This document shows positions 1-64,000 of a DNA stretch of 64,000 bases, piece after piece. The notes under the pieces were generated by a model. The model searched no databases. It was not told where the DNA came from and saw nothing but the letters and a program-made list of their open reading frames with translations. The stretch covers positions 229,463 through 293,462 of the forward strand of contig PHAI01000001.1 of NCBI GenBank assembly GCA_002840305.1, written 5' to 3'. This DNA is from Candidatus Falkowbacteria bacterium HGW-Falkowbacteria-1 (lineage in GTDB: Bacteria > Patescibacteriota > Patescibacteriia > Patescibacteriales > UBA12465). A program made the translations under genes and the position numbers. Numbering within the stretch: position 1 is the stretch's first letter; each line of letters begins with the position of its first letter.

Positions 1-2
1 AT

Positions 3-497
3 TACAAGACTGGCTCTCGTCAATCTAATTTATCTAGCTTTCATAGTTCTCTTTTTCAAGATTTAGAAGCGACTAAATGGAAGGCGATAAATTCGCAACA
101 ATATGGGGGTGAACTGCCAGTTTATTGGGGTGTGTATTTAGAAAAAGGTTTGTCATCTTACAAAATTTTCGCTGATTTAAATGGTAATTTTATAATTGAT
201 GATGGCGAGGACGATATTTCCTTGGGAGCCAAGAACTTCGATTTTTTAAGTAGTTCAATTATTAATGATATAAATTTAGGAGATCGTGTTTCTATTCTTT
301 TTTCAACCGAAGATGGTTTCCCGATATTTTATGATATTGATGGCGACATAATCTCGGGAGACGACTTAATTATAGAAATCAGGGATGGTGATTTTAATTT
401 TGGAAAGTTGATATTTTTAAACTCATTTGCTTTGGTAGATTTTGCTGATTGTTTTTGTTCGGTCGGATATGAAAATCAATGTTCTTGGTGTGAATAA
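3..497 (+). CDS. 3' part of a CDS running off the left edge (unknown function, first gene of the pseudopilin-like cluster)
   Basis: The frame of the listed 132..497 ORF has no stop back to base 3, so the GTG at 132 is probably internal. Asp/Gly/Ile-rich with a C-terminal Cys cluster CFCSVGYENQCSWCE. No family recognised. Confidence 0.45.
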   Translation, partial: YKTGSRQSNLSSFHSSLFQDLEATKWKAINSQQYGGELPVYWGVYLEKGLSSYKIFADLNGNFIIDDGEDDISLGAKNFDFLSSSIINDINLGDRVSILFSTEDGFPIFYDIDGDIISGDDLIIEIRDGDFNFGKLIFLNSFALVDFADCFCSVGYENQCSWCE

Positions 498-506
498 TTA
501 TATATT

Positions 507-1088
507 ATGTTTATGTTAAAAAATAAAAAATTGCAGCGTGAACGAGAAATATTTTCACATAAATTTATTACTTGGACGTCGAAGACGTCTTTGCGTGGCT
601 TTACTCTGATGGAGGTGGTAGTCATACTTTTTGTTTTAAGTGTTGGTATTTTGGCTATTCTTTCTTTGGCCAGACGAAGTTCTTATTTTCAGAGTGTTAA
701 GAAAAACCTAATAGTCGCTTCTTATTTGTCTCAAGAGGGCATAGAATTAATGAAAAACATTAGAGATACCAATATCATCTTGGAGGATAGCTATGATAAT
801 TGGGACGGGTTTTCTTCGGCCGGGGTGGGTGAATTTACCTACAAAGTTGATTTTTTTACCTTATTGGCCACCACTTGCCCTTCTATAGATGAAGCTGTTT
901 TGCAGAATGATAAGGATGGATTTTTTGGTCACATTAAAGACGGTGAAGATTCTATTTTTAAAAGACTAATTACTGTTAGGGCCGAGACTAGCTCTAGCAC
1001 AACGGTAGAGTCATGGGTTGAATGGACAGAGAGAGGGCAAACTTATGATTATAAACTGGAGACTATTTTATATGATCTATCTTTATAA
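507..1088 (+). CDS. type IV pilin-like protein / pseudopilin (prepilin-type N-terminal cleavage-methylation motif)
   Basis: ATG start. N-terminus ...SLRG|FTLMEVVVILFVLSVGILAIL is a class III signal: G|FTLxE followed by a hydrophobic helix. Confidence 0.75.
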   Translation: MFMLKNKKLQREREIFSHKFITWTSKTSLRGFTLMEVVVILFVLSVGILAILSLARRSSYFQSVKKNLIVASYLSQEGIELMKNIRDTNIILEDSYDNWDGFSSAGVGEFTYKVDFFTLLATTCPSIDEAVLQNDKDGFFGHIKDGEDSIFKRLITVRAETSSSTTVESWVEWTERGQTYDYKLETILYDLSL

Positions 1089-1614
1089 AAACAAAAAAGA
1101 AAGAGCCTTTACTTTGATTGAGATTTTAGTTTCTATTTCGATCTTGGTTTTTATTTTATTAAGCCTTTCTAGCATTTTAAGAAGTATATCAGTTAATCAA
1201 AAAGAGCTTTCTGCCGATTCTTTGACCTTGAATAACGTAGATTATTTTTTAAGGATAGCTAGCGATAATTTGCGACAGGCCCAAAAAAGTGACGGTTCTC
1301 TATGTGGTATAGCCGAAAATAAATTTTTTAATACAGGAGATGCTTATATAGATTTTATAAAAGATGGTGAGTGTTATAGTTTTGAATTGTTTGATGATGG
1401 TGGTGTGAACAGGGTTGTTATGTATGCAGGATCTAAGGGGAATAATTATATAAGCTCTAGAAATATTGATATTGCCAGTTTGTTTTTTGAAGTTGAGGAC
1501 TATATTGAATATGGTCAACCAATAGTAACTATTTTTATTAAAGCAGCGCCAGTTAATGGTTTGAGTAATTATATATCCGATCAGACTAGTGTTTCAGTCG
1601 GATATTATGAGTAA
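1072..1614 (+). CDS. type IV pilin-like protein / pseudopilin
   Basis: The ORF track starts at TTG 1018, inside the previous gene. ATG 1072 gives MIYLYKNKKERA|FTLIEILVSISILVFILL, a canonical prepilin motif. Confidence 0.7.
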   Translation: MIYLYKNKKERAFTLIEILVSISILVFILLSLSSILRSISVNQKELSADSLTLNNVDYFLRIASDNLRQAQKSDGSLCGIAENKFFNTGDAYIDFIKDGECYSFELFDDGGVNRVVMYAGSKGNNYISSRNIDIASLFFEVEDYIEYGQPIVTIFIKAAPVNGLSNYISDQTSVSVGYYE

Positions 1615-1619
1615 AAGTT

Positions 1620-2672
1620 ATGAGCAAAAATATCTTTATAAATAAAAAAAATAATTTACCTGGTAGCGCGATTCTAGTTTCTATTATTATTTTGGGGTCA
1701 GTTTTTATAGTGGCCTTTGGTTCGGCCTATATGTCTATTGTGAATATGTCGAGAGGGGTTAGTTTGTCTGAAAATATAAAGTCCGAAGAGGCATCTCGAG
1801 CTGGAATAGAAAGATTTAAGTTTGAATTTTATTCTAATGGTTTTGATGCTAGTGGTGCTTGCGATGATCCGATTTTTTCTTCTCAAATTAGTGATGATTT
1901 GTCGTATACTATTTATTGTGATGATTCCACAGGTAAAAATGTTTTCTATTCTCTTGGTGTTTATAAAGATAAAGAGGTTTTGAACAAAATAAAAGCTAAA
2001 GGATTATTTGAAGATTGTGGTGATTACTTATTTTACGAGGGCGAGCTTTATGGGACGGTTGAAATAGGTGACCAATGTTGGATGAATAAAAATTTAAATA
2101 TCGGGACAGAAATAACTCAATATGAAAATCCAACAGACAATTATATAATAGAAAAATTTTGTTATAGTGGAGATTATAATTTTTGTGATTCATACGGAGG
2201 CCTATATACGTGGGACGAGGCTATGCAATATGTTAATGAGCCCATGTTTCGGGGCATATGTCCTGATGGTTGGCACATACCAAGCGATGAAGAGTTCAAA
2301 GAATTGGAATCTTTTTTAGGAATGGACGAGATAGAATTAGATGAATATAGCTATAGAGGCAATGATGAGCTAGTTGGAGGAAAAATGAAAAGTACAAGAA
2401 CTGATTTGGATGATCCAACATGGACTTATCCAAATACTAATGCTAGTAATGAAAGTGGATTTTTAGCCCTTCCTGGTGGGCGATCTTTTTTTAATTCCGA
2501 GTATAATGATTTCGAAGAAATAAGAGGGCTGTTTTCAGTTTGGTCTTCGTCAGTAGGCGGGGACTATAAAAACCCTATGGCAAGACTTTTGTCTTCTTCT
2601 AATGATGGAATAGCCAGGGAACCAAGAATGGACGCTTCCTATGGCCTGTCTATTCGCTGTCTTAAAGACTAA
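1620..2672 (+). CDS. PilX-like pilus-associated protein with C-terminal FISUMP (Fibrobacter succinogenes major paralogous) domain
   Basis: N-terminus PGSAILVSIIILGSVFIVAFG resembles the PilX N-terminal helix. The C-terminal half carries FISUMP hallmarks (GDQCWMNKNLN, YTWDEAM, CPDGWHIPSDEEFKELE, LALPGGR, SIRCLKD). Confidence 0.7.
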   Translation: MSKNIFINKKNNLPGSAILVSIIILGSVFIVAFGSAYMSIVNMSRGVSLSENIKSEEASRAGIERFKFEFYSNGFDASGACDDPIFSSQISDDLSYTIYCDDSTGKNVFYSLGVYKDKEVLNKIKAKGLFEDCGDYLFYEGELYGTVEIGDQCWMNKNLNIGTEITQYENPTDNYIIEKFCYSGDYNFCDSYGGLYTWDEAMQYVNEPMFRGICPDGWHIPSDEEFKELESFLGMDEIELDEYSYRGNDELVGGKMKSTRTDLDDPTWTYPNTNASNESGFLALPGGRSFFNSEYNDFEEIRGLFSVWSSSVGGDYKNPMARLLSSSNDGIAREPRMDASYGLSIRCLKD

Positions 2673-5115
<2,443 letters not shown>

Positions 5116-5133
5116 TTTTTTGTAATTTATTTT

Positions 5134-6612
5134 TTGAAAATGGATTTTCATAAGTTTACAATTAAAGAATTGTCTAGAATTTTACAAAAAAAAGAAATTA
5201 GTTCTTTGGATTTGTGTAATTTTTTCTTGGATAGAATTAGAAATATAGATAGTAAATTAAAAACTTGTATCAGCGTTTTCGAAGAAGAGGCTAAAAAACA
5301 AGCTATTTTAGCTGATAAAATGATAGCCAACGGGGAGAAGGGGGAATTAATAGGCATCCCTTATTTAGTAAAGGATAATATGCTGGTCAAAGGTTTTAAA
5401 ACAACTGCCGCTTCTAAAATGCTAGAAAATTACATAGCTCCTTATGACGCCACTGTAATAAAAAGATTAAAGGATTCCGGGGCTGTTCTATTGGGAAAAA
5501 CAAATATGGATGAGTTTGCTCATGGGGCTTCAACTGAAAATTCGGCCTTTTTTGTAACCAAAAACCCCTGGGATTTAGAAAGAGTACCGGGTGGGAGTTC
5601 TGGTGGGTCAGCGTCTGCTGTTTCAGCTGGTTTATGTGTTTTTGCCTTGGGTAGTGACACTGGCGGATCGATTCGCCAGCCAGCCAGTTTTTGTGGGGTC
5701 AGCGGTTTAAAACCAAGCTATTCCAGGGTCTCTAGATTTGGTTTAATTTCTATGACTTCTTCGACTGATGTTATTGGTCCGATTGCCAAAAGCGTAGAAG
5801 ATGTCGCTATGGTTATGAAAGTTATTTCAGGTTTTGATGAAAATGATTTAAGTAGCGCCAATCTTGATGTTGAGGATTATTTAAAAAATATTAATAAAAG
5901 TATAAAAGGTTTAAAGATAGGCGTTGTTAAAGAATTTGTTGATAGTTTAGACGAGAAATTTAAAGAGGTTATAAATCAGGCTATTTTGACTTTTGAAAAT
6001 TTGGGAGCAAAAATAAAATTTATTTCATTACCATATAACAAATATGCTGGTCCAGTTTATTACATTATTACCCCTTCTGAGATAAGTTCAAATTTAGCTC
6101 GCTTAGATGGAATAAGATATGGTTTTTCTGCTGATTATAAATCTAAAGGTAGTTCGGCCGAAAATTTAAATGAGCTATATTTAAATAACAGGGGCCAATC
6201 TTTTGGGCCAGAAGTGAAAAGAAGAATAATGCTTGGAACATATACTTTGAGTTCTGGCTATTTTGATGCTTATTATAAAAAGGCAATGGCCGTTAGAGAA
6301 AAGATAGAACAAGAATTTAATGATGTTTTTTCTGAAGTTGATGTTATTTTGACCCCAACATCTCCTCACGTTGCTTTTAAAATCGGAGAAAAAATAAACG
6401 ATCCTGTCAAAATGTATTTAGAGGATATTTTCGTAACAGGGCCTTCCTTGTCTGGTCTTCCGGCCATATCTATACCGGCTGGGTTCGTGGATAATTTACC
6501 GCTTGGAATTCAAATTTTTGCTAATAAATTCAAAGAGGACTTGGTTTTAAATTTGGCTAATAATTTTCAATCAAAAACAGACTTTCACAAAAAGTCGCCA
6601 GATATAAATTAA
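5134..6612 (+). CDS. gatA: Asp/Glu-tRNA amidotransferase subunit A
   Basis: Amidase signature GGSSGGSASAV and SDTGGSIRQPA. The TTG at 5134 may be replaced by ATG 5140 as the true start. Confidence 0.93.
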   Translation: MKMDFHKFTIKELSRILQKKEISSLDLCNFFLDRIRNIDSKLKTCISVFEEEAKKQAILADKMIANGEKGELIGIPYLVKDNMLVKGFKTTAASKMLENYIAPYDATVIKRLKDSGAVLLGKTNMDEFAHGASTENSAFFVTKNPWDLERVPGGSSGGSASAVSAGLCVFALGSDTGGSIRQPASFCGVSGLKPSYSRVSRFGLISMTSSTDVIGPIAKSVEDVAMVMKVISGFDENDLSSANLDVEDYLKNINKSIKGLKIGVVKEFVDSLDEKFKEVINQAILTFENLGAKIKFISLPYNKYAGPVYYIITPSEISSNLARLDGIRYGFSADYKSKGSSAENLNELYLNNRGQSFGPEVKRRIMLGTYTLSSGYFDAYYKKAMAVREKIEQEFNDVFSEVDVILTPTSPHVAFKIGEKINDPVKMYLEDIFVTGPSLSGLPAISIPAGFVDNLPLGIQIFANKFKEDLVLNLANNFQSKTDFHKKSPDIN

Positions 6613-6640
6613 ATTTTTTAAATAATTAATTTTTAAAATT

Positions 6641-7375
6641 ATGATTAAGGACATGTTTAAAGACAAAAGAATTAGCGCCATTTTTACTGTTGTTTTTACT
6701 TTTTTGTTGATTATGGTGGTTTTTGTTATTGCCAAGAGTGATTTTGGCAAAACAAAAAAACACCAAGAACTTTCTGCTGAAGACATAGAGTCTTTGGTCG
6801 CAGCTGGCGATTTTTTATCGCCAAGTTTGAGATCGGTTGATGATAGTGATGTTTTTCTGGGCAAAAAAAATGCCGATGTAGAGCTTATAGTTTATGAGGA
6901 TTTGTCTAGTTATTATTCTGCTGAATTTAGTAAAACTATTGATTCAATTAGGCAGAATTTTGGTGATAAAGTTCTCGTAGCTTTTCGTCCTTATGCCAAC
7001 AAAATGTTTCCTCTTTCAATATCGACAAATCTTTGGGCTCAATGTGCTATGGAGCAGGGGAAATTTTTTGAAGCAAGAAAATTGTTGTTAAAGCAAGCAG
7101 AAAACGAAACACTTTCTGAGGAATATTTTTCTAATTACGCCAAAGAAATAGGCCTTAATTTAGATTCTCTCGAAAAATGCGTTAAAGGGGAAAAATATTT
7201 AGCTAAGTTGGAAGGCCTGAAAAAAGAAGCCGAAAGATTTGATGTTTATGGTGCGCCGACAGTTTTTGTTAATAATGAAATGATAATAGGGGCCAGATCT
7301 TTTGAGGATGTTACAAATGGAGATGGGCAAAATTTAGAAGGAATGAAGAATATTATAAGTAGAAATTTGAAGTAA
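6641..7375 (+). CDS. membrane-anchored DsbA/thioredoxin-fold protein lacking the CxxC active site
   Basis: N-terminal TM helix. DsbA-family layout (VELIVYEDLSSYYSAEF ... QCAMEQGKFFEA ... GAPTVFVNNEMIIG), but SYYS sits where CPxC is expected. Confidence 0.7.
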   Translation: MIKDMFKDKRISAIFTVVFTFLLIMVVFVIAKSDFGKTKKHQELSAEDIESLVAAGDFLSPSLRSVDDSDVFLGKKNADVELIVYEDLSSYYSAEFSKTIDSIRQNFGDKVLVAFRPYANKMFPLSISTNLWAQCAMEQGKFFEARKLLLKQAENETLSEEYFSNYAKEIGLNLDSLEKCVKGEKYLAKLEGLKKEAERFDVYGAPTVFVNNEMIIGARSFEDVTNGDGQNLEGMKNIISRNLK

Positions 7376-7631
7376 TTAAATTTAGATAAATTATGTTGAA
7401 AATGTTTTTATTGCAGTTTCTTTTAGATACTGATGTTCATTTTTATTTAAGGGAATTAGAGGGAAAGATTAATATAAAAAAAATACTTAAAACCAAGAAA
7501 AAATAATTTTTTCTTTGTTTTATTTTTTTGGAGAGCTTCCCGTGTAATTACGAACCTTTCGTTTTGTGACGCTGGATTTCGCCATGTAAAAGTTTTTGTT
7601 ATGCTTTGCATAAGCTAAAACTAACGTGGCT

Positions 7632-7637
7632 TATAAT
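7632..7637 (+). promoter_or_regulatory. candidate -10 box (TATAAT) placing a transcription start near the tRNA 5' fragment at 7646
   Basis: Perfect TATAAT 8 nt upstream of 7646. The only TTGCAT -35-like hexamer (7606..7611) is 20 nt away, so the spacing is poor. Confidence 0.3.
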
Positions 7638-7645
7638 AAAATATT

Positions 7646-7671
7646 GGAGAGTTCGCATAGTGGTCTAGTGC
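7646..7671 (+). repeat. 26-nt exact duplicate of the 5' end (acceptor + D arm) of tRNA-Ser(GGA)
   Basis: GGAGAGTTCGCATAGTGGTCTAGTGC is identical to 8008..8033. The sequences diverge immediately afterwards, and no T arm or 3' acceptor follows. Confidence 0.9.
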
Positions 7672-7749
7672 CAGTCTTCGGCTGGTCAGTCACAGGCTGA
7701 CGCTAAATATTTTAAACTAAATGTATGGCTTGAAATATTTTTTATAAAA

Positions 7750-8001
7750 ATCATATTTTACACATATTTATTAAGAAGTAAAATTAAAAAATGGACCTAC
7801 ATTGGGCCTACAAAAAATTTATGTAGAAGGTTTAAAGAGCATAATAGCGGTAAGGTAAAATCAACGAGCCCATATTTGCCATTTGATTTGATTTATTATG
7901 AAGCATATAATAATTATACATTAGCCAGAAAAAGAGAAATTGAATTAAAAAAGAAGGGGCAACAGAAGGAAATTTTAATGGCAAGATTGAATATAGTATA
8001 A
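7750..8001 (+). CDS. small stand-alone GIY-YIG nuclease-domain protein (no canonical start codon)
   Basis: Manual translation of the frame ending at TAA 7999..8001 gives (I)IFYTYLLRSKIKKWTYIGPTKNLCRRFKEHNSGKVKSTSPYLPFDLIYYEAYNNYTLARKREIELKKKGQQKEILMARLNIV. This shows the Y..Y / YIG / R..H / E pattern of COG2827-type GIY-YIG proteins. The frame is open from 7669, but only ATA/ATC codons (7744, 7750, 7753) precede the domain, which is why it is absent from the ORF track. Confidence 0.55.
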   Translation: MIFYTYLLRSKIKKWTYIGPTKNLCRRFKEHNSGKVKSTSPYLPFDLIYYEAYNNYTLARKREIELKKKGQQKEILMARLNIV

Positions 8002-8007
8002 ACATTT

Positions 8008-8095
8008 GGAGAGTTCGCATAGTGGTCTAGTGCGCACGCTTGGAAAGCGTGTATACCGCAAGGTATCAAGGGTTCAAATCCCTTACTCTCCGCCA
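8008..8095 (+). tRNA. tRNA-Ser (anticodon GGA), class II with long variable arm, CCA encoded
   Basis: Manual cloverleaf: acceptor GGAGAGT/ACTCTCC; D arm GCA..TGC with GG; anticodon stem CACGC/GCGTG with loop TTGGAAA; variable stem ATACC/GGTAT; T arm AAGGG-TTCAAAT-CCCTT; G73; CCA. Confidence 0.95.
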
Positions 8096-8098
8096 AAC

Positions 8099-8126
8099 AA
8101 AAAACCCGAACTGCTTCGGGTTTTTT
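8099..8126 (+). terminator. rho-independent terminator after tRNA-Ser(GGA)
   Basis: A-tract, stem CCCGAA / TTCGGG with loop CTGC, then TTTTTT. Confidence 0.8.
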
Positions 8127-8144
8127 GTTTGCTGAAGATAAAAA

Positions 8145-8278
8145 GAGGGATTTGAAAGCCGGAGGCGATGTGTGAGCATAACGAACACCGCCGAGGCCGG
8201 GTCGGGGAGCTTAGCGAGCGACGAGCAAAGCGAGAAAGCGAGGCTTGGCTACCGTGACCAAACCCCTTACTCTCCGCG
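8145..8278 (+). repeat. GC-rich element, copy L, ending in a second copy of the tRNA-Ser 3' end (CCCTTACTCTCCGCG)
   Basis: GAGGGATTTGAAAGCC...GGAGGCGATGTGTGAGCATAACGAACACCGCCGAGGCCGGGTCGGGGAGCTTAGCGAGCGACGAGCAAAGCGAGAAAGCGAGGCTTGGCTACCGTGACCAAACCCCTTACTCTCCGCG. Near-identical to 9087..9259 apart from scattered substitutions and a ~39-nt indel. Confidence 0.85.
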
Positions 8279-8295
8279 AAAACAATTTTAAGAAT

Positions 8296-8334
8296 AAAAA
8301 AAGTCGAATTGCGAGATTCGACTTTGTTTGTTTT
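8296..8334. terminator. bidirectional hairpin terminator (serves the minus-strand gene 8333..8887)
   Basis: AAAAAAA, stem GTCGAAT / ATTCGAC with loop TGCGAG, then TTTGTTTGTTTT. Confidence 0.7.
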
Positions 8335-8887
8335 AGACTGTTTTAAATTCATCAAAATTGCCTGATTTTATATCGGCAACTGTCATGATTATATAAAACA
8401 ATCCACCTGCTAGAGTTGCCCACAATGGTGCGCCCCTTAAATCTCCACTTATTATGTTGATAAAACAGATTAATGCCATTCCTGACAGAATTCCAAAATA
8501 GGGCAAATGGCTAATACCTCCCAGGCTTATTTTTCCTTTTTGAGGGTAGCCCCAGTCTGGTTTGTGGGACGGCCTTAAGTTCATCCATGCAAAAATTGTG
8601 GCGAGTATAATAGAGAAAGCAATAAAGATAACCCACTCTAAGTTAGTAATTTCACCTTTTATTGCAAGGTGAATAAAGCCATTTGTAATCCATACTAGGC
8701 CGAATAAATCTCCATAGGTTTGTGTGTAAAAATCTTCCCAGTATAAAAATTTTTGCTTACTACTTGAGATAATAGATTTACGAGATGGTAGGTTGCCTCT
8801 TTTTTTGTCTAATTGCTCAGCCAAGTATTGAGATAGACAAAATAAAGTATTTAAAAGAGCGACTAAATAAAAAACTGACCAGTTCAT
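8333..8887 (-). CDS. integral membrane protein, unknown function
   Basis: 184 aa with several hydrophobic helices and no recognised motif. Flanked by the ~210-250 bp direct repeats. Confidence 0.6.
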   Translation of the reverse strand: MNWSVFYLVALLNTLFCLSQYLAEQLDKKRGNLPSRKSIISSSKQKFLYWEDFYTQTYGDLFGLVWITNGFIHLAIKGEITNLEWVIFIAFSIILATIFAWMNLRPSHKPDWGYPQKGKISLGGISHLPYFGILSGMALICFINIISGDLRGAPLWATLAGGLFYIIMTVADIKSGNFDEFKTV

Positions 8888-9008
8888 GATTTCCTCCGTT
8901 TTTTAGTTATTTTTTAATGAATTGTGTCTGTATTATATCATATTTTTTGCGATATGTCAATATTTCAGGTTTTGGTATATTTTACTTAATGAATTTTTGA
9001 ATAAAAAA

Positions 9009-9037
9009 GTTCCAACTACGTCCCACTCTCTCCGCCA
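9009..9037 (+). repeat. degenerate copy of a tRNA-Ser 3' end (no 5' half upstream)
   Basis: GTTCCAACTACGTCCCACTCTCTCCGCCA compared with GGTTCAAATCCCTTACTCTCCGCCA of the tRNA at 8071..8095. It is followed by a copy of that tRNA's terminator. Confidence 0.75.
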
Positions 9038-9040
9038 AAT

Positions 9041-9070
9041 AAAAAACCTGACTTGCGTCAGGTTTTTTTT
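9041..9070 (+). terminator. copy of the tRNA-Ser(GGA) terminator with compensatory stem changes
   Basis: Stem CCTGAC / GTCAGG (loop TTGC) plus a T-tract. Relative to 8105..8120, two stem positions changed on both arms so pairing is preserved. Confidence 0.7.
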
Positions 9071-9086
9071 GTTTGGAGATGGCTAG

Positions 9087-9259
9087 GAGGGATTTGAAAG
9101 CCCTCCTTCGCCATATTTCATATGGCTTCGGCGGGTAAACCGGAGGCGATGCGTGAGCATAGCGAACACTGCCGAGGCCGGGTCGGGGAGTTTAGCGAGC
9201 GACGAGCGAAGCGAGAAGGCGAGGCTTAGCTACCGTGGCCGAATCCCTTACTCTCCGCG
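9087..9259 (+). repeat. GC-rich element, copy R, with ~39-nt extra hairpin insert, ending in AATCCCTTACTCTCCGCG
   Basis: Aligns to 8145..8278. The extra segment 9103..9141 contains the perfect hairpin GCCATAT-TTC-ATATGGC. The last 17 nt before the final G match the tRNA-Ser(GGA) T-arm/acceptor exactly. Confidence 0.85.
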
Positions 9260-9379
9260 CTTGATTTTTATTGGTAATTTCTGTAATATATAAGCATAAG
9301 AAATCTTCGTTTTTTTTATTATTAAATAAAAAATATGGCAAAATAATTTTTTTTATTTTTATTATTAAATTTATTTTTT

Positions 9380-10573
9380 ATGAATAAAAAAATATTAACC
9401 ATGGTGATAATTTTTATTGCCATCGTTGCCCTCGGTTCATATTATTTTTGGACCAACAAGGCAGACAAAAATGTAAAAATTGTGGCAGTAGCCACCATGA
9501 GAGGAATAGACGCTGGCGTCGATACCATTAATGGTGTCAAATTAGCACTTAAAGAGGCTAATTATTTAGTCGGTAAATACAACATAGAGTTAATAGTGGA
9601 AGATAATGGAGATGAAGAGGGCTATTGGGTTGAAGATGTTGAAAAAAATATTGCTGAAAAAGCGGCAAACGATAAAGATGTTATGATTTATCTTGGACCA
9701 ATTGATAGTGGAGCGGCTAAGATTAGTTTGCCAATAACAAATAAAGCTGGATTGCCTCAAATAAGCCCTACTAATACTTGGCCAGGGCTAACCCAGGCTG
9801 GTTTTGCTCCTGGAGAACCAGGAATTTTTTATCCTACTGGAGTTAGAACTTATTTTAGGGTTTGCCCGACTGATGCCGTCCAAGGTCCAGCCGGGGCTAT
9901 TTGGGCCAAAGAGATGGGTCTTAAAAATATTTTTATATTTGATGATGGAACGCTCTACGGTACTGGTATAACTAATATTTTTGAAGAAAAAGCTGTGAGC
10001 TTGGGTTTAAATATTTTAGGACACGAGACTCTTGATAGGGAGGGCCAGAGTTTTGTTTCCGAACTTAATGAATTAAAAGATTTAGATTTGATATATTTTG
10101 GCGGAGTTCCGTCGACCGGGGTCGTTAGTCTCATTAAGGGCATTAAAGATTTGAATTTACAAGCAAAGTTTATGGGAACAGATGGAATTATGGACCAGTT
10201 TATTCTTGATCAAGCTGGAGAGTCAGCCGAAGGTATTTACTTGACTACTATTGGGTCGCCAATAAATGAATTACAAGATGAAGGGGCAGATTTTTATAAA
10301 AACTATGTTAGTGAATACGGAATAGAGCCAAATACATATTCAGCTTTTGGTTATGAAGCCGCAAAAGTTTCCCTGTTAGCCATAGATAGGGCGGGTCAAA
10401 AAAACAGAGAAAAAGTTCTTGGGGAGTTGGCTGGTTTGCGAGATTTCCCGGGTATTTTTGGAAATTGGAGCTTTAACTCTAGCGGTGACACAGATTTAAT
10501 CTTGGTAAGCGGAAACATTGTAAGAGATGGAAAGTTTGAATATGAAAAAACATTGAGTTCCGGTAATAATTAA
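9380..10573 (+). CDS. membrane-anchored type-1 periplasmic binding protein (LivK / branched-chain amino acid binding-like)
   Basis: 397 aa with an N-terminal TM anchor, then a PBP1-like alternating pattern (YLGPIDSGAAK, RVCPTDAVQGPAGA, IYFGGVPSTG, AFGYEAAKV). No ABC permease or ATPase genes are adjacent. Confidence 0.65.
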   Translation: MNKKILTMVIIFIAIVALGSYYFWTNKADKNVKIVAVATMRGIDAGVDTINGVKLALKEANYLVGKYNIELIVEDNGDEEGYWVEDVEKNIAEKAANDKDVMIYLGPIDSGAAKISLPITNKAGLPQISPTNTWPGLTQAGFAPGEPGIFYPTGVRTYFRVCPTDAVQGPAGAIWAKEMGLKNIFIFDDGTLYGTGITNIFEEKAVSLGLNILGHETLDREGQSFVSELNELKDLDLIYFGGVPSTGVVSLIKGIKDLNLQAKFMGTDGIMDQFILDQAGESAEGIYLTTIGSPINELQDEGADFYKNYVSEYGIEPNTYSAFGYEAAKVSLLAIDRAGQKNREKVLGELAGLRDFPGIFGNWSFNSSGDTDLILVSGNIVRDGKFEYEKTLSSGNN

Positions 10574-10600
10574 TTTATTTTTTGCTAGAAAAAATTTGAA

Positions 10601-12889
10601 ATGCTCAAAGAAAAATTAAAAAAAATATTTAGTAAAATAGGGCTTAAACTATTAACGCCTTATTTGGTTTTTTCTTTTTTTGTTTTTCTATTGATATCCG
10701 TTTTTGTTTACTATAATTATAATTCTGAAATGAATTTTATAGAGGATAGTCAACAAAAAATGGCAGAAAGCGTAAGTAGCGAAATTGACTTTTTTATTTT
10801 TAGTACAATAAATGATCTCCAGTTTGTTAGTAAGAATATTGCTTGTTTAGATTGTTATGAGAATAATAGTTTTTTGATAAACAATTTGTTTGATGTTAAT
10901 TCTGATATTTATAGTGTTCATATCTTTGATCGGCAAAAAGGAATTACTAATGACCTGCATAGATATAGTAAAGATGATCATTCTGGCGATTTTGGTGTTG
11001 GCATATTTGAAGACGGGAAATTGTTGAAAGGTTTTGATAGGGGCACCTTTATTAGCCCCGTTTACGTTTCTGTTTATGACTTGCCTTTCATTTTTATTGG
11101 AGTGCCCATTTTTGATGAAGTTAATATACAGATAGGGACGGTTGTGGCCGAAGTTGATTTAACTTTTATTTGGGATGTGATTTCTAGAAACAAGTTTAAA
11201 AAAACAGGGTATGTTTATGCGGTTGATGTCAGTCAAAAACCTAGGCTTATTGCTTATAAAGATATTTCTTTTCTCAAATCGGGTTATGACGTCAGTGGCT
11301 TTGTTGGCGTCAATAATATCGTTAATCACAATCATTCCTTTTCTGTTTATGAGTCTTTCGATGGCAAGAAAGTTGTTGGCGCTTGGAGTTCGATCAATTC
11401 TACGAACTGGGGTTTGTTGGTAGAACTTCCAGTTAAAGAGATTTTTAGTGATCTTTTTATTTTGCTAGTTATTAGCATTATCTCAATTCTTCTTTTTGTT
11501 TTTTTTATAATCGTGATACTCGTTAGTATTTATAGAAATTTATTAACTCCATTGAAGGGGCTTACTGCTGGAGTTAATGAAATTAGCCTCGGAAATCTGA
11601 AGCACGTTGTAGAGATCAAAACTGACGACGAAATTGAAGAATTAGCAGAATCTTTTAATGCGATGACTCACGACTTAAGAGTCTCTCATAATAAATTAAA
11701 GGATTATAGTGTTAATTTGGAAAATAAAGTTAGAGCCAGGACTTTGAGTTTAACAGAGGAAAAGAAAAAATTAAAAAAAATCAATAATAAACTTACCGAG
11801 AGCGAACAAAAATTTAGAAGCTACATCGACAAAGCTCCCGATGGCATATTTGTTATTAACAAAAATGGTGCGTTTATTGAAGCAAACAACTCATCGCTTT
11901 TATTTATCGGATGCTCAGAAGAAGATTTAAAAAAAATAAAGTTTTTCGATATAATTTGTGACAAAGATGTTCCTCAAATTAAAAAACATTTAGAAACTGT
12001 TTTAAAATTAGGACAGGCAGAGGACGACGTTCTTTACAAGAGAAGGGGCGACAATGTTGAAGGGGATAGTTGTGGCAGGTATTTTAATGTCAGTAGCGTT
12101 AAACTTTCTGGTGATTTAATTTTGGTTTTCGTTAAAGATATTACTAAAGAAAAAGAGGTTGATAAGGCAAAAACAGAATTTGTATCTTTGGCCTCACATC
12201 AGCTCCGCACTCCTTTATCAGCTATAAATTGGTACTCTGAAATGCTTTTGGCTGGAGATGGCGGAAAGTTAACCAAAGATCAAAGAAAATTTAGCGAAGA
12301 GATATCTGCTAGCAACAAAAGAATGGTGGAACTCGTTAATTCTTTGTTGAATGTTTCTCGCTTGGAAATGGGCACCTTCATTATTGATCCAGAACCTACG
12401 AATGTTGTTGAAATTATGGAAAGCGTTATCAAAGAACAAATTCCAATGATAGTAAGCAAGAAAATAGAGGTTAAGAAAAAAATATCTTCTGATATTCCGA
12501 TAATTAATTCTGACCCGAAACTATTACGTATTGTTTTCCAAAATTTAGTTTCCAATGCCGTTAAATATACATCTGAAAACAAGAGCCTTTATGTGGAGAT
12601 TTCTCTTGATAAGAAAAAGAAAAGTATTTATATAAAAGTTCAGGATGAGGGTTATGGAATTCAAAAGAATCAACAAGATAGAATATTCAGTAAGCTTTTC
12701 AGAGCTGATAATGTTAAAAAGAAAAACACCGAAGGAACTGGGTTGGGCCTATATATTGTAAAGGCAATAGTTGCCCATGCTGGTGGTAATATTTGGTTTG
12801 AGTCAGAAGAGAACAAAGGAACAATCTTCCATCTAATGTTACCTCTTAAAGGTATGAAGGCCAAAAAGGGAGATAGGAGTCTTTCGTAG
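10601..12889 (+). CDS. sensor histidine kinase (2 TM, extracytoplasmic sensor domain, HAMP, coiled coil, PAS, HisKA, HATPase_c)
   Basis: H-box FVSLASHQLRTPLSAI, N box SNAVKYT, G boxes DEGYGI / GTGLGL, HAMP-like LTAGVNEISLGNL...ELAESFNAMT. Confidence 0.9.
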   Translation: MLKEKLKKIFSKIGLKLLTPYLVFSFFVFLLISVFVYYNYNSEMNFIEDSQQKMAESVSSEIDFFIFSTINDLQFVSKNIACLDCYENNSFLINNLFDVNSDIYSVHIFDRQKGITNDLHRYSKDDHSGDFGVGIFEDGKLLKGFDRGTFISPVYVSVYDLPFIFIGVPIFDEVNIQIGTVVAEVDLTFIWDVISRNKFKKTGYVYAVDVSQKPRLIAYKDISFLKSGYDVSGFVGVNNIVNHNHSFSVYESFDGKKVVGAWSSINSTNWGLLVELPVKEIFSDLFILLVISIISILLFVFFIIVILVSIYRNLLTPLKGLTAGVNEISLGNLKHVVEIKTDDEIEELAESFNAMTHDLRVSHNKLKDYSVNLENKVRARTLSLTEEKKKLKKINNKLTESEQKFRSYIDKAPDGIFVINKNGAFIEANNSSLLFIGCSEEDLKKIKFFDIICDKDVPQIKKHLETVLKLGQAEDDVLYKRRGDNVEGDSCGRYFNVSSVKLSGDLILVFVKDITKEKEVDKAKTEFVSLASHQLRTPLSAINWYSEMLLAGDGGKLTKDQRKFSEEISASNKRMVELVNSLLNVSRLEMGTFIIDPEPTNVVEIMESVIKEQIPMIVSKKIEVKKKISSDIPIINSDPKLLRIVFQNLVSNAVKYTSENKSLYVEISLDKKKKSIYIKVQDEGYGIQKNQQDRIFSKLFRADNVKKKNTEGTGLGLYIVKAIVAHAGGNIWFESEENKGTIFHLMLPLKGMKAKKGDRSLS

Positions 12890-12914
12890 ATAATTTATTA
12901 TTAAATATAGAAAT

Positions 12915-13307
12915 ATGAAAAAAAGCAACGATCCTTTGAAAAAAATATTGGTTGTTGAAGATGACAGGGCGCTATCTGAGGCTATTTCAATGAAACTAAG
13001 GAATAATGGTTTTGAAGTACTTCGCTCTTCCAGAGTTTCTGACGCCTTTTTAACATTAATGAAAAATAAAGATGTTAAGTTTATTTGGTTGGATCATTAT
13101 TTGCTAGGAGAAGAGAGTGGCTTCGATTTTGTGGTAAAAGTAAAAGAAGAGGGATCAGAAGTGAGAGACATCCCCATTTTTGTGGTTTCCAATACTGCTA
13201 GTGTCGACAAAATAAAATCTTATATTAAACTTGGTGTTGATAAGTATTATATTAAAGCTGAACATAGTTTAGAGGATTTGATTGAAGAAATGAAAAATTT
13301 TGTTTAG
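12915..13307 (+). CDS. single-domain response regulator (receiver only)
   Basis: 130 aa: VVEDD, putative phospho-acceptor in IWLDHYL, VVSNT, KYYIK. No output domain. Confidence 0.8.
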   Translation: MKKSNDPLKKILVVEDDRALSEAISMKLRNNGFEVLRSSRVSDAFLTLMKNKDVKFIWLDHYLLGEESGFDFVVKVKEEGSEVRDIPIFVVSNTASVDKIKSYIKLGVDKYYIKAEHSLEDLIEEMKNFV

Positions 13308-13352
13308 TAATGTCGGCATTGATTTGTTTTACCATCTCTTGTGGAAATAAAA

Positions 13353-13388
13353 GCCGGATTTTATATTAATATAAATTTCGGTTTTTTT
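13353..13388 (+). terminator. AT-rich hairpin terminator after the response regulator
   Basis: GCCGGATTT-TATATTAATATA-AATTTCGG (imperfect stem) followed by TTTTTTT. Confidence 0.45.
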
Positions 13389-13404
13389 AGAAAATAAGAA
13401 AAAA

Positions 13405-13433
13405 TTGACTAAAATTCTTTATTTTAGTAGTAT
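13405..13433 (+). promoter_or_regulatory. candidate sigma70-type promoter for valS
   Basis: TTGACT, 17-nt spacer, TAGTAT. Confidence 0.4.
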
Positions 13434-13485
13434 TTAGTAGTGTTATTATATTTATTTTTTAAGATTTCAATTAAATTATACTTTT

Positions 13486-15837
13486 ATGTTAGAGAAATAC
13501 ATTTTTTCTGAAAGAGAGGAATGTTGGCGTAAATATTGGGAGGAAAATAAGATTTATGAATTTAATCCTGATAGCGATAAGCCTTTTTATTCAGTTGATA
13601 CTCCGCCGCCCTATGTTTCCGCCGATCATCTTCATTTTGGCCATATTATGAGTTATTCCCAGGCAGAGTTTATAGTTCGTTACAAAAGGATGGCTGGTTT
13701 TGAGGTTTTTTATCCTATGGGTTTCGATGATAATGGTTTGCCGACCGAGAGATTTGTTGAGAAAAAGTATAATATTAACAAAAAACAAATTACTAGACCA
13801 GAATTTATTAATAAATGCCTGGAAGAGACGAAGATTGGAGCCGAAACTTATAGAAAGCTTTGGAGTTTGATTGGCATATCAGTCGATTGGTCAAAAACTT
13901 ATAGTACTATAAATAAACATTGTCAAAAGATTTCTCAGTGGTCATTTTTAGATTTATATAAAAAAGGTAAAATAATTCAAAGAGAAGAGCCTGGCGCTTG
14001 GTGTACAACCTGTCAAACAGCTATAGCCCAGGCAGATTTAGAAGACGAAGAAAATGAAAGTCAGATGAATTATATAAATTTTAAGGATGAAGAAGGTAAT
14101 GATTTGTTGATAGCGACGACTCGCCCAGAGTTAATTCCAGCCTGCGTGGCCTTGTTTGTCAATCCAAATGATAGTAGGTATTCTAGTTTAGTCGGAAAAA
14201 AGGCTATTGTGCCAATTTCAAAGCATGAGGTTCCTATTATGACTGACGAAAGCGTTGATTTGGAGTTTGGTAGTGGATTGATGATGGTTTGTACTTGGGG
14301 AGATAATGAAGATGCCAAAAAATACAGAATACACAATTTAGAGACCAGGGCTATCTTAGAGGCTGACGGCAAATTGAATGAATTGGCCGGTGAATTTGTT
14401 GGTATGACTTTAAAAGATGCTAGAAAGGCGATTTTAGAAAAACTTCAAAATAATGGAGAACTAATAAGGCAAGAAAACATAAGTCATGTTTTAAATGTTC
14501 ATGAGCGATGTGGTACCCCAGTGGAGCTGATAAAAACAAAACAATTTTTTATAAACATTTTAGATATTAAAGATGAACTTTTGGCACTAGGAGAAAAAAT
14601 GAATTGGTATCCAGCTCATATGAAGCAGAGATACATTGATTGGGTAAAAGCTTTGCAATGGGATTGGTGTATTTCTCGCCAAAGATACTATGGCGTTCCT
14701 TTTCCTGTTTGGTATTGCGAAAAGTGTGGTGAATTAATTTTACCTGAAGAAAAAGATTTGCCCGTTGATCCTATGAATGAATCTCCTAAAATTTCTCAAT
14801 GTCCAAAGTGTGGGGGAGAAAATTTTTTACCAGAAAATGATGTTATGGACACCTGGATGACATCTTCTCTTTCCCCTTTAATAGTTTCCAAATTATTTGA
14901 AAATGAAAATGTGCAAAATAAACTATATCCATCATCACTTCGTCCCCAGGCTTTTGAAATTATTAGAACCTGGTTGTTTTATACCACGGTAAAATCTTTT
15001 TATCATTTTGGTGATGTTCCTTTTAAAGATATTATGATTTCTGGCCACGGACACGATGAAAAAGGGCAAAAGATTTCTAAGCGTTTAGGAAACTATGTTC
15101 CGCCAGAACAAGTCATTGAAAGGTATGGGGCCGATGCTATGCGTTATTGGTCGACTGGGGCTAATTTGGGGGAGAACCTACGTTATAGTGAAAATGAGAT
15201 AAAGAATGGATCTCGTTTGGTTAATAAATTATTCAATGCCTCCAAATTCTGTTTGTCTTTTTTGAGTTATGAAAACAAAGAGTTGAGTGAAGATTTGGAA
15301 GAAGAAGATAAATGGATTATTAATAGTTTAAATAAAACGGTTTCTTTAGCGACTAAATATATGGAATCTTATCAATATTCTAGAGCTAGAAACGAAATTG
15401 ATGATTTTTTCTGGTCAAAATTCTGTGATAACTATTTGGAATTCATAAAATCACGTTTATATGGTGACGTTCCTGATGTTAAAGTAAAGAGCGTTTTGTA
15501 CCAAGTTCTCTTAATAATAATGAAGCTTTATGCTCCATTTTTGCCTTTTATTACAGAAGAAGTTTATCAAGATTTTTATCAAAAAGATATCGGAGAAAAG
15601 AGTATCCATTTAAGTTCTTGGCCTAAAAACATAGAAATAGAAATTAATGAAGAGGATATTGCTTCTTTCGAGAAGGCAATTGAGGCTGTCGCAGAGATTA
15701 GGGGGCACAAATCGGATAATAAATTATCGTTAGGAAAAGAATTGGATGAGTATCAGTTAAAAATAGAAGTTGATGAAAAACATTTTGATTTTATAAAAAG
15801 AGCTATTAAGGTTAAAAATTTGATCCCGAGGAAGTAA
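13486..15837 (+). CDS. valS: valine--tRNA ligase (short, archaeal-like form)
   Basis: Class I aaRS: PPPYVSADHLHFGH (HIGH), KISKRLGN (KMSKS), ATTRPELIPA editing-domain motif, WDWCISRQRYYGVPFP. At 783 aa it appears to lack the long C-terminal coiled coil. Confidence 0.75.
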   Translation: MLEKYIFSEREECWRKYWEENKIYEFNPDSDKPFYSVDTPPPYVSADHLHFGHIMSYSQAEFIVRYKRMAGFEVFYPMGFDDNGLPTERFVEKKYNINKKQITRPEFINKCLEETKIGAETYRKLWSLIGISVDWSKTYSTINKHCQKISQWSFLDLYKKGKIIQREEPGAWCTTCQTAIAQADLEDEENESQMNYINFKDEEGNDLLIATTRPELIPACVALFVNPNDSRYSSLVGKKAIVPISKHEVPIMTDESVDLEFGSGLMMVCTWGDNEDAKKYRIHNLETRAILEADGKLNELAGEFVGMTLKDARKAILEKLQNNGELIRQENISHVLNVHERCGTPVELIKTKQFFINILDIKDELLALGEKMNWYPAHMKQRYIDWVKALQWDWCISRQRYYGVPFPVWYCEKCGELILPEEKDLPVDPMNESPKISQCPKCGGENFLPENDVMDTWMTSSLSPLIVSKLFENENVQNKLYPSSLRPQAFEIIRTWLFYTTVKSFYHFGDVPFKDIMISGHGHDEKGQKISKRLGNYVPPEQVIERYGADAMRYWSTGANLGENLRYSENEIKNGSRLVNKLFNASKFCLSFLSYENKELSEDLEEEDKWIINSLNKTVSLATKYMESYQYSRARNEIDDFFWSKFCDNYLEFIKSRLYGDVPDVKVKSVLYQVLLIIMKLYAPFLPFITEEVYQDFYQKDIGEKSIHLSSWPKNIEIEINEEDIASFEKAIEAVAEIRGHKSDNKLSLGKELDEYQLKIEVDEKHFDFIKRAIKVKNLIPRK

Positions 15838-15858
15838 CAAAAACAATAACAAAAAAAA

Positions 15859-15888
15859 GAACGAGCATATTTTTGCTCGTTTTTTATT
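15859..15888. terminator. hairpin terminator between convergent valS and HIT genes
   Basis: AACGAGC-ATATTTTT-GCTCGTT flanked by an A-tract and a T-tract. Confidence 0.6.
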
Positions 15889-15903
15889 TTTCGGTTTCAA
15901 ATT

Positions 15904-16299
15904 TTATAATTTGAAAATGTTTTTTATTTTTTTTATTTTTGCCGGAGTTATTATTTTTTTTTCTCTTTTTCTCATAAAATTTTTTAATCCGTCATTTTTT
16001 CCTCTAAATACGATGTGACAATGCAAATGGTTTACCGTTTGGCCTGCTATTTCGCCTTCGTTAATAAAAATGTTTATACCCTCTGGCCTCAGAACAGCTT
16101 TGACCTTGTTTTCAATTAAAACAATTGATTGAAAGAAATCATTTAGTTCTTCCGCCGTCAATTCGCTGAGTGACTCAACGTGTCTCTTGGGTATAGCCAA
16201 TAAACTCATTTTTCCCATCGGAAAACAGTTTATCAGAATGAGGGAATTTTTAGATTCGCTCACGATTAAATCGCCGTTTGTTTCACAGAATACGCACAT
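15904..16299 (-). CDS. HIT (histidine triad) family protein
   Basis: 131 aa with the HxHxHxx motif NHLHCHIVF. Confidence 0.85.
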   Translation of the reverse strand: MCVFCETNGDLIVSESKNSLILINCFPMGKMSLLAIPKRHVESLSELTAEELNDFFQSIVLIENKVKAVLRPEGINIFINEGEIAGQTVNHLHCHIVFRGKNDGLKNFMRKREKKIITPAKIKKIKNIFKL

Positions 16300-16380
16300 T
16301 TTGGCCTCCTTTTTTAGTTAATTAATTATTTCAAAGATCAACACGGTATGTTATCATGTATACGGCATGAAGTCAACGTC

Positions 16381-16409
16381 TTGCTTTTTTATTTTAAATA
16401 TTTTATATT
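16381..16409 (+). promoter_or_regulatory. candidate promoter for tRNA-Ser(UGA)
   Basis: TTGCTT, 17-nt spacer, TATATT, about 25 nt upstream of the tRNA. Confidence 0.35.
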
Positions 16410-16434
16410 AGATTTGTGTTTTAAAATTTAATTA

Positions 16435-16521
16435 GGAGAGGTGCCAGAGTGGTTGAATGGAACAGTCTTGAAAACTGTCGTGCCTTAACGGGTACCGAGG
16501 GTTCGAATCCCTCCCTCTCCG
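16435..16521 (+). tRNA. tRNA-Ser (anticodon UGA), class II, CCA not encoded
   Basis: Acceptor GGAGAGG/CCTCTCC; anticodon stem ACAGT/ACTGT with loop CTTGAAA; variable stem GTGCC/GGTAC; T arm GAGGG-TTCGAAT-CCCTC; G73. Confidence 0.95.
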
Positions 16522-16531
16522 CGATAATAAA

Positions 16532-16559
16532 ATAGCCTTTAAACAAGGGCTATTTTTTA
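16532..16559 (+). terminator. terminator after tRNA-Ser(UGA)
   Basis: ATAGCC...GGCTAT hairpin followed by TTTTTT. Confidence 0.7.
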
Positions 16560-16601
16560 TAGGGAGTTTATTATTTTGAGACACCATGTTATAATTACAA
16601 T

Positions 16602-17192
16602 ATGAATATAAAAATAATTTTGTCTATAATTGCAACAATTATCGGAGTTGTGGCATTTTTTCCATATCTTAGAGACATTGTTCAATTAAAAACTAAACCG
16701 CATGTTTATACCTGGCTTATTTGGGCGGTTACGCAAACAACGGCAGTGGCAGGAATTTTGCACGGTGGTGGTGGTTGGGGGTCATTAAATCTTATAATTG
16801 GAACATTTTTTGTTGTTTGTATCTTTTTGTTCTCATTAAAATATGGGTCAAAAAATATAACCAAAGGAGATTCTATTGTTTTAGTGATTGCCCTTTGTGC
16901 GGTTTTAGTTTGGTGGCGGTTAGATAGACCCATACTCGCAGTTATAATGGTTTCTATTATAGATGTTCTTGGCTATATTCCAAGTTTTAGAAAGTCTTAT
17001 CAAGAACCATGGAGCGAAACTTTAATCTCCTGGGTGCTTTTTTCTGTATCTAATATTTTCGCTATTTTAGCATTAAACGAATACAATTTATTGACAGTGA
17101 CATATTTAGTGGCGATAACATTAGCAAATTTATTTATATTTTTACTATGTTTTTTAAGAAGATCTTTTATCCCTAGGCCCAGTTCATTTTAG
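16602..17192 (+). CDS. integral membrane protein (about 6 TM), unknown function
   Basis: 196 aa, hydrophobic throughout. First islet gene downstream of tRNA-Ser(UGA). Confidence 0.6.
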   Translation: MNIKIILSIIATIIGVVAFFPYLRDIVQLKTKPHVYTWLIWAVTQTTAVAGILHGGGGWGSLNLIIGTFFVVCIFLFSLKYGSKNITKGDSIVLVIALCAVLVWWRLDRPILAVIMVSIIDVLGYIPSFRKSYQEPWSETLISWVLFSVSNIFAILALNEYNLLTVTYLVAITLANLFIFLLCFLRRSFIPRPSSF

Positions 17193-17276
17193 TTATAAAT
17201 ATTAGACGAAGTCTAATCGGTGTGTTTGTATTATTATTTGCAGAGATATAAAGTGTAATTATTTTCCATAAAAATC

Positions 17277-17304
17277 GTTCCAAAACGCCTCGCTCTCTCC
17301 GCCA
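17277..17304 (+). repeat. degenerate tRNA-Ser 3'-end-like fragment
   Basis: GTTCCAAAACGCCTCGCTCTCTCCGCCA. Very similar to 9009..9037 and 18517..18544. Confidence 0.7.
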
Positions 17305-17425
17305 ACAATATTTTATTAGATTATTGAGACATATTCTCTCATCAAAAGTTTCTGAAAAAAATTAAAAATAATAAAAAACGACCAAGAGGTAAAAACGAGG
17401 CTTTATTTGTTTCAAAGAAAACAAC

Positions 17426-18247
17426 ATGATAACTAATAAAAATAAATATTTAGCATATTTTTTTAACAAATTTGATTATTTAATCAGATTTTTATATTCT
17501 CAGCTTAGTTTAAATAAATTGTTTTTTTGGAAGTTGTATTCTAGTGATTTCGAGAGATTAGATTCTAGTTTTGAAAAGGTGCATTTTTTTTTAAAAAGTC
17601 ATAATTTTTCGTTTCAAGATAAAACATGTTTAGAATTGGGTCCTGGAAATTCTTATGTTAACGCATATAATTTTTTGTTTAATGGAAGCAACAAGGTTGT
17701 TTTGGTCGATAAATATCCTAGACATATAAAAACAAAAAAACAAAAGGCTTTTTTTCAAAAAGAAAAAGAATTCATAAAAACTAAATATAACAATAAGGAA
17801 ATAGATTTTGATAAGATAGTTTTTATTTCTAAGGACTTAAGCGAAGTTGAGTTGAACGAAGAAATAGATTTTGTTTATAGTATTAGTGTTTTTGAGCACA
17901 TAAAAAATGTTGAAGAAAATATAAAAAAATTAAGTTCTATATTAAAAAAAGGTGGATTCTTGTATCATCTAATAGACATGAGAGATCATTACAATTTTGA
18001 TAATCCTTTTTTGTTTTTGAAGTATTCTAAAAAAACATGGGAAAATTATTTAACTAAAAAGGGTGTTAGTTATACGAATAGAATCAGATATAGTGAATTT
18101 AAAGAAATTTTCGAAAAAAATGGCTTTGAAATCATTTCTGAACAGATAACAAGATATCCTATGCCAAATAAAATATACAAGGCATTCAATAAGGATGATA
18201 AAAATATAGACATTGGAATATGGAGGGTTTTAATGATGAAGAAGTAA
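17426..18247 (+). CDS. class I SAM-dependent methyltransferase
   Basis: Motif I CLELGPGNS, followed by VVLVDKY and ISVFEHI. Confidence 0.65.
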   Translation: MITNKNKYLAYFFNKFDYLIRFLYSQLSLNKLFFWKLYSSDFERLDSSFEKVHFFLKSHNFSFQDKTCLELGPGNSYVNAYNFLFNGSNKVVLVDKYPRHIKTKKQKAFFQKEKEFIKTKYNNKEIDFDKIVFISKDLSEVELNEEIDFVYSISVFEHIKNVEENIKKLSSILKKGGFLYHLIDMRDHYNFDNPFLFLKYSKKTWENYLTKKGVSYTNRIRYSEFKEIFEKNGFEIISEQITRYPMPNKIYKAFNKDDKNIDIGIWRVLMMKK

Positions 18248-18516
18248 ACAAAAACATTGTAGCTAATTATATCGCTTGGGTCTAGTATTTTCTAGGTCTT
18301 TTTTGTTATTATCATCCTTTTAATTATATAAATTGAATAATGCTAAAAATTAGCTATAATGTATGCATAATTAATTAGCACTATAAGTATATAGAAGACA
18401 ATTCTTATAATATTAAGGTTGCTGATTTATTGGTTGTTTTACCGAATACTAAAATTTATTATTTAGATAAGATGAAATTAAATTTGATAACGATTCTAGC
18501 TTGGAACTCTAACAAA

Positions 18517-18580
18517 GTTCCAAAACGCCCCACCCTCTCTGTGGTAGCAAAATAGACCTTAAACAAAGGCTATTTTTTGT
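18517..18580 (+). repeat. degenerate copy of the tRNA-Ser(UGA) 3' end plus its terminator
   Basis: GTTCCAAAACGCCCCACCCTCTCTGTGG-TAGCAAAATAGACCTTAAACAAAGGCTATTTTTT compared with GGTTCGAATCCCTCCCTCTCCGCG-ATAATAAAATAGCCTTTAAACAAGGGCTATTTTTT at 16500..16558. Confidence 0.8.
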
Positions 18581-18644
18581 AAGGTGTTTATTGCTTAGGA
18601 ATTATATGGTACAATTTAAACATAAATGTATAAATTATAAGAGT

Positions 18645-19217
18645 ATGAATCAAAAAAAACGAGCATATATAATACATGGTTGGTGTGGTCATCCAAGCGA
18701 AGGAATTAAACCTTGGCTGAAAAGTAAGTTGGAAGAAAATAATTATTTAGTGGAATCTAGACAGATGCCCAATGCAGATTTTCCGATAGTGAAAGAATGG
18801 GTAGATTTTATGAAGGAAATGATTAATGATCCAGACAAAGATGTAACTCTTATCGGGCATAGCTTGGGATGCCCAGCTATTTTACATTACCTAGAGTCTT
18901 TGCCGGAGGGAATTGTAATTGATAAAGTTGTTATGATTGCTGGTGTAGTAAATAAAATTAATAATATATCAGAGGAACAGAATAATTTTATAATGCCATG
19001 GCTGCAGAATAATTTAGATGTTAAAAAAATTAAAAAATCTGTAAATAAAATTTTTGCTTTTTTTTCTGACAACGATCCGTTTATACCGTTGGAAACTGAA
19101 GAAATAATGAGAGAAAAATTTGGCGCAAAAACTTTTATCGAAAGCAAAAAAGGTCATTTTAATGAAAAAGATGGGATTTACGAAGTCCCTTCGGTTTTAG
19201 CTGTCATAATTAAATAA
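18645..19217 (+). CDS. alpha/beta hydrolase (YdeN/RBBP9-like serine hydrolase)
   Basis: ATG 18645 preferred over TTG 18591. YIIHGW, nucleophile elbow GHSLGC, late D...H (SDNDPFIP ... KKGHF). Confidence 0.7.
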   Translation: MNQKKRAYIIHGWCGHPSEGIKPWLKSKLEENNYLVESRQMPNADFPIVKEWVDFMKEMINDPDKDVTLIGHSLGCPAILHYLESLPEGIVIDKVVMIAGVVNKINNISEEQNNFIMPWLQNNLDVKKIKKSVNKIFAFFSDNDPFIPLETEEIMREKFGAKTFIESKKGHFNEKDGIYEVPSVLAVIIK

Positions 19218-19218
19218 A

Positions 19219-19244
19219 CTTCAAAACGTTCCGCCCTCGCCACG
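19219..19244 (+). repeat. strongly decayed tRNA-Ser(UGA) 3'-end-like fragment
   Basis: CTTCAAAACGTTCCGCCCTCGCCACG followed by ATTATGAAATAGCCC (the tRNA flank is ATAATAAAATAGCCT). Confidence 0.45.
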
Positions 19245-19365
19245 ATTATGAAATAGCCCAGTGGGCATGAGGCTCCATAAATCTCCAAAGTTTAGTTATT
19301 TTTTTAGTGACGTGAATACAAACAAATTTTAGTAATTATTTAATTTAGTATTACAATAAAAAAAC

Positions 19366-19815
19366 ATGAAAATATATTTACTTAAAGTTTTAAAAAGCAA
19401 GTATTGTTTAATCTCTTTCGCCTTAGTGTCTATTTTAGCTTATTTTTTAGTACCAAAAAAAATATTTTATGGTTATTATAGTATTATAGCCGTTATTTTT
19501 ATTATTGTTTTTTCGCTTACTCTCACTTGTATGATTAGAAGTATAAAAGACAAAGCGGAGGTAAGAAAAAGACAAAGAACCGGCTCTATCATTGGTTTTA
19601 TATTTAGTATTATTGGTTTGTCAGCATTACACATCTGTACCATTGGTGCTCCGGTTTGTGGAGCTTCAATTGGGGCGGCGATTATCTCCGTTTTCTTTCC
19701 AGCGCTTGCCCTAGATTTTCTAAATGATTATGCTCTTACGGTGGTAGTTATTTCTATTTTAATTCAGATTTTTGCTTTGTATCAAATGAAATGTTTTAAA
19801 AAAGTAATTAATTAA
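19366..19815 (+). CDS. small integral membrane protein, unknown function
   Basis: 149 aa, 4 predicted TM helices, conserved-looking CTIGAPVCGASIG segment. Confidence 0.55.
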   Translation: MKIYLLKVLKSKYCLISFALVSILAYFLVPKKIFYGYYSIIAVIFIIVFSLTLTCMIRSIKDKAEVRKRQRTGSIIGFIFSIIGLSALHICTIGAPVCGASIGAAIISVFFPALALDFLNDYALTVVVISILIQIFALYQMKCFKKVIN

Positions 19816-19829
19816 AATAATTCTAAATT

Positions 19830-21077
19830 ATGACTAAAAATCCTTTTCGTTTTATTGTTCAAATTTCGATTTTGTTTGTGGTTGTCTCCTTGGCCTTGAT
19901 GCACCAAAAATTTGGGATAGAAAGAGCGGCGCCCATTGACGCTTATTGTCCCTTTGGTGCGGTAGAAAGTTTTTTTACTTTGTTGTTTAATGGTGAATTT
20001 TTAAAAAAAATATTTGTCAGCTCTTTTATTCTGTTAGGTATTTTTTTAGTTTCAACTATCTTTTTGGGGAGAGTTTTTTGTGGTTATTTTTGTCCACTTG
20101 GAACCATTCAGGAGTGGATGAGAGAGCTTGGTAAAAAAATTGGCTTTAAAAAAGATTTAGAGGTTCCAAAAAAAATTGATAAATATTTGAGATATGTTAA
20201 ATATTTGGTGTTGCTGGCCATTATTTATTTTTCTTTTTATTTAGGCGATTTAGTTTTTAATATTTATGATCCTTATGCTACTCTAATGCACTTTGGGCAA
20301 GAGTTTGATGAGAGAATTATTGGGTATTTTATTTTATTTGTGTTATTGATCTCAGCTTTATTTTCTAAAAGTTTATGGTGCCGGTATCTCTGTCCGCTAG
20401 GAGCTTTCTTTGCTTTGATTAAAAAGATTAGTTTTTTCAAAATAAAAAGGGACGATAAAACTTGTATAAGCTGTGGAATATGTAATAATGTTTGTCCTGC
20501 TAATCTAGAGATAAAAACAGCTAATATTATTGACGACGCTGATTGCGTAGGTTGTGGAAAATGTGTAGGGAATTGTCCAAAAAATAGTTTAAGCTTTAAA
20601 ATTTTTAACAAAAAAATATCTCAAAAGAGATTTTTTTATTTAGTCGTTCTTTTGGTTATTGTTCCTTTGTTTATTTTTCCGTATGCATCTTTTTGGCAAA
20701 CAAAACCAGAATCTAACATAATTGACGTTAAGGGTGAGATTAAAGTTGAAGACATAAAAGGAAGCAACACTCTTGATTACGTAATAGAGACAACAAAGGT
20801 TCCGTTAGAAGAATTTCAAGATAAATTAAAGCTACCAGAGGGAGTTGATACAAGTTTAAAATTGAAAGAGATAGGCTTGGAATATAATATAAAAAATATT
20901 AATGGTGATACGTTGGAAGCTGAAGACTTCAGAATTGTTATTGGAAACTATATCGAAGCTCAATCTAGCGTTGAGGAGCCTGATTGTCCTTTTGGGGAAA
21001 TTAATTGTGAGTTTCCGGGAGATTGTGTTTTATATATTGACAATAACGGCGACGACGTTTGTGATCATTCCGAATAA
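19830..21077 (+). CDS. membrane-bound 4Fe-4S polyferredoxin (NapH/MauN-like)
   Basis: TM helices with CPFG, CGYFCPLG and CRYLCPLG; two ferredoxin motifs CISCGICNNVCP and CVGCGKCVGNCP; Cys/Asp-rich tail CPFGEINCEFPGDCVLYIDNNGDDVCD. Confidence 0.75.
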   Translation: MTKNPFRFIVQISILFVVVSLALMHQKFGIERAAPIDAYCPFGAVESFFTLLFNGEFLKKIFVSSFILLGIFLVSTIFLGRVFCGYFCPLGTIQEWMRELGKKIGFKKDLEVPKKIDKYLRYVKYLVLLAIIYFSFYLGDLVFNIYDPYATLMHFGQEFDERIIGYFILFVLLISALFSKSLWCRYLCPLGAFFALIKKISFFKIKRDDKTCISCGICNNVCPANLEIKTANIIDDADCVGCGKCVGNCPKNSLSFKIFNKKISQKRFFYLVVLLVIVPLFIFPYASFWQTKPESNIIDVKGEIKVEDIKGSNTLDYVIETTKVPLEEFQDKLKLPEGVDTSLKLKEIGLEYNIKNINGDTLEAEDFRIVIGNYIEAQSSVEEPDCPFGEINCEFPGDCVLYIDNNGDDVCDHSE

Positions 21078-21081
21078 TAAT

Positions 21082-21504
21082 TTATTTAGTATTGCTTCTT
21101 TTTAATTTGTACAATTCCTTGGATTTTCTTGTTATCACTAAGATAGTTAAAACGGCGATGTAAGTGGAAACAATAGCTCCAGGAAGCTCATATGTTTTTC
21201 CATATACTATATCCAAGATAAAAAGCACTCCAACAAGAACTGACCAAATAATAACAAATATTTCCCCAGGATGACCATCTTCGTGTTGGTCATACCAACG
21301 TTCAAACTCTTTGTTGCTGACATAAATTGCCAAAATACTAATATATATGGTCGCTATTGCGTTTAAAATTTCTTTGAAAGCGTTTGTGTAGATGAAATCT
21401 ATTATTATAACGGCAAAAAAGAAGAAGGACCAAGCGTTTATTAGCTTGCGCCAGAAATTAAAATCATTTTTATTATTTTTTATATTCATATTTTTAGATT
21501 GCAT
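21082..21504 (-). CDS. integral membrane protein, unknown function
   Basis: 140 aa with 4 hydrophobic helices. Confidence 0.55.
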   Translation of the reverse strand: MQSKNMNIKNNKNDFNFWRKLINAWSFFFFAVIIIDFIYTNAFKEILNAIATIYISILAIYVSNKEFERWYDQHEDGHPGEIFVIIWSVLVGVLFILDIVYGKTYELPGAIVSTYIAVLTILVITRKSKELYKLKRSNTK

Positions 21505-21642
21505 AATTAGATTATAATCATAGAGTACTCAAAAAAAAGTTAACGGTCAACAGCTATTTTGTTTGACATAAAATAAATTTTATGCTAAACTATGTTCATA
21601 TTTCGAATTGTACAGAGTTATTTAACATAAAAATAGGAAAAA

Positions 21643-22140
21643 ATGGAAGAAATTAAAAAAAGTATTGAACAGAATTCTGTTTTAGAAATAGTAAGAAGTT
21701 ACGACAGTCGGACGATTGATGCTTTGGATGGCAGTATCGCCATTATCGATTCCGAAGATATTTTTAGAGCTTACATCGACCCTAAATTCAAAGAGCTGGG
21801 GCTTGATAAACCAGGACTTTCAACTCCAAAAATCACCGTTGAAGTTTATAAGTTAGTTGACGATAAAAAAATAGGTGATATTTTTGTTAGTTTTGGGGTG
21901 AATTTGGACAAGTTGGTAATGTCTCAATCCCAGATTGTATTTTTCTGCAAAAGAAATTATTTAAGAATTTGCGGCAATGAATATGCCTACTTTTTTTTAA
22001 TTAAGGAAAAAAACAAATACCACGTAGTCAATGTCGATATTTATTCTGATGGTATTGGTGTCGAAATTGTCCATTTTGATCAAAAAAGAATCTTATTATC
22101 TGACGATTTTTATCACGTAGTCGTTCCTCAAGTTTTTTGA
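21643..22140 (+). CDS. hypothetical protein
   Basis: 165 aa, soluble, ATG start, ends in TGA. No motif recognised. Confidence 0.5.
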   Translation: MEEIKKSIEQNSVLEIVRSYDSRTIDALDGSIAIIDSEDIFRAYIDPKFKELGLDKPGLSTPKITVEVYKLVDDKKIGDIFVSFGVNLDKLVMSQSQIVFFCKRNYLRICGNEYAYFFLIKEKNKYHVVNVDIYSDGIGVEIVHFDQKRILLSDDFYHVVVPQVF

Positions 22141-22227
22141 TTTTTTTAAAATCTTTACTCTTGCCCTTGGATTTTTTGAACTTATGTTCTTTGTTTCCAG
22201 GGGATTTTTTATTTTAGGGTTTTTTCA

Positions 22228-22236
22228 TGCTATAAT
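22228..22236 (+). promoter_or_regulatory. extended -10 box TGCTATAAT
   Basis: TGnTATAAT lies 44 nt upstream of the 22280 start. Confidence 0.4.
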
Positions 22237-22279
22237 ATTATAGTTGTAGTTTTTAATATTATGTTTTTATTTTTAGAAT

Positions 22280-22861
22280 ATGTTGAATAAAAAACAAAAA
22301 TTAAACGATTTAAATAATCGCATGGTTCAGGATAAAAATTTGCCTTTGCAAGAATCAAATTTGGTTTTTGGAGAGGGCTCTTCTGAAGCAGAAATATTTT
22401 TTATCGGTGAGGCTCCAGGCATTAAGGAAGATCAACTATGTCGACCATTTGTAGGGCGTTCCGGCCAACTTTTGACTAAAACTATTGAGAGCTTAGGTTT
22501 AAAGAGGGAAGATGTTTATATTAGTAATATTGTTAAAAGACGACCGCCAGAAAATCGTGATCCTTTATCCGAGGAAATCGAAGCTTATAAGCCGTATTTA
22601 AAGGAACAAATCGAAATTATTAAACCAAAAATAATAGTTACTTTGGGGAGGTTTTCTATGAATTATTTTATCGAAAAGGCTAAAATTTCTAAGGATCAGG
22701 GTAAAACTTTCAAAGTAGGTGATTATTTGATTGTGCCAATGTTTCACCCCGCCGCCGCTTTAAGGGGGACGACAGTCTTAAATCAATTCCAAGAGAGCTT
22801 CAAGAAGTTGCCAGTCGTTTTAAAAAAATATGATGATTTGATGAGCGGAGATGATAAATAG
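22280..22861 (+). CDS. uracil-DNA glycosylase, family 4
   Basis: GEAPGIKEDQLCRPFVGRSGQLL and HPAAALR motifs. Confidence 0.85.
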   Translation: MLNKKQKLNDLNNRMVQDKNLPLQESNLVFGEGSSEAEIFFIGEAPGIKEDQLCRPFVGRSGQLLTKTIESLGLKREDVYISNIVKRRPPENRDPLSEEIEAYKPYLKEQIEIIKPKIIVTLGRFSMNYFIEKAKISKDQGKTFKVGDYLIVPMFHPAAALRGTTVLNQFQESFKKLPVVLKKYDDLMSGDDK

Positions 22862-22951
22862 TTGACTATTTCAAAATAAAGTTATACTATCTATATTAGC
22901 TTAGATATAGGTCCGGTCTTATTTATTAAAATTCCGAGATTATTTATATCA

Positions 22952-22977
22952 ATTACGCTTTTTTGCGTAATTTTTTG
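22952..22977 (+). terminator. rho-independent terminator
   Basis: ATTACGC-TTTTTT-GCGTAAT followed by TTTTT. Confidence 0.7.
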
Positions 22978-23053
22978 CTTTTATTTTGTATTTATATTCT
23001 ATTTATATTTTAAATTATTCAATTAATTCTCATATAATTTAGATTTTAAAATT

Positions 23054-24844
23054 ATGGACATAAGAAATATAGCCATTATAGCTCACGTTGATCATGGCAA
23101 GACAACCTTAACCGATGCTTTAATGAGCCAGACGGGAATGACTTCTGGCGAGACTAGTATGGATAGTAATGCTTTAGAAAAGGAAAGGGGGATAACCATT
23201 TATTCCAAAAATACTTCTGTTTTTTATAAAGACACGAAGATAAATATAGTTGATACACCAGGACACGCTGATTTTAGTTCCGAGGTAGAAAGAATACTCA
23301 GGTCTATTGATTGCGTTTTGCTCTTAGTTGATGCTCAGGAGGGTCCGATGCCACAGACCAAGTTTGTTCTAAAGAAGTCTTTGGAATTAGGATTGAAGCC
23401 AATAGTTGTTATTAATAAAATAGACAAACCAGCTGCTAGGTCGGAGGAGGTAGTTGAGATGGTTTACGAGTTGTTTCTTGATTTGGGCGCCAACGACGAA
23501 CAATTAGATTTTTCTGTTATATATGCCGCCGCTAAACAGGGCATTGCAAAGCTTAGCTTGTCTGATGAATCAGACAATTTAAATCCTTTGTTGGATATTA
23601 TTTTAGAAAAAGTTAAACCAGCATCAAGCGCCAATTCTGAAAATTCAAGTTTAACGGCACAGCCTTTTAATTTGGCTTATGATAATTTTTTAGGACGCTT
23701 GGCTATTTGTAGAATATACAGTGGTGTTGTTAAGTCAGCCCAAGATATTATTGTTAAGAATTCTGCTGGAGAAAACAGAACAAGAAGAATAAGCAAATTA
23801 TTTACATTTGAAGGAACCCAAAGAAAAGAAGTGCAGGAAGCTAGGGCTGGCGACATTGTTATGATTGCTGGTTTACCAGGGATTTATATTGGTGAAACGA
23901 TTTGTGAAAAGCCAGAGCAAGAACTGCTTCCAGCTATTAAAATTGACGAACCAACTATATCTCTTAATTTTTTAATCAATAATTCTCCTTTTGCCGGAAG
24001 GGAAGGAAAGTTTGTTACCAATAGACAGTTGAAAGAAAGACTAGAAAAAGAATTGGAAGTTAATGTTGGCTTGAGAGTAGATTTCTCTGATCTTAATTTT
24101 TATAAAGTTTATGGTCGTGGAGAGTTGCACGTGGCCATTTTATTGGAAAATTTAAGAAGAGAGGGATACGAACTTCAAGTTTCTCAGCCTCAAGTTATAG
24201 TCAAAACTATAGATGGCGTTGACCATGAGCCTTTTGAAGAGGTTACGGTTGATGTTCCCGAGGCAATGTCTGGGACTGTAATTGAAAAATTATCGAAGAG
24301 AAAGGGAAGAATGACTGATATTAAAAATCAGAATGGTCAGTCTAGGTTAATTTTTGAAATGCCGACCAGAGGATTATTAGGTTACCGTAATGAGTTCGTA
24401 GTTGATACTAAGGGCGAAGGAATTTTATGTACTCATTTTTTAGATTTTAAACCGCACGTTGGCAATATTGAAAGGAGTGAATTGGGATCAATGATTTCTA
24501 TGATTTCCGGCAAAGCCCTGGCTTATGCCCTTTGGAATCTACAAGAAAGAGGTGTTTTATATATTGGACCAAATATCGAAGTGTATGAGGGTATGGTTAT
24601 TGGTAATGTGGCCAAGGGAAATGATATGAGCGTCAACCCCATTAAAGGGAAAAATCTAACCAATGTTCGTGCTTCAGGATCGGATGAAGCTATTAAGTTA
24701 ACTCCTCCAGTGGAATTAAGTTTAGAGATTGGCCTAAGTATTATGAACGGAGATGAATATTTAGAAGTTACCCCCAAAAGCGTTAGGCTTAGAAAAAAAT
24801 ATTTAACCGAACTCGAAAGATCTAGGGTTAAAAGAAAAGAATAA
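23054..24844 (+). CDS. typA: translational GTPase TypA/BipA
   Basis: AHVDHGKTT, DTPGHADF, NKIDK; 596 aa with an EF-G-like domain order. Confidence 0.93.
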   Translation: MDIRNIAIIAHVDHGKTTLTDALMSQTGMTSGETSMDSNALEKERGITIYSKNTSVFYKDTKINIVDTPGHADFSSEVERILRSIDCVLLLVDAQEGPMPQTKFVLKKSLELGLKPIVVINKIDKPAARSEEVVEMVYELFLDLGANDEQLDFSVIYAAAKQGIAKLSLSDESDNLNPLLDIILEKVKPASSANSENSSLTAQPFNLAYDNFLGRLAICRIYSGVVKSAQDIIVKNSAGENRTRRISKLFTFEGTQRKEVQEARAGDIVMIAGLPGIYIGETICEKPEQELLPAIKIDEPTISLNFLINNSPFAGREGKFVTNRQLKERLEKELEVNVGLRVDFSDLNFYKVYGRGELHVAILLENLRREGYELQVSQPQVIVKTIDGVDHEPFEEVTVDVPEAMSGTVIEKLSKRKGRMTDIKNQNGQSRLIFEMPTRGLLGYRNEFVVDTKGEGILCTHFLDFKPHVGNIERSELGSMISMISGKALAYALWNLQERGVLYIGPNIEVYEGMVIGNVAKGNDMSVNPIKGKNLTNVRASGSDEAIKLTPPVELSLEIGLSIMNGDEYLEVTPKSVRLRKKYLTELERSRVKRKE

Positions 24845-24903
24845 GATATATTTTGTATTTTTAATAAAAGTTTGTTATAATTTAAGAAAACATAACAAGC
24901 TTT

Positions 24904-27483
24904 ATGATTGAATACTCATTGAATTATTATACTCTTATCTACGCAATCTCTACTTTTATAACGGGGTTGTTGTCTTTTATCGCCTGGAAAAGAAGGTCTA
25001 ATAAAATTGGGCTTTCTTTTTTTTATTTGGTGCTCGTTTTTTGTTTTTGGTCTTTTTTTGGAATGGTAGAATCATCTGTAGTTAATATAAATCTTAAGGT
25101 TTTATTGTCAAAGTTTGATTATATAGGTGCCGTTTTAACGCCCGTTGTTTTTTTAATATTTTCACTTTGTTACAACAAATTAGACAAATTTGCTAAAGTT
25201 AAAAATATTTTCATTTTGTTGGTAATTCCGGTTATTACTTTGATTTTAGTTTTTACAAATGAATATCATGGTCTAATTTGGTCTTCTTATTATACTTCCG
25301 ACTTCCGAGTAGGGCTAGTTTATCCGATTATTTATAAATATGGTTTGTGGTTTTGGCTTTTTCATGTCCCTTATTCTTATTTTTTGCTATTATTCGGGTC
25401 TTTTCTCTTTTTTAAGAGTTTTTTAAAGTTAAAAAAACCACGTAATTATCAAGTGTGGGTTATTCTGCTTGGAGTGTTGATTCCCCTTATCGCTAATATT
25501 ATATATATTGCTGGCTTTAGTTATTTTCCTGGCTTAGACATAACCAGAGTGGCCTTTTCTTTGACTGGTATGCTGTTTGTTGTTTCTATTTTTCGTTGGC
25601 AATTTTTGAATATTGTCCCGGTGGCTAGAAGTTTGTTGGTGGAAAAAATGTCCGACGGTATTATCGTGGTTGATGATAATAATTCAATTTTGGATATAAA
25701 TCCATCGGCTATAAGGCTTTGTTTTTTAGATAATTCGCAAGAATTTTTTGGTTGTAAGATAGATGATGTTCTTGAGGGATGCAATGACTTTAAAAAAGCA
25801 TTATTATTGTCAAAAGATTTTAAAATTAATTTTAAAAGCAATATTAGAATTAAATCGCTTGAAATTGAGTTGTCGGTAGAGCACTTGTTTGATAAAAATA
25901 ATAATTCTTATGGTCGCCTTTTGGTTCTGAGAGATATTAGTGAGCTTAAAAGAATTGAAAACAATTTAATAAAAGAAAAAGACATGGCACAAAAATACTT
26001 GGATATTGCTAAAATTATTTTGTTAGCCTTGGATAAAAATGGAAAAATTATTTTAATTAATAAAAAGGGCTTAGAGGTGATTGGTTATAAAAAAGAAGAA
26101 TTAATTTCTAAAAATTGGTTTAAACTTTGTTTGCCCAAAGAAATTCAAGAAAAGGTACTTTCTTTTTTTAAAAAGCTTTCTTCTGGCCAAATAAAAAATT
26201 TGAACGAGTCTTATGAAAACGAAATTTTAACAAAGAAGGGCGAAAGAAGAATGGTTGCCTGGTACAGTTCTCTTATTAAAAATAAGAGGGGTGAAATTAT
26301 TGGCACTTTGAGTTCTGGCGAGGATATTACCGATAAAAAAAGGGACGAAGAGATCATTGAAAGCAATAACAAAAAATTAAGCAAGTTACTCCGTCATCTT
26401 AAATTGGCGACTGAATCGGCCAAGATTGGTATCTGGAATTTGAATTTAAAAAATAATTTTTTGATTTGGGATAAACAAATGTATGAACTTTATGGTGTTA
26501 AAAAAGCTAATTTTAATAGAACTTATAATGATTGGAGAAAGTGCTGTTATCCGGAAGATTTGCCAGAGGTAGAAAAAGAAATAGCTAGAGCCGTAAAGAA
26601 AAAAGATAATCTTAATACTAGCTTTAGGATTGTCTGGCCCGATGGCTCTATAAGATATATAAAAGCCTTTGGCAATGTTCTTCGTGACAAGAAAAATGAG
26701 CCGATTAAAATAGTTGGAGTAAATATTGATATTACCGATGAAAAAGAAATTGATAAAGCCAAGTCAGAATTTGTTTCATTAGCCTCTCATCAACTCAGAA
26801 CGCCCCTTACGGCTGTAAATTGGTATACCGAGATGCTTTTGATGGGTGATGGTGGAAAAATAAGTGAAGAACAAAAATCTTATTTAGAAGAGATACATTC
26901 TAGCAATAGACACATGGTTGATTTGGTCAATTCTCTTTTGAATGTTTCTAGAATAGAACTGGGTAGTTTAATGATTGATCCGGACAATATTGACTTAGTT
27001 GTTCTGACAAACGAAATTATTAAGAGACACAGAATAATTATTGATAGTAAAAAAATAAAATTTTCTTCAAAATTTTCCAAGAAATTACCAAATAAATTTT
27101 TGGCAGACAAGAAATTGTTGGGCATTATTTTTCAAAACGTTCTTTCTAATGCTATAAATTATACTCCCGATAAAGGATCGATATTTTTATCTATAGATGT
27201 TGATGATAAAATAAAAAACATTGTTTTTAAAGTTTCTGATACTGGTTATGGCATTCCTAAGGGTCAACAGGATAAAATATTTGATAAACTTTTTAGAGCT
27301 GATAACGCTAGGAAAATAGATACAAATGGCACTGGGTTGGGTCTTTATATTATTAAATCAATCGTTGATAAATCTGGTGGAAAGATATGGTTTGAGTCAA
27401 GCGAGGGAAAGGGAAGTACTTTTTATGTTTCGTTGCCCATCAAGGGAATGAAAAGAATAAGGGGAAGCAAGTCTTTGATTTAA
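24904..27483 (+). CDS. sensor histidine kinase with N-terminal 7TM sensor region, multiple PAS domains, HisKA, HATPase_c
   Basis: About 7 hydrophobic helices in the first 240 aa. H-box FVSLASHQLRTPLTAV, SNAINYT, DTGYGI, GTGLGL. The catalytic core is paralogous to 10601..12889. Confidence 0.9.
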   Translation: MIEYSLNYYTLIYAISTFITGLLSFIAWKRRSNKIGLSFFYLVLVFCFWSFFGMVESSVVNINLKVLLSKFDYIGAVLTPVVFLIFSLCYNKLDKFAKVKNIFILLVIPVITLILVFTNEYHGLIWSSYYTSDFRVGLVYPIIYKYGLWFWLFHVPYSYFLLLFGSFLFFKSFLKLKKPRNYQVWVILLGVLIPLIANIIYIAGFSYFPGLDITRVAFSLTGMLFVVSIFRWQFLNIVPVARSLLVEKMSDGIIVVDDNNSILDINPSAIRLCFLDNSQEFFGCKIDDVLEGCNDFKKALLLSKDFKINFKSNIRIKSLEIELSVEHLFDKNNNSYGRLLVLRDISELKRIENNLIKEKDMAQKYLDIAKIILLALDKNGKIILINKKGLEVIGYKKEELISKNWFKLCLPKEIQEKVLSFFKKLSSGQIKNLNESYENEILTKKGERRMVAWYSSLIKNKRGEIIGTLSSGEDITDKKRDEEIIESNNKKLSKLLRHLKLATESAKIGIWNLNLKNNFLIWDKQMYELYGVKKANFNRTYNDWRKCCYPEDLPEVEKEIARAVKKKDNLNTSFRIVWPDGSIRYIKAFGNVLRDKKNEPIKIVGVNIDITDEKEIDKAKSEFVSLASHQLRTPLTAVNWYTEMLLMGDGGKISEEQKSYLEEIHSSNRHMVDLVNSLLNVSRIELGSLMIDPDNIDLVVLTNEIIKRHRIIIDSKKIKFSSKFSKKLPNKFLADKKLLGIIFQNVLSNAINYTPDKGSIFLSIDVDDKIKNIVFKVSDTGYGIPKGQQDKIFDKLFRADNARKIDTNGTGLGLYIIKSIVDKSGGKIWFESSEGKGSTFYVSLPIKGMKRIRGSKSLI

Positions 27484-27498
27484 TTTTTTTGATTTTTG

Positions 27499-27545
27499 AG
27501 AGCTAATTATTGTTGCAAAATTGATAATTAGCTCTTTTATTTTTG
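27499..27545 (+). terminator. long-stem terminator after the kinase
   Basis: AGAGCTAATTAT (27499..27510) pairs perfectly with ATAATTAGCTCT (27524..27535), followed by a T-rich tract. Confidence 0.75.
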
Positions 27546-27554
27546 TTTTTTTTG

Positions 27555-27563
27555 TGCTATAAT
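27555..27563 (+). promoter_or_regulatory. extended -10 box TGCTATAAT (within TGTGCTATAAT)
   Basis: 20 nt upstream of the holB start. The same TGTGCTATAAT string occurs at 55369..55379. Confidence 0.4.
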
Positions 27564-27582
27564 TAAGGTGTAATATTTATTT

Positions 27583-28545
27583 ATGAAGTATATTTGGCAC
27601 AATATTGGTAACGAAAAAGTAATAGACATTCTTGAGAAAAATATAAAAAACAAAATGTTGGCGAATTTTTATATTTTTTCAGGAACAAAAGATTTGGGAA
27701 AATTTTCACTGGCTAAAGATTTTGCCAGGAATGTCTTTGTAAGTGAAAATCCTGAGTTTGAAAAAATGGACAATCTTTTGGATGTCAATAGTGATTTTTT
27801 TGTTATCGAAAAAGTGCCAGATAAAAAAAATATTTCTATAGAACAAATAAGGGATTTGATATCTAGTTTATCTTCTAGCTCTTTTTTGGGATCTTACAGG
27901 ATAGTAGTAATAAAAAACGCCGAAAACTTAAACCAAAATTCGGCCAATGCCTTACTTAAAGTTCTGGAAGATTTTAAAGATAAACTGTTGGTTATTCTTA
28001 CGGTGAATAATCTTGAGGCTTTGCCGAAAACAATTGTTTCCCGTGGTCAATTGTTAAACTTACATTCAGTTGATTTAGACTATGTTTACAATTTTTTGAT
28101 TAATGATTTTAAGGCTTCCCCTTCGGTGGCAAAAAATTTAGCTAGCTTATCTTTGGGAAGGCCAATGTTGGCTATAAAGTTTTTAGAAAATGAAACTTTT
28201 TACGAGGAGTACGAGCATATTTTTGAGTCCTTGCTTGATTTTTTTAATTCCGATTTTCTTGAAAGAGCAAGAATTATTGATGATATTTATCATTATGATT
28301 TTTCTTCTGGCGGTAGCTTTAACATCTTGGAAATTTGGCAAAGCCTTGTTCGTGACTTAAGTTTTTTGAATCACGATCGAGTTGATTTTATTCAAAATAA
28401 GTTTGCTATTGATAAATTAAGAAAAAGAGAAGTAAGTCTAGATTTTTTGTTTAAAATTGATCTAATTTTAAAGAAATCAGGTGAATATTTGAAAAGCAAT
28501 ATAGGCATTAAGGCAATTATGGAATATATTGCGGTAAATATTTAA
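27583..28545 (+). CDS. holB: DNA polymerase III delta-prime subunit-like clamp-loader protein
   Basis: 320 aa, AAA+-like. NSANALLKVLEDF box and TIVSRGQ sensor motif. Confidence 0.7.
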   Translation: MKYIWHNIGNEKVIDILEKNIKNKMLANFYIFSGTKDLGKFSLAKDFARNVFVSENPEFEKMDNLLDVNSDFFVIEKVPDKKNISIEQIRDLISSLSSSSFLGSYRIVVIKNAENLNQNSANALLKVLEDFKDKLLVILTVNNLEALPKTIVSRGQLLNLHSVDLDYVYNFLINDFKASPSVAKNLASLSLGRPMLAIKFLENETFYEEYEHIFESLLDFFNSDFLERARIIDDIYHYDFSSGGSFNILEIWQSLVRDLSFLNHDRVDFIQNKFAIDKLRKREVSLDFLFKIDLILKKSGEYLKSNIGIKAIMEYIAVNI

Positions 28546-28594
28546 ATTAGCTATAATATTTAGATGTTTTGTTATTATTAACAATAAATAAACT

Positions 28595-29701
28595 ATGAAA
28601 AAATTTAAGTTATTGCCAGTCTTATTTCTAACATTTTTCTTAGGTGCTTGTTCTTTGAATTTTAAGACAAGCGGAGTCGGTGTTATGGACGGAGGCGTTT
28701 TTGTTACTGGAAATAAGGGAGAGTCTTGGAAGCAGATGTCTTCTATTCCTTCTATCTCTGGTGCCCCAGGAAGTATTGCCAATTCCGATGTAAATAGCTT
28801 TACGATTGACCCAAGCGACAGTGCGGCTATTTATTTATCTAGTATTGGCGATGGTCTTTATTATACCTATAATGTGGGCAGGGGCTGGAATAAAGCTTTA
28901 TCGCTTCCAGGAAATATCACTGTTAATGATGTTGCCGTAGATAACAAAGATAAATGTGTTATTTTTGTGGCCATGGAAAACAAGTTGTATCGAAGTGATG
29001 ATTGTTCTAGAAATTTTTCTCAAGTTTATTATGACAATAATCAGGGAGTTGGTGTTATGGCCGTGGCCCTGGATCATTACAACCCAAAAATTGTTTACAT
29101 GGGTACGTCTCGTGGCGATATTTTAAGAAGTTTTGACGGAGGGGATACATGGAGGGCAATTCAGAGATTGAACGATAGTGTTAAAAAAATATTAATAAAT
29201 CCAAAAGATAGCAGATCCGTTTTTGTTGCTACTACTAAAAATGGTATATATCGTTTTAATTCAGCCGGTGGAGCAAGCTTGGAGCAGCTAGAGGAGTATA
29301 AGAATCAATTTGATAATACTAATTGGACAGACTATAACAAGGAATTAAAAGAATTTGCTTTGGGTGTAAATTTTAAGGATTTAGTTTATTCCTATAGTGA
29401 CAATTCATTGTTTTTAGCCACTGACAAGGTTATAGTTAGATCTTTTGATGAGGGGCAGAGCTGGATTAAAATTAGTCTGCTTACTCCTGAGAGTGATTCT
29501 TCTATAAATGCTATCGCCATTAATCCTCAGAATGCCGATGAAATATTTTATGTTACTGATACTAGTTTCTATCGTTCTTATGACGGAGGAAATACTTGGA
29601 GTGTTAAAAAACTACCGAGTACTAGGGCTGGCAGTTCATTGTTAATTGATTTTAATAATCCTAGTATTATTTATCTTGGTATTAAGAAAATTAAAAAATA
29701 A
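28595..29701 (+). CDS. lipoprotein with BNR/Asp-box repeats (beta-propeller, Ycf48/sialidase-like fold)
   Basis: Lipobox FFLGAC. Asp-box-like repeats GNKGESW, SFDGGDTW, SFDEGQSW, SYDGGNTW. Confidence 0.75.
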   Translation: MKKFKLLPVLFLTFFLGACSLNFKTSGVGVMDGGVFVTGNKGESWKQMSSIPSISGAPGSIANSDVNSFTIDPSDSAAIYLSSIGDGLYYTYNVGRGWNKALSLPGNITVNDVAVDNKDKCVIFVAMENKLYRSDDCSRNFSQVYYDNNQGVGVMAVALDHYNPKIVYMGTSRGDILRSFDGGDTWRAIQRLNDSVKKILINPKDSRSVFVATTKNGIYRFNSAGGASLEQLEEYKNQFDNTNWTDYNKELKEFALGVNFKDLVYSYSDNSLFLATDKVIVRSFDEGQSWIKISLLTPESDSSINAIAINPQNADEIFYVTDTSFYRSYDGGNTWSVKKLPSTRAGSSLLIDFNNPSIIYLGIKKIKK

Positions 29702-29730
29702 ATAAACTTTATATTTTGATGAATTTTTTC

Positions 29731-29826
29731 GTCACCTCGACCGAGCGAAGCGAGCGGGGAGGTCTAAAAACATTGGACAATAGATTTCTCCATTCGCCAT
29801 CCGCAGGATGGCTCAGTCGAGATGAC
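29731..29826. repeat. GC-rich imperfect palindromic (REP/MITE-like) element
   Basis: Left arm GTCACCTCGACCGAGCGAAGCGAGCGGGGAGGTCT; right arm AGATTTCTCC...CTCAGTCGAGATGAC with a nested CCATCC-GCA-GGATGG hairpin. Same family as 61092..61385. Confidence 0.8.
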
Positions 29827-29878
29827 AAGAGCAGAGAGTTGGTAGTATTAAAAAGTATTTATAATTAATTTAAACTAT

Positions 29879-30433
29879 ATGAATATTTACATTCAAAACA
29901 AAAGGAATGAGCTTGATGGTTCTTTGGATTTTTTTAAGAAAGATTTATTAACTGTCAAGGTCGGAAGGGCTAATCCAGCTATGCTTGAAGGTGTCTTTGT
30001 CGAGGCTTATGGAGTTAAAAATCCTCTAAACGCCGTTTGTAATATCGCTGTTAGTGATTCTCGTAGCATGACGCTTACTCCCTGGGACAAAGCGGTAACA
30101 AAAAGCATAGAAAAGGGCATTATCGAAGCTAATCTGGGCGTAGGCGTATTAAATGATGGAGATAAAATTAGGATAAACATTCCCCAAATGACAGAAGAGA
30201 ACCGCAAGGAGGCGGTTAAAAAAGTAAACGAAAAGCAAGAAAAAGCTAGAGTTTCTATTCGTCAAATTAGAGATGAGATAAAATCAAGCATTGAAGAAGC
30301 CTTTGACTCTAAAGAAATCGGAGAAGATGATAAATTCCGCTTTATCAAGGATTTAGACGAAGAAGTTGAGAGAATAAATAGTGAAATAAAAGAAATGAGG
30401 GACAGAAAAGAAGTTGAGATAATGGAAATTTAA
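29879..30433 (+). CDS. frr: ribosome recycling factor
   Basis: 184 aa RRF-like sequence (LLTVKVGRANPAMLEGVFVEAYG ... IPQMTEENRKE). Confidence 0.93.
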   Translation: MNIYIQNKRNELDGSLDFFKKDLLTVKVGRANPAMLEGVFVEAYGVKNPLNAVCNIAVSDSRSMTLTPWDKAVTKSIEKGIIEANLGVGVLNDGDKIRINIPQMTEENRKEAVKKVNEKQEKARVSIRQIRDEIKSSIEEAFDSKEIGEDDKFRFIKDLDEEVERINSEIKEMRDRKEVEIMEI

Positions 30434-30455
30434 TTTTTGATTTTAAAATTTTTTT

Positions 30456-31592
30456 ATGATTATAACTATTTTAATTTTTGTAGCGGTTCTTTCTTTGTTG
30501 GTTTTTTTTCATGAAGCTGGTCATTTTTTTGCTGCTCGAAAATTAGGAATAAAAGTTGACGAATTCGGTCTTGGCTTTCCTCCTAGATTTTTTTGTTTTT
30601 ATAAGAGTGCCCCTAAAAAATGGAAGATTAAATTTGGGAGAAAAAAAATAGAGGACAATATAGATGTTATTTATTCTATAAATTCTATTCCTATCGGTGG
30701 CTTTGTAAAGATAAAGGGCGAAAATGGGCAAGATGCTCAAGATAGTGATAGTTTTGCTGCTCAGAAAACTTGGAAGAGAGCTATAGTAATATCGGCCGGT
30801 GTTTTCATGAATATTGTCTTGGCCTGGATTTTGATATCGATTGGCTTGATGTTTGGTTCTTATCAATCGTTAACAGATCAAAGTGTTTTATCAAAAAATG
30901 TAAAAACATCAGAAGAAAGAGTCAGGGTTTTCCAAATTTCAGAAAATTCTCCCGCCGCCGAAGCTGGTTTGAAGATGTCTGATGCTATATTAAAAGTAAA
31001 TGGAGTGTCAGTGGCCTCTGAAAGTGATGTGCAGAATTTTATTAATGAATCGGGCGACGAAGCAGTTGTGACCATTGAAAGACTTGGAGAAACAAAAGAA
31101 TTGGTCATTAAACCAGAGTTTAACGAAGAGCTAAACAGAAAAACGATTGGAATTGCTATTTCCTATACAGCTTTTATTAAATATCCTTGGTATTTGGCTC
31201 TTGTAGAAGGAGTTAAGGTGACCGGACAATTTCTTTGGCTAATTATTTATACCTTTTTTGACTTTTTGAAAGGTCTTGTTGTTGGTCAGCCAGTATCTGT
31301 TGAAGTCGCTGGGCCAGTTGGCATAGCTAATTTAACTGGGCAAATGGCTAGAATGGGCTTTATTTACTTGATTCAGTTTACGGCTCTTCTGTCTTTGAAT
31401 TTAGCGGTTATCAATTTTTTACCTTTTCCAGCCTTGGATGGAGGTAGACTAGTTTTTTTATTGATTGAAAAAATAAAAGGTAGCCCAGTTAAGCAAGAAG
31501 TTGAAGCTGTTTTTCATAATGTTGGTTTTCTGTTATTAATGCTTTTGATAGTTTGGGTGACATTTAAAGACATAGTTGGTTTGTTTAATTAA
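30456..31592 (+). CDS. rseP: RIP zinc metalloprotease (site-2 protease)
   Basis: HEAGHFFAA, PDZ segment, NFLPFPALDGGR. Confidence 0.9.
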   Translation: MIITILIFVAVLSLLVFFHEAGHFFAARKLGIKVDEFGLGFPPRFFCFYKSAPKKWKIKFGRKKIEDNIDVIYSINSIPIGGFVKIKGENGQDAQDSDSFAAQKTWKRAIVISAGVFMNIVLAWILISIGLMFGSYQSLTDQSVLSKNVKTSEERVRVFQISENSPAAEAGLKMSDAILKVNGVSVASESDVQNFINESGDEAVVTIERLGETKELVIKPEFNEELNRKTIGIAISYTAFIKYPWYLALVEGVKVTGQFLWLIIYTFFDFLKGLVVGQPVSVEVAGPVGIANLTGQMARMGFIYLIQFTALLSLNLAVINFLPFPALDGGRLVFLLIEKIKGSPVKQEVEAVFHNVGFLLLMLLIVWVTFKDIVGLFN

Positions 31593-31686
31593 AGTATTTT
31601 TTTGTTATTTTTGTTTTTTTTGTGGTTTTCAATGCGATAACGGCAAAATAAAATAAATATAAATTTAATAATTAAATTTAAAGAAT

Positions 31687-32010
31687 ATGAAAGTCCAAAT
31701 CAAAACAACAAAAATAGAATTAAGTGGAGAGTTGAAAATGTATACAGAAAAGAAGATGGGTATGCTAGAAAAGTATTTGGGAGATGTGCCCGTTTCTAAT
31801 TGTGACGTAGAGATTGAGCATGTTCTAAACAAACAAAGTTCCGGAAAAGTTTATAGAGCGGAAACCAATTTGTTTTTACCAGGGGAAATATTAAGAGTTG
31901 AGAAAACAGAAGAAACAATAATTAAGGCGATTGATAAAGTTAAAGATCATTTGGTGCTAATGATTAAGAGGTATAAAGAAAAAAAACAAGATAAAAAAAG
32001 AAGAAAATAA
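31687..32010 (+). CDS. hpf: ribosome hibernation promoting factor / RaiA family
   Basis: 107 aa, short-HPF pattern with a basic tail. Confidence 0.8.
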   Translation: MKVQIKTTKIELSGELKMYTEKKMGMLEKYLGDVPVSNCDVEIEHVLNKQSSGKVYRAETNLFLPGEILRVEKTEETIIKAIDKVKDHLVLMIKRYKEKKQDKKRRK

Positions 32011-32028
32011 ATTTTAAATTAAAATAAT

Positions 32029-34788
32029 ATGGGATTTTGGGATAAAGTATTTGGAGATCCGAATGAAAAGATTGTTAAATCTTTACAGCCGATTGTCGAT
32101 AAAATAAACTCACTCGAAGATCAGTTTAAAAAGAAAAGCGACGAAGAGCTCAAAAATTTTACATTAGAAGCTAGAAGTCGTTTGGGAGTTTCTTTTGAAG
32201 TGAAGGACGGTCCTAGCTTTGAGGAACAACAAAAAAAATTAGATGAAATATTACCAGAAGCTTTTGCTGCTATTAGGGAAGCATCTTCTAGGGTTTTAGG
32301 GCAGAGACATTATGATGTTCAATTAATTGGAGGTATTGTTTTACATCGCGGGCAAATAGCCGAAATGAAAACTGGTGAAGGTAAAACCTTAGTTGCTACC
32401 TTGCCTTTGTATTTAAACGCCCTTTTAGGAAAGGGCGTGCACTTAGTTACTGTTAACGATTATTTGTCTAGAGTTGGTGCCGGCTGGATGGCCCCAGTTT
32501 ATCATTTTTTAGGAATTACAACTGGCGTCATTGTTCATGACGCTGCTTTTGTTTACGATCCAACTTTTAATGATGAAAATGAATTTGATCCGAGACTAAA
32601 ATCATTTAGAAAAGTTAGTCGTCAAGAAGCATATAAGTGTGACGTTACTTATGGAACAAATAATGAATTTGGTTTTGATTATCTAAAAGACAATATGGTC
32701 TCCAACTTGGGCCAAATGGTTCAAAGGGATTTTTATTATTCTATAGTTGATGAAGTCGATTCTATCTTGATTGATGAAGCCAGAACTCCGCTTATTATTA
32801 GCGCTCCGGCCGAGGAGTCGAATGATAGATATTTTAGATTTGCCGAATTAGTAAAAAGACTTAAAGAGGGTGAGGATTATAATATTGATGAAAAAATGAG
32901 GGCGTCTACTTTAACCGAGGAGGGAATAGCCAAAATGGAAAAATTTTTAGGAGTTGAAAATATTTATGTCGCTGGAGGAGTAAAAGATGTTCATAATATC
33001 GAGCAAGCATTAAAGGCTCAGGTTCTTTTTAAAAAAGACAAGGACTATGTAATTAAAGACGGTGAAATTTTGATAGTTGATGAATTTACTGGTCGTTTAA
33101 TGCCGGGACGTCGTTATAGCGAAGGATTACATCAAGCCATTGAAGCTAAAGAGGGCGTGGTTGTTCAAAGAGAGTCCCAAACCTTGGCTACTATTACTTT
33201 TCAAAATTACTTTAGAATGTACCCAAAATTAGCCGGTATGACTGGAACAGCGGTAACTGAAGCTGAGGAGTTCTATAAGATTTATAAATTGGAAACAATA
33301 ATTATTCCAACCAATAGATCAAATATTAGAAAGGACTATCATGATTTAATTTACAGAACAAAGGATGGCAAGTTTATGGCTGTTATCAAAGAGGTAAAAG
33401 AAAAAATTCAAACCGGACAACCAGTTCTAATTGGTACTGTATCGATTGAGGATAACGAGCTTTTGGGATCTATGATGGAGAGAGAAGGCCTTACTCCTAA
33501 TATTTTAAATGCCAAAAACCACTTTAGGGAAGCTGAAATTATATCTCAGGCTGGAAAACTAGGCTCGATAACTATCGCCACCAACATGGCTGGTCGTGGA
33601 GTTGATATTATTTTAGGGGGCAATCCGCCCGTTGAAGGAGAGCACAAAAAAGTAAAAGAGTTGGGAGGACTTCATGTTATTGGTACCGAGCGTCATGAGT
33701 CTCGTCGTATTGATAATCAGCTTCGTGGTCGCGCAGGTAGACAAGGCGACCCTGGATCAAGCCAATTTTACATCTCGGCCGATGATGACTTGATGAGAAT
33801 TTTTGGTGGTGACAGATTAAAAGGCGTCATGAATACTTTAAAATTACCAGAAGATATGCCGATTCAAAATAAATTGGTTTCCAATTCAATTGAATCAGCT
33901 CAGAAAAGAGTTGAAGGCAATAACTTTGACATGCGTAAACACGTAGTTGAATATGACGATGTTATTAATAAGCATAGAGAAGCAATCTACAAGAGACGTC
34001 GTGAAATTTTAAATATTTACGAAAATATAAAGAGCAATAAAGAAGACAAGTCAGATTCTTCGGAAGAAAAAAGTTTATCTAATATTGTTTTGGAAATGGT
34101 AGAGGATGAAATTTTCCAAACTATAAATTTCCATACAGCCTCTGACAATGTTAAAGAGTGGAACTTACAAGAAATTTATGAGGTTGTTAATACAATTTTT
34201 TCTTTGAGCGGAGAACAAAAAGATAAAATTTTATCTTATAAAAATAGAACGGAAGTCAAAGAAATTCTTCGTCAAGAACTGAATGATTATTTAGTTGAGT
34301 TGGCTAGAAAAAATTATCAAGAAATGGCAGAGGGATTCAGTGGTTTGGATATTAATTTTATCGAAATCGAAAAAGGAATTTTACTTCGTTCGGTTGATAA
34401 CTTATGGATTGAACACCTAGAGACAATTGATTATCTCCGTCGTGGAATAGGACTCCGTGGTTATGGACAAAGAGATCCGTTAGTGGAATATAAAAAAGAG
34501 GCCTATCAAATGTATCAAGATCTTTTAGGCTTGATTCAAAAACAGGTGGCCTATTCAATATATAAAACTGGTGATGTTAGCAATTTTATTGCTCCAAGCA
34601 TTATGGAGAGAGCTAGCAGATTTTCTGCTCCAGCTAAAGAAATGGCCAAAAGAACTGGTTCCGATAATTCTGGCACAATAGACTTAGTTAAGGACAAAAC
34701 CAAGGATGAAGAAGGGAACAAGGTTGGTCGCAATGATCTTTGCCCCTGTGGTAGTGGGAAAAAGTATAAAAAATGTTGTGGAGCGTAA
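32029..34788 (+). CDS. secA: preprotein translocase ATPase SecA
   Basis: MKTGEGKTLVATLP, DEVDSILIDEARTPLIIS, TNMAGRGVDI, C-terminal Zn finger CPCGSGKKYKKCCG. Confidence 0.97.
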   Translation: MGFWDKVFGDPNEKIVKSLQPIVDKINSLEDQFKKKSDEELKNFTLEARSRLGVSFEVKDGPSFEEQQKKLDEILPEAFAAIREASSRVLGQRHYDVQLIGGIVLHRGQIAEMKTGEGKTLVATLPLYLNALLGKGVHLVTVNDYLSRVGAGWMAPVYHFLGITTGVIVHDAAFVYDPTFNDENEFDPRLKSFRKVSRQEAYKCDVTYGTNNEFGFDYLKDNMVSNLGQMVQRDFYYSIVDEVDSILIDEARTPLIISAPAEESNDRYFRFAELVKRLKEGEDYNIDEKMRASTLTEEGIAKMEKFLGVENIYVAGGVKDVHNIEQALKAQVLFKKDKDYVIKDGEILIVDEFTGRLMPGRRYSEGLHQAIEAKEGVVVQRESQTLATITFQNYFRMYPKLAGMTGTAVTEAEEFYKIYKLETIIIPTNRSNIRKDYHDLIYRTKDGKFMAVIKEVKEKIQTGQPVLIGTVSIEDNELLGSMMEREGLTPNILNAKNHFREAEIISQAGKLGSITIATNMAGRGVDIILGGNPPVEGEHKKVKELGGLHVIGTERHESRRIDNQLRGRAGRQGDPGSSQFYISADDDLMRIFGGDRLKGVMNTLKLPEDMPIQNKLVSNSIESAQKRVEGNNFDMRKHVVEYDDVINKHREAIYKRRREILNIYENIKSNKEDKSDSSEEKSLSNIVLEMVEDEIFQTINFHTASDNVKEWNLQEIYEVVNTIFSLSGEQKDKILSYKNRTEVKEILRQELNDYLVELARKNYQEMAEGFSGLDINFIEIEKGILLRSVDNLWIEHLETIDYLRRGIGLRGYGQRDPLVEYKKEAYQMYQDLLGLIQKQVAYSIYKTGDVSNFIAPSIMERASRFSAPAKEMAKRTGSDNSGTIDLVKDKTKDEEGNKVGRNDLCPCGSGKKYKKCCGA

Positions 34789-34848
34789 AAGCGCTACGCG
34801 CTCACGTTCCAAGGGTCGTAAATTGAGTCAATATTCAATAATATCTTT

Positions 34849-35979
34849 ATGGAAAATATTGAAAAAATAAAAAAAATTGAAAAAGATCCAACATATTTAT
34901 CAGAAAGACTAAAGGACATGGGAGTTGATGATTATGTCCTGAATAAGTATAAGGACTTAATAGAGAATATTGAGTTTATCAATATAAACTTAGATTCTCA
35001 TGCTGGCAAAGTTCATTTAAAAATGGTGGGCGCTCTTTTTAGTAGAATGGAAAATGATAAAACTTTTTTGAAAAATATTATTAAAAATGTTGAATTAGAG
35101 GAGGTGGGAAAAATTGATGTTAGTGATTATTCTTCTGGGGAAGATGCTGATAGCGAAGAACTTTTTGCTTTAACTGGCATGGCCGCTGAAAATATAGATT
35201 TAGATATTGGAACCAATAGAAGGGTAAATAAGGTAGATTGTTATCTTAAAAGTGGCAATTGCATTTCTTTTACTTTATCAGCCGATCTTCATAGGGTGGG
35301 GGATGAGGAGAGTAATTCAAGTCAGGAAAAAAGCGTTTTTGAGTCTGATTTTGGCCAAGAAAACCCAGTTTTACAAAAATATTATGGTTATTTCAAAAAA
35401 GATTTTGATGGTCAAGACAGTAGATTTATTGCCAAGGAGTATCTCCCGGGCAAAAATATAAGTCATTATTTAAATGGTCTTTCCAATAACGACGAATCTT
35501 TATTGGATATATCCGATCTTTCTTCTGACTTAGCTTATTCGATGGCTTATTTATATAAAAAGGGCAACGGAGAGCTTGTCTCTGATTTGAAATTGGAAAA
35601 TATTATATATAATTATGAAGATTCGAATGAAGTGGAATATTCTTGTCGAGTCTGTGATAATTCTGGTTTTTATTCTGAAAATCAAAAAAGAAAAAGTGCT
35701 TATCAAATTTTAGCTCATTTGCAAAGTTTATTGAGCATCTTCAATAATAAAAAAATGTTATTCTTGAGAGATAACAAGAATGTTGAGATCGAGACCAAGC
35801 AAGAGGACGTTATTAATGCTTATTTAGATTCGTTTCTGGAAAATTTAGATGCAGGATCCATGGCCGTGTTTAAAAATAATATAAAGGATATTTTAAACAA
35901 CCCAAGCGATAAAGATATTTTTGAAATAGATAAAGATATTTTAGAATATGCTAGCGATTATTTAGATTTTTTCAAATAA
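34849..35979 (+). CDS. hypothetical protein, possibly a divergent protein-kinase-like fold
   Basis: 376 aa. [16 protein letters not shown] (hinge-like), [11 protein letters not shown] (catalytic-loop-like D-x-K-x-x-N), VCDNSGF (in the DFG position). No clear Gly-rich loop. Ends 22 nt before the pilin gene. Confidence 0.45.
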
Positions 35980-36001
35980 AAATATAATTAAAGTTATTTT
36001 T

Positions 36002-38584
36002 ATGATTTCTAATACAAAAAAAAGAGGTTTTACTCTCATTGAACTCCTGGTGGTAATAGCTATTATCGGAATACTCGCAACGCTTGCCGTAGTAGCCTTG
36101 CAACAAGCAAGGCAAAACGCTAGAGATAGCAAAAGGATTGCAGACATGAAGCAGGTTCAAACCGCTTTAGAACTATTCTTTAATGAAAATGGAAGATATC
36201 CTACTACTGAAGAATGGAACAGCGGAGCTATTATTTCATCTTCTTCTCAGGAGGTGTTTATGTATAATATTCCTTCCGCCCCTACTCCAGCTGATGGAGA
36301 CTGTCTATCTGCTTCTAATACTTATACTTATATACCTCAAAACAATGGAGCTAGCTATACCATAGATTTCTGTACCGGCAAACAAGTTTCCGGCCTACCA
36401 GGTGGAGCCAAGCAAATGACTCCGGGCGGAATAATCTTCGCTGGTGGTGTCCCCGATGGAGGAGAGGCAGTTTGTGAACCTGCTTGTGGCGATGGTTATG
36501 ATTGCGTTGACGGTTCTTGCATTTTAGCTGGTAGCGATATTTACCACGTTGCAACGGTTGTTGATAATTCTATACCATATTTAAAGAACTCTTTTAATAT
36601 TGGTATGAGTGGAAATTATATTTTTGTTACAGATGATCGTAATCATTTTGAAACTTTAAATGCCTCTAATCCAGGAAGTCCAGTCCACAGCAGTTTATTG
36701 AGTGGTTTGTATTCTCCTAGAACCATATTTGTTGCTGATAATTTTGCTTATGTTCTCGGCAGTAATGGTTTGATAATTGTTGATATTTCTAACCCAGCTA
36801 ATCCAGTACAAAGAGGTACAGCTAATTTGGGTAATTTGGGTAATCCTAATGCTAAATTTTATGTTTCTGGTGATTATGTTTATAGTGTTGTTGATCAATA
36901 TTTTACCATCGCTGACATTTCTGATCCCGATAATCCATCTTTTGTAGCTGAATTCAGCAGATACTATGATTTTAATCCTATACCAGTACTTGCTCAGCCC
37001 CAAGGAATAATTGTTAGCGGTAGTTATGCCTATGTTGTAAATAGTGGCTATAATCCAGGGTCTGGTATCTATAACGCCTTAGAGGTTTTTGATGTTTCTA
37101 ATCCCTTGGACATTTCTCTTGTAACCAGAATTGTTAGCGGTGATGCTGGCGGGGCCGTAGTTGACGTTCCTACTAACTTAAACATTTATGGTAATTATTT
37201 ATATTTTGTTAATACTAATTATTATGCCACCGGTGATGAAGATTTGTCTTTGGAAATTATTAATATTTCTAATCCAGCATCGCCTGCCCATGTTACAAAT
37301 TTTGATTTAAATAGTACGGAGTTTCCAGTTGGCATGAAAATAGCGAGCAATAAGGCTTATATAGTCTCGGTTGATTATCTTCCTCAAGATCAACCCGGAA
37401 CGGTAACTATTGTTGATATAAGCAATGTTAGTAGCCCGGTTAAATTAGATGAAATAAGTAACGGTGAGGATGGCTCTGAAATTTTTCCTACTAGTGGAAT
37501 AGAAATTTCTGGCAATTACGCTTATATTAGTAATTCTAATTCTTCAATGGAGATTCTTAATATTTCCAACCCCTTACAAATTGAACACCATGGTATTATA
37601 CGGCACGGACAGAGTGGAACATTATTAGAATATCCAGCTGTGGTTTTTTCTTCTGGTGATGACGTTTATGTTGGTAGCGACAGGGGTCTGCAAATATTTA
37701 ATACTTCTAATAAAAGTAATCCAATTTCTGTTGGTAATATAGTCGATGGCGCTGCTGGCGCCAAGCTTAATTCCCCCTATGGTATAGATGTTGTTGGTAA
37801 TTATGCTTATATAGCTTCATATCAAAGTGATGCCTTAGAAATAGTTGATATTACCAATAAAGCCAATCCGGTTCATAAAGGTTATTTGGCTAATTTATCA
37901 GGTGGCGCTAAACTTGATGGTCCATATTCTGTAAAAGTAAAAGATAATTATGCCTATCTTGTTAGCTACTATGATAATGCCATGGAGGTGGTTAATGTTT
38001 CTGACCCAGCAAATCCAGTACATACATCAAGTATGATCAATAATTACTCAACTATAAATATTTATCGTCCTTATTCTATCTTTGTTTCTGGTGATTATGC
38101 ATATGTGGCCGGGATTAATGGTTTACAAATAATAGATATATCCAATCCAGCTTCGCCAATCGCTAAAGATAGTTTTTTAGATGGTGATGATGGCATTTCC
38201 TTTGAATCTTGGTCTGTTTTTGTCAGGGGTGATTATGCCTATATTGCTAGCTACTGGCCAGGCAAGATGGTTGTTTTTAATATTTCCGATCCAAACAATA
38301 TTGTTTTTGTTGGCGAGCTGGAACATGGAACGGGGGATACTAATTTAGAGTGTGCTAATAACATCTACGTTTCTAACGACTATGCTTATATAACTAATGA
38401 CTGTGATTATGCCTTGGAAGTTATTGATATATCTAATCCGTTAATGCCAGTACATGCCGCTAAAATAGACAACTCTACCGGAGCTGAATTTGAAGGACCA
38501 ATATCTGTTTCGGTTGCCAACGGATACGCTTTTATAGCTAGTAATTATAATAATATTTTTGAAGTGATAAAAGTCCCTAATTAA
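36002..38584 (+). CDS. modular type IV pilin: N-terminal pilin module fused to a large LVIVD-repeat (beta-propeller) domain
   Basis: KKRG|[24 protein letters not shown] class III signal. At least 10 LVIVD-type repeats ([90 protein letters not shown] ...). Confidence 0.85.
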
Positions 38585-38595
38585 TTTATAAAAAT

Positions 38596-39042
38596 ATGGA
38601 ACAAACAAAAAAACTTTATAGATCTAAAAGTGATCGAATAATATTTGGTGTTTGCGGTGGAATGGCTAAGTATTTTGATATCGATCCAATAATGATTCGC
38701 CTTGTTTTTGTGGTGTTAACTATTGGTGCTGGTTCGGGAGTTTTAATTTATTTAATTTGTGCCTTAATAATACCGTCCGAAGATGAGGTGGTGATAGTGG
38801 GCGAGAAAAAAGAGGTGGACAGTAAAGCCGAAGAATTTATAAATGAAATTGGTAAAAAAGTTAATAATTTAAGTTCGGAAGTCAAAAAGAACGATTGGCG
38901 CTTTTTTATTGGTTTATTATTGGTACTTGTAGGGCTTAGTTCTTTGTTTGCTAGTTTTATTCCCTTCAGGCAGATTTTTATATTTTTTTGGCCGCTTTTG
39001 ATAATTTTTGTCGGTCTAGTTGTTTTATTTAAGAAAAAATAG
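38596..39042 (+). CDS. PspC domain-containing membrane protein
   Basis: LYRSKSDRIIFGVCGGMAKYFDIDPIMIRLVFVVL is a typical PspC N-terminal domain. Confidence 0.8.
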   Translation: MEQTKKLYRSKSDRIIFGVCGGMAKYFDIDPIMIRLVFVVLTIGAGSGVLIYLICALIIPSEDEVVIVGEKKEVDSKAEEFINEIGKKVNNLSSEVKKNDWRFFIGLLLVLVGLSSLFASFIPFRQIFIFFWPLLIIFVGLVVLFKKK

Positions 39043-39117
39043 TTCTATTAATATTAAATTTGCTATCATTTTTAGATTTTAGCCAGTGAGAGCTTTTTCT
39101 AGAATTGATTTTAAAAT

Positions 39118-39777
39118 ATGGAAAACAACAAAGAGGAAAAAAAGATTAAAGATGAAAAGAAACCTAGTCATGATGAAACCATTAATGAAATGAACAATTT
39201 TGAACATGACAGCAATTGTGATTGTGGCGATGATTGTGATTGTGGCGATGATTGTGATTGTTTCGACAACAAAAATGAGAAAAAAAACAAAAACAAGCGC
39301 AGAGATAAGGACGGCGATCATACTAAAATATTTTTTGGTCTGCTAATAGTTCTTTTTGGTCTTTTTCACTTGGGTAAAAACTTAAATCTTTGGGATATAA
39401 ATTTTGATTGGGTTTTTATTTGGCCAGTTTTGATTGTTGTTGTTGGTTTACTGGTTATGGGAAGCAGACTTATTTTGAAGTGGCTGATTGCTTTAGCGAC
39501 TATTTTTGTAATAGTGATTTTGGTTTCTACGTTACTTTTTTACGCTAGAGATAATAAAAAAATGGAAAAAGATTTTTCTTATGCTCCTGAAAGAAGTGTC
39601 CAGTTTTTCGATTCTTACAAGATGATGTTCAACGATAAACAAAAAGATGTTTATTTCTCTGGTAACTTGAACAGAGCAGAAGTCGAACTTCGTATTAGTG
39701 AAATTTTGAATAATATTTATGGTGAAAATTATAGAGATAGAATGAACATTGATGTCAGCATCGGAAACGAAAAATAA
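39118..39777 (+). CDS. membrane protein with N-terminal Cys-Asp repeat and LiaF/DUF5668-like TM region
   Basis: CDCGDDCDCGDDCDCFD, then IFFGLLIVLFGLFHLGKNLNLW...VFIWPVLIVVVGLLVM. Confidence 0.6.
   Translation: MENNKEEKKIKDEKKPSHDETINEMNNFEHDSNCDCGDDCDCGDDCDCFDNKNEKKNKNKRRDKDGDHTKIFFGLLIVLFGLFHLGKNLNLWDINFDWVFIWPVLIVVVGLLVMGSRLILKWLIALATIFVIVILVSTLLFYARDNKKMEKDFSYAPERSVQFFDSYKMMFNDKQKDVYFSGNLNRAEVELRISEILNNIYGENYRDRMNIDVSIGNEK
39217..39267 (+). repeat. 18-bp in-frame tandem repeat (2 full units plus one diverged 15-nt partial unit) encoding (CDCGDD)n
   Basis: TGTGATTGTGGCGATGAT occurs twice, followed by TGTGATTGTTTCGAC. Confidence 0.9.
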
Positions 39778-39795
39778 AGAAAGAATCGATTAATT

Positions 39796-40914
39796 ATGAA
39801 TATTTTGATTTTAATAACCAAAAGTGAAATTGGTGGTGCTCAGAAATTTGTAGCCAATTTGGCGCAGGGCTTAAAAGAGAAGGGAAACAAGGTCTCTATA
39901 GCTTCTGGTGAAAATAAGGGCTATCTTTTTGACTTTGCCAAAAGTAATAGCATAGATTTTCATTTTATTAGAGGCTTGGAGAGAAATTCTAACCCCTTTG
40001 CTAGTTTTGTTTTTTTAATAGATTTTTATTTGTTTTTAAAGAAGAATAAGCCTGACGTGGTTCATTTAAACAGCTCAAACGCCCTATTGGGAGCGATTTC
40101 GGCCAAATTGGCTAACATGGGAGTCAAAACTGTTTTTACCGTTCACGGCTTATCTGTTTTGGATAGTAATTACAAGGGGAATTTATTCAAAAGGGCTATT
40201 TTTATGGCCTTTTTTAAATTTTGTTTTCTTTTTGTTGACGATCTCGTTTTTGTTAGTCAGAATAACCTAAAACTGTCCATAAAGAATAATATGTCCAAAA
40301 GAGGCAGATTGATATATAATGGTGTAGATTTGAGTTTTATTGGCAGAGAGGAGGCTAGGAGGTTTATATTAAACAAGGTTGGCCTAAACGAAGCTAGCGA
40401 TGTTTTTCTGCTTGGATCGATTGGTAGATTGGCTTACCCTAAAAATTATGAGTTTTTAATAGAAAATTTCCACAAAATAAAAGAAATTAGAAGGAATATT
40501 AAGTTAGTTATTATAGGCGATGGCCCAGAAAAAGAGAGATATGCCAGTTTAATAAAGGCCAATGGCCATGAAAAGGATATAATATTACTTGGTAAAATAG
40601 ATGATGCTAGCAAGTATTTAAAGGCTTTTGATTTGTTCATTTTGCCCTCTATTTTTGAGGGTCTTTCCATAGTCTTGATAGAGTCATTGTTGTCTGGCAT
40701 AAAAATTGTAGCCAGCAACGTCGGTGGCAACAGTGAGGTAATCGGAATGGATAATTGCTATAAACTTAATGATATTGATGATTTTTTAAGGATTTTTAGA
40801 GAAAAAATATCTTCTGTACAAAAAAGTTGTACAGATAAAAATAAAGACAGCATTGAAAGGACTAGCTTTTCATCGGATAAAATGGTTGACAAATATATGG
40901 ATGTTTACAGGTAA
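39796..40914 (+). CDS. glycosyltransferase family 4 (GT-B)
   Basis: GSIGRLAYPKNYEFLI ... PSIFEGLSIVLIESLLSGIKIVASNVGGNSEVI (EX7E region). Confidence 0.8.
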   Translation: MNILILITKSEIGGAQKFVANLAQGLKEKGNKVSIASGENKGYLFDFAKSNSIDFHFIRGLERNSNPFASFVFLIDFYLFLKKNKPDVVHLNSSNALLGAISAKLANMGVKTVFTVHGLSVLDSNYKGNLFKRAIFMAFFKFCFLFVDDLVFVSQNNLKLSIKNNMSKRGRLIYNGVDLSFIGREEARRFILNKVGLNEASDVFLLGSIGRLAYPKNYEFLIENFHKIKEIRRNIKLVIIGDGPEKERYASLIKANGHEKDIILLGKIDDASKYLKAFDLFILPSIFEGLSIVLIESLLSGIKIVASNVGGNSEVIGMDNCYKLNDIDDFLRIFREKISSVQKSCTDKNKDSIERTSFSSDKMVDKYMDVYR

Positions 40915-40942
40915 TAATTTTATTATTTATTAAAATTTGTAT

Positions 40943-41884
40943 ATGAGAATATTAATAACTGGTGGATCTGGATTTATAGGCTCTTTTTTAAGTGAAAAGC
41001 TTGTAACTGATGGGCATGAGGTGCTTTGTTTGGACAATCTTTTTACCGGGAACAAGGAGAATGTTGCTCATTTGTTAGATAAAAACAATTTTTCTTTTAT
41101 AAACCACGATATTATTGATCCCTTTTATTTTGATGGAAAAATAGATCAGATATACAATTTGGCCTGCCCAGCCTCTCCTATTCATTATCAACAAAATCCT
41201 GTGAGAACTATTAAAGCTAATACCATTGGTGTTATAAATATGCTCGGTTTAGCTAGAGCCCATGGGGCTAAAATTCTCCAGGCATCAACTAGCGAGGTCT
41301 ATGGAGACCCAGAAGTTAGCCCTCAGAAGGAGAATTACAGAGGGAGCGTTAACACTATCGGCCCTCGGGCTTGTTACGACGAGGGTAAAAGATGTGCTGA
41401 GACTCTCTTTTTTGATTATAAAAGGATGCATGGCATGAATATTAAAGTAATTAGGATTTTTAATACTTATGGACCCAAGATGGCTTTAGACGATGGAAGG
41501 GTAATGTCTAATTTTATAATTCAAGCTTTGAAAAATGAGAATATCACTATTTATGGTGATGGTAGTCAGACTAGAAGTTTTTGCTACATCAGTGACTTGG
41601 TTGATGGTATGGTTAAAATGATGAATTCTGATTTTAGTGGTCCTATAAATTTGGGAAATCCGAACGAAATGACCATCAAATCTTTGGCCGAAATGATAAT
41701 TAAGAAATTGAACAGTAAAAGCAAGTTGATATTTATGAATTTACCAGAGGATGATCCAAAACAGAGATGTCCAGATATTTCCTTGGCTAAAAGTAAATTA
41801 AATTGGGAGCCGAAAGTTTCTCTGGAAGAAGGTCTAGATTATATATCTGATTTTTTTAAGAAAAAGCTAGAAAATATAGAATAA
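40943..41884 (+). CDS. UDP-glucuronate decarboxylase (UDP-xylose synthase)
   Basis: [67 protein letters not shown]. Collinear with the UXS family as I recall it. ATG 40943 preferred over TTG 40937. Confidence 0.88.
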
Positions 41885-41894
41885 TTTTAAAGAA

Positions 41895-44177
41895 ATGGAT
41901 AAAAATAAGAGAATCTTAATATTTTCCACTGCTTATTTTCCTTTTGTAGGAGGTGCAGAGGTGGCCGTCAAAGAGATAACCGATCGTTTAGGCTCCAGTT
42001 TTTCTTTTGACTTAATTACGGCGAAACTGAAAAGGGGTTTGCCCAGCCTTGAGAGAATTGGCGAAGTTAATGTTTATAGGCTGGGAATCGGTCATCCTTT
42101 GTTTGATAAACTTTTCTTGGCATTTTTAGGCTGGATAAAAGCTAAAAAATTAAATAAAAAGAATAAATACATATTTTCCTGGGCGATTATGGCTAGCTAT
42201 GGAGGTTTATCGGCTTTATTTTTTAAAAAAATATGTAGAACTCCCTTGTTTTTGACCCTACAAGAGGGCGATGACCTTGAATATATTAAGAAAAAAAGCT
42301 CTTTTATTAGAAAAAGCTTTTTGGAAATATTCAGTCGGGCTGATTTTATTCAAACTATTAGTAATTTTTTAAAATATTGGGCAATTAAAAATGGGGCCGA
42401 GTCAGAAATTCGAGTTATCCCTAATGGGGTTGATTGGCAAAAGTTTAGAAAGCCAGAAGGATTTGATAAACAAAATTTTCGTTTAAACTTGGGCTTTCAT
42501 GATGATGACAAGTTAATTATAACTACCTCTCGTTTAGTTAAGAAAAATGGCATAAAAGACTTAATTAGAGCTTTGTCTTTTTTAGATGAAGAATTTAAAC
42601 TTTTAATATTGGGTGAAGGGGAAGAAAAAGATGAATTAGTAAGATTAAGTGGAGATCTAGCCTTAAAAGATAGAATATATTTTCTAGGTACGATAAATCA
42701 TCAAGAGTTACCAAAATATTTATGGAGTAGCGACGTTTTTTGTCGCCCATCGTTGTCAGAAGGATTGGGCAATTCATTTTTGGAGGCAATGGCCGCTGGG
42801 CTTCCAGTGGTGGCTACTGAAGTTGGCGGTATTCCCGATTTTTTATGTGATGAAAAAAATGGTTTATTTTGTCAGGCAGAAAATGCTAAAAGCATTGCTA
42901 GCAAGATTAAACAAATATTTGACGATAGCAATCTTAGAAAAAAAATGGTTATAGAAGGTGCAAAAACAATACAAGAATCTTATACCTGGGATTTGGTCGC
43001 CGGTAGAATGTTTAAGGCTTTTATTGATCTAAATATTAAAAATAAGAACAGGAAATTAAATATATTAATTGCTACTGGAATTTTTCCACCAGATATTGGT
43101 GGCCCGGCGACTTATAGTAAATTATTGCTAGAAGAGTTGCCCAAAAGAAATTTTGCGGTTTCACTTCTAAGTTTTTCAAGTTTTCGAGATAAGTATCCAA
43201 AAATTATTAGTCATTTTTTATATTTTTTAAATATTTTAAAAGAGGGTAGGAATGTGGAGGTGATTTACGTTCAAGACCCGGTAAGTGTTGGTTTGCCAGT
43301 TTCTTTGGCCAACTTATTTTTACGAAAAAAAATGATATTAAAAATAGTTGGTGATTATGCTTGGGAGCAGGGATGTCAAAGGTTTAAGATCGTAGATTTG
43401 CTTGATGATTTTTCCCTTAAGTTTAAGGAGTATAATTTGATGGTCAAAATTTTAAAAAGAATTCAGCTTTTTTCGGCCAGACAAGCCACGATGATAATTG
43501 TTCCTAGCAATTATTTGAAAAAGATCGTGTCCAATTGGGGTGTAAGAGGGGATAAGATAAAGGTTATTTATAATGCTTTTAATGGTGCTTTGTGTGATTT
43601 AAATAAAGAAAGCGCCAGAAGAAATTTGGGGATAGATTTTGATGACAAAATAATTATTAGTGCTGGAAGGTTGGTGCCCTGGAAAGGTTTTGATAAGTTA
43701 ATTGAAGCGTTCAAAATTTTTTCCATTGGGGATGATAGAGCTAAATTGTTTATAGCTGGTGGAGGCACTGATGAAGACAAACTATTAGAATTAATTAAAG
43801 ATTTAAATTTGGAAAATAAAGTTGTTCTGTTGGGGAAACTGGAAAGAAACAAATTAATGCAGTATGTTATAGCCAGTGATGTTTTTGCGCTGAATACGTC
43901 TTATGAAGGCTTTTCTCATCAGTTGCTTGAAGTTATGTCTCTGGGTATACCAATAATGACGACTAGAGTTGGCGGCAATGTTGAACTCATTAGTGACAGG
44001 GAAAACGGTCTTTTTTTCGACTTCAATGATGTTCAAAAAATGAACGAATTAATGTTTGAATTATTTAATGATTCGGTTTTAAGATATAAAATATCGGAAA
44101 AGGCCTTGTTGAGAATAACCGACTTTAATGAAAATAAAATGTTTGAAGAATTAACTAATTTTTTAAGAGAAGTATAA
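41895..44177 (+). CDS. fused double glycosyltransferase (two GT4 modules)
   Basis: 760 aa with two EX7E regions: PSLSEGLGNSFLEAMAAGLPVVATEVGGIPDF and TSYEGFSHQLLEVMSLGIPIMTTRVGGNVELI. Confidence 0.8.
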   Translation: MDKNKRILIFSTAYFPFVGGAEVAVKEITDRLGSSFSFDLITAKLKRGLPSLERIGEVNVYRLGIGHPLFDKLFLAFLGWIKAKKLNKKNKYIFSWAIMASYGGLSALFFKKICRTPLFLTLQEGDDLEYIKKKSSFIRKSFLEIFSRADFIQTISNFLKYWAIKNGAESEIRVIPNGVDWQKFRKPEGFDKQNFRLNLGFHDDDKLIITTSRLVKKNGIKDLIRALSFLDEEFKLLILGEGEEKDELVRLSGDLALKDRIYFLGTINHQELPKYLWSSDVFCRPSLSEGLGNSFLEAMAAGLPVVATEVGGIPDFLCDEKNGLFCQAENAKSIASKIKQIFDDSNLRKKMVIEGAKTIQESYTWDLVAGRMFKAFIDLNIKNKNRKLNILIATGIFPPDIGGPATYSKLLLEELPKRNFAVSLLSFSSFRDKYPKIISHFLYFLNILKEGRNVEVIYVQDPVSVGLPVSLANLFLRKKMILKIVGDYAWEQGCQRFKIVDLLDDFSLKFKEYNLMVKILKRIQLFSARQATMIIVPSNYLKKIVSNWGVRGDKIKVIYNAFNGALCDLNKESARRNLGIDFDDKIIISAGRLVPWKGFDKLIEAFKIFSIGDDRAKLFIAGGGTDEDKLLELIKDLNLENKVVLLGKLERNKLMQYVIASDVFALNTSYEGFSHQLLEVMSLGIPIMTTRVGGNVELISDRENGLFFDFNDVQKMNELMFELFNDSVLRYKISEKALLRITDFNENKMFEELTNFLREV

Positions 44178-44178
44178 T

Positions 44179-45354
44179 ATGATTAATAATAAATATTTGA
44201 ATGTTTTGTCCATATCTTCTTACGGCGCAGATTTATCTGAAAATAGTGATAATGTTTTTTCCGGAGCCCAATTACGTCAAATAGATTATTCGAAGTTTTT
44301 CAATAAATATATAATAATTGTTCCTAGTAAAAAAGTATTTGAGAATAAAAGAATTGAGCTTTCCGATAATTTATTTGTTTATTCCATTTATGCTAATAAT
44401 AAATTGATTTTTTTAATAAAAGCTTACATAAAATCCTGTAAAATTATAAGAACAGAAAATATAAACCTTATAAGCTCTGATAATCCTTTTGATTCTGGCT
44501 TTATTGGTGTTTTATTAAAACTTAGATTCAGAGTTACCTTGCTTGTTCACAGTATGGCTGAAATGATTGATAACCGTTACTATATAAGAGAGAGATTCTT
44601 TAATTTTTTCAAGAATTTATTAGCGAAAGTCGTTTGTTTTTTTGCTGATTATGTAAGGGTTTCTACTAACACGGAAATAGAGAGAATGGCGGGAAGGGGT
44701 TTTAACAAAAAAAAGTTGTTGAAAGCAGGTTTCTATATTGACGGCGAAAGATTTGAGAATGCCGAATTAGACCAAAATTTAAAAGATACTATTTTGCAGG
44801 GTAAGTATGATAAAATAGTTCTTTATTTGGGAAGGATAGCATTACAGAAGGATATAAAAACATTACTTTTTAGCGTTCCGGATGTAATTAAACGCTTCCC
44901 TAAAACATTATTTTTGATTATTGGTGATGGTCCAGAAATGAATAATATTAAGAAAACAGTGAAAAAACTAAAGATTAATAATAATGTTGTTTTGTTGGGG
45001 AGGGTAAAATATAATGATGTGCCTAAATATTATAAAATAGCTGATATATTTTGTGCTACTTCAATTTATGAAGGGACCTGTATGACTCTTCATGAAGCTG
45101 CTGCCAGCAGACTTCCAATAATAGCAACAAAATTTGCCGGCGCGGTTGATTTAATAAAAAATGAGGAAAACGGTTATCTCGTTGAAATAGATGATAGTTT
45201 AGATTTGTCTGATAAACTAAAAAATATTTTAAGTGAACCAAATAAAATAAGAGTTATGGGTGAAAATAATTATAAAATTTTTAAAAATTTTCTTGATAAG
45301 GAAAAAATTTTGCAAGAGCACAAAGCTTTTTTCGAATATATTAAAAATAATTAA
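44179..45354 (+). CDS. glycosyltransferase family 4
   Basis: LGRIALQKDIKTLL ... SIYEGTCMTLHEAAASRLPIIATKFAGAVDLI. Confidence 0.8.
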   Translation: MINNKYLNVLSISSYGADLSENSDNVFSGAQLRQIDYSKFFNKYIIIVPSKKVFENKRIELSDNLFVYSIYANNKLIFLIKAYIKSCKIIRTENINLISSDNPFDSGFIGVLLKLRFRVTLLVHSMAEMIDNRYYIRERFFNFFKNLLAKVVCFFADYVRVSTNTEIERMAGRGFNKKKLLKAGFYIDGERFENAELDQNLKDTILQGKYDKIVLYLGRIALQKDIKTLLFSVPDVIKRFPKTLFLIIGDGPEMNNIKKTVKKLKINNNVVLLGRVKYNDVPKYYKIADIFCATSIYEGTCMTLHEAAASRLPIIATKFAGAVDLIKNEENGYLVEIDDSLDLSDKLKNILSEPNKIRVMGENNYKIFKNFLDKEKILQEHKAFFEYIKNN

Positions 45355-45382
45355 AGTTATATTTACATAAAATCAGATATAT

Positions 45383-46432
45383 ATGAAAATGCTTATATTA
45401 ACTCAAAAGATGGATAGGAATGATAGTATTTTGGGATTTTTTCATCGTTGGGTAGAGGAGTTCGCTAAAAATTGCGAAAAGGTAATAGTTATTTGTCTTT
45501 ATGAAGGAAAACATAATCTGCCAGAGAATGTACAGGTTTTGTCTTTGGGTAAAGAAAGTGGTGTCTCAAAGTTAAAATATATTTTTAGATTTTATAAGTA
45601 TATTTGGCAATATAGAAAAGACTATGAAAACGTTTTTGTTCATATGAATCAAATTTATGTTATTTTGAGTTCTTTTTTGTGGAAGTTTTTAGGCAAGAAA
45701 ATTGGTTTATGGTATGCCCATGGTGGTATTAGTAAGTCTTTGAAGATGGCGGAAAGGAGAACGAATATTGTTTTTACTTCAACCCCTTCCGGCTTTAGAT
45801 TAAAAAGCGCTAAAATAAGAATAGTCGGGCAGGGAATAGATGCAAATGTTTTCAAGGCAGATAGAAATAAGAGAGACAAAAGCATTTTTAAGATAACAAC
45901 GGTTGGTAGAATATCTCCCATAAAAGATTATGAAACACTTATTTATTCATTAGAGACAGCAAGAACCAAATTGGGTAATTTAAAGGTAGATATAATCGGC
46001 GAAGCCTGTACGGAAGACGACAAAAAATATTTGTTAGATTTGAAAAAAATAATTAGTAGTTATGATTTAGATGGTGTTGTTAATTTCGTTGGTCCGCTTA
46101 GCAATGAAGAGGTGGTGCCTTATTTGCAGCGCTCTGATTTGTTTGTTAATATGAGTCATACTGGTAGCCTGGATAAAGCAATCCTGGAGGCGATGGCCTG
46201 TGGCCTTTCTGTTTTGACTTGCAATGAAGCGTTGTTAGCTCTAGATTTAAAAAATAAAGATGATTTGATGTTTGTTAAAAATGACGTCAAAGATTTGTCA
46301 GATAAAATATTGAAAAACTATTTAATGAGTGCGGAGGACAGAATTAAATTGGAGGAGTATTTGTCAGCTTTCGTATCAAATACTTTTTCTCTAGATCTAT
46401 TAATTGCTAAAATTATAAAAAATTATGGATAA
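45383..46432 (+). CDS. glycosyltransferase family 4
   Basis: VGRISPIKDYETLI ... SLDKAILEAMACGLSVLTCN. Confidence 0.7.
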   Translation: MKMLILTQKMDRNDSILGFFHRWVEEFAKNCEKVIVICLYEGKHNLPENVQVLSLGKESGVSKLKYIFRFYKYIWQYRKDYENVFVHMNQIYVILSSFLWKFLGKKIGLWYAHGGISKSLKMAERRTNIVFTSTPSGFRLKSAKIRIVGQGIDANVFKADRNKRDKSIFKITTVGRISPIKDYETLIYSLETARTKLGNLKVDIIGEACTEDDKKYLLDLKKIISSYDLDGVVNFVGPLSNEEVVPYLQRSDLFVNMSHTGSLDKAILEAMACGLSVLTCNEALLALDLKNKDDLMFVKNDVKDLSDKILKNYLMSAEDRIKLEEYLSAFVSNTFSLDLLIAKIIKNYG

Positions 46433-47141
46433 TGTTCAACAAAAACAAGAGGAAGAATATTCAAGGCCTTATCATTATTTTATAAATAGAAACAGTAGAG
46501 TCGGTCTTTTTTATTATTCTTATATTCAGCCGGTGATTGACTATATAGAGAAAAAAGAAAATTTTACAATTCTTGACGCTGGCTGTGGAGATGGTTTTGT
46601 CGAAAGCATGCTTGGCGACAAAAACAAAATTTATGGGGTTGATTATTCTGAAAGGGCTATTAAATTTGCAAAATTATTTAACGAGGAATCAAAATCGAAA
46701 ACTTTTTCTTGTCAAAGTATTTCCGATTTAGATTTTTCTGGTGATTATTTTGATTTAATTGTCAACTTGGCCGTTTTTGAACACATTAGGCCGGATGTTT
46801 GTGGCGATGTTTTGAAGGAGTTGAACAGGGTTATTAAGGGCGACGGTAAGTTGATTATGGCTGTTCCTACGAAGAATCTACCAAAGCCAGGTAAACATTA
46901 TAGACATTTTTGTTATGATGAAATAGAGACTTTATTGAAGGATAATGGTTTTTTTATTGATGAATATTCATATGTGTTTAACAAAAACTTTAATTATATT
47001 GCAAAGTTTATAGATAATAGCGCTTGGCAAATTAGTTTCTTGTTAAAATTTTTAGGAAAAATTTTCAGAAAATATTTTATTTCTGCTAATAAAAAAAATG
47101 GTCTTATGATGTTAATTTTTTGTAAAAAAATTAATAAATAA
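46425..47141 (+). CDS. class I SAM-dependent methyltransferase
   Basis: ILDAGCGDGF motif I, VFEHI. Overlaps the upstream GT by 8 nt. Confidence 0.75.
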   Translation: MDNVQQKQEEEYSRPYHYFINRNSRVGLFYYSYIQPVIDYIEKKENFTILDAGCGDGFVESMLGDKNKIYGVDYSERAIKFAKLFNEESKSKTFSCQSISDLDFSGDYFDLIVNLAVFEHIRPDVCGDVLKELNRVIKGDGKLIMAVPTKNLPKPGKHYRHFCYDEIETLLKDNGFFIDEYSYVFNKNFNYIAKFIDNSAWQISFLLKFLGKIFRKYFISANKKNGLMMLIFCKKINK

Positions 47142-47147
47142 AATATT

Positions 47148-47813
47148 ATGAGTGTTCAGCTTAAAGAAATAAAAGAATCAAAAACTTTTAATAGAATAGT
47201 AAGCAAATATAATTTAGATTCCAAGAAGGTTTTAGATCTTGGTTGCGGAACGGGGCAACATTTACTTAAATTTGGCCCAGATAGTCTTGGGGTTACTATT
47301 ACTACAAGTGAAATAGAGGACGGTCGAAATAATAAATTAAATATTGTTGGTGGCAATGTTGAATTTATTGACAATATGGGTTTAGATTCTGATTTTCAGA
47401 TAATTTGGGCTAATAATTTGATTGAGCATCTTTTGTCTCCTCATTCATTTTTAATTAAACTAAAAACAATTTCCAATAAAGACACGCTTTTAATTTTGGG
47501 GGTTCCTGTTATTCCCAAAATTCATAGTTTGTTAAAATTAAAAAAATTTAAAGGTTCCTTGGCCATTAATCATGTGAATTTCTTTAATAAAAAAACATTA
47601 GAGAAAACAGTTGAAAGAGCCGGTTGGAGGATAATTGATTCAAAATCTTTCGTTTTTGCTAATAATTTTTTAGATAAAATATTTGGTTTAATTTCTCCGC
47701 ATATTTATATTGTGGCCAGCAATGATACTGGCTTTAAATATTCTATAAAAAAAATTAAAGAATGTGAAAATGATAAACGCTATCAAGATTTGTTAGATAT
47801 CGTAGAAAAATAA
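47148..47813 (+). CDS. class I SAM-dependent methyltransferase
   Basis: VLDLGCGTGQH motif I, NNLIEHL. Confidence 0.7.
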   Translation: MSVQLKEIKESKTFNRIVSKYNLDSKKVLDLGCGTGQHLLKFGPDSLGVTITTSEIEDGRNNKLNIVGGNVEFIDNMGLDSDFQIIWANNLIEHLLSPHSFLIKLKTISNKDTLLILGVPVIPKIHSLLKLKKFKGSLAINHVNFFNKKTLEKTVERAGWRIIDSKSFVFANNFLDKIFGLISPHIYIVASNDTGFKYSIKKIKECENDKRYQDLLDIVEK

Positions 47814-47841
47814 ATTTGATTAATAAATTATAACAATTGTT

Positions 47842-48648
47842 ATGTTCTACAAAATTATTGAAAAAATTAAGTTTAATTATAAGGTGTCTTTTAATTTTGG
47901 GTTAAACTTTTTTTATAAAATCAAGTTTTTTTTATCATTGTTTTTAATTTCAATTTCAAAAAAAATAGTGCCTAAAATAAATTATTCGATTAAGTTAATT
48001 TTAAGAAATGATAAGAGCGTCTTTTCGTTTTATTTGTCAGACATCTCAGATTTAGGTGCTTTTACTGAGATATTCATAAACAAGGAGTATGAAGTGAATT
48101 TGTCCAAGGATCCTGGTATTATTTTTGATTTAGGCAGTAATTCTGGTCTTTCGGTTATATATTTTAAACTTAAGTATCCAAATTCGAAAATTTTTGCCTT
48201 TGAGCCCAATCCATTTGCATTTGAAAAGTTAAAAAAGAATACGGCTCAGTTTAGTGATGTTTTTTATTATAACGTGGCCATATCGGATCTTGATGGTTCG
48301 GATAAATTTTATGTTTGTGATGTAGACAGCTTGTCGTCTTCCTTTGTCAAAAGAAAAACAAAAGGGCACTATTTAGAGGTTAAAACGAGAAGTATTGGCA
48401 GTCTAATTAAAGAGCTTGGCTTAGATAGAATTGATTTAATGAAGTTTGATGTTGAGGGTGCTGAATTTAAAATATTTAATAATGATTTTCCTTTTGATTT
48501 GTTTGATTCAATGATTGGTGAAGTTCATTTGGACCTAATTGATTTTAATATTGATAAACAAGAATTTTTGAGTAAATTTAAACAGTTTTATAATGTTAAT
48601 ATTTTTGATATTTCAAATAAAAGATTTGTTTTAAAAATTGAAAAATAA
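47842..48648 (+). CDS. FkbM-family methyltransferase
   Basis: IIFDLGSNSGLS, IFAFEPNPFAFEKLKKN, IDLMKFDVEGAE. Confidence 0.75.
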   Translation: MFYKIIEKIKFNYKVSFNFGLNFFYKIKFFLSLFLISISKKIVPKINYSIKLILRNDKSVFSFYLSDISDLGAFTEIFINKEYEVNLSKDPGIIFDLGSNSGLSVIYFKLKYPNSKIFAFEPNPFAFEKLKKNTAQFSDVFYYNVAISDLDGSDKFYVCDVDSLSSSFVKRKTKGHYLEVKTRSIGSLIKELGLDRIDLMKFDVEGAEFKIFNNDFPFDLFDSMIGEVHLDLIDFNIDKQEFLSKFKQFYNVNIFDISNKRFVLKIEK

Positions 48649-48653
48649 AATTT

Positions 48654-49277
48654 ATGCTTTCTATAATAAGAGATCTTGAATACAAAACAATTTCGAACTT
48701 AAGTTTGGATGGAAAAATTTTGGATTTGGGTGGTAGCAAGAAGTCCGGGTATCATCAATTAATCGGCGGGAAACATGAAATTTTGACTGTTAACATAGAC
48801 TCGGATTACGGTTGTGATTTGGTTTTTGATATCGAGAAGTCTTTCCCCCTAGAAGATAATAGCTTTGATTTTATTTTGCTTATGAATGTCTTGGAGCATA
48901 TTTATAAATTTGAAAATGTTATTTCAGAATCTAGCAGGGTGTTAAAAAAGGAGGGGAAAATATATTTGGCCGTTCCCTTTATGCATCAAATTCACGGATC
49001 TCCTAATGATTTTTTTAGATATTCTAAGGCTACGTTGGAAAGATTGTTGTTGGAAAATAATTTTGAAAAGATAGAAATAAAGGAGCTTGGTTTTGGTTTT
49101 TTATCTCTTGGATTTCAGACTTTTTTTATTGGTTTTATTCCTTTTTTGTTTTGCAAAAATGTCGTTAAGAGTTTGTTTATTCTTATTGATAAAATTATTT
49201 TAAAATTTTCACCACGTTATCGCCGTTGGGCAAAAAACAACCCAATGGGTTATTGGGTTTCGGCTACAAAGAAATAA
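48654..49277 (+). CDS. SAM-dependent methyltransferase (type 11-like) with C-terminal hydrophobic segment
   Basis: ILDLGGSKKSGY, LLMNVLEHI, GKIYLAVPF. Confidence 0.6.
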   Translation: MLSIIRDLEYKTISNLSLDGKILDLGGSKKSGYHQLIGGKHEILTVNIDSDYGCDLVFDIEKSFPLEDNSFDFILLMNVLEHIYKFENVISESSRVLKKEGKIYLAVPFMHQIHGSPNDFFRYSKATLERLLLENNFEKIEIKELGFGFLSLGFQTFFIGFIPFLFCKNVVKSLFILIDKIILKFSPRYRRWAKNNPMGYWVSATKK

Positions 49278-49293
49278 TTTGTTAAATAGTTTG

Positions 49294-50547
49294 TTATTTG
49301 CTTATTTTTTTATTAGATAAGAAGATTAATTCGAAAACGTAGGAAAGTAATATGGCAAATATTATTCCAGTTATGCCAAAATAATTTATAAGAACAAAAA
49401 GTAATATAATTCTTATTATCGGTTTGATGATGTTGTACTGATACAAGGTCATTTTTTTTTCTTTAGCCTGGAATGCACTTATCAGCAACATTATGGGCCC
49501 TATAAGAACGAGCGATAGTGAAAACAATTGAGAGTAAAATATTGATTCTAAATATTGAGGAAAGAATACTCTATAAGCAAAGGGCGCTATTAAGATATAA
49601 CAAAACGACATTATTGCTAAAATGAGGGTCATTTTTAGTATCTTTGGTTTTAAATTTGTTTTTAAGTTTTCGGTGCTTGTTGCACTAAATTTTGGCAATG
49701 CTAACGCATTTATGTTTTTTATTAACCCTTTCATCTGCTCAACTGGAGCTATCGCTATGGAATATATAGCCAGCTCAGAGGCCCCTAGGTAATGGAATAT
49801 TAATAGTTTGTCCAAATAAATAGAGAAAATATTCAAGATGGACATTAGGCTTAAATGTTTCCCATAAGAAATAGTATTCGGGTCTTTTTTTTCATTTAAT
49901 TTGTTTTTTGAAAGAGTTATTTTTAATAAGATTAATCTAAGCAATGTATTACTTAATAAATATGAACTAACTATTAGATATATATTTTTTGTGAAAAAGA
50001 TGGTCACAACCATTGTTATGGCTGATATTATTCTGATGAAGACAGTGTAGCGACCTAAAGTTTTAAAATTTTTTTTTCCATTTAAATAGGACTCGTATAT
50101 TAGAATAGAATCCATGAATGGTATAAAAACGGAGACTATTAAAAAGGCGATTGCCAAAGTATCGTTGTTTTGTAGGTAATAGTAGAGGGCAAGACTTAAC
50201 CCCAACAGACCTCCAAGTAGTCCCCATTTAATTTTTGTTTTAAGGGCCGAGATAAGCGAACCTTCATAACCACGAGCCACGGCCTGTATTATGGCTGTAT
50301 TCATCCCGGTTAGTGTTGGTATGGCTAACAGAGAAACTATGGACATTATATATTTATAAGTTCCATAAGTTTCTTTGGGTAGTAAGTTGGCGAAGGCTAT
50401 AGCTAATAAAAAAGCAGAAACACTAGACACGCCCTGTCCCAGTGTTAGCCAAAAGCCTCCTTCGGCCAGATAAACCATGTCAGTTTTTGTCCATTTTTCT
50501 GATTTTTTTAGCAATTTATAGATTGCTATTTTTATTTTTTCAATCAT
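49294..50547 (-). CDS. Wzx-like polysaccharide flippase (MOP superfamily)
   Basis: 417 aa with about 12 TM helices. Sits in an operon with the priming transferase and epimerase, and its start overlaps the epimerase stop by 1 nt. Confidence 0.7.
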   Translation of the reverse strand: MIEKIKIAIYKLLKKSEKWTKTDMVYLAEGGFWLTLGQGVSSVSAFLLAIAFANLLPKETYGTYKYIMSIVSLLAIPTLTGMNTAIIQAVARGYEGSLISALKTKIKWGLLGGLLGLSLALYYYLQNNDTLAIAFLIVSVFIPFMDSILIYESYLNGKKNFKTLGRYTVFIRIISAITMVVTIFFTKNIYLIVSSYLLSNTLLRLILLKITLSKNKLNEKKDPNTISYGKHLSLMSILNIFSIYLDKLLIFHYLGASELAIYSIAIAPVEQMKGLIKNINALALPKFSATSTENLKTNLKPKILKMTLILAIMSFCYILIAPFAYRVFFPQYLESIFYSQLFSLSLVLIGPIMLLISAFQAKEKKMTLYQYNIIKPIIRIILLFVLINYFGITGIIFAILLSYVFELIFLSNKKISK

Positions 50548-51527
50548 TATATTTTATAATATTCTTTATACCATTCAACAAATTTTTTAACCCCTTCTTC
50601 TATATTGGTCTTTGGGTCGTAATTCAACATTTTTTTAGCCTTGGAAATATTGGCGAAAGTTTTTTCTACATCTCCCGGCTGAATGGGCTCAAGCTTGATG
50701 TTTGCCTTTTTGTTCAAATTTTCTTCTAATAATTTTATCAAATATCCTACTTCTACTGTTTGTGAATTTCCTAAATTGAATATTTCATAGGGATAAGCTT
50801 TTTCTAATGACTTGATAATGCCATCAACTATGTCATCAACATAAGTAAAATCCCTTAACATTTTTCCATAATTGAACAATTTAACTTCCTTGTTGTTCAT
50901 TATTTCGTTGGTGAATAAATACATAGCCATATCTGGCCGGCTGCTAGGACCATAAGCGGTAAAGAATCTTAATCCAGTGCAATTTATGTCAAACAAATGA
51001 TGATAATTGTGAGCAATAAGTTCGTTGGATTTTTTAGTAGCCGCATATAGAGAGATGGGGCTATCGACATTGTCCTCTTCTTTGAAGCCATCTTCGTTCA
51101 TTTCATTTTTACCGTAGACAGAGGAGCTGGAAGCGTAAATAAAGTCTTTTATATTAAATTTTTTAGCGCATTCCATGATATTGATAAAACCCTTTAAATT
51201 GCTTTGTTGGTATATCAAAGGGTTCTCTATGGAATATCTTACGCCAGGTTGGGCTGCTAGATGACAAATCTTGTCTATATTGTTTTCCTCAAAAACTTTT
51301 TCTAATTCTTTTTCTTCACTAATATCCAATTGATAAAATTTATAGCTATTATATTTTTTTAGAATATCATTGCGATGATTTTTAAGATCTTGAGAATAGT
51401 AATTGTTGATTGAATCAATGCCGATAACATTGAATCCATCTTCTAATAATTTTTTAGCCGTGTGAAAACCAATGAAGCCGGCAGAACCAGTAACTAGTAT
51501 GGTTTTTTTATTTTCTGAATTTCTCAT
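50547..51527 (-). CDS. NAD-dependent epimerase, UDP-glucuronate 4-epimerase family
   Basis: VTGSAGFIGFH, HLAAQPGVRYS, YASSSSVYG, SLYAATKKSNE, GLRFFTAYGPSSRPDMA. Confidence 0.8.
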   Translation of the reverse strand: MRNSENKKTILVTGSAGFIGFHTAKKLLEDGFNVIGIDSINNYYSQDLKNHRNDILKKYNSYKFYQLDISEEKELEKVFEENNIDKICHLAAQPGVRYSIENPLIYQQSNLKGFINIMECAKKFNIKDFIYASSSSVYGKNEMNEDGFKEEDNVDSPISLYAATKKSNELIAHNYHHLFDINCTGLRFFTAYGPSSRPDMAMYLFTNEIMNNKEVKLFNYGKMLRDFTYVDDIVDGIIKSLEKAYPYEIFNLGNSQTVEVGYLIKLLEENLNKKANIKLEPIQPGDVEKTFANISKAKKMLNYDPKTNIEEGVKKFVEWYKEYYKI

Positions 51528-51593
51528 ATTTTTTTGATTTTATTTTTTTATCCTAAGAATCATAAACATCTGAATTCCAGGAATCTTATTTTA

Positions 51594-52970
51594 TTATCTA
51601 CCTTCTTGCCCCAGGGCTGTCTTGATTGTTTTTAAAATAATACTTATATCCAAGTAGAACGATCTATTTTTAATATAAAACAAATCATATTGTAATTTCT
51701 TGTATGTATCTTCAACCGAGGGCGAATGATATTCACCCGATATTTGATCCCAACCACTTATACCAGGTTTAACCAAGCTTCTAACACTGTAAAAGGGAAT
51801 GTTGTTTGCTAGTTCTTTTATTATTTCTGGCCTTTCTGGTCGTGGGCCAACAAAGCTCATGTCTCCTCTTAGAACGTTTAAGAGCTGTGGTATTTCGTCT
51901 ATTCTACTTTTTCGAAGAAATTTACCCAGTACGGTTATCCTGGGGTCGTTTTCTTCGGTGGGAGCGTGATTATTTTTTTCTACTCTCATTGTTCTGAATT
52001 TATAAAGATTAAAGTCCTTATTATTCTTACCACTCCTTGTCTGTTTAAACATGACTGGTCCATGGCTCGTTATTTTTATTAAGATAGCGATTATAATAGA
52101 TAGTGGGAAAGCAAAAATTAAAAAGAAAAAAGATAGAAATAGATCAAAAATTCTCTTGATTCCCTCAAACGTTCTTTTTTCTGCCAGGTTTAAATTTTCC
52201 AAAAACCAAGCCTTGTTTAAAATTTCAAGAGGTATTTGTCCGCTGATCTCTTCGTAAAAATTTATCAGATTGTAGTAGTTTATGCCGCTTGGCAATAAAT
52301 TAAACAAGGTTTTTTGGAGATCTTTCATTTCGCCAAGGTCTTTCTCCAGAATCAAGCTGTCTATTTTATAGTCTTTTATCGCTCGAGATAGTTGATTGGC
52401 GTCTTCTACTATTTTAAGATCATAAATATCTGCTATATCTACTAAAACATTGTTTTTTTCGCTCAGTAGAAATTTAACATTGTATCCTAGTTGAGGGTTC
52501 TTTTTTATAGCCTGGATTGTTTTTCTTATTATTTCATTATAACCAATCATGGCAATATTTGATCCCGGTAGATATTTTTTATTGATTGATAAAAATAGCA
52601 ACCGCCAAAGAGTGAACAAGACGAAAGAAAAGGAGGCAAATATAAGTAAATTAGTTTTGGGGGTTATCTGGGCATATGGGACTAGATAAAACAAAATCAT
52701 GGAAAGAAAAAATGAAATAAGGGCACTTTTTATGCTTCTTTCTATGAGCTTATTTTGATTGATAATTTTTTTAAAATCATATAAGCTATTAATATAGAAA
52801 ATCATTAGCCATAGAAGAAAGACTGGAATAAAAATTTGAAAATGCTTTTCTTCTATTTCTGGCGATAGTTCGTCGGCGTATCTAAGAATCAGTGTGATTT
52901 TTAGAGAAATAAATAAAATGCTTAGATCTACCAGAAACAAAATTGTCTGTTTTATTTTTTTATTGTTCAT
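51594..52970 (-). CDS. polyprenyl-phosphate glycosyl-1-phosphate transferase (bacterial sugar transferase, priming enzyme)
   Basis: C-terminal domain [21 protein letters not shown] ... [24 protein letters not shown]. Confidence 0.88.
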
Positions 52971-53041
52971 ATTTTAGTTTTAGTTGTTTCTATTATAGCA
53001 GTAATTATTATAATAAATCAAATTTAATAAATTTAAAATTT

Positions 53042-55336
53042 ATGTCTGAAAAAAATTATTTATGGATCTTAAAAATTGGAGTTTTTGCTTCTTTGCTGAC
53101 TTTGTTTTTTGTTTTTTCTGATTTGCTTTTTCCATTCGTTACATCTAAGCAATTAAGCTTTAATATTCTGATTGAGATTTTACTTGTTTTTTATTTTGTT
53201 TTTATAATTAAATATCCAAAATATCGCCCTACAAAATCGCTAGTGACCTTTGGTCTTTTAGCTTATTTTGTGGCCATAATTCTTTCTTTGTTCGTGAGCG
53301 TTGATTTTAATTTGAGTTTTTGGGGTGACTTAGAGAGAATGCTCGGTTTATTTCACCTACTTCATTTCTTGGCGCTTTATTTTATAGTTGTTAGTGTTTT
53401 TAGGACTAAAAAAGATTACTTCTGGCTTTTTAATGTCATGATTTTGGTATGCTTTGTGGTTGCGCTAATGATGATTGGTTCACATTCAGAAAAATATTCC
53501 CAAAGCATATTGGGCAATCGTGCTTATCTAGCGGCTTTCATGATTTTTGGTATTTTTTTAAGTTTTTTAATGACGGTTAAAAACAAAGAATGGTGGGCAA
53601 AGGCGATTTATCTTTTTTCTTTACCGTTTTTTGTTTATTCCCTTATTAAGGCTAATGTTTCTGGCTCTCATGCTGGCTTAATGGTTGGTTTGTTTTTTTC
53701 TTTATTAATTTTTTCTATTTTTTCAAAAAGTAGAAAAATAAAAATTGGGGGAATATCAATTTTGTTATTTTTTGTTATTTCTCTGACCTCTTTGTTTCTT
53801 TTTCGTTCTAATACTGTTTTTGATGGAACATATTTAGGGCAAGCTTTAAGAGATTTTTCCAGTGAAAACATTACTTTGAGAACTCGTCTTATTTCTTGGA
53901 ATGCAGCTGGTCATTATTTACTTGATCATCCTGTTAATTTAATTTTTGGTGTTGGACATGGTAATTATGCTTTAGTTTTTGATAGTTATTTTGACGCTAG
54001 TTTTTACGATTACGATCGTCATGCTACTTATTTTGACAGGGCTCATAATAATTTAATTGATATTTTGGCTACAACCGGATTAATCGGTTTGCTCACATAT
54101 TTATCTTTAATTTTTTTCTTATTTTATTTTTTAAACAAGACTTATCAACAAAACAAAGGAAATTATGATATTAATAATATAAAGGGTTTGAATATTTGGG
54201 AATATTCAATTTTGTCAGGTTTACTTGTGGCCTATTTTGTTCAAAATTTGGCCGTTTTTGATTCCTTCTCGACTTATATGTACCTAATGTTTTTTATGGC
54301 CTTTGTTAATTTTTTAGAAATTTCTAATAAAAAAATAGATAATAATATAGTTGAAACAAAAGGTAGAAAAGAGGGTGTCAGGGAGGAAATTTTGTTTTTA
54401 TTTTTTGGTGCCGCCTCCTTAATGCTAATATTTAATGTAAATATTTTAGCGATTAAAACATCCAGAAAAACAATTGAGGCTTATACGTCTTTGGGCAGGG
54501 GTGATGTTTTGGGTTTTTATCAAAAATCAGGCGAAGCTTTCACTCTCAACTCTGTGATGGCCAGAGACAGTAAGGAGTCTTATATTAATCTAGTGACTAG
54601 TAATTTTGATTCCATGTTAGAAAAATCATCCTTGGATGATTTGGAGAAAATAGTTTTGTTAGCTATTCAGGCAACTGATTCTAATTTGAATTATAATGTT
54701 AATGATAGTTTAATGTTGTTTAGATCAGCTAAGGTTTATGAAATGGCTGGACGTCTTTATTCTAAAAAAGGCGATAATAATCAGGCTGTAAAATATAATG
54801 ATATAGCATTAAAGTTGATAGATATGGCTATTATATCTAGTCCTCAAAGAGTTCCTTTGTATTCCTTTAAGTCAAGCATTTTGCTTAATGTTGGTAGGGA
54901 AGATGAAGCTCTAGAAAGTTTAAATTATGCTAAAAATATAAACAAAAAAATGCCCGATGCCTTTTGTCAGTTGGCGAATTTGAATTTTGTTTTTGAAAAT
55001 ATTGAAGAGTTTCATAAAGATTTTCCGATTTGTATTGAGGACGGGGGACTGGAATTGATGAGTTTTGATTCTTTTATTTCTGGTTTTGAAGAATATTTTT
55101 TTGCCAAAGAAGATTTTGAGTCTCTTAGAAAGATTTACGGAGTTATTTTAGAAAAGTATCCCGAAGATATAGATTGGTTATCCAGATCGGCCTTGGTTTA
55201 TTATCAAATCGGAGATTTTGACCAAGCAGAAAGGAATGCTTTTAAAATTTTAGAGTTAGACAGTTCTTATAAGGAAGATATTGACTTATTTTTGGAACAA
55301 TTGAAGTCTGCAAGAGCGGAGGCTAACGTAGATTAG
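53042..55336 (+). CDS. O-antigen ligase-like (Wzy_C domain) polytopic membrane protein with C-terminal TPR region
   Basis: ATG 53042 preferred over 52943, which would overlap the divergent gene. Wzy_C-like loop RTRLISWNAAGHYLLDHPVNLIFGVGHGNY ... RAHNNLIDILATTGLIGLL. The C-terminal ~330 aa is helical-repeat/TPR-like. Confidence 0.75.
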   Translation: MSEKNYLWILKIGVFASLLTLFFVFSDLLFPFVTSKQLSFNILIEILLVFYFVFIIKYPKYRPTKSLVTFGLLAYFVAIILSLFVSVDFNLSFWGDLERMLGLFHLLHFLALYFIVVSVFRTKKDYFWLFNVMILVCFVVALMMIGSHSEKYSQSILGNRAYLAAFMIFGIFLSFLMTVKNKEWWAKAIYLFSLPFFVYSLIKANVSGSHAGLMVGLFFSLLIFSIFSKSRKIKIGGISILLFFVISLTSLFLFRSNTVFDGTYLGQALRDFSSENITLRTRLISWNAAGHYLLDHPVNLIFGVGHGNYALVFDSYFDASFYDYDRHATYFDRAHNNLIDILATTGLIGLLTYLSLIFFLFYFLNKTYQQNKGNYDINNIKGLNIWEYSILSGLLVAYFVQNLAVFDSFSTYMYLMFFMAFVNFLEISNKKIDNNIVETKGRKEGVREEILFLFFGAASLMLIFNVNILAIKTSRKTIEAYTSLGRGDVLGFYQKSGEAFTLNSVMARDSKESYINLVTSNFDSMLEKSSLDDLEKIVLLAIQATDSNLNYNVNDSLMLFRSAKVYEMAGRLYSKKGDNNQAVKYNDIALKLIDMAIISSPQRVPLYSFKSSILLNVGREDEALESLNYAKNINKKMPDAFCQLANLNFVFENIEEFHKDFPICIEDGGLELMSFDSFISGFEEYFFAKEDFESLRKIYGVILEKYPEDIDWLSRSALVYYQIGDFDQAERNAFKILELDSSYKEDIDLFLEQLKSARAEANVD

Positions 55337-55350
55337 AGAATAATTAAGAA

Positions 55351-55379
55351 TTGTCTTCCTTCGTTCTTTGTGCTATAAT
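55351..55379 (+). promoter_or_regulatory. candidate strong promoter for the second modular pilin
   Basis: TTGTCT, 17-nt spacer, TATAAT with an extended -10 TG (TGTGCTATAAT). About 95-nt leader to ATG 55478. Confidence 0.5.
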
Positions 55380-55477
55380 TCCAATAATAAATATTTGTTT
55401 TAGCTTCTATAATTCTTTTTGAATATTTCTAGATGATTAAATAAAAAATATAAAATAAATAATTAATTCTAAAGTTT

Positions 55478-56998
55478 ATGTTTAACCAAAAGAAAAAGGC
55501 TTTTACCTTAATTGAATTGTTGGTAGTAATAGCTATTATTGGAATACTGGCTACTTTGGCTGTAGTAGCTCTCCAGCAAGCTAGATCTAGGGCTAGGGAC
55601 AGTAAAAGAGTGGCTGATATGAAACAGGTATCTACTGCTTTAGAATTATTTTTTAATGAAAATGGTAGATATCCAACGACAGAAGAGTGGGAAAGCGGTT
55701 CTATAACTTCTTCTACTACTGGGGAAGTATTTATGTATAATATTCCTTCCGCTCCAACTCCGGCTGACGGGTCTTGTTTAGAGGCTTCCAACACCTATGT
55801 TTATACTCCCGTTGACAATGGTGCTAGTTATGCTATTGATTTTTGCATCGGGACACAACTCTCAAACTTAAATTCAGGCGGTAAACAACTTATTCCTGGT
55901 GGTATAATTGATTTCGGTGAGTCAGCAGGAGAAGAAGAAAGCGGAGGAGAGACGGAAACGGTCTGCTTGACCTCGCCCACCTCTTGTTCCTGGGAAATGT
56001 TAGGCAGTTCTGGTTTTTCTGGACCCTGGATTGATAATTTAATTCTTGATATTGACCAAGGAGTTCCTTATATAGGGAACACCGGTGGTTCTTATGAGTT
56101 TTTTGTCATGAAATATAATGGTACTTCTTGGGAGGATATTGGCGGTGATGTAGCGGGATATGCAGTTTCTAATGGTGTAGATTTTGACGTTTATAATGAC
56201 GTTCCCTATGTATCTTTTCAAGACCCAAACGACCTTAATCGACTTACAGTTATGAAGTATAATGGATCTTCTTGGGTATTTGTGGGCAACTCTACTATTT
56301 CGTCTGGGCAAGCCAATGCTTCTTCTATTTACCTTTATAATACTGTTCCTTATATAGCCTATAGTAATCAAGTTTCATATACAATTCCAGAAGCTACCGT
56401 TTCTACTTACAATGGTAGTTCTTGGCAAAATGTTGGTACTCCTGGTTTTTCTACGGATGGAATTTCTCAAACATCGCTCATTGTTTATAATGGAACGCCA
56501 TATGTTGCTTTTCAAGATTTCGCCAGTTCTTATGAGGCCACAGTTATGAAGTATAATGGCTCTTCGTGGGAATATGTTGGTGACCCCGGTTTTTCTTCTG
56601 GGCAAATTGATGGGATGACCTTTGATATTTATAATGGAGTTCCTTATGTTGCATTTAGAGATGCTTCTAATTCTTACAAGGCAACGGTTATGAAATATAA
56701 TGGCTCTGATTGGGAGGTGGTTGGGTCTGCTGGTTTTTCTGCCGGTATGGCGATGGAGAAGGTTGTTATAGATGTTTACAATGGGGTTCCGTATGTTGCT
56801 TATAGTGAAACTTCAAATGGTGGTAAAGCGACTATTATGAAATACAATGGTACTTCATGGGAAAACTTTGGTGCTCCTGGGTTTTCCTCTGGCGTGGCTT
56901 ATAAAATCAGCTTTATTATTGATGATGGGATCCCTTATGTTTCTTATCAACAAGACCACGAAGCTGTTGTTACAAAATTTACTCCAATTCAGGAATAA
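55478..56998 (+). CDS. modular type IV pilin: N-terminal pilin module fused to seven ~48-aa repeats (probable 7-bladed beta-propeller)
   Basis: KKKA|[24 protein letters not shown]. Repeats of the form ATVMKYNGSSWEYVGDPGFSSGQ......IYNGVPYVAF.D. Confidence 0.85.
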   Translation: MFNQKKKAFTLIELLVVIAIIGILATLAVVALQQARSRARDSKRVADMKQVSTALELFFNENGRYPTTEEWESGSITSSTTGEVFMYNIPSAPTPADGSCLEASNTYVYTPVDNGASYAIDFCIGTQLSNLNSGGKQLIPGGIIDFGESAGEEESGGETETVCLTSPTSCSWEMLGSSGFSGPWIDNLILDIDQGVPYIGNTGGSYEFFVMKYNGTSWEDIGGDVAGYAVSNGVDFDVYNDVPYVSFQDPNDLNRLTVMKYNGSSWVFVGNSTISSGQANASSIYLYNTVPYIAYSNQVSYTIPEATVSTYNGSSWQNVGTPGFSTDGISQTSLIVYNGTPYVAFQDFASSYEATVMKYNGSSWEYVGDPGFSSGQIDGMTFDIYNGVPYVAFRDASNSYKATVMKYNGSDWEVVGSAGFSAGMAMEKVVIDVYNGVPYVAYSETSNGGKATIMKYNGTSWENFGAPGFSSGVAYKISFIIDDGIPYVSYQQDHEAVVTKFTPIQE

Positions 56999-57017
56999 AT
57001 AAAAAAACAAGAAGGTG

Positions 57018-57046
57018 TTGACTTTAATTCAAAAATGTGATATACT
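57018..57046 (+). promoter_or_regulatory. candidate promoter
   Basis: TTGACT, 17-nt spacer, TATACT with TG at the extended -10 position. Confidence 0.5.
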
Positions 57047-57084
57047 GGTTAGTTAGTTCTTTAATGTTGTTAAAAAAATAGACC

Positions 57085-57795
57085 ATGAAAAGTAAAATTA
57101 AGAATTTTTTTGGACGTATTTCCGTTTTTTTTCAGTTTAAGACTAAGGAGAGGATTAAATTGGAAAAACTTTTTGATTGGCAAATGGAGCAGCTCAAAGA
57201 AATTGGGATATCAAAGGATATTATTTCTAGGTTTAGAGAGAAGAAAGACGAGGTCTTAAATCACTTTCTTTATTTTTGCTCTTTGCCCGGATATTACGAA
57301 ATGACCGCTTTTTTGCCCGTGATTCCTTTAGAGATTTTAAAGAGATCTTTTCCTTTTCCTTTGTCAACGATAAACAAGCAGGAATTGTCTAGCGGTTCGT
57401 CCAGAAACTTGGCTGAGTCTATAGACACGGAAGAGGTGTACGACTTAAGAAGTGACACGGAAATACCAACGCCTTATTTTATATTTGGTTTGGAAAATGG
57501 GATGAATGAGAACTCTATCTCGAGTGTCTCTCCTTCGATTGCTCAGGATTTATTTGCACGAACAAGACTATCTCCATTAAATTTGAGTGAAGCGCTTTCC
57601 ATGCTGATAATCTTTCCTGGTTTTTACAATGGGAATGGTGAAAAAATTTCCATTATGGGCTCCAGGTATAGGAACGAAAAAGTAATTCCGGAGTTTTTTC
57701 GAAATGGAAAAGGCTTTCAATTATCTTGGGCCTATGATAGTAATCTCGGAGTTGAAAAAGTTTATCCTGTTTGTTGGGAGAGAAAGTTTTTTTAA
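57085..57795 (+). CDS. hypothetical protein
   Basis: 236 aa, soluble. No motif recognised. Confidence 0.5.
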   Translation: MKSKIKNFFGRISVFFQFKTKERIKLEKLFDWQMEQLKEIGISKDIISRFREKKDEVLNHFLYFCSLPGYYEMTAFLPVIPLEILKRSFPFPLSTINKQELSSGSSRNLAESIDTEEVYDLRSDTEIPTPYFIFGLENGMNENSISSVSPSIAQDLFARTRLSPLNLSEALSMLIIFPGFYNGNGEKISIMGSRYRNEKVIPEFFRNGKGFQLSWAYDSNLGVEKVYPVCWERKFF

Positions 57796-57837
57796 GATAT
57801 TTTTTCGTATTTAACGGCTATTTACTTAGCCGTTTTT

Positions 57838-58980
57838 TTATATTTCTTTTAAAATTTTTTCAGCGTAGTTTTTCTCTCCGATTTGAGGTAGGGGATTTTT
57901 GAAATAACGTTTATAATTAAGACAAAAATAGTTTATTTTATTTACTAGATCATGTGAATTTTTAGCTTCAAATAGTATTCCTTTATATTTTTTTATTAAT
58001 TCACTTATTCCACCTAGGTCGGAAGCAATTATTGGCATATCGAAGGCCGACGCTTCATAAATAACTGTTGGTGAATTTTCGTAGCAAAGAGAGGGAACTA
58101 TTAAGCAATCATTTTCTATTAGTTCTTTCTCTATTTCGTTTCCTGTATATTTTCCTAAAAATGTGATATTTTTATTATTTTTAGCCATTTCTTTTGCCTT
58201 TTCCATTTGGCTTCCATCTCCAATAATTTTTAACTTTATGTTGTCATTTTTTATTTTTCTGAAACTTCTTATTAGAAATAAGACACCCTTATGCTCTTCT
58301 ATTTGTCCAATAAATAAGAAATTAAAAATATTTTTTTCTGTTACTTCTTGTTTTCTGTTGATATCTTTTTTTGTAAAAGCCAGTGGATTATCTAGTACTA
58401 TTTTTTTACTTTTTCCAAAAAAACCACGTTTTTTATGTTTGTTTAGCAACCATTGGGAAGGAGAAATTATTAAATCAGGAGAAGATGCTAAATATTTATT
58501 TATTTTTTGATAAATTTTAGCGGGAAAAGTATTTGTTATTTCTTCTTTTTTGTAAAACATTAAACCAGATGGGTGAAGAAGTTGAATGTCGTGTAATATA
58601 TGTGCGTGTTTTATTCCTAATCTTTTTATAATCTTAAAGCTTAAATAAGAAAGACCCATTAAGTTATTGCTTATAACCAAATCTGGTTTTTCTGTTTTTA
58701 ATATTTTTTTTAATTTCAGAGCTTGGTTTAAATTAAAAATATTTAATATTTGCCAAAATAGCCTGTAAACAACGCTGTGTTTTCCTAGGTTATAATAGTT
58801 TGAATTTAGATAGTATGTTTTTGTTTCTTCGTTTACATTTTTTGCATTTCTTGGCTTGGTAGTAACAATAAAAACACAATGTCCTAGTGTTTTTAATTCT
58901 TGAACTGTTTTATCGGCTATTTTTTCGGCCCCGCCTTTTTGGTATGGTTTGTATAAATTATTAATCACGGCTATTCTCAT
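57838..58980 (-). CDS. glycosyltransferase family 4
   Basis: IGQIEEHKGVLFLI ... PSLCYENSPTVIYEASAFDMPIIASDLGGISELI. Confidence 0.8.
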   Translation of the reverse strand: MRIAVINNLYKPYQKGGAEKIADKTVQELKTLGHCVFIVTTKPRNAKNVNEETKTYYLNSNYYNLGKHSVVYRLFWQILNIFNLNQALKLKKILKTEKPDLVISNNLMGLSYLSFKIIKRLGIKHAHILHDIQLLHPSGLMFYKKEEITNTFPAKIYQKINKYLASSPDLIISPSQWLLNKHKKRGFFGKSKKIVLDNPLAFTKKDINRKQEVTEKNIFNFLFIGQIEEHKGVLFLIRSFRKIKNDNIKLKIIGDGSQMEKAKEMAKNNKNITFLGKYTGNEIEKELIENDCLIVPSLCYENSPTVIYEASAFDMPIIASDLGGISELIKKYKGILFEAKNSHDLVNKINYFCLNYKRYFKNPLPQIGEKNYAEKILKEI

Positions 58981-58993
58981 ATTTTTTTATATT

Positions 58994-60100
58994 TTATATA
59001 TTCAGAGTTCCGAATATTTTTTCACTAACTATTTTTTGTTCGTATTTTTTTAATACCAGTTCATAAGCTTCTTCACCCATATTTTCTCTCGATTTATTAT
59101 CTGCCATTATATTTTCTAATTTATTCTTTAAATCTTCTATGTTTTTTGCTTCAATTAATAACCCAGATTTATTATTTTCAAAGACACTTCTTACTCCAGG
59201 CAGATTTGAGGCAATTACTGGGGTGCCACAGGCCATAGCCTCTATTAGAACAATACCAAAAGCTTCATTACTGTTTATGGATGGCAGAACTAAGACATCA
59301 GCTTTCTGATAGTTATTTATTAATTCTTCCGAATTTAATTTTCCAATAAATTTAACCTTATTTTCTAGTTTTAAATCTTTGACTAATTTTTGGTATTCTT
59401 TTTTTAATTCTCCCTCGCCCGAAATTAGCAGTTCCGTATTTTCTAAATTGGCCTGAGAAAAGGCTTGAATTAAAATATCAACTCCCTTGAAATAATGAGC
59501 CTTATCTAATCCGCCAATAAACAATATATCTTTATTTTTTTTATTCGCTTTTTTGTTTATATCTGGATGAAATTTTATAGTATCTACAAAAAATGGAATT
59601 TCAACAAATTTTTCTGGCCATACTAAGTAATATTTTTTAATTTGACTGTTTTTTATATAATCCAATGATGAGCAAACTATTTTTTCAGCTTTTTCAAATA
59701 GCGATCTCTTTATTAGTTCTTCGGGAAGGCTTAACAGTTTGTATAAAAAGTTCTTTTGTTTAACATCCATGTGGTATTGAATAATTAACCTTTTGTTAGG
59801 ATTAATTATTTTAAATAGCCAAATTATAAAAGATGTTCCAAAAAAAGGAAAATGAAAATATATTAGATCAAATTTTTTTAGTTTCCATAAAAGTTGCCAC
59901 AAAATAGAGCCGTGTCCGAGCTTTAAAAAGCTTTTTATTCTTATTATTTCAGCTTCATTTTTCTCGTTGTCTGTTTTTTGTTTACTAGTAAAGACGAAGG
60001 ATTCGCATCTTTCTCCTATTATTTCTTGTAATTTGTAAGCCGATGCTCCTATGCCTCCAGCGTAGGGAGGATAGACACAGACAACTTGGGCAATTTTCAT
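58994..60100 (-). CDS. glycosyltransferase family 4
   Basis: PSINSNEAFGIVLIEAMACGTPVIASNLPGVRSV. Confidence 0.8.
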   Translation of the reverse strand: MKIAQVVCVYPPYAGGIGASAYKLQEIIGERCESFVFTSKQKTDNEKNEAEIIRIKSFLKLGHGSILWQLLWKLKKFDLIYFHFPFFGTSFIIWLFKIINPNKRLIIQYHMDVKQKNFLYKLLSLPEELIKRSLFEKAEKIVCSSLDYIKNSQIKKYYLVWPEKFVEIPFFVDTIKFHPDINKKANKKNKDILFIGGLDKAHYFKGVDILIQAFSQANLENTELLISGEGELKKEYQKLVKDLKLENKVKFIGKLNSEELINNYQKADVLVLPSINSNEAFGIVLIEAMACGTPVIASNLPGVRSVFENNKSGLLIEAKNIEDLKNKLENIMADNKSRENMGEEAYELVLKKYEQKIVSEKIFGTLNI

Positions 60101-60128
60101 AATGTTATTTTTTTGTTATATTGTTTAT

Positions 60129-62372
60129 ATGGAAATACTGAAATGTTTAAAAAAGAATATCTTGCTCTTATTCATTTTACTTTTGTCACTGATTGTTAAT
60201 GTCGGTGCTATTTTTTATTATATTTATGAGTTAAATTGGCTTTCTTGGTTTTTTATTCTTTTTTTTAGTATTTTCGGTGTTTCTATTTTCTTTTATTTTA
60301 TCACTTATAAAAATTATCAGCAAGAATTTAAGAGCGGGGAAAAGCATAAAATTAAGATTGTCGATGTTATTTTATTCTCTCTAAGTCTTATTTCGTTTTT
60401 ATTTTTACTTTATGTTTTATATATAAGCTCAAGTAGTTTGGCCATTATTTCGCCTTGGCATTTTTTGCCGGCCTATTTCTTCCTTGTTTTTTCGGTGTTT
60501 TTGACCTTGGTTCTTTCTGGCTTTTATTTGAAAAGTTATTTTTCTAAAGTTCTTCTTATTTTTGTTTATTTTTTATTTTTTTCCGTTTCTTTTTTTATAT
60601 ATAAATTTGCCTTTGGCTACGATCAGCTTCTTCATCAAAGAGCTTTGTCCGAAATTTTACAGTTTGGGGTAATTAATCCCAAAACTTTTTATTATATCGG
60701 CCAATATTCTTTGGAGTTTTTTTTGATAAAGTCGCTACCATTTAGCTTGGAAACTATTAGCAGGGGATTAGTGCCATTTTTATCGGCTGTATTAGTTCCT
60801 TTATCTTTTTTGTTTAACTTTAAGGATAGAAATAAAAATATTTATTTTGTTTTACTTTTGCTTTTGTTTTTACCTTTTTCAATCTTTACTTATACCGTTC
60901 CGCAAAATTTAGCTTTTTTGTTTCTGACTTTAATAATAATTTTTTCTTTTAATAGTGACTTTATTGAAAAAAGGGGTGGCTTTTTGTTTTTATTTTCTTT
61001 GGCGCTATCTTCTTTTTTTATCCATCCTTTGGCAGGTATCCCGGCCTTAGTGTTTGTTTTTATCCTTTTTTTGTCTTTTCGACTTTCTTCTGTCATTTTG
61101 ACCGAGTTCTCAGCGAGAGGGCGAGCGGGGAAATCTATCTCCGCTTGTCATCTCGACCGAGAAAGTTGTGGAGCAACTTGCGAGCGGGGAGATCTGCTTC
61201 CTTTTGTTTTAGACCTCTCCACTCATTCGTCGCTTTGCTCCTTATTCGGTCGAGGTGACAAAAAAGAGACATCACTTTGTTCTTCGCTCGGTCGAGGTGA
61301 CAAAAAAGAGACATCACTTTGTTCTTCGTTCGGTCGAGGTGACAAAAAAGAGACATCACTTTGTTCTTCGTTCGGTCGAGGTGACAAAGATAAATGTTTT
61401 CCTTTATTATTTCGGCAAAGTGAGTGGTTCAGATGTAGACGAGGGCTTATTCAGAGAATATTGATAGTTTTCTCTTACGCTTCGCAAGTCTTAATTTTGC
61501 CGATTCTTCTTCTATTTGTGGGTGGAAAATTTTCTTGGCCAAAATTAAGTTTTGATTTCTTAATTCCTAGTATATTGGGACAAGAAAATGTTTTTTTAAA
61601 CTTTGTTTATTTCTTCTTTTTCAATAAATTCTATATTTTCTTCATTTTAATTATCTTTTCTGTTTATTTCTTTATTAAAAAATATAAATTTACCAATATT
61701 TTTGTGCTTAATTTTCTTGCTTTGTTTTTTTCTTATTTATTAAGTTTGTTTATTTCTTTTCCGTTTCTAAGCAATATTGATAAAAGCAGTTATTCTAATA
61801 GAATATTGATAATTTCTTTACTGTTTTTAATTCCTGTTTTTTACAATTTCTTTTCTGGCCTGCTTGATAAAATAAAAGTTAAAGATTTTTATTTCCGTCT
61901 TTATGTAGCTATATTTTTTGTTCTATTTTTAATTTCATCTCTGTATCTAAACTATCCGCGCAAAGATAATTATTTCAATTCTCGTGGTTATTCGGTGTCT
62001 TCTTTTGACTTTGAGGCTGTTAAATTAATCGAAGAGAAAAAAATAAATGACAATTATATAGTACTCGCCAACCAACAGGTGGGAGCAGCTGCAGTTAAAG
62101 AGTTTGGCTTTAAGAGATATTATGATGGCTGGTTTTATTATTCAGTTCAAACGGGTGGGCTTTTGTATGATTATTATTTAAAAATGCTTGAAAATCCAGA
62201 GGGGGAACTGATAGAAGGATTACTCTTGCAGGTAAAGGCTGATAATGCTTATGTAGTTGTAAATGATTATTGGTGGGCATTTGATAGAATCGTTAATGAA
62301 TTAAAGGTTGAGGCTGACAGTTATTACGAGGTTGGTGATGGTAAGATATTTATTTTTCATTTTGTAAAATAG
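60129..62372 (+). CDS. large polytopic membrane protein (possibly GT-C-like), interrupted in-frame by a GC-rich repeat element
   Basis: ATG 60129 preferred over 60102. Many TM helices lie on both sides of 61092..61397, and the last ~130 aa are soluble. Divergent from the GT4 pair. Confidence 0.5.
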   Translation: MEILKCLKKNILLLFILLLSLIVNVGAIFYYIYELNWLSWFFILFFSIFGVSIFFYFITYKNYQQEFKSGEKHKIKIVDVILFSLSLISFLFLLYVLYISSSSLAIISPWHFLPAYFFLVFSVFLTLVLSGFYLKSYFSKVLLIFVYFLFFSVSFFIYKFAFGYDQLLHQRALSEILQFGVINPKTFYYIGQYSLEFFLIKSLPFSLETISRGLVPFLSAVLVPLSFLFNFKDRNKNIYFVLLLLLFLPFSIFTYTVPQNLAFLFLTLIIIFSFNSDFIEKRGGFLFLFSLALSSFFIHPLAGIPALVFVFILFLSFRLSSVILTEFSARGRAGKSISACHLDRESCGATCERGDLLPFVLDLSTHSSLCSLFGRGDKKETSLCSSLGRGDKKETSLCSSFGRGDKKETSLCSSFGRGDKDKCFPLLFRQSEWFRCRRGLIQRILIVFSYASQVLILPILLLFVGGKFSWPKLSFDFLIPSILGQENVFLNFVYFFFFNKFYIFFILIIFSVYFFIKKYKFTNIFVLNFLALFFSYLLSLFISFPFLSNIDKSSYSNRILIISLLFLIPVFYNFFSGLLDKIKVKDFYFRLYVAIFFVLFLISSLYLNYPRKDNYFNSRGYSVSSFDFEAVKLIEEKKINDNYIVLANQQVGAAAVKEFGFKRYYDGWFYYSVQTGGLLYDYYLKMLENPEGELIEGLLLQVKADNAYVVVNDYWWAFDRIVNELKVEADSYYEVGDGKIFIFHFVK
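61092..61385. repeat. composite GC-rich palindromic element: two forward half-sites, four reverse half-sites, including a 42-bp tandem array (61246..61385)
   Basis: GTCATTTTGACCGAG (61092) and GTCATCTCGACCGAG (61147) are opposed by CTCGGTCGAGGTGAC-type halves spaced exactly 42 bp apart at 61246, 61288, 61330 and 61372. Same family as 29731..29826. Confidence 0.85.
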
Positions 62373-62474
62373 ATTTTATTTTTTCATCATTTATCTTTAC
62401 TTTCTTCATTTTTTGGTATATATTTAAAGAAAGATTTATAAATTTAGTAGAGCGTTTTTAAAATAAATAAATAT

Positions 62475-63695
62475 ATGGAAAATAATATAAAAATAGATAA
62501 AGAGAAAATAAAGATTATAGACGAGCTACTAGAAAGAAGTGTGGCTGAAATTTTGCCGACGAAAGAAGCTTTTAAAGAGCTGCTCCTTTCTGGCAAAAAA
62601 ATTAGATTTTATATCGGAACAGATGCTACTGGTTCTTCTTTACATTTGGGCCATGCTACTAATTATATTGTCTTTGAAAAGCTAAGGAAATTGGGTCATG
62701 AAGCTATACTTTTGATAGGTGATTTTACGGCTAGAATAGGTGATCCATCTGATAAAACATCGGCCAGACAACAATTAAGCAGGGAGGATGTAAAGGAAAA
62801 TATCAAGACCTGGATGAAACAGTTAGAGCCTTTAATTGATTTTAATGATAAAATCAATCCTCCACTTGTTAAATATAATCATGATTGGCTCGCTAAACTA
62901 AACTTTGAAGACTTAATAGGTATTGCTTCTAATTTTACTGTTCAGAGAATGCTAGAAAGAGATATGTTTGAAAAAAGACTAAAAGAAGAAAAGCCAATTT
63001 ATGTTCATGAATTTTTTTATCCCTTAATGCAAGGATATGATAGTGTTGCCATGGATGTGGACATGGAGCTTTGTGGGAATGACCAGAAATTTAATGCTTT
63101 GGCTGGAAGAACACTACAGAAAAAATATAATAATAAAGAAAAATTTGTTTTTATAACTACTCTTTTGGTAAATCCAGTAACAGGAGAAAAAATGATGTCT
63201 AAAAGTTTGGGTACTGGAATTTTTTTAGATAGCTCTGTTAATGATATGTTTGGAAAGGTGATGACTCAAGCTGATGAAAATATAGCTCAACTTTTTGTTG
63301 ATTGCACATTCGTGCCCATGGATGAAATTAAAGATATTAAGAAAAAATTAAAAAATAATGAAGTAAATCCACGTGATCTAAAAATGGACCTAGCTTATGA
63401 AATAGTAAAAATTTATCATGGCGAACAAAAAGCCAAGGAAGCCAAAAATTATTTTGTTTCTACTTTTTCCAAAAAAGAAGTTCCGACAGAAATGACAGAG
63501 TTAAAACCAAGCGCTTATGATTTGGTTTCTATTCTTGTAGAAGCTAAATTTGTCAGCTCTAAAACTGATGCTAGAAGGGTAATAGAGCAGGGAGGAGTAA
63601 AAGTTGATTCCCAGGTGATTAAAGATACAAATTTTACTGTATTGGCAGGATCGGTTGTGCAGAAAGGCAAAATTAATTTTTTGAAGGTAAAGTAA
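62475..63695 (+). CDS. tyrS: tyrosine--tRNA ligase
   Basis: GTDATGSSLHLGH (HIGH), GDFTARIGDPS, KMMSKSLG (KMSKS), C-terminal S4-like domain (SKTDARRVIEQGGVKVD). Confidence 0.9.
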   Translation: MENNIKIDKEKIKIIDELLERSVAEILPTKEAFKELLLSGKKIRFYIGTDATGSSLHLGHATNYIVFEKLRKLGHEAILLIGDFTARIGDPSDKTSARQQLSREDVKENIKTWMKQLEPLIDFNDKINPPLVKYNHDWLAKLNFEDLIGIASNFTVQRMLERDMFEKRLKEEKPIYVHEFFYPLMQGYDSVAMDVDMELCGNDQKFNALAGRTLQKKYNNKEKFVFITTLLVNPVTGEKMMSKSLGTGIFLDSSVNDMFGKVMTQADENIAQLFVDCTFVPMDEIKDIKKKLKNNEVNPRDLKMDLAYEIVKIYHGEQKAKEAKNYFVSTFSKKEVPTEMTELKPSAYDLVSILVEAKFVSSKTDARRVIEQGGVKVDSQVIKDTNFTVLAGSVVQKGKINFLKVK

Positions 63696-63750
63696 CCTAG
63701 TGGTGGTTTTGTAGAAGCTTTTTATAATATAGAATTATAATTATTTTAAT

Positions 63751-64000
63751 ATGGAAAAAATAGAAAGTCATAAACAAAATTGGGAAAAATTAGGGGAAAT
63801 GGATCCTTTATGGGCTGTTTTGTCTGATAACAGCAAGAGATTTAACAATTGGAACTTAGAAGAATTCCTGCAAACAGGAGAAGTTGAAGTCGAAAACGTT
63901 TATTCTGTTATGCGAGAGTTAAATGTTGGTTTGAATAAAGGGGAGGTATTGGATTTTGGTTGCGGAGTAGGAAGGCTAGCTAGACATTTCTTAAAACATT
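63751..64000 (+). CDS. 5' part of a class I SAM-dependent methyltransferase gene (runs off the right edge)
   Basis: ATG 63751. The translation ends with motif I VLDFGCGVGRLARH at the window edge. Confidence 0.6.
   Translation, partial: MEKIESHKQNWEKLGEMDPLWAVLSDNSKRFNNWNLEEFLQTGEVEVENVYSVMRELNVGLNKGEVLDFGCGVGRLARHFLKH

Follow-up and report, generated by a model that had tools for sequence, protein, structure and literature searches.

Proteins of the UPF0213 group, to which YhbQ of Escherichia coli belongs, have to our knowledge neither a partner DNA element nor any linkage to tRNA genes. Slx1, another GIY-YIG nuclease, cuts branched and stem-loop DNA. From the mitochondrial atp6 gene of Allomyces, Paquin, Laforest and Lang reportedly described a mobile GIY-YIG ORF accompanied by a duplicated gene end, and short GC-rich double hairpins are said to behave as mobile insertions in Allomyces mitochondrial DNA.

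The Ssn nucleases are single-domain GIY-YIG proteins of 94 aa, the genes of which are flanked by hairpin repeats; Ssn binds the hairpin repeat in single-stranded DNA and cuts a few nucleotides upstream of it (Chenal et al. 2025, Nat Commun, PMC11893778). The same paper makes no mention of tRNA or Patescibacteria. GIY-YIG ORFs have also been reported from non-intron insertions of rRNA genes in CPR bacteria, in a study that judged GIY-YIG to lie outside homing (Tsurumaki et al. 2024, PMC11270868). A full-text literature search, with most subscription journals outside its coverage, returned no description of an arrangement of tRNA, double hairpin and GIY-YIG.

The region 7632–8095 of the window (the whole stretch of 64,000 nucleotides analysed) is best explained, with a probability of roughly 0.6, as a member of a selfish cassette family residing in tRNA genes of Patescibacteria (CPR), each a mobile unit of hairpin plus nuclease. 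The family appears to be both widespread and undescribed. The cassette, about 360 nt in total, consists of a shortened duplicate of the tRNA 5' part, a 30-nt double hairpin, a few tRNA bases and a linker, the nuclease ORF and an intact tRNA copy, in this order, the last starting 0–20 nt past the ORF stop (Table 1).

Table 1. Features at and downstream of the tRNA-Ser(GGA) locus of the window, with what each row is based on.
Feature	Positions	Strand	Basis and remarks
TATAAT, −10-like box	7632..7637	+	Sequence; 8 nt 5' of the truncated tRNA copy
Truncated tRNA-Ser(GGA) copy	7644..7670	+	2-nt leader and tRNA nt 1–25; identical to 8006–8032
Double hairpin, CCAGTC-TTC-GGCTGG and TCAGTC-ACA-GGCTGA	7671..7700	.	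Covariance model R1; covariation
CGC, putative tRNA nt 26–28 resuming after the insertion	7701..7703	+	Comparison with relatives
AT-rich linker	7704..7752	+	Compared side by side with L203 and L202
Single-domain GIY-YIG ORF, 82 codons	7753..8001	+	Pfam; stop TAA at 7999–8001
Intact tRNA-Ser(GGA)	8008..8095	+	ARAGORN; Rfam RF00005, 57.7 bits; 6 nt past the stop
Terminator-like hairpin CCCGAA-CTGC-TTCGGG, then T run	8100..8127	+	Inverted repeat I2 and sequence
Inverted T-arm copy (AGGGATTTGAA), about 100 nt GC-rich, tRNA-Ser 3' end	8145..8278	+	

The original prediction, made from the DNA letters of the window, had reported the 26 nt GGAGAGTTCGCATAGTGGTCTAGTGC twice, at 7646–7671 and at 8008–8033, as a duplication of the tRNA 5' end. 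Both copies were recovered and match exactly, and with the preceding TT the exact direct repeat extends to 28 nt (7644–7671 and 8006–8033); a repeat of this length in copies 362 nt apart excludes chance. The tRNA-derived part, however, comprises only nt 1–25: with C 7671, the 26th base of the match, begins the double hairpin, a 30-nt insertion placed exactly between tRNA nt 25 and 26, which had been overlooked. The CGC following the insertion is read as the resumed tRNA on the basis of the relatives, in which the tRNA sequence continues without a gap over 3–15 nt directly past the double hairpin; in the window this putative continuation is only 3 nt long. The predicted intact tRNA-Ser(GGA) was called by ARAGORN and matched the Rfam tRNA model with an E-value of 3e-11, and the predicted TATAAT is likewise present. 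This box is presumed to be the tRNA promoter, which would now drive the cassette; the consensus promoter scan omits it because a convincing −35 element is absent.

Downstream of the intact tRNA, the terminator-like hairpin was not listed by the consensus terminator scan. The segment that follows at 8145–8278 ends in a copy of the tRNA-Ser 3' end matching at 18 of 19 nt (8259–8277). It may be a displaced 3' remnant of an older tRNA copy, and its membership in the cassette is uncertain. At locus L151, which is without the GIY-YIG ORF, a GC-rich stretch opening with the inverted T arm also follows the tRNA, and the contig stops before any copy of the tRNA 3' end; this element can thus exist without the cassette. 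Two GC-rich repeats of 123 nt were observed at 8156–8278 and 9137–9259. Neither an Rfam match nor sequence relatives among the fetched loci were found for them, and their interpretation as structured RNA was rejected, the fold z-scores being only −1.1 and −0.8. Separate repeats of the tRNA 3' end are located at 8259–8277 and 9242–9258, with no integrase gene found between them.

The GIY-YIG assignment of the ORF was confirmed by a PF01541 match of 54.1 bits (cut-off 22.6, E 1.9e-14) spanning profile positions 2–74 of 78. Within the family, Y16, R26, H30, N31, E62 and E64 do not vary and Y3 and Y5 hardly vary, and the ORF of the window holds all eight of these conserved residues; by analogy with I-TevI and SsnA (Y6, Y17, E64), they probably have catalytic roles. 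Also the details given for the reading frame stood: the stop codon ends 6 nt ahead of the intact tRNA, the frame is open back to a TAG at 7666–7668 inside the tRNA fragment, and no ATG, GTG or TTG is present in frame. The suggestion of non-canonical initiation did not survive comparison with the homologues, which are 82 aa long and begin MFYTYLL, with Met in all of them at the site occupied by ATA 7753–7755 in the window. The close relatives L203 and L202 carry AAGGAGG and ATG at the homologous place (...CGCTAAATATTAAAAGGAGGGT-ATG), whereas in the window CGCTAAATATT, which is present also in L202 and L203, is followed by 38 unrelated nucleotides and ATA. The linker is thereby without the Shine-Dalgarno of the close relatives (AAAAGGAGGGT-ATG), and the window has lost both signals.

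Two ways of rescuing the start were rejected. A frameshift could employ the ATGs at 7721 and 7725 in other frames, one of which the T7 run would restore, but the homologues all begin MFYTYLL exactly at the ATA of the window. An alternative genetic code with UGA as a sense codon was dismissed, the neighbouring genes being normal in table 11. The JGI annotation of the window contig has no gene at the ORF. The dN/dS ratio between the ORF and its counterparts in L203 and L202 was 0.07–0.08 at a dS of about 0.9, and the nuclease is under purifying selection. Because the Shine-Dalgarno and the start codon have been lost (ATG now ATA), the window copy itself most likely has been silenced recently and is decaying.

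The AlphaFold model of the family had a pLDDT of 92.7 and the expected element order beta-beta-alpha-alpha-beta-alpha. The best matches in both sequence and fold were to UPF0213 proteins, which share the single GIY-YIG domain, and to Slx1: the family profile retrieved BH0048 (E 9e-11) and EF2693 (E 4e-8) from the PDB sequences, and the model was nearest to BH0048 (first Foldseek match 1zg2) and then to the Slx1 nuclease domain, the Slx1 chains giving TM scores of 0.64–0.70 at 26–30% identity. Slx1 differs from the cassette protein in having a RING domain and in requiring Slx4. The I-TevI catalytic domain was a poorer match than Slx1 (TM 0.44–0.46), and the group I intron endonuclease model TIGR01453 reached only 19–28 bits against a cut-off of 56, over residues 5–40 alone. 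The C-terminal DNA-binding region of the I-TevI/Seg type, borne by proteins of more than 200 aa, is absent from the 82-aa protein. Judged by its sequence and modelled fold, the protein is a minimal UPF0213/Slx1-like nuclease and not an I-TevI-type homing enzyme, so that the homing-endonuclease type originally predicted was abandoned. A phage origin or a defence role was also rejected, with no relatives found in IMG/VR and only marginal matches in PHROGs and PADLOC, for one of three members; as there were no relatives among viral contigs, no vector for horizontal spread was identified.

The double hairpin is formed by two 6-bp stems with 3-nt loops. The covariance model R1, on which all double-hairpin counts are based, found it with 34 bits (E 6e-8) as the sole good match in the 64 kb, a score that is low for the family, most other canonical 30-nt copies having about 36–49 bits. 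A regular-expression hairpin finder misses it because of its two G.T pairs, one in each hairpin, and takes the anticodon and variable arms of tRNA-Ser for double hairpins. Folded as DNA, the window insertion gives two hairpins (−5.3 kcal/mol, z −2.2). In the family alignment, pairing was present in 98.5% of 396 cells with compensatory changes in 11 of the 12 pairs, a pairing level reached by none of 500 shuffles, while slid controls gave 27–48%. The stem covariation consists mostly of transversion swaps (CG to GC, AU to CG), with five G.U pairs in the 396 cells, and the structure scores nearly alike on either strand; both observations fit a DNA-level element better than one acting as RNA only.

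Model R1 matched 59 of the 80 related loci, nearly always within some 150 nt of the ORF on its upstream side or some 700 nt on its downstream side. Other CPR contigs, 478 kb in total, gave a single strong match, at an ORF-bearing locus. The double hairpin is a conserved structure tied to the ORF and almost exclusive to ORF neighbourhoods. Homologous double hairpins occupy the same tRNA position in L002, L004, L005, L010, L202 and L203. The flanks of the hairpins are contiguous in the tRNA, the left one ending at p and the right one starting at p+1, and the insertion is therefore precise and without target duplication. The insertion sites are not always in loops, a few being in the D stem, and the main insertion point in tRNA-Glu is 35/36. 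In the window the double hairpin is present upstream of the ORF only; many loci have downstream tRNA 3' pieces bearing it.

The related loci were obtained by a scan of GTDB species representatives, which gave at least 575, of which 80 were kept. A tRNA on the same strand starts within 30 nt past the ORF stop in 48 of 81 loci. The 52 loci with a tRNA within 400 nt past the stop included 36 with Glu-TTC, nine with Ser-GGA, three with Asp, two with Glu-CTC and one each with Cys and Ser-GCT, and further loci end at contig borders with the start of a tRNA visible. Most related loci have a truncated 5' copy of the same tRNA upstream of the ORF, and 40–70 nt upstream of the ORF as much as 58 nt of the 5' part is duplicated without a mismatch. 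That the cassette is accompanied by a duplication of the tRNA 5' part thus agrees with the original prediction, whereas a simple target-site duplication does not describe it: the duplicate is a partial gene copy with a leader of about 10 nt, and in the relatives it is variable, tandem or nested. For 42 of 45 ORFs, among them all nine with Ser, the nearest ORF neighbour is associated with the same tRNA isotype, and the nuclease lineages track the tRNA isotype.

Some relatives depart from this layout. Tandem, nested and ORF-deleted units are present; several of the tandem or nested arrays occur at contig ends or by runs of N (L039, L079), and these are possibly in part assembly products. Related ORFs were also found between long inverted repeats or within a 16S rRNA gene (L078). 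At L023 the pieces on either side together make up a different tRNA-Glu (acceptor GGCCCCA/TGGGGCT), broken up by three double hairpins, and the intact tRNA between the pieces differs from it in acceptor stem, D loop and T loop.

Comparison of the tRNA-Ser locus with related genomes revealed empty sites, which bears out the insertion of a GIY-YIG cassette of selfish appearance at a tRNA gene. Among metagenomic contigs found with a 28-mer of the tRNA-Ser core, five were filled and 68 empty, and seven more were too short to be called; a metagenome search for empty sites by way of the DsbA-like neighbour gave no confirmed match. At the empty sites L084, L118, L151 and L092, dsbA lies directly upstream of tRNA-Ser, and at the first three of these gatA was matched as well. 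The cassette is an insertion, because relatives of the same gene order are without it, and its distribution is patchy.

Such a presence/absence polymorphism at a conserved tRNA target is characteristic of homing endonucleases, and filled and empty alleles of the same tRNA, together with ORF lineages specific to a tRNA isotype, would suit classical homing. The 82-aa protein, possibly as a dimer or with a host partner, would then cleave the double-stranded empty tRNA gene, break repair would copy the ORF with its tRNA flanks, and the double hairpin would matter solely as RNA, in the 5' UTR, for instance by stabilising the transcript or marking a site of processing. Some GIY-YIG homing enzymes do reside next to tRNA genes; SegB, from the tRNA gene cluster of phage T4, is one and also spreads by recombination with co-conversion of the flanks (PMC2330249), but SegB is larger, has DNA-binding modules, is phage-borne and lacks both the hairpin pair and the partial tRNA duplication. 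The insertion point 35/36 in tRNA-Glu is also the anticodon position used, in the same hosts, by the group I tRNA introns of Patescibacteria (PMC13011429); the cassette, in contrast, has no ribozyme core and no need of splicing, and its interrupted copy is a pseudogene with an intact tRNA next to it. Against homing stand further the missing DNA-binding domain, the low intron endonuclease score and the poorer structural match of I-TevI, as well as the transversion covariation and near-equal strand scores of the hairpins, which favour a DNA-level element. Because the intact tRNA target is regenerated, the filled allele would remain cleavable, and the usual homing immunity, in which the insertion destroys the target, is inapplicable. 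Classical homing is accordingly considered unlikely.

The strength of the purifying selection (dN/dS 0.07), unusual for decaying selfish endonuclease genes, could instead indicate a domesticated host function, a housekeeping or regulatory nuclease linked to and co-transcribed with the tRNA. The nuclease might have RNA as its substrate or be active where replication or transcription stalls at highly expressed tRNA genes, and the tRNA fragment and hairpins would form a leader with a regulatory role instead of being a relic of mobility. The constant and compact order of leader, ORF and tRNA is in line with this, as is the fact that UPF0213 comprises widespread chromosomal genes of unknown function, and a prokaryotic Slx1-like GIY-YIG domain fused to TrmH has been read as hinting at RNA metabolism (PMC1564403). 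A domesticated function is nevertheless distinctly improbable: the cassette is absent from 68 of the 73 contigs with the same tRNA, including relatives of the same gene order, it sits at different tRNAs within the same host groups, tandem, nested and ORF-deleted units occur, a 16S rRNA gene and pairs of long inverted repeats also harbour related ORFs, and in the window copy the translation signals are gone.

Archaeal non-canonical tRNA introns have positions scattered over the cloverleaf. The scatter of the insertion sites recalls these introns, and points such as 35/36 resemble the tRNA intron sites of Patescibacteria, as would be expected if the tRNA were assembled from 7646–7670 and 8033–8095 and the stretch between removed from the transcript. 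This is very improbable, as a search of 7000–9600 against Rfam with a limit of E = 1 found no intron of either group I or group II, the complete downstream tRNA gene needs no splicing, and the truncated upstream and downstream pieces of the relatives cannot join into a tRNA at most loci. An assembly artefact or a meaningless local duplication by chance is hardly credible. Many related loci do stop at contig borders, so that the repeats do disturb assembly, but a second, independent assembly at NCBI (HGW-Falkowbacteria-1, 300-kb contig) also contains the protein, with 99% identity, and dozens of unrelated assemblies share the layout of the locus, which was seen in more than 50 independent MAGs with differing sequences and compensatory changes. 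The tRNA fragment with the small nuclease gene at 7632–8095 is confirmed as a real feature.

For the preferred reading, a mobile cassette of hairpin plus nuclease, we infer every step of the mechanism by analogy with Ssn/NTS and Slx1. The nuclease would recognise its own hairpin pair as folded DNA, either single-stranded or as a cruciform, and might cut beside it, within the tRNA-derived sequence. Recombination between the tRNA-homologous arms would then place copies of the cassette in those tRNA genes of matching type that are still empty; the survivors would be those products that keep or bring a whole tRNA, and the interrupted tRNA pieces would be scars. The ORF could be transcribed from the tRNA promoter and the tRNA released by RNase P from the 3' end of the message, co-transcription of this kind being plausible because the intact tRNA follows the stop codon.

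The likeness to Ssn lies in a tiny single-domain GIY-YIG protein (94 aa in Ssn, 82 aa in the cassette, which was counted as within the size range of about 90–100 aa of the Ssn family, cd10448) combined with short-loop hairpin repeats in a layout resembling insertion sequences. The cassette hairpin, however, is a tandem pair of 6-bp stems outside the SRM consensus, it is confined to the cassette whereas the Ssn repeats are dispersed and number in the hundreds, the cassette is located in tRNA genes with partial tRNA copies, and its protein is nearest to UPF0213/Slx1 in sequence and fold. The consensus of the SRM, the hairpin motifs related to Ssn (HGTCWY...RNCYNB), had one match at chance level in the 81 loci, far from the double hairpin. 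Since the SRM does not match and the protein is nearer to UPF0213 than to the Ssn clade, the analogy with Ssn may fail.

REP/RAYT and IS200/IS605 resemble the cassette in pairing a hairpin DNA repeat with a dedicated enzyme, but their hairpins are many and dispersed while the window has one double hairpin in its 64 kb. Integrase-borne tRNA islands likewise restore the tRNA landing site with a duplicated piece; there the 3' end (att) is duplicated, in the cassette the 5' end. Neither an integrase nor an HUH (Y1) transposase was found in the cassette, the 82-aa ORF being its sole gene. The Allomyces atp6 case reportedly has in common with the cassette that an endonuclease ORF brings a replacement gene piece and leaves the displaced piece behind; it differs in belonging to a eukaryotic organelle and a protein-coding target, and the ORF and hairpins there are not known as one unit. 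The rRNA insertions of CPR bacteria share with the cassette the host group, the superfamily, structured-RNA genes as the location and the lack of a group I or II intron, but they concern rRNA only, and the words tRNA, hairpin and inverted repeat are absent from their description (PMC11270868).

It is possible, though on present evidence doubtful, that the cassettes form an undescribed class of bacterial mobile elements in which a Slx1/UPF0213-like nuclease and a tRNA-inserted double hairpin knock out and replace the resident tRNA. The double hairpin would then enter mostly at loops or loop-stem junctions of the cloverleaf, and replacement of the tRNA could act as an 'addiction' drive: losing the cassette would mean losing an essential tRNA, and the host would keep it.

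CPR bacteria have tiny genomes and as a rule a single gene per tRNA, and it is exactly such single-copy tRNA genes that a sizeable cassette family, with at least 575 loci in the GTDB species representatives, has colonised. For annotation this is a warning, as gene callers miss the ORF and tRNA pseudo-fragments flank it. If the preferred reading is true, it would explain tRNA fragments and contig breaks in CPR assemblies, and the pairing of a one-domain GIY-YIG nuclease with a DNA hairpin, as in Ssn/NTS, would be known from a second lineage of proteins and at a new target. The family would then offer natural pairs of a structure-reading mini-nuclease and a DNA hairpin in many co-varying specificities, potentially sequence- or structure-specific cutters of single-stranded DNA. 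It would also mean that a selfish element can live in an essential RNA gene and dispense with an intron, if it brings the gene along or restores it.

The perfect TATAAT, the exact repeat of nt 1-26 of tRNA-Ser(GGA) and the intact tRNA gene named in the original prediction were all recovered from the window (see table). The repeat extends to 28 nt once the two preceding T's are counted, and the tRNA was called by ARAGORN with an Rfam score of 57.7 bits. The reading frame between the two copies is open from its stop codon back to the TAG, without ATG, GTG or TTG, and the GIY-YIG domain seen in its product was matched by the Pfam profile (E 1.9e-14). The TATAAT was missing from the promoter scan output because no -35 accompanies it. 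About 100 nt before the tRNA fragment stands a short stretch (GGAGAGCTTCCCGTG) that is similar to the 5' end of tRNA-Ser (GGAGAGTTCGC) with one base added; it may be an older fragment that has decayed further, or the likeness may be chance.

A metagenome search with a 28-nt core of the window tRNA-Ser returned 80 contigs, of which five carried the ORF just upstream of the tRNA, 68 lacked it and seven were too short to tell. Contigs L084, L118 and L151 have the gatA-dsbA-tRNA-Ser order of the window, and contig L092 starts within dsbA, upstream of tRNA-Ser; in all four the tRNA follows dsbA after 0 to ~100 nt, without fragment, hairpin or ORF. These empty sites bear out the predicted insertion, and the cassette is patchily distributed. 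Three other tRNA-Ser contigs (L110, L138, L155) carry different small GIY-YIG lineages at the same tRNA, with differently shaped pseudo-tRNA insertions, either single 20-nt D-loop hairpins or a pair of 11-nt mini-hairpins (CCCCGAAGGGG CCCCGTTGGGG); in L138 the tRNA is preceded by the interrupted fragment and followed by the ORF.

The family scan, in which each GTDB species was represented by one genome, yielded at least 575 loci with relatives, of which 80 were kept, almost throughout from MAGs of Patescibacteria (CPR) and many at contig ends. A same-strand tRNA gene starts within 30 nt after the stop codon in 48 of the 81 loci (window included) and within 400 nt in 52; in several further loci cut by a contig end the tRNA start is still visible. 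Most tRNA-linked loci carry an exact 5' copy of the same tRNA 40-70 nt upstream of the ORF. The nearest ORF neighbour had the same tRNA isotype in 42 of 45 cases, including 9/9 of Ser-GGA, and the ORF lineages track the isotype. Both isotypes occur within one CPR class, Falkowbacteria holding the window (Ser) and locus L057 (Glu).

The original prediction had missed one component of the cassette, a double hairpin of ~30 nt directly after the duplicated tRNA piece in every such locus (TCNNCC-N3-GGNNGA, then YCNNCC-N3-GGNNGR), which forms two adjoining hairpins, each with a 6-bp stem and a 3-nt loop. Among 33 examples, chosen by eye and thus possibly biased towards pairing, 98.5% of 396 cells were paired and 11 of the 12 pairs showed changes on both sides. 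This pairing was matched by 0 of 500 shuffles and fell to 27-48% when partners were slid by 1-3 columns. The compensatory swaps (CG to GC, AU to CG) are unambiguous despite the choice by eye. Since only five of the cells are G.U pairs and the covariance-model score is nearly equal on both strands, a DNA-level structure would fit at least as well as an RNA. The model found exactly one good copy in the window (34 bits, E 6e-8). Of the 80 loci, 59 had matches, nearly all of which lay at most ~150 nt upstream or ~700 nt downstream of the ORF. A search of 478 kb of other CPR contigs gave a single strong match, in a locus that carries the ORF as well. The flanks are contiguous in the tRNA, the left ending at nt p and the right resuming at p+1, so the double hairpin is a precise insertion without target duplication. 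Between it and the ORF the tRNA sequence resumes for only 3-15 nt. Elsewhere in the window, a lone hairpin, CCATCC-GCA-GGATGG, comes after a GC-rich island between genes (GACCGAGCGAAGCGAGCGGGGAGGTC); it is of the type of one double-hairpin half (14.5 bits, E 0.027 with R1, the double-hairpin covariance model), and no ORF or tRNA lies nearby.

The search for homologues of the window ORF gave 50 proteins, almost all of them 81-84 aa long with MFYTYLL or MYYTYLI at the start. The nearest solved structures by sequence were the UPF0213 proteins BH0048 (E 9e-11) and then EF2693. The AlphaFold model of the family (pLDDT 92.7) was also closest to BH0048, followed by the Slx1 nuclease domain (TM 0.64-0.70, rmsd 2.1-3.6 A, 26-30% identity); the I-TevI catalytic domain fitted clearly more poorly than Slx1 (TM 0.44-0.46), and a group I intron endonuclease model gave 19-28 bits against a cut-off of 56. 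The homing-endonuclease type first proposed was thus not upheld, and by these matches and weak scores the protein is a catalytic domain alone, of the Slx1/UPF0213 kind, without the modular build of a homing endonuclease. PADLOC and PHROGs searches with the family proteins added nothing. Against its closest relatives (85% aa identity), which sit in different genomic neighbourhoods, the window ORF has a dN/dS of 0.07-0.08 at dS ~0.9, so the protein has been kept functional for most of its history.

The window copy differs from its closest relatives, loci L203 and L202, in which fragment and double hairpin are followed by CGCTAAATATT-AAAAGGAGGGT-ATG, whereas the window keeps CGCTAAATATT, then 38 unrelated AT-rich bases and an ATA at the position of the homologues' ATG. 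Its double hairpin has one G.T pair in each hairpin and a low model score for the family; as DNA it forms two hairpins on the plus strand (-5.3 kcal/mol, z -2.2) and folds poorly on the minus strand. The ORF itself is intact. Judged from its sequence, the window copy is read as a recent loss of expression, and weak initiation at the ATA may occur.

Many loci have further partial tRNA copies downstream of the intact tRNA, extending to the tRNA 3' end and carrying the double hairpin at 35/36 or in the T loop, and in three (L070, L013, L016) the order is reversed, with intact tRNA, ORF, double hairpin and tRNA 3' part. In locus L023 the outer pieces rebuild a resident tRNA-Glu with acceptor GGCCCCA/TGGGGCT, broken by three double hairpins and enclosing the ORF, a foreign intact tRNA-Glu and repeated hybrid units. 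The inner tRNA differs from the outer one in its D and T loops and its acceptor stem. Here the cassette evidently came with a tRNA of its own and the resident tRNA is dead, the clearest case of tRNA replacement. L202 holds tandem units, two of them minus most of the ORF. L202 and L203 also carry a single hairpin (GTCAGCCTACGGCTGAC) 3 nt beyond the 3' end of the tRNA; it is the second hairpin of the pair in reverse complement. A second ORF subfamily lacks tRNA and double hairpin; the whole gene is instead enclosed between the arms of an inverted repeat of ~12-16 nt (as in ACCCGCACACC...ORF...GGTGTGCGGGT).

Downstream of the window tRNA, both GC-rich elements open with an inverted tRNA-Ser T arm (AGGGATTTGAA) and close with the last 17-19 nt of tRNA-Ser. 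They fold no better than shuffles (z -1.1 and -0.8), and an Rfam search gave no match. Elements opening likewise, with an inverted T arm and then GC-rich but unrelated sequence, follow tRNAs in seven contigs (L015, L017, L018, L024, L021, L147, L151); most close with the tRNA 3' end, the contig or read-out stopping earlier in L151 and L018, and L151 has no GIY-YIG ORF. Each of the two window elements belongs to a direct-repeat module (tRNA 3' end, terminator hairpin, inverted T arm, GC-rich element, tRNA 3' end), the second copy having a 39-nt extra insert and no tRNA body. Between the copies lies an ORF without Pfam match, and the pair resembles a trace left by an earlier integration or duplication at the 3' end of the tRNA.

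Feature coordinates in the window and in related loci
Feature	Locus	Position	Remark
tRNA-Ser-like stretch	window	7530-7545
TATAAT	window	7632-7637
Truncated tRNA-Ser copy	window	7646-7671	repeats 8008-8033
TAG bounding the frame	window	7666-7668
Double hairpin	window	7671-7700
Resumed tRNA sequence	window	7701-7703	CGC
ATA of ORF	window	7753-7755
Stop codon of ORF	window	7999-8001	TAA
tRNA-Ser(GGA)	window	8008-8095
Direct-repeat module	window	8075-8278; 9017-9259	~200 nt; 942 nt apart
GC-rich element	window	8145-8278; 9087-9259	91% identical over 123 nt; AT-rich genome
184-aa ORF	window	8333-8887	minus strand
GC-rich island, single hairpin	window	29731-29811
Broken resident tRNA-Glu	L023	2880-3560	double hairpins at 22/23, 35/36, T loop
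Tandem fragment and double-hairpin units	L202; L203	2000-2600; 905-1010	with and without most of ORF
Family ORF within 16S rRNA gene	L078	300-800	16S on both sides
Inverted-repeat subfamily	L025, L053, L054, L060, L062, L063, L065, L071, L074	around 3000 of each
Double hairpin in tRNA-Glu		35/36; 22/23; about 12/13; 8/9	35/36 in at least 24 cases
Double hairpin in tRNA-Asp		23/24; T loop
Double hairpin in tRNA-Ser		25/26; 13/14; 34/35	25/26 in four relatives and window
Double hairpin in tRNA-Cys		34/35
Duplicated tRNA 5' part		Glu typically nt 1-35; Ser about nt 1-25; one Asp up to nt 1-58
tRNA isotypes, 52 loci			Glu-TTC 36; Ser-GGA 9; Asp-GTC 3; Glu-CTC 2; Cys 1; Ser-GCT 1

Selection acts on the nuclease, the hairpin pair covaries, is conserved and is tied to the ORF, and intact and interrupted copies of the same tRNA stand side by side. 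We infer that the nuclease would recognise the hairpin pair as folded DNA and nick or cut beside it, within tRNA-derived sequence; recombination through the tRNA-homologous arms would then carry the cassette into further tRNA genes of that type, and selection would retain only products with one whole tRNA. Transcription of the cassette from the old tRNA promoter (the TATAAT), with the tRNA freed by RNase P, is plausible. The proposed mechanism is supported by two precedents. One is the structural match Slx1, which cuts branched DNA. The other is the Ssn family of 94-aa single-domain GIY-YIG proteins, whose genes are flanked by hairpin repeats; the proteins bind such a repeat in ssDNA and cut a few nt upstream of it (PMC11893778); the double hairpin of the window family, however, does not fit the Ssn SRM consensus, a weak point of the analogy. 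A weak point of the mechanism is that the cassette regenerates its own presumed target. No vector for its spread was found among the viral contigs searched for relatives.

Classical double-strand homing, in which the hairpins would be no more than an RNA feature, survives best among the rivals; it is unlikely, and has to be set beside the poor I-TevI match and the few G.U pairs. A domesticated tRNA-linked host function is less likely again, to be weighed with both the low dN/dS and the patchy distribution. An intron is very improbable. Group I introns are known at 35/36 of Patescibacteria tRNAs (PMC13011429). An artefact is hardly credible: the same protein, 99% identical, is encoded in the NCBI assembly of Candidatus Falkowbacteria HGW-1, so the host is a CPR bacterium and the locus is not an assembly accident. 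JGI annotation of the matching 302-kb metagenome contig calls no gene at the ORF site. Arrays bordering N runs or contig ends may be partly assembly products. Many of loci L002-L081 stop at a contig end 0-300 nt from the ORF or tRNA, which suggests that the cassettes, with their tRNA repeats, are a common cause of breaks in CPR assemblies.

Non-intron insertions that carry GIY-YIG ORFs are already known from CPR rRNA genes (PMC11270868), and the 16S insertion of locus L078 ties the tRNA cassettes to them. The Ssn paper mentions neither tRNA nor Patescibacteria (PMC11893778). Full-text searches of the literature, incomplete in coverage and thus giving absence of evidence only, found no account of a tRNA fragment, double hairpin, GIY-YIG ORF and tRNA together. 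The cassette is a hairpin-associated mini GIY-YIG element, and what is new is its target and its way of sparing that target.

Follow-up and report, generated by a model that had tools for sequence, protein, structure and literature searches.

Beside an intact tRNA-Ser(GGA) gene in a genome of the Patescibacteria, two direct repeats, each combining tRNA 3'-end sequence with a terminator and a GC-rich element, flank a single membrane-protein gene. The arrangement resembles the attL and attR of an island integrated at a tRNA gene, as a preliminary description proposed, and it raises the question of what has been inserted here, i.e., one small element bounded by the repeats, or the repeats themselves. 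We analyzed the whole 64-kb stretch of DNA around the locus (the window), together with related loci. Each repeat is one copy of a non-autonomous, gene-less cassette of ~185 nt, which we named E, and the membrane-protein gene is a separate single-gene insertion between the two E copies.

Two cassette copies beside tRNA-Ser(GGA)

The proposal that 8071-8278 and 9009-9259 are diverged direct repeats was borne out by a repeat search and a MAFFT alignment. The repeat search returned a 123-nt core with 91% identity (8156-8278 versus 9137-9259), a 48-nt block with 81% identity (8079-8126 versus 9021-9068) and a 16-nt block with 100% identity (8145-8160 and 9087-9102). The alignment united these three blocks into one unit, the right copy carrying an additional 39 nt (9101-9139) within its core that are missing from E1 and from every other copy. 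All ten of the differences in the 123-nt block, read off the alignment, are transitions. The two GC-rich elements are the top GC stretches of the window (65-66%, versus 32% window-wide). The sequence CCCTTACTCTCCGC occurs exactly three times (at 8080, 8264 and 9245), with 0.19 occurrences expected at up to two mismatches, and the 20-mer GCCGAGGCCGGGTCGGGGAG occurs twice, with none expected.

Each unit runs in the order terminator, spacer, 5' arm complementary to the tRNA T-loop/T-stem, GC-rich core and displaced tRNA 3' end (Table 1). The E1 5' arm is reverse-complementary to the T-loop plus the 3' strand of the T-stem (tRNA nt 66-76). The two terminator hairpins had been noted to differ by compensatory substitutions, and we could confirm two compensatory pair changes between CCCGAA/TTCGGG (8105-8120) and CCTGAC/GTCAGG (9047-9062). 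Hairpins homologous to that of E1, also with compensatory stems, are present in L006 and L045. Because a CUGC/UUGC loop is common to many cassettes in other genomes, we regard the hairpin as a conserved part of the cassette, and the compensatory changes fit the divergence of two cassette copies.

The right-hand repeat had been described as starting with a decayed tRNA 3' end (9009-9035). This segment is not the product of random decay: it comprises a conserved motif, AAAAAAGTTCCAACTACG (motif M), together with the tRNA-end copy TCCCACTCTCTCCGCCA, and the pair recurs at homologous junctions in other genomes. Motif M is also found at the right end of other single-gene units (twice in L044, and in L045 and L043). 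The unit with the membrane-protein gene has two boundaries, the tRNA-end copy at 8260-8278 and the segment at 9003-9037, in which motif M is followed by a tRNA-end copy. Its promoter consists of TTGACA, a 17-nt spacer and TATAAT, with a TG. The protein belongs to no Pfam or NCBIfam family, and its relatives are limited to Patescibacteria among the matches obtained. A simple tandem segmental duplication, in which one contiguous segment is repeated head-to-tail, was rejected, since the gene and motif M are single-copy and the E unit alone is repeated.

Upstream of the tRNA and outside the repeat, the exact copy of the tRNA 5' end forms the left edge of a GIY-YIG insertion. The GIY-YIG frame has no ATG, GTG or TTG start before 7876, and its stop lies 6 nt upstream of the tRNA. 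The same combination of tRNA 5' copy and GIY-YIG frame occurs at tRNA-Ser(TGA) in L045.

Table 1. Features of the tRNA-Ser(GGA) locus, in window coordinates
Position	Strand	Feature	Evidence
7646..7671	+	Exact copy of tRNA-Ser(GGA) nt 1-26 (acceptor 5' strand and D arm)	Repeat comparison
7702..8001	+	GIY-YIG nuclease-domain open frame	PF01541, E=1.7e-14
8008..8095	+	tRNA-Ser(GGA), intact; T-loop-to-CCA portion (8073-8095) is tRNA-end copy 1	
8098..8126	+	E1 hairpin/terminator: A-run, CCCGAA, loop CTGC, TTCGGG, T-run	
8145..8156	+	E1 5' arm GAGGGATTTGAA	
8157..8259	+	E1 GC-rich core, helices P2 and P3 of three-way junction	Covariance model R1, 140.7 bits
8260..8278	+	E1 3' arm, displaced tRNA 3'-end copy AAACCCCTTACTCTCCGCG, without CCA	
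8300..8325	.	Bidirectional terminator hairpin, 3' end of membrane-protein gene	
8333..8887	-	Membrane-protein gene, 184 aa predicted	
8932..8960	-	Sigma-70-type consensus promoter of membrane-protein gene	12/12 matches
9003..9020	+	Motif M AAAAAAGTTCCAACTACG, conserved right end of single-gene cassettes	
9021..9037	+	Older tRNA 3'-end copy with CCA TCCCACTCTCTCCGCCA	
9041..9070	+	E2 hairpin/terminator: A-run, CCTGAC, loop TTGC, GTCAGG, T-run	
9087..9098	+	E2 5' arm GAGGGATTTGAA	
9099..9240	+	E2 GC-rich core	Covariance model R1, 98.5 bits
9241..9259	+	E2 3' arm, outermost tRNA 3'-end copy GAATCCCTTACTCTCCGCG	

Recurrence of E and fold of its core

We found 15 distinct E copies at ~11 loci of low-GC Patescibacteria. 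The core adjoins tRNA-Ala (L014, L029, L034 and L036), tRNA-Val (L016/L022), tRNA-Gln (L033), tRNA-Ser(GGA) (L035, L037-40 and L041) or tRNA-Ser(TGA) (L045), i.e., five tRNA species, and the arms agree with the adjacent tRNA at every locus. The 3' arm repeats the tRNA sequence in direct orientation, beginning at T-loop position 56/57 and ending with the discriminator (19 nt, with 100% identity in L014, L016 and L029); the 5' arm is reverse-complementary to tRNA positions 54/55 to 67/69 (14-15 nt, 100% in L014 and L016). The flanking repeat comprises 17-21 nt of the tRNA, or 80 nt in L037. A leader (C.AACAAAAA), a CTGC loop and a GTTTATGTT spacer are common to many, but not all, E cassettes at different tRNAs, and the stems covary; the terminator and spacer belong to the cassette.

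E is found singly (L014, L016, L035 and L041) or in arrays (L036). The order in L036 is tRNA-Ala/termA-E/termC-F/termA-E', and that in its relative L034 is tRNA-Ala/termC-F/termA-E; the difference is precisely one cassette, that nearest the tRNA, which a 21-nt repeat delimits. Around E, the two terminators have exchanged places in L014 and L029. Syntenic relatives vary in the region downstream of E, and the distal tRNA-end copies have decayed in L034, L036b and L041.

These copies were collected by several routes. A genome scan with the 20-mer returned 11 loci, 8 of which were discarded as matches to high-GC coding sequence (Actinomycetota, Thermoplasmata and others). A metagenome scan returned at least 16 loci, and among the matches listed 14 were chance matches; the last block of the pattern used, TACCGTG, was too narrow, most E copies having GACCGTG. 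Further copies were recovered by translating the element and seeking spurious ORFs. The right-hand unit had no blastn match in phage and plasmid collections, and two pattern scans of viral contigs yielded no E.

On the tRNA-sense strand, the E core folds into a three-way junction that is supported by covariation and closed by pairing of the 5' arm with the displaced tRNA 3' end, the arms forming helix P1. In the consensus fold 96.3% of cells pair, compared with 89.2% in shuffles and about 35% in slid controls, and 15 pairs have changed on both sides, a result attained by none of 500 shuffles. Single well-kept copies reached the consensus fold with z scores of -3.3 to -8.2 on the + strand, versus -1.75 on the minus strand. 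Of all copies those in the window fold least well (z = -1.1), E2 having the lowest model score, and the two may be relics.

At the gathering score, Rfam recognized only tRNA in the window and at 10 related loci, and the E core matches no family; a search of 7400-9400 at E values up to 10 gave nothing credible. Hammerhead and other ribozymes, group I/II intron fragments, tmRNA and Y-RNA-like molecules were therefore set aside. Neither a promoter search nor a reading of the spacers disclosed a convincing sigma-70 promoter in front of the E core. An RNA gene on the minus strand, ending at the bidirectional terminator, is less likely because the + strand folds better (96.3% paired versus ~92.8%, G.U pairs becoming A.C). 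We also rejected a conserved small protein (AEAGSGSL...), because the reading frame changes from one copy to another and the hairpins have lengths not divisible by three, and a split or permuted tRNA, assembled from the 5' fragment at 7646 and the 3' end of E, which fails as a general explanation because most E loci lack the 5' fragment.

Proposed serial insertion and its alternatives

The locus probably arose by the stacking of small insertions onto the tRNA-Ser(GGA) 3' end, through serial site-specific recombination catalyzed in trans. According to this proposal, E would supply the sequence at present continuing or completing the tRNA 3' end, plus a hairpin terminator, and a GC-rich module whose 5' arm is reverse-complementary to the tRNA T-loop/T-stem. 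Insertion would occur inside the segment from the T-loop to the discriminator, by means of a putative recombinase encoded elsewhere. If the material furthest from the tRNA is the oldest, the native tRNA end would be the copy at 9241-9259. E2 would then have been inserted, bringing its terminator (term2) and core, followed by the single-gene unit (the membrane-protein gene, its promoter, its terminator and the motif M end) and, lastly, by E1, which may alternatively have arisen by duplication of E2 via the tRNA-end repeats. Simple site-specific recombination does not account for an internal 5' arm that matches each new tRNA.

As the preliminary description had it, no recombinase is evident: across the 64 kb, none of the ORFs with 110 aa or more has a Pfam domain of an integrase, recombinase or transposase. 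Nor was a recombinase found adjoining any E copy or in the gene lists of related loci. The GIY-YIG nuclease is unsupported as the cassette enzyme, being near only 3 of the ~11 distinct loci.

It is possible, if rather doubtful, that the second copy was generated on the spot, crossing-over or slippage between tRNA-end copies having doubled the terminator-E-tRNA-end unit, with the membrane-protein unit later entering the middle copy. E1 and E2 are mutually closest (86% identical over the cassette, versus 72-81% for other copies), so that one could be a local, repeat-mediated duplicate of the other, and they have in common a private version of the hairpin (hpA). In addition, the middle tRNA-end copy (9021-9037) runs on into CCA, leader and terminator like the tRNA itself, which is the expected product of unequal exchange between copies 1 and 2. 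Against a local origin stand the 14% divergence, the 39-nt indel and the compensatory stem changes; the divergence is large, whereas the outermost tRNA-end copy (9242-9258) still matches the tRNA exactly and that at 8259-8277 has a single mismatch. Because the first cassette and the gene unit would still have to be inserted, local duplication is a variant of serial insertion rather than an alternative to it.

Serial insertion treats the tRNA-like ends of E as insertion scars. They would be there by design if E were a vertically inherited, functional non-coding RNA of the host, residing beside tRNA genes and acting, for example, in tRNA maturation or on the T arm. The strong covariation, together with one G.U pair that never varies and several changes that preserve G.U pairing on the tRNA-sense strand, is what such an RNA might display. 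The GC content is 57-65% for the E copies but 29-37% for the genomes that carry them, the core is strongly conserved across the whole set of copies, and the 5' arm retains its complementarity to the functional tRNA even at loci with a decayed downstream copy. We nevertheless think a host RNA gene improbable. The distribution is patchy, the exact 20-mer occurring in only 3 of the species genomes scanned, and different tRNAs are occupied in different lineages. Repeated identical cassettes form arrays in L036, close relatives being one cassette apart; a terminator lies between the tRNA and E, which has no evident promoter of its own; and distal tRNA-end copies decay.

The attL/attR interpretation was supported as regards the architecture, i.e., insertion at a tRNA gene, with the tRNA regenerated and displaced 3'-end copies left behind. 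When an island enters a tRNA or tmRNA gene, the gene is restored and a displaced piece of it stays behind (Islander definition, PMC4383910). We find an intact target tRNA gene with a displaced 3' fragment as the far-end direct repeat, as in an island of the Islander type, but not the integrase that such an island encodes. Direct repeats containing the tRNA 3' end do flank a single, independently transcribed gene. That the repeats are literally the attL and attR of one 0.7-1.2-kb element carrying that gene is, however, very unlikely. They are not the att pair of a 0.7-kb island, since each is a complete, separately bounded cassette with its own terminator, GC-rich module and displaced tRNA end, and each has two tRNA-end copies of its own. 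The repeat unit also occurs with no gene between its copies (L036) or singly, and homologues of the gene are present in other contexts without flanking E.

An assembly artefact, in which the repeat had been collapsed or mis-joined, can be dismissed: although some short-read contigs stop at the repeats (L002 at 9029, L051 at 9001 and L003 at 8313), two ENA assemblies (contigs L004 and L005) span both repeats and the gene with 99.96-100% identity, and the copies could not be collapsed because 14% of positions differ. The repeat-gene-repeat arrangement is reproduced in five independent assemblies, and a JGI contig (302 kb) and Logan contigs are concordant wherever they overlap. All 6-8 contigs carrying the flanking proteins have the identical arrangement or break at the repeats, and among them there was no empty site, circular junction or presence/absence variant at this locus.

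Comparison with known systems and significance

The attB site of phage Ms6 lies in a T-loop (PMC1762012). Like islands and prophages inserted into tRNA and tmRNA genes by tyrosine integrases, E has an identity block that starts in the T-loop and extends to the 3' end; element-borne sequence regenerates the tRNA, and the displaced 3' fragment marks the far end. Unlike them, E is 185 nt long with no gene and no integrase; its interior contains the attachment sequence again, in inverted orientation, and its GC-rich fold covaries.

In the tycheposon islands of Prochlorococcus, successive integrations push older elements outward and scatter partial tRNAs (bioRxiv 10.1101/2020.12.28.424599), and the ssrA islands of Dehalococcoides are reported to be tandem arrays formed by serial integration at one gene (PMC3146451). 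Our locus is similar in the probable entry of new units next to the tRNA, with older units outward, in its scattered partial tRNA copies and in content that varies among relatives. Those elements, however, measure kilobases and bring recombinases of their own, whereas the units at our locus are compact, single-gene or gene-less, with conserved ends (E core or motif M) and with no recombinase in 64 kb.

Integrons gather arrays of small cassettes, some of them gene-less, at one docking site, and their attC sites are imperfect inverted repeats of ~60-140 nt at the cassette end that can fold on one strand. The imperfect inverted repeat at the ends of E likewise folds on one strand (arms forming P1; + strand supported). 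There is no IntI, attI or Pc platform at our locus, only the GIY-YIG frame lying upstream of the tRNA, and on reading the alignment we saw no RYYYAAC/GTTRRRY core sites, the arms of E being tRNA-derived (GGGATTCGAA ... GAATCCC). Docking is at the T arm of a tRNA, the arms of E vary with the target tRNA, and the single-gene units have their own promoter and terminator.

CIMEs are integrative elements that lack a recombinase and are mobilized in trans, while IMEX such as the CTX phage present a folded, single-stranded attP to the host XerCD; in CTX, base pairing between the two inverted halves of attP, in single-stranded DNA, mimics the chromosomal site. E is similarly non-autonomous and bounded by att repeats, and its arms could, by analogy, mimic the duplex of the tRNA T arm. 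No dif-like site is present at E. The bridge RNA of the IS110 family and the exon-binding sites of group II introns are structured modules with short target-complementary segments, and E is an RNA-like module whose target-complementary segments differ between targets. In contrast to these guide-type RNAs, it has no adjoining recombinase or reverse transcriptase and no Rfam match. Unlike the IS110 bridge RNA, its target-matching segments pair together in a closed helix rather than occupying open guide loops, and there is no DEDD recombinase beside it. A MITE or other transposon was rejected, since constant terminal inverted repeats and a short target-site duplication are lacking and the arms differ with the tRNA.

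The GC-rich module may be either an RNA cargo or a folded attachment site. A broader conjecture, which we consider unlikely, is that Patescibacteria carry an integron-like cassette platform on their tRNA genes, with the T-loop/3' end receiving both compact single-gene units that end in motif M and gene-less GC-rich units of the E and F/G types. In that case the GC-rich modules would serve as folded single-strand attachment sites or guide-like RNAs, their arms re-matched to each T arm, and a putative recombinase or nuclease would come from elsewhere.

The Patescibacteria (CPR bacteria) have very small genomes with few recognizable mobile elements, and horizontal gene flow among them is poorly understood. 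Their tRNA genes gather compact cassettes with no recombinase nearby, one class of which has a conserved, covarying GC-rich three-way-junction module, absent from Rfam, and ends tailored to the local tRNA. E cassettes account for spurious "hypothetical proteins" annotated on GC-rich stretches, and the covariance model R1 and motif M provide handles for tracing the partner enzyme by co-occurrence. As a folded attachment site or a guide, the GC-rich module would represent a new way for cassettes to be captured; as an RNA cargo, it would represent a new family of non-coding RNAs tied to tRNA genes.

Repeats around a single membrane-protein gene

A repeat search of the window, a MAFFT alignment and multiple assemblies bore out the architecture given in the preliminary description, i.e., direct repeats on either side of a membrane-protein gene next to tRNA-Ser(GGA) (Table). 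The three repeat blocks form one unit in the alignment, with the right copy carrying an additional 39 nt at 9101-9139, and within the 123-nt block the two copies are separated by transitions only (10). Exact matches to the 14-mer CCCTTACTCTCCGC number three in the window against 0.19 expected, and a core 20-mer occurs twice against 0 expected. The two GC-rich elements, termed E1 (left) and E2 (right), have the highest GC content in the window (65-66%, against 32% overall). The compensatory changes claimed for the two terminator hairpins were also seen, at two pairs. Because independent ENA, JGI and Logan assemblies reproduce the arrangement, two of them spanning the whole region at 99.96-100% identity, the observation is confirmed and an assembly artefact is ruled out.

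The gene is preceded by a perfect TTGACA-17-TATAAT promoter and followed by a bidirectional terminator. Its product matched no family in Pfam or NCBIfam; among 38 homologues, all of those with a source name are from Patescibacteria. At the right boundary of its unit, what had been taken for a decayed tRNA 3' end proved to be a conserved motif, M, together with a tRNA-end copy; M also terminates other single-gene units. L044 has two copies of M, L045 one, and L043 a variant form. In L044, two unrelated genes have a common leader of about 150 nt, and each ends with M and TCCCTCCCTCTCCGCG. These genes, encoding 165 and 179 amino acids with no Pfam match, lie in an array of single-gene units (4640-6210, minus strand), each laid out as a promoter-like ATTGACA...TGATAT, gene, terminator, AAAAAAGTTCCAAYTACG and TCCCTCCCTCTCCGCG. 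L045, at tRNA-Ser(TGA), repeats the whole window mosaic: a tRNA 5' fragment, two hairpins and a GIY-YIG gene upstream; the tRNA, a terminator of the same family and E in the middle; and, distally, a gene for 179 amino acids, M, a tRNA end, a terminator and an opposite-strand homologue of the membrane protein.

Several other features of the window were noted. Only E2 has the 39-nt insertion, in which CCCTCC could pair locally with GGAGGG of the 5' arm and which introduces a GCCATAT/ATATGGC hairpin. The spacer ahead of E2 contains GGAGAT, also complementary to the acceptor 3' strand. At 16435-16600, the second tRNA-Ser (TGA) has a plain terminator and no cassette, with a weak arm-like ATAGGGAG 3' of the terminator. 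Further GC peaks (55-61%) at 36371-36520, 41291-41370, 55911-56000 and 61101-61200 all lie within long ORFs (for an LVIVD-repeat pilin-like protein, an epimerase, a pilin-like protein and an unknown 756-aa protein). Compared with window 11502-15098, JGI contig L003 (from another sample, 3300038334) has several deletions in the sensor-kinase and Ile-tRNA-synthetase-like region, representing either strain variation or a fragmented assembly.

Features of the tRNA-Ser(GGA) locus and of related cassettes (L-numbers are contigs or loci from other genomes, metagenomes or assemblies)
Feature	Location	Details
tRNA-Ser(GGA)	8008-8095	
Repeat block pair	8156-8278 / 9137-9259	123 nt, 91% identity
Repeat block pair	8079-8126 / 9021-9068	48 nt, 81%
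Repeat block pair	8145-8160 / 9087-9102	identical
Membrane-protein gene	8333-8887	minus strand
Left bound of its unit	8260-8278	tRNA-end copy
Right bound of its unit	9003-9020	motif M AAAAAAGTTCCAACTACG, then TCCCACTCTCTCCGCCA
E leader		C.AACAAAAA, then hairpin with T-run
E spacer	between hairpin and 5' arm	~16 nt
E core		GAAAGCC.GAGGCGATG, hairpin A, CCGCCGAGGCCGGGTCGG.., variable hairpin B, ..TTAGC.ACCGTGACC
E 3' arm		copy of tRNA 3' end
E beside tRNA-Ser(GGA)	window, L035, L037-40, L041	
E beside tRNA-Ser(TGA)	L045	
E beside tRNA-Ala(TGC)	L014, L029, L034, L036	
E beside tRNA-Val(TAC)	L016/L022	
E beside tRNA-Gln(TTG)	L033	
F/G-type gene-less GC-rich cassettes	L036 5745-5960; L034 5744-5959; L041 1189-1403; L037 8055-8265	

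A cassette family at tRNA 3' ends

When genomes were scanned with the core 20-mer, the GC-rich core was located in three other low-GC genomes (L006, L014 and L016), and a metagenome scan, the pattern of which was too narrow, added L022 and L029. Translated E matched seven "hypothetical proteins" in a spurious-ORF search, and their contigs provided L033-L043; L045 was found via a homologue of the window membrane protein. These public protein calls (P0001-P0007, 47-88 aa, motif AEAGSG.L) are translated E, i.e., annotation artefacts. Altogether there were 15 distinct E copies (14 in alignment A4, plus L045), a small sample recovered in part through gene-calling artefacts, so that the taxonomic spread and the set of target tRNAs are lower bounds.

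The order within E was constant: tRNA end (or an older copy of it), leader, hairpin, spacer, 5' arm, core and 3' arm, with a length of 182-195 nt measured between the tRNA end and the following tRNA-end copy. The 3' arm of L014 and L016 matches the tRNA from position 56/57 to the end (19 nt, 100%), and positions 54/55 to 67/69 are represented in the 5' arm by their exact reverse complement (14-15 nt); the corresponding matches in the window are 17-19 nt and 11 nt. At sites that distinguish the tRNA copy from the downstream one, the 5' arm is closer to the former, which on an insertion model would be the cassette-borne one. The outermost tRNA-end copies are decayed in L034, L036b and L041. We consider it very probable that E is a discrete cassette family, horizontally distributed, which sits at the 3' ends of tRNA genes and has arms matching the tRNA.

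Several comparisons indicate that the units behave as cassettes. With termA and termC denoting terminator types, L036 reads tRNA-Ala, termA-E, termC-F, termA-E', and its relative L034 reads tRNA-Ala, termC-F, termA-E; the two are exactly one tRNA-proximal cassette apart, bounded by the 21-nt repeat GAATCCCTTAGGGTCCACTAA. The F core is a different GC-rich sequence with the same arm logic as E, and L041 and L037 have related cores, next to tRNA-Ser and tRNA-Ser(TGA), respectively. Cassettes of this F/G type have motifs like TGAGCGACG and GAGGCGGAA in common and run terminator, 5' arm complementary to the T arm, core, tRNA-end copy; none of those at the four loci was in Rfam. L014 and L029 are syntenic (~76% identity), with the two terminators swapped around E. 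In L037-40, an 80-nt direct repeat spanning the T-loop through the 5' arm lies on both sides of the core, followed by ParE/antitoxin, Fic and HTH genes. Gene content between E and the next conserved gene varies among relatives. After E at tRNA-Gln, L033 has a GC-rich stretch (1440-1610) with five or six CACGTG-centred boxes and then an 89-aa GIY-YIG gene.

Fold of the core

RNAalifold, with 6 and then 14 copies, predicted a three-way junction in which P1 pairs the two arms, P2 comprises GCC/GGC, GGCG/CGCC and hairpin A, and P3 comprises GGUCG/UGACC, GG/CC, NGCU/AGCN and hairpin B. In A4, 96.3% of cells could pair, against 89.2% in column shuffles (none of 500 reached 96.3%), and pairing fell to ~35% with slid partners. 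Changes on both sides were present at 15 pairs, e.g., C-G/A-U at 81-126, with an 8:6 split. The core helices contain an invariant G.U pair and nine more G.U cells against four A.C cells, so that the tRNA-sense strand folds better. Well-kept single copies reached the consensus fold (z = -3.3, -4.2 and -8.2; a minus strand, -1.75), and DNA folding parameters gave the same fold. The window copies folded most weakly (E1, z = -1.1), and E2, which bears the 39-nt insertion, had the lowest model score. Rfam had no match for E, nor for the remaining GC-rich cores, across the window and ten related loci.

Proposed serial insertion and possible roles of the module

These facts fit serial insertion into the segment of the tRNA gene from the T-loop to the 3' end. 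Such behaviour is known from islands that target tRNAs, which regenerate the gene, with the displaced fragment marking their end (PMC4383910); attB of Ms6 lies in the T-loop (PMC1762012), and tycheposon arrays grow adjacent to tRNAs (bioRxiv 10.1101/2020.12.28.424599). In the window, the native tRNA end would be the outermost one (9241-9259), with E2 entering first, then the gene unit with M, and E1 last. E1 and E2 resemble each other (86%) more than any other copy, so that the final step may instead have been a repeat-mediated duplication before the gene arrived. We judge serial insertion, as an overall explanation of the locus, to be moderately probable, and trans-acting site-specific recombination as its mechanism to be an evenly balanced proposition.

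Pfam scans covering every ORF of 110 aa or more at 15.9-63.7 kb, together with precomputed Pfam lists for ~1-19 kb, contained no integrase, recombinase, transposase or reverse transcriptase; the content was housekeeping, envelope, glycosyltransferase and two-component genes. The sole nuclease-like frame was a GIY-YIG domain immediately 5' of the tRNA (7702-8001; PF01541, E = 1.7e-14), and such a gene is near just 3 of ~11 distinct loci. No canonical start precedes 7876 in this frame, which terminates 6 nt short of the intact tRNA. Window 7646-8001 consists of an exact copy of nt 1-26 of tRNA-Ser(GGA), two small hairpins and the GIY-YIG frame; L045 has a matching layout at tRNA-Ser(TGA), in which the GIY-YIG gene is intact and the tRNA 5' copy measures 36 nt. 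The stretch looks like insertion of a nuclease gene into the 5' half of a tRNA gene, with regeneration of the latter.

Three features of the system are unusual: units of just 185 nt or one gene, the lack of a recombinase nearby, and a GC-rich covarying module, inside which lies an inverted copy of the attachment sequence that varies with the target tRNA. The module could be a non-coding RNA cargo, its closing helix built from the attachment repeat, a reading mildly favoured by the M-ended units, which seem to dock without an E-type core. The integron attC site and the CTX attP hairpin are folded single-strand attachment sites, and by analogy with these the module could itself be such a site; slight support for a role at the DNA level comes from the lack of a promoter and from the breakpoints in L037, which are symmetric at the two arms.

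Follow-up and report, generated by a model that had tools for sequence, protein, structure and literature searches.

Probable recombination-site junctions and a worn cassette stack at tRNA-Ser genes in Patescibacteria

SCC and SCCmec elements use the large serine recombinases (LSRs) CcrAB or CcrC to enter rlmH (orfX), a conserved housekeeping gene, at its 3′ end; the gene is rebuilt in the process, and SCC composite islands pile up in tandem downstream of that target. Pseudo-SCC units without a recombinase, down to 2.6 kb in size, have the same direct repeats at their ends (PMC9430635), and the Ccr enzymes show relaxed selectivity for site pairs (PMC3783163). In Prochlorococcus, tycheposons integrate serially into tRNA genes, including tRNA-Ser(UGA); older elements are thereby moved into the island, where incomplete tRNA repeats and decayed integrases stay behind, and a minority of tycheposons use LSRs (10.1101/2020.12.28.424599). 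In most tycheposons and Islander-type islands, the enzyme is a tyrosine integrase encoded at one end of the element, and the flanking repeats faithfully reproduce the 3′ part of the tRNA. Integrons are ordered, co-oriented stacks of mostly single-gene, mostly promoterless cassettes, each ending in a recombination site (attC, a folding hairpin with imperfect inverted repeats); the newest cassette is expected beside the primary site, attI, and the tyrosine recombinase IntI is encoded outside the cassettes, beside attI and a Pc promoter. The serine integrases of phages (A118/LI, Bxb1, phiC31) combine Resolvase, Recombinase and zinc-ribbon domains, and a distal (ZD) motif common to their attP and attB half-sites is about 5 bp nearer the centre in attB (PMC3783163). 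Such recombinases form hybrid junctions by exchange at a short central sequence and require no long stretch of identity. Their att sites are usually in protein-coding genes or intergenic DNA, and the enzymes are strictly directional and not known to build cassette arrays.

Few mobile elements have been recognised in the tiny genomes of Patescibacteria (CPR), whose gene exchange is poorly understood. Here, we analyse a 64-kb stretch of DNA (the window) in which a first-pass annotation had described three one-gene islets downstream of tRNA-Ser(UGA), each ending in a degenerate copy of the tRNA 3′ end, as an integron-like cassette stack built on a tRNA att site. A cassette stack at such a site is largely the right description, but both the nature of the fragments and the class of enzyme have to be revised. 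Given a site family that is conserved in metagenomes and linked there to LSR genes, the window probably holds a worn stack of cassettes, and its fragments are probably attR-type junctions of elements and mini-cassettes from a Patescibacteria family whose enzyme is an LSR and whose target is the 3′ end of tRNA-Ser genes, as judged by sequence comparison.

Among known systems, SCC composite islands and tycheposons come nearest. The likeness to SCC is functional only: the target is tRNA-Ser, the hosts are Patescibacteria, and the units, which have a conserved module of terminator and promoter, are far shorter, with a median of 1.2 kb and often a single gene. Serial tRNA-gene integration is shared with tycheposons and Islander-type islands; in contrast to theirs, however, the repeat is an attP-type mimic in a shifted register (it has 4–5 extra nt, and its TCCCAC stays constant across different host T-stems), and the dominant units are one-gene cassettes without a mobility gene. 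The order, orientation and site-terminated layout of the stack recall integrons, as do the expected place of the newest cassette and of the recombinase, but IntI is absent from the window, the site has no internal inverted repeat, the primary site is a tRNA gene and the cassettes bring their own terminator and promoter. The tyrosine-type integrase implied by ‘integron-like’ thus gives way to the LSR to which the site is tied elsewhere. That LSR has the domain architecture of the phage serine integrases, and its sites show the same 5-bp motif displacement (PMC3783163) but lie at tRNA-Ser.

The array at tRNA-Ser(UGA)

The host of the array is an uncultured groundwater bacterium. The tRNA-Ser(UGA) gene (16435..16522, + strand; ARAGORN; Rfam tRNA, 59 bits) ends in a putative B-type (attB-like) left half-site, comprising its last ~25 nt (about 16497–16522, GGGTTCGAATCCCTCCCTCTCCGC) and identified against the tRNA-Ser ends found at 18 metagenome loci. 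Module R0 (16523..16601, +) contains the right half-site GATAATAAAATAGCC, which overlaps a terminator hairpin (16529–16556), and a promoter predicted from the sequence (−35 TTTATT, 16567–16572; 17-nt spacer; TG-extended −10 TATAAT, 16590–16595) that ends 6 nt 5′ of an ATG, implying a leaderless mRNA. Cargo 1 (16602..17192, +) encodes a multi-pass membrane protein of 196 amino acids that matched no Pfam family and has one homologue among the loci with the motif (L097, E 1.5e-32). Downstream, pattern search and profile both locate copy 1 (17275..17304, +), a worn P-type half-site, tcGTTCCAA-AACG-CCTCGCTCTCTCCGCC, with a 4-nt spacer. Cargo 2 (17426..18247, +), a class I SAM methyltransferase (PF13489, E 4.5e-13), has its own terminator (18278–18299); its unit lacks the conserved module at the left end and includes around 270 nt of non-coding AT-rich DNA. 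Copy 2 (18515..18544, +), again a worn P-type half-site, aaGTTCCAA-AACG-CCCCACCCTCTCTGTG, adjoins module R2 (18545..18644, +; terminator 18549–18576; −35 TTTATT, 18587–18592; −10 TACAAT, 18610–18615), which is homologous to R0 and also aligns with the P-module region of metagenome locus L132. Cargo 3 (18645..19217, +) encodes an α/β-fold hydrolase (Ser_hydrolase, PF06821, E 7.7e-22) of 190 amino acids; its start is likely the ATG at 18645, and a Logan gene call likewise gives 190 amino acids. Copy 3 (19219..19258, +) comprises the most degenerate P-like fragment, CTTCAAAACGTTCCGCCCTCGCCA (19219–19244), and a decayed module start, CGATTATGAAATAGCC. The three units measure 754, 1212 and 674 nt.

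The tRNA 3′-end-like fragments listed by the first-pass annotation (17277–17304, 18517–18544 and 19219–19244) are present in the sequence, and for copies 1 and 2 the similarity exceeds chance. The motif common to copies 1 and 2 occurs nowhere else in the window and has matches in none of 100 shuffles, and CTCTCCGC occurs six times against 0.44 expected, each time on the + strand and at one of the two tRNA-Ser loci of the window. An independent profile, built solely from 78 metagenome sites, places fragment B of the second locus (9003–9035, E 4.6e-11), copy 2 (E 0.0054) and copy 1 (E 0.033) as its top three hits in the window; copy 1 is identical to the metagenome consensus at 22 of 30 positions. 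Copy 2 with its flank aligns to the tRNA end and flank over 110 nt without a gap at 73% identity (18529–18638 versus 16509–16618; blastn E 3e-13), bearing out the reported terminator copy and continuing similarity: the homology runs 90 nt past the tRNA, through terminator and promoter. Copy 3 is the weakest part of the array. The same profile missed it at E ≤ 10, and its assignment draws on 82% identity over 28 nt to 16510–16537 (tRNA end and flank), the shared TTCAAAACG feature and its position directly 3′ of a stop codon.

All three copies are worn, with a 4-nt instead of a 5-nt spacer and at least eight mismatched or gapped columns apiece. Decay was said to rise with distance from the tRNA; copy 3 is indeed the worst, but copy 2 is slightly better than copy 1. 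The differences between fragments and tRNA are mostly conserved signature, not decay: every window fragment has an insertion of 4–5 nt after GTTCCAA, and TTCmAA plus the ACG insertion is common to all four and absent from both resident tRNAs.

A second tRNA-Ser locus and the site in metagenomes

The other tRNA-Ser target in the window is tRNA-Ser(GGA) (8008..8095, +; ARAGORN, Rfam); an Rfam search of 7300–19500 returned nothing besides the two tRNAs. The unit 3′ of it (8096..9008, no strand assigned) consists of a terminator, a GC-rich element (8143–8279), another terminator and a minus-strand gene (8333–8887) for a membrane protein of 184 amino acids. Paralogy of this protein with the membrane protein of the UGA locus was considered and rejected. 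The GC-rich element, which recurs at 9085–9259 and has more than 15 homologues, ends in a tRNA-spaced 3′ fragment and may be a portable landing pad. Fragment B (9007..9036, +), the best-preserved P-type half-site in the window (aaGTTCCAACTACGTCCCACTCTCTCCGCC, with a 5-nt spacer), matches the metagenome consensus at 26 of 30 positions. Its right flank (9037–9259) duplicates the GGA tRNA’s own downstream region, being homologous to 8096–8279 with 91% identity in the GC-rich part. A P-like left part joined to the downstream DNA of the resident tRNA is the chimera expected of an attR.

In metagenomes, at least 83 contigs whose low GC resembles that of CPR contain the block ccGTTCCAACTACGTCCCACCCTCTCCGC in nearly invariant form. 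The scan gave 83 loci and 96 matches, against around 7 chance matches by a rough estimate that assumes uniform base composition and ~10^12 bases, and the block is near-invariant also at positions that the search pattern left free. The site is often arrayed in multiple copies. A tRNA-Ser gene lies upstream in 20 loci, always on the same strand and with anticodons tga, cga, gga and gct. The P consensus reads ccGTTCCAA-CTACG-TCCCACCCTCTCC and the B half-site in the tRNA GGGTTCGAA-TCCCnnCCTCTCC, where the tRNA has GTTCGAA directly followed by TCCCnnCCTCTCC. GTTCsAA is thus displaced between P and tRNA by exactly 5 bp in 78 sites, and by 4 bp in copies 1 and 2 of the window and in L068 and L120. 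As the P site holds TCCCAC while host T-stems vary, it is borne by the element. The fragments, first taken for displaced copies of the host tRNA end, are accordingly better described as an attP-type half-site with a constant TCCCAC and with GTTCCAA 4–5 bp further out.

Natural junction variants show where such units are joined. Across the site, one left DNA, 100% identical over 60 nt, continues into three different right DNAs; the converse also occurs, and identity switches within or at the end of CTCTCCGC. The module, AGATTGTAAATAGCCC..GGGCTATTTTT GATAGGGAGTTTATCACTTTGGAACGnnnnTGnTATAAT, lies 3′ of both tRNA-Ser genes and P sites (22 metagenome instances), and one toxin–antitoxin cassette is P-bounded at different tRNA-Ser loci. 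Most intervals between sites are 0.4–2.5 kb long, with one or two genes and no recombinase; the 27 fully observed ones have a median of 1158 nt, and 15 of them are at most 1.5 kb with one or two open reading frames (ORFs). Comparison with other genomes supports the first-pass annotation on three points: the fragments correspond to junctions of elements inserted site-specifically at tRNA-Ser 3′ ends, units stack in direct orientation 3′ of the tRNA, and its one-gene, recombinase-free units of this size have the form that is commonest in the site family. The order P site, module and hydrolase recurs in L132, where a homologue of the cargo 3 hydrolase sits 3′ of a perfect P site and module.

These data bear on two explanations that need no mobile element or no recombination site. 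Local duplication by slippage or unequal crossing-over, or decay of tRNA paralogues, would account for the reach of the copy 2 homology, which, at 90 nt past the tRNA, exceeds the identity block of a classical att site. It leaves unexplained the derived features that the fragments share and both resident tRNAs lack, which are the conserved consensus of at least 83 unrelated contigs, as well as the identical type of left part in fragment B, at a different tRNA locus, and the junction polymorphisms that fall at the site. We regard this reading as strongly disfavoured and give it hardly any credence. The 30-nt block and module might instead be a functional RNA or regulatory signal kept for expression, such as an element for 3′ processing or stability that resembles a tRNA: the block shows extreme conservation and lies directly 5′ of a conserved terminator and promoter, and in the UGA array each copy is 3′ of a same-strand gene. 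Elsewhere, however, the gene 5′ of the block can be on the opposite strand (8333–8887 in the window, L068, and LSR and Rep genes), and a 3′-untranslated-region function of the fragments was rejected on these grounds. Moreover, the site is C-rich with only three G, has no internal inverted repeat and cannot fold on itself, and the 5-bp register shift, an orientation that is constant with respect to LSR and tRNA-Ser genes, and breakpoints at the right edge are what a recombination site predicts. A purely regulatory role is very unlikely.

Serine recombinase genes and a proposed mechanism

Among the 27 fully observed intervals, only the two longest, of 7.0 and 8.4 kb (L065 and L135), encode an LSR. 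These proteins have 500–530 amino acids and Resolvase, Recombinase and Zn_ribbon_recom domains (PF00239, PF07508 and PF13408 in L065); the 3′ end of the LSR gene overlaps the tRNA, and a Rep protein is encoded next to it. LSR genes or fragments, the one recombinase class for which the metagenome loci were screened, are present at 8 distinct loci (9 contigs) of the 83, in constant relative orientation. L143 carries a 3.4-kb LSR element where L094 has the tRNA alone, with 3.8 kb downstream 100% identical, an insertion polymorphism in agreement with the junction variants. The displacement of GTTCsAA by 5 bp agrees with the rule for attP versus attB (PMC3783163). The enzyme class is probably an LSR, with catalysis at the proposed sites as a prediction from sequence. 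Within the 64-kb window, ORFs of at least 100 amino acids contain no recombinase domain, in keeping with the integrase-free array first described; window ORFs likewise contain no Phage_integrase domain, and six-frame translation of the window revealed no LSR remnant.

Alternatively, instead of being separately captured cassettes, the window units could have arisen by deletion of most of the content of one or two full-length LSR elements of 7–8 kb (recombinase plus Rep). Such elements do exist with the same P site, LSR pseudogene debris lies inside the arrays L094 and L143, and the methyltransferase unit, module-less and with its non-coding AT-rich DNA, would fit a remnant. But every window unit has its own P-like site, and two of the three start with a terminator/promoter module, which full-length elements lack at that end, where the LSR gene adjoins the tRNA. 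The majority class elsewhere consists of short module–gene–P units with perfect sites, and the window contains no trace of an LSR. We consider deletion remnants unlikely.

We therefore favour separately captured cassettes, for which we propose the following mechanism. The GTTCsAA block would be the motif of the zinc-ribbon domain, whose distance from the crossover is 5 bp greater in P than in B, and strand exchange would take place inside CTCTCCGC, so that the tRNA is rebuilt. Each unit would follow the plan of right half-site, tRNA terminator and promoter, then one gene, then the P half-site. Units were most likely captured serially at the tRNA, the newest closest to it, by a recombinase that would be supplied in trans; those in the window are now mutated and probably immobile. 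To our knowledge, attP and attL are not a substrate pair for canonical serine integrases, and repeated insertion at an occupied tRNA consequently requires an extra assumption, either a self-regenerating attB or a relaxed enzyme. Since the right half-sites that follow tRNAs resemble those that follow P sites, each insertion may regenerate a competent attB; if so, stacking would be unlimited and excision would need no directionality factor.

More tentatively, and with somewhat more doubt than confidence, we suggest that Patescibacteria have an LSR-driven gene-cassette system, in which one-gene units of 0.4–2.5 kb with their own terminator, promoter and 30-nt attP-type half-site are captured at any tRNA-Ser by the recombinase of 7–8-kb integrative replicons. 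This would be a serine-recombinase counterpart of integrons and SCC elements. The searchable, conserved 30-nt site around self-expressed one-gene cassettes at tRNA-Ser would give a direct handle on the flexible gene pool of the CPR, and a natural serine-integrase system whose compact attB and attP can be read from sequence would be of interest for genome engineering. In the window itself, three odd orphan genes and four tRNA-like fragments would find an explanation as relics of cassette capture.

Relatives and cargo genes

Contigs of the organism’s own population all have the same array, with no gain or loss at the unit boundaries and thus nothing that points to present mobility; searches for exact matches to the cargo proteins returned this array only and no population variants. 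Anchoring on the class I aminoacyl-tRNA synthetase identified one close relative (L001, 82%), whose contig stops 123 nt past the tRNA; the more distant relatives in that scan show no synteny. With the HIT protein as anchor, Logan and ENA contigs of homologues break at the tRNA and a 53% homologue is not syntenic, and the best orthologues of the downstream Fer4 gene, 65–68% identical, have unrelated neighbours. Viral contigs scanned for the motif and for a GC-rich 17-mer yielded nothing beyond chance matches, which lay in coding DNA.

The first-pass annotation had singled out the base composition of the cargo for comparison with other genes. The methyltransferase is the sole outlier of the three cargo genes, with the lowest GC among 52 window genes (0.237, z −2.8); the others are not unusual, and the membrane protein of cargo 1 is ordinary. 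Homologues of the methyltransferase elsewhere lie within glycan-synthesis clusters.

tRNA-like fragments behind two tRNA-Ser genes

The window, part of a 302-kb contig of Candidatus Falkowbacteria bacterium HGW-Falkowbacteria-1 (Patescibacteria/CPR), has a mean gene GC content of 32% and contains two tRNA genes, tRNA-Ser(GGA) (8008–8095) and tRNA-Ser(UGA) (16435–16522). Downstream of the latter, on the same strand, lie three cargo genes in units of 754, 1212 and 674 nt: a 196-aa membrane protein without a Pfam family (cargo 1), a SAM methyltransferase (cargo 2; 17426–18247) and a Ser_hydrolase (cargo 3). The first-pass annotation placed a tRNA-like fragment after each, and all three are present (copies 1–3; 17275–17304, 18515–18544 and 19219–19258). 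Over 110 nt, copy 2 with its flank matches the tRNA end, terminator and promoter in a gap-free alignment at 73% identity (blastn E 3e-13), which bears out the terminator copy proposed there. The motif common to copies 1 and 2 occurs at no other place in the window and in 0 of 100 shuffles, and CTCTCCGC is found six times against 0.44 expected, always on the + strand and in every case at one of the two tRNA-Ser loci. The similarity is poorest for copy 3 (82% over 28 nt).

In the alignment, copies 1–3 all read TTCmAAAACG where the tRNA reads TTCGAATC, and are thus more alike mutually than to their supposed parent gene. A fourth fragment at the tRNA-Ser(GGA) locus, fragment B (9007–9036; GTTCCAACTACGTCCCACTCTCTCCGCC), has the same peculiarity. 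Its right flank duplicates the downstream region of the GGA tRNA itself, comprising a terminator and a GC-rich element (91% identity in the latter). This combination of a foreign-looking left and a locus-specific right gives fragment B the appearance of an attR junction (P-O-B′). A profile built from the four fragments found no further match in the window.

A conserved site and its probable recombinase in metagenomes

A single metagenome scan with the pattern GTTCCAAN{1,2}ACGYYYCRCYCTCTC yielded 96 matches in 83 loci, near-invariant even at positions that the pattern left free. Their consensus is AaaaccGTTCCAACTACGTCCCACCCTCTCCGCa, with conservation ending at its upstream side. The contigs are AT-rich (27–45% GC), in keeping with CPR. 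Twenty loci have a tRNA-Ser (anticodon tga, cga, gga or gct) upstream of the motif and invariably on its strand, and ten loci (six once overlapping contigs are collapsed) carry the motif two or three times, with all copies in direct orientation and spaced by 0.4–2.5 kb. TCCCAC is constant in this block while the host T-stems vary (CCCTC, CCCAC, CCCTG, CCCCG and CCCTT), indicating that the block, denoted P, is carried by the inserted DNA and is not a copy of the host gene. With TTCmAAAACG common to the copies and TCCCAC independent of the host T-stem, the earlier reading of the fragments as degenerate tRNA 3′ ends is abandoned; judged by sequence, they are best described as element-borne serine-integrase half-sites.

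An HMM trained solely on 78 metagenome sites, searched against 128 kb of strand, returned fragment B (E 4.6e-11), copy 2 (0.005) and copy 1 (0.03) as its three best window matches and missed copy 3. Each window copy matches the metagenome consensus in 20–22 of 30–31 alignment columns, so these copies are probably inactive.

In two loci, L065 and L135, the interval from tRNA to motif is long (8.4 and 7.0 kb, respectively) and opens with an ORF of 500–530 aa on the opposite strand (3808–5412 and 4479–5987, minus, in motif orientation). In both, the ORF extends at its 3′ end into the tRNA, and its C-terminus, ...RRGRDSNPR, is the tRNA read backwards. The L065 product contains Resolvase, Recombinase and Zn_ribbon_recom domains, which identify a large serine recombinase (LSR), and is followed by a Rep protein of the ORF2/G2P-RepSA type; the L135 product is a close homolog (880 bits). 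A phmmer search of six-frame translations detected the recombinase, intact or fragmented, in 8 distinct loci on 9 contigs (L065, L102, L135, L143, L094, L115, L107 and L130), and its orientation relative to the motif is constant. The same search did not find it in the window, and no recombinase occurs anywhere within the 64 kb, as previously noted. In L065 and L135 the LSR ORF continues across the attachment junction into the tRNA antisense (C-terminus ...SDFNSVRRGRDSNPR), so its last residues would be altered by integration, and this read-through could act as a switch between free and integrated states.

Probable exchange point and possible stacking

Rutherford et al. located the zinc-ribbon-domain motif at positions 16–24 of the attP half-site and 5 bp nearer the centre in attB (PMC3783163). 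P sites read GTTCCAA, CTACG, TCCCACCCTCTCC, and the tRNA passes from GTTCGAA directly into TCCCnnCCTCTCC; the motif shift between them is exactly 5 bp, except in L068/L120 and window copies 1 and 2, where it is 4 bp. Counting from this motif, we infer a crossover at about TC in CCCTC-TC-CGC. Natural junction variants agree: up to the site the DNA of L067, L079 and L081 is 100% identical, and past ...CCGC it is unrelated, the same being true of L072 and L080; L104/L121 and L117 have only the right side in common; and a SNP within the P site goes along with the left side. In L143 (Ga0100378_1001771), a 3.4-kb LSR element lies between the tRNA-Ser(GCU) end and a P-like site; the equivalent place in L094 (Ga0100379_10001024) holds the tRNA and terminator only, and the next 3776 nt are 100% identical. 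These contigs, from two samples of one population, resemble a natural before/after pair; further into the array there is also a second LSR, which is pseudogenised.

Because attL is no target for canonical serine integrases, stacking would need one of two arrangements. The right half-sites of attP and attB, which are similar in appearance, may be equivalent, leaving the tRNA junction still an attB; or the recombinase may pair sites in a relaxed way, a property reported for CcrAB and the A118 integrase (PMC3783163). No gain or loss of units was seen in the population of HGW-Falkowbacteria-1; in its closest relative (L001) a different module type follows the tRNA, which would fit a different first unit. 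For this organism and its relatives, short-read contigs (L001, L039, L041, L043, L049, L050, L059 and L060) repeatedly break at or just past tRNA-Ser, most likely because the tRNA is common to community members, and such breaks hide these arrays from routine MAG analysis.

Cassettes, cargo and the GC-rich element

Consecutive sites enclose 27 intervals that were observed in full, with a median length of 1158 nt; 15 of them are ≤1.5 kb and contain one or two ORFs, and the recombinase is encoded in the two largest only. The window units are typical in size of these intervals. The core of the 'cassette stack' at a tRNA att site survives, and the window contains, on this sequence comparison, a fossil example of a widespread cassette system. 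The system is apparently undescribed: within the library covered, our literature search found no description of it in Patescibacteria, the nearest analogues being tycheposons (10.1101/2020.12.28.424599) and SCC composite islands with recombinase-less units (PMC9430635).

One conserved module very often directly follows both tRNA-Ser genes and P sites. It opens with CGC-AGATTGTAAATAGCCC, which resembles L094's LSR-side half-site CGCAGATTGTCAATATCA, and continues with a terminator hairpin and a sigma-70 promoter (−35 TTTATC or TTGAAC, 17-nt spacer CTTTGGAACGnnnnTG, −10 TATAAT). The window has instances at 16523–16601 (R0) and 18545–18644 (R2) and the start of a decayed one at 19245–19258. In R0 the −10 TATAAT (16590–16604 region), preceded by TG, ends 6 nt short of the cargo 1 ATG, so the mRNA would be leaderless; several metagenome cassettes repeat this geometry. 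Cargo recurs at different loci: a RelB/YafQ pair is the first gene content after tRNA-Ser(UGA) in L136 and makes up the third unit behind tRNA-Ser(GCU) in L135, with homology spanning promoter to P site in both, and L132 has a Ser_hydrolase after a perfect P site and module, arranged as in the window.

Composition is unusual for one cargo, the methyltransferase, which has the lowest GC of 52 window genes (z −2.8) and homologs within glycan-synthesis clusters elsewhere, marking it as a displaced single gene; the membrane-protein and Ser_hydrolase cargos are ordinary. The window also contains a large glycan-synthesis cluster (39796–62372; glycosyltransferases, a flippase, an O-antigen-ligase-like protein and four methyltransferases, some low in GC too), a setting in which homologs of the orphan methyltransferase normally occur.

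The GC-rich structured element occurs twice (8143–8279 and 9085–9259, +; ~60% GC, 130–190 nt) and has no Rfam family. Its start is an inverted T-arm (AGGGATTTGAA) and its end a tRNA-spaced tRNA-Ser 3′ end; between the copies, 7/7 substitutions in predicted pairs preserve pairing. Homologs adjoin P sites in >15 metagenome loci, with hairpins varying in sequence. In L094 the element's 3′ end directly meets the LSR-side half-site, followed by the LSR pseudogene, which means that the element has acted as an attachment site. Possible identities for it are an RNA gene, a portable landing pad and a MITE. Upstream of the intact tRNA-Ser(GGA) is a truncated tRNA-Ser pseudogene (7646–7715, +), its first 27 nt identical to the 5′ end of that tRNA; beyond them the anticodon and variable arms are altered and the T-arm is missing. 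After it, immediately before the intact tRNA, lies the remnant of a GIY-YIG nuclease gene, interrupted by an in-frame stop (7792–8001, +; PF01541, E 2e-11).

Follow-up and report, generated by a model that had tools for sequence, protein, structure and literature searches.

The stretch of DNA analysed here (the window, 64,000 nucleotides, G000:C4:229463-293462) belongs to a 913-kb genome of 33% GC in six contigs, G000, which comes from groundwater. Two resident tRNAs, tRNA-Ser(GGA) and tRNA-Ser(TGA), were identified in it by ARAGORN and Rfam, and the Rfam scan of the window gave no match beyond these two. Behind the genes, and on the same strand, lie three short fragments that look like displaced tRNA 3' ends, one at the GGA locus and two at the TGA locus (Table 1). 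An initial annotation had reported these fragments, and its positions for them, as well as the 3' ends that it quoted for the two tRNAs, agreed with our reading of the sequence. Its central observation, that the fragments resemble each other more than they resemble the tRNAs beside them, was borne out by global alignment: the pseudo-ends of G000 share 71–93% identity with one another and 50–67% with the 3' end of any of the four tRNA-Ser genes present.

Table 1. Features at the two tRNA-Ser loci, in window coordinates
Feature	Position	Strand	Description and basis
tRNA-Ser(GGA)	8008..8095	+	ARAGORN, Rfam, sequence
B-type docking site in tRNA-Ser(GGA)	8086-8093	+	...CTCTCCGC; TTCAAA to CCGC, 21 nt
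First inserted unit, GGA locus	8094..8277	+	Terminator hairpin and GC-rich gene-less element; sequence
3' end of the 8094..8277 unit		+	tRNA-like ...CCCCTTACTCTCCGC; B-type (tRNA-like) spacing
Single-gene cassette	8278..9035	+	184-aa ORF on the minus strand (8333-8887); closes with motif copy 1
Motif copy 1, P-type arm	9003..9035	+	AAAAAAGTTCCAACTACGTCCCACTCTCTCCGC; fits the family consensus; E 1.5e-12; junction after C9035
tRNA-Ser(TGA)	16435..16522	+	ARAGORN, Rfam; docking site ends at CCGC 16519-16522
Cassette	16523..17302	+	Terminator/leader module and 196-aa membrane-protein ORF (16602-17192); closes with motif copy 2
Motif copy 2 (the fragment on which the initial annotation centred)	17271..17302	+	AAAATCGTTCCAAAACGCCTCGCTCTCTCCGC; spacer of 4 nt, not 5; more diverged; E 2.6e-7
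Cassette	17303..18542	+	273-aa SAM-methyltransferase ORF (17426-18247); closes with motif copy 3
Motif copy 3	18511..18542	+	AACAAAGTTCCAAAACGCCCCACCCTCTCTGT; 4-nt spacer; end degenerated from CCGC to CTGT; E 6.8e-7
Flank past motif copy 3	18543..18612	+	Terminator/leader module, ~80% identical to that at 16523-16590

The 184-aa ORF of the first cassette gave no Pfam match, and no PADLOC match was obtained for the cassette ORFs of G000; a unit on contig C1 carries a DUF2726 nuclease-like gene. The GC-rich gene-less element of the first inserted unit recurs as a second copy at 9038-9257. At both loci of the window the inserted block is similar at its left end to the flank on its right, which would fit either a cassette left arm mimicking the native terminator or an exchange by homologous recombination.

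Several further features were noted in G000. Upstream of tRNA-Ser(GGA), at 7632-8007 and beside a GIY-YIG ORF, short duplicated tRNA 5' fragments occur together with a hairpin, and the same arrangement is found upstream of tRNA-Ser(GCT) (G000:C4:209972-210010), so that the 5' sides of these genes also carry insertions. About 100 nt of non-coding DNA upstream of motif copy 3 (18413-18517) is 78–83% identical in three genomes of the same genus (G016:C6, G009:C33, G006:C8), a distance at which most non-coding DNA gives no alignment. A dispersed repeat, GATCTCTCCGCTCGCCATCCGCAGGATGGCTCAGTCGAGATGACAAAG, is present in more than 12 copies on contigs C1, C3, C4 and C5 (e.g. C4:78539, C4:90679, C1:154269); base changes in its variants compensate for each other (ATCTC/GAGAT versus ACCTC/GAGGT), suggestive of a structured RNA or hairpin element.

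Motif copies and cassette arrays across the family

In a genome-wide scan of G000, all four tRNA-Ser genes were found to have a pseudo-3' end within 0.8–2.1 kb downstream. At the CGA, GGA and TGA loci this is the motif of the window fragments, and at the GCT locus it is a different, tRNA-like end. Each of the four motif copies of the genome lies on the same strand as a tRNA-Ser gene and 0.8–2.1 kb downstream of it, the fourth being at C1:147992 and 93% identical to the copy at 9009. These latter two follow the consensus, which is roughly 33 nt long (A..A.CGTTCCAA-N5-TCCCACyCTCyCCGC), and the copies at 17277 and 18517 are diverged.

Compared with a tRNA, the motif has lost the 5' strand of the T-stem and has a spacer of 5 nt (4 nt at 17277 and 18517) between GTTCCAA and TCCCAC. 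The spacer varies in sequence (CTACG, GTGCG, CATCG), and the inner 15 nt are common to motif and tRNA-Ser. Its acceptor-like part, TCCCAC-TCTCTCC-GC, is that of real tRNA-Ser(TGA) 3' ends (T-stem 3' strand plus acceptor strand) in genomes of the same genus; the "extra CT/TC dinucleotide" that the initial annotation had listed as a shared feature is therefore an artefact of alignment, the true difference being the spacer. Because the T-stem and acceptor bases differ from those of every resident tRNA, the motif was not derived from a resident tRNA, and with these differences and the 5-nt spacer it is not a true copy of a tRNA 3' part from the crossover on, as an Islander-type element would have. 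No fold common to the three window copies was found on either strand, and only copy 3 has a hairpin, private to it.

A search of the genome and its relatives, which the initial annotation had suggested, was carried out at several levels. The strict motif pattern gave the four matches in G000 and 21 in 13 of 101 relatives, and a reversed control pattern gave none in any of these genomes. With R1, a sequence-only model built from an alignment (A1) of 27 motif copies, the motif was detected in 96 of the 148 genomes of this Patescibacteria (Falkowbacteria-like) family, representing 14 of its 16 genera, at up to 17–20 copies per genome, the weakest of which may be genuine tRNA ends. Among 185k species genomes the exact motif is almost confined to Falkowbacteria/Patescibacteria MAGs, and viral contigs contained no exact copy. 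Directly past CCGC, conservation drops from 2.0 to 0.3 bits, a figure in which a few columns are fixed by the selection pattern.

Motif copies in relatives form co-oriented arrays, with six copies at spacings of 418–1347 nt in G031 and five to six in both G139 and G132. Consecutive junctions delimit 55 units, whose median length is close to 1 kb; most measure 0.4–2.6 kb and a minority 5–10 kb. Small units of 0.4–2.6 kb with an intact consensus motif are common across many genera, and most contain no truncated large serine recombinase (LSR) gene. The sequence directly behind tRNA-Ser in one genome can be found directly behind the motif in another, so that tRNA end and motif are equivalent boundaries. 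An identical 126-nt cassette end is present in two genera, where the sequences diverge right past CCGC and the neighbours differ. Four public runs contain the window DNA, and their assembled contigs, which are silent on excision, show breaks at the tRNA and at the motif, with joints to the tRNA-Ser of other organisms.

The small cassettes have recurrent left-end modules of their own, unrelated to the right arm (P') of LSR elements, and the terminator/leader module of the 16523..17302 cassette is also found behind many motif copies in relatives. Such a module, placed behind tRNA-Ser or motif (16523-16590, 18543-18612, L071, L081, L083), consists of a terminator hairpin, AATAGCCC...GGGCTATTTTTT, and then TAGGGAGTTTATCACTTTGG, which is conserved across genera. 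Behind tRNA-Ser(CGA) (G000:C1:147128-147240) and tRNA-Ser(GCT) (G000:C4:210121-210235) the same leader of about 110 nt (AAGAATATTTAGTATCGGAAGACCCGAGTGCC...) is followed by unrelated ORFs; the two copies are 91% identical over 168 nt, and the module also stands behind motif copies in G009, G031 and G132. Homologues of the DUF2726 gene in five other genomes had no motif or tRNA-Ser within 1.5 kb. Together with the cassettes' own left-end modules, this location of a cargo gene outside cassettes leaves the independent mobility of small cassettes unproven.

Serine recombinases, junctions and half-site spacing

A recombinase co-occurring with the motif, another suggestion of the initial annotation, was found in relatives. 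For this part of the analysis 24 LSR loci were oriented and mapped. In fourteen cases an LSR gene, always of the same clade, converges on a genuine tRNA-Ser gene (TGA, GGA, GCT, CGA) and overlaps it; in each of the 13 for which enough sequence was available, a first motif was found 4.9–10 kb downstream, often with more motif-bounded small units behind it. This constant position at the distal end of LSR elements identifies the motif as the element-borne arm of an attachment site. The tRNA-Ser-linked LSRs of G139 and G132 contain all three of the Resolvase, Recombinase and Zn_ribbon_recom domains (Pfam). Clade-1 LSRs are 90–97% identical across genera, one from the genus of G000 included, whereas the chromosomal DNA of LSR-bearing genomes aligns only at the tRNA, which points to recent horizontal spread.

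The reading frames of several LSRs (L096 11129-12700, L109, L113, L119) extend antisense into the tRNA-Ser gene, in part or over its full length, and the C-terminal residues of these recombinases would therefore change upon excision. The GC-rich gene-less elements (8148-8277 and 9060-9257 in the window; L097 in G124:C3) also have a tRNA-Ser-like 3' end, in the unspaced geometry of a tRNA. As a clade-1 LSR element in G124:C3 is joined directly to this tRNA-like end, such elements may act as alternative or decoy docking sites.

A three-domain recombinase accompanying these sites was seen in relatives and not at the window cassettes or in G000. There, no LSR of the tRNA-Ser clades was found, nor, by tblastn, any LSR remnant near tRNA-Ser, where only the antisense reading of the tRNAs matched. 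The cassettes of G000 are thus orphans, and the window sites may be inert; the suggestion in the initial annotation that the recombinase is encoded elsewhere agrees with this, in that no matching recombinase lies near the sites. The single LSR of G000 overlaps tRNA-His, and its identity to the tRNA-Ser-linked LSRs is low, at about 23% over the tblastn match. Encoded at C1:198532-200211, it is 559 aa long, has all three domains and converges on tRNA-His(GTG); a spaced pseudo-tRNA-His end was not found within 25 kb.

The junctions of the LSR elements place the crossover. At fourteen attL junctions the order is tRNA-Ser...TCCGC followed by ACTGAATCAAAATCG; the covarying bases of T-stem and acceptor are, as far as TCCGC, those of the individual tRNA, the element begins from there (ACTGAATCAAAATCGC...), and past TCCGC all LSR elements have ACTGAATCAAAATCGCTTTTATTTTCAATTTTAGAG. 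Homology between elements, at 86–91% of the DNA, starts with the first nucleotide past CCGC. Retention of the tRNA bases on one side and homology from nucleotide 1 on the other put the crossover within or just after TCCGC, and the central dinucleotide can be placed only within or just after these bases. With the crossover at this point, the whole motif is element-borne and constitutes the P arm kept in attR. LSR elements thus show hybrid junctions at both ends, with attL in 14 cases, the distal motif in 13 of 13 and the recombinase gene beside one junction. By eye, no convincing mirror image of the left arms could be made out in the right arms (P', ACTGAATCAAAATCG..., and the variable B').

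The predicted junction of P arm and P' (motif followed by ACTGA) was absent from the assembled contigs of 148 family genomes and from viral contigs. Three matches were obtained in metagenomes, of which two are another left-end module that happens to begin with ACTGA and the third is a truncated LSR remnant within a degenerate array. Neither an excised circular form nor an empty site was seen in these assemblies, which counts against a mobility of the small units.

Measurement of the half-sites gave two distinct spacings. The distance between the first T of TTCCAA and the C of CCGC is 26 nt in 56 of 66 motif copies, and the corresponding distance in tRNA-Ser, from TTCRAA to CCGC, is 21 nt in 25 of 27 genes. 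For serine integrases, the motif of the zinc-ribbon domain (ZD) is shifted by 5 bp between attP and attB, with the shorter distance to the crossover in attB, and the recombinase domain binds alike in both sites (Rutherford et al. 2013, PMC3783163). The relation of the motif to the tRNA-Ser end is exactly this published offset between attP and attB half-sites, an outer block 5 bp further out having been found on the left arms, which were the arms tested. Against a reading of the motif as a P arm speak the 4-nt spacer of motif copies 2 and 3 and, if the crossover is at GC, a heptamer that is more distant from it, by 2–4 bp, than in the structure of the Listeria integrase.

The same spacing was observed with another target. 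In G023 the end of tRNA-Asn reads GTTCGAA-TCCGACCCCGGGAGC and the far end of the element GTTCGAA-CTTCG-TCCACGACCCCGAGC. The LSR of this element (L140/L122, G023:C1:351000-381000) belongs to a distant clade (31% identity) and sits at tRNA-Asn, with the spaced pseudo-tRNA-Asn end about 16 kb further on; a second LSR element follows directly behind that end. In a separate comparison, TTTAGTATC behind tRNA-Ser(CGA/GCT) was found to equal the 9-mer of the Listeria ZD motif, which was judged a chance match in an AT-rich genome.

Origin of the fragments and alternative explanations

We consider it likely, with a probability of roughly 0.8, that each pseudo-3'-end fragment is a copy of the left attachment-site arm (P arm) carried by integrative elements that LSRs insert at the ends of tRNA-Ser genes. 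The initial annotation had proposed a shared origin, for example in an element-borne, attP-like or cassette-end sequence, and the family-wide occurrence of the motif, its position at the distal end of LSR elements in four tRNA-Ser isoacceptors and its independence of the resident tRNAs all favour that proposal. According to the model, LSRs of this Patescibacteria family would use the final bases of tRNA-Ser genes (...TCCGC) as the site at which elements are inserted. The proximal junction, attL, would then consist of the intact tRNA and the recombinase end of the element, and the distal junction, attR, of the P arm and whatever stood behind the tRNA. Every newcomer would dock at the genuine tRNA, shifting older units downstream and building a cassette array in which every unit is closed by a P arm.

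Observations in relatives bear on the order of entry. Five LSR ends abut an arm of the 26-nt type instead of a tRNA, and in G148 tRNA-Ser(TGA) is followed by a second-clade LSR element of about 17 kb, by its P arm and then by the recombinase end of a clade-1 element; both argue that new elements enter at the genuine tRNA and displace older ones. The P arm would mimic the tRNA-Ser 3' end, having in common with it TCCC..C.CTC.CCGC, probably the contact of the recombinase domain, and the GTTCNAA T-loop heptamer, probably the contact of the zinc-ribbon domain and 5 bp further from the crossover in the P arm. Such an offset would explain why fragments at different loci are alike and unlike their resident tRNAs. 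We infer the pairing of sequence blocks with protein domains and the exact crossover dinucleotide from these comparisons. How the recombinase-less cassettes of G000 arrived is likewise a matter of inference, the candidates being an LSR acting in trans from a visiting or since-lost element and the decay of once autonomous elements.

An alternative that we put somewhat below even odds is that the small cassettes are relics only, that is, decayed right ends of autonomous LSR elements or older insertions, now immobile, in which the motif survives as the copies are young or of common ancestry. The absence of a cognate LSR or LSR remnant from G000 is what would be seen in that case, and the divergence and 4-nt spacers of the copies at 17277 and 18517, one of them without CCGC, as well as the DUF2726 homologues that lie outside cassettes elsewhere, point the same way. 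Less easily accommodated are the frequency, in many genera, of 0.4–2.6 kb units with intact consensus motifs, the left-end modules of these units, which recur and are unrelated to the P' of LSR elements, the cassette end that is identical in two genera with different neighbours, and the lack of a truncated LSR in most small units.

A tyrosine-recombinase system like that of integrons, with the motif as an attC-like site recombined with the tRNA end, would account for single-gene, mostly co-oriented cassettes that have one closing repeat each, no internal recombinase and a fixed docking site alongside. We nevertheless regard it as very improbable, since the two tyrosine recombinase genes of G000 are both far from the motif sites and none was found at the arrays of five array-rich relatives (the one exception to this distance lies beside tRNA-Arg/Asp). 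LSR genes do sit at the arrays of such relatives, and in 14 cases an LSR gene adjoins the docking site. Nor does the motif have a shared hairpin or inverted repeat on either strand. A tyrosine-integrase crossover in the T-loop was considered and rejected, motif and tRNA having no common 7-nt overlap there. Marginally harder still to credit is that independently decayed, displaced tRNA 3' ends converged by chance, or that the fragments are a selected tRNA-like RNA signal at transcript 3' ends. They do stand at gene 3' ends, usually with terminator hairpins behind them, but a 33-nt sequence occurring in 96 genomes against no control matches, differing from the resident tRNAs and ending at the junctions of mobile elements is hardly the outcome of decay, and neither an acceptor-stem partner strand, nor a covarying structure, nor an Rfam family was found for an RNA signal.

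Within the preferred reading, in which the fragments are LSR-borne P arms, a bolder extension may be drawn, which we advance tentatively and hold to be rather doubtful: tRNA-Ser genes may act like the attI site of a serine-recombinase integron, with LSR-less, mostly single-gene cassettes, under selection for a P-type arm, being captured, excised and exchanged between species in trans by the LSR of a visiting or neighbouring element. If this were true, trans-mobilised cassettes would constitute a shared, modular pool of accessory genes for ultra-small genomes.

By the rule that emerges for these bacteria, the element side of a serine-recombinase junction can be recognised by a tRNA-like fragment containing a 5-bp spacer, and cassette boundaries and the order of insertion become readable from sequence. 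The sites lend natural support, from uncultivated bacteria, to the spacing model that separates attP from attB of serine integrases, and they provide dozens of natural site variants together with near-identical recombinases that accept four tRNA-Ser targets. They also show at which sites, and probably by what means, accessory genes are gained and lost in Patescibacteria whose genomes are smaller than 1 Mb.

Comparison with known systems

In SCC and SCCmec elements, large serine recombinases use the 3' end of a single conserved gene, rlmH, as the insertion site, and in composite islands tandem units lie between direct repeats of the site, many of them (pseudo-SCC) having no ccr recombinase. LSR insertion at a conserved gene 3' end, tandem stacking and the many recombinase-less units are features common to both systems. 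The target here, by contrast, is tRNA-Ser in four isoacceptors, the units are mostly of 0.4–2.6 kb with one gene, the hosts are ultra-small Patescibacteria, and the repeat is a spaced mimic of the target and not a copy of it. Integrons comprise IntI, the attI docking site and cassettes with attC, an imperfect hairpin. Like integrons, the present arrays have a fixed docking site, insertion on the promoter-proximal side and single-gene cassettes that lack a recombinase and are closed by one site. The docking site here, however, is a tRNA end, no IntI-type tyrosine recombinase was found beside the arrays of G000 or of five array-rich relatives, and the cassette-end site shows no folded attC structure.

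The closest parallel in site architecture is with the integrases of the Listeria A118 family, whose sites have a common inner block and an outer block that lies 5 bp further out in the element-borne site (PMC3783163) and whose three-domain recombinase layout is the same; the outer block of the present sites is 7 nt long and shows this 5-bp shift (26 versus 21 nt). Here the host site is a tRNA 3' end with the T-loop as outer block, the relation is read from sequence and for the left arms only, and the distance to the crossover may be 2–4 bp larger. Prochlorococcus tycheposons likewise stack at tRNA genes, tRNA-Ser(TGA) included, with partial tRNA copies between them, newer arrivals pushing older ones inward and degenerate remnants present; of 937 such elements, 910 carry a tyrosine recombinase, and their partial tRNAs repeat the tRNA end faithfully (Hackl et al., bioRxiv 10.1101/2020.12.28.424599). 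Streamlined genomes, tRNA-anchored stacking and partial tRNAs between units are thus common ground, whereas the enzymes of the present system are LSRs and its partial tRNA has a 5-bp spacer.

Our literature search found no paper describing a tRNA-Ser/LSR cassette system in these bacteria. By analogy, the mechanism would be that of known LSR integrative elements, the stacking resembles that of SCC and tycheposon islands, and the layout resembles that of integrons; new are the use of tRNA-Ser, in four isoacceptors, as a target in Patescibacteria, a P arm that is a spaced mimic of the tRNA and the abundance of recombinase-less single-gene units.
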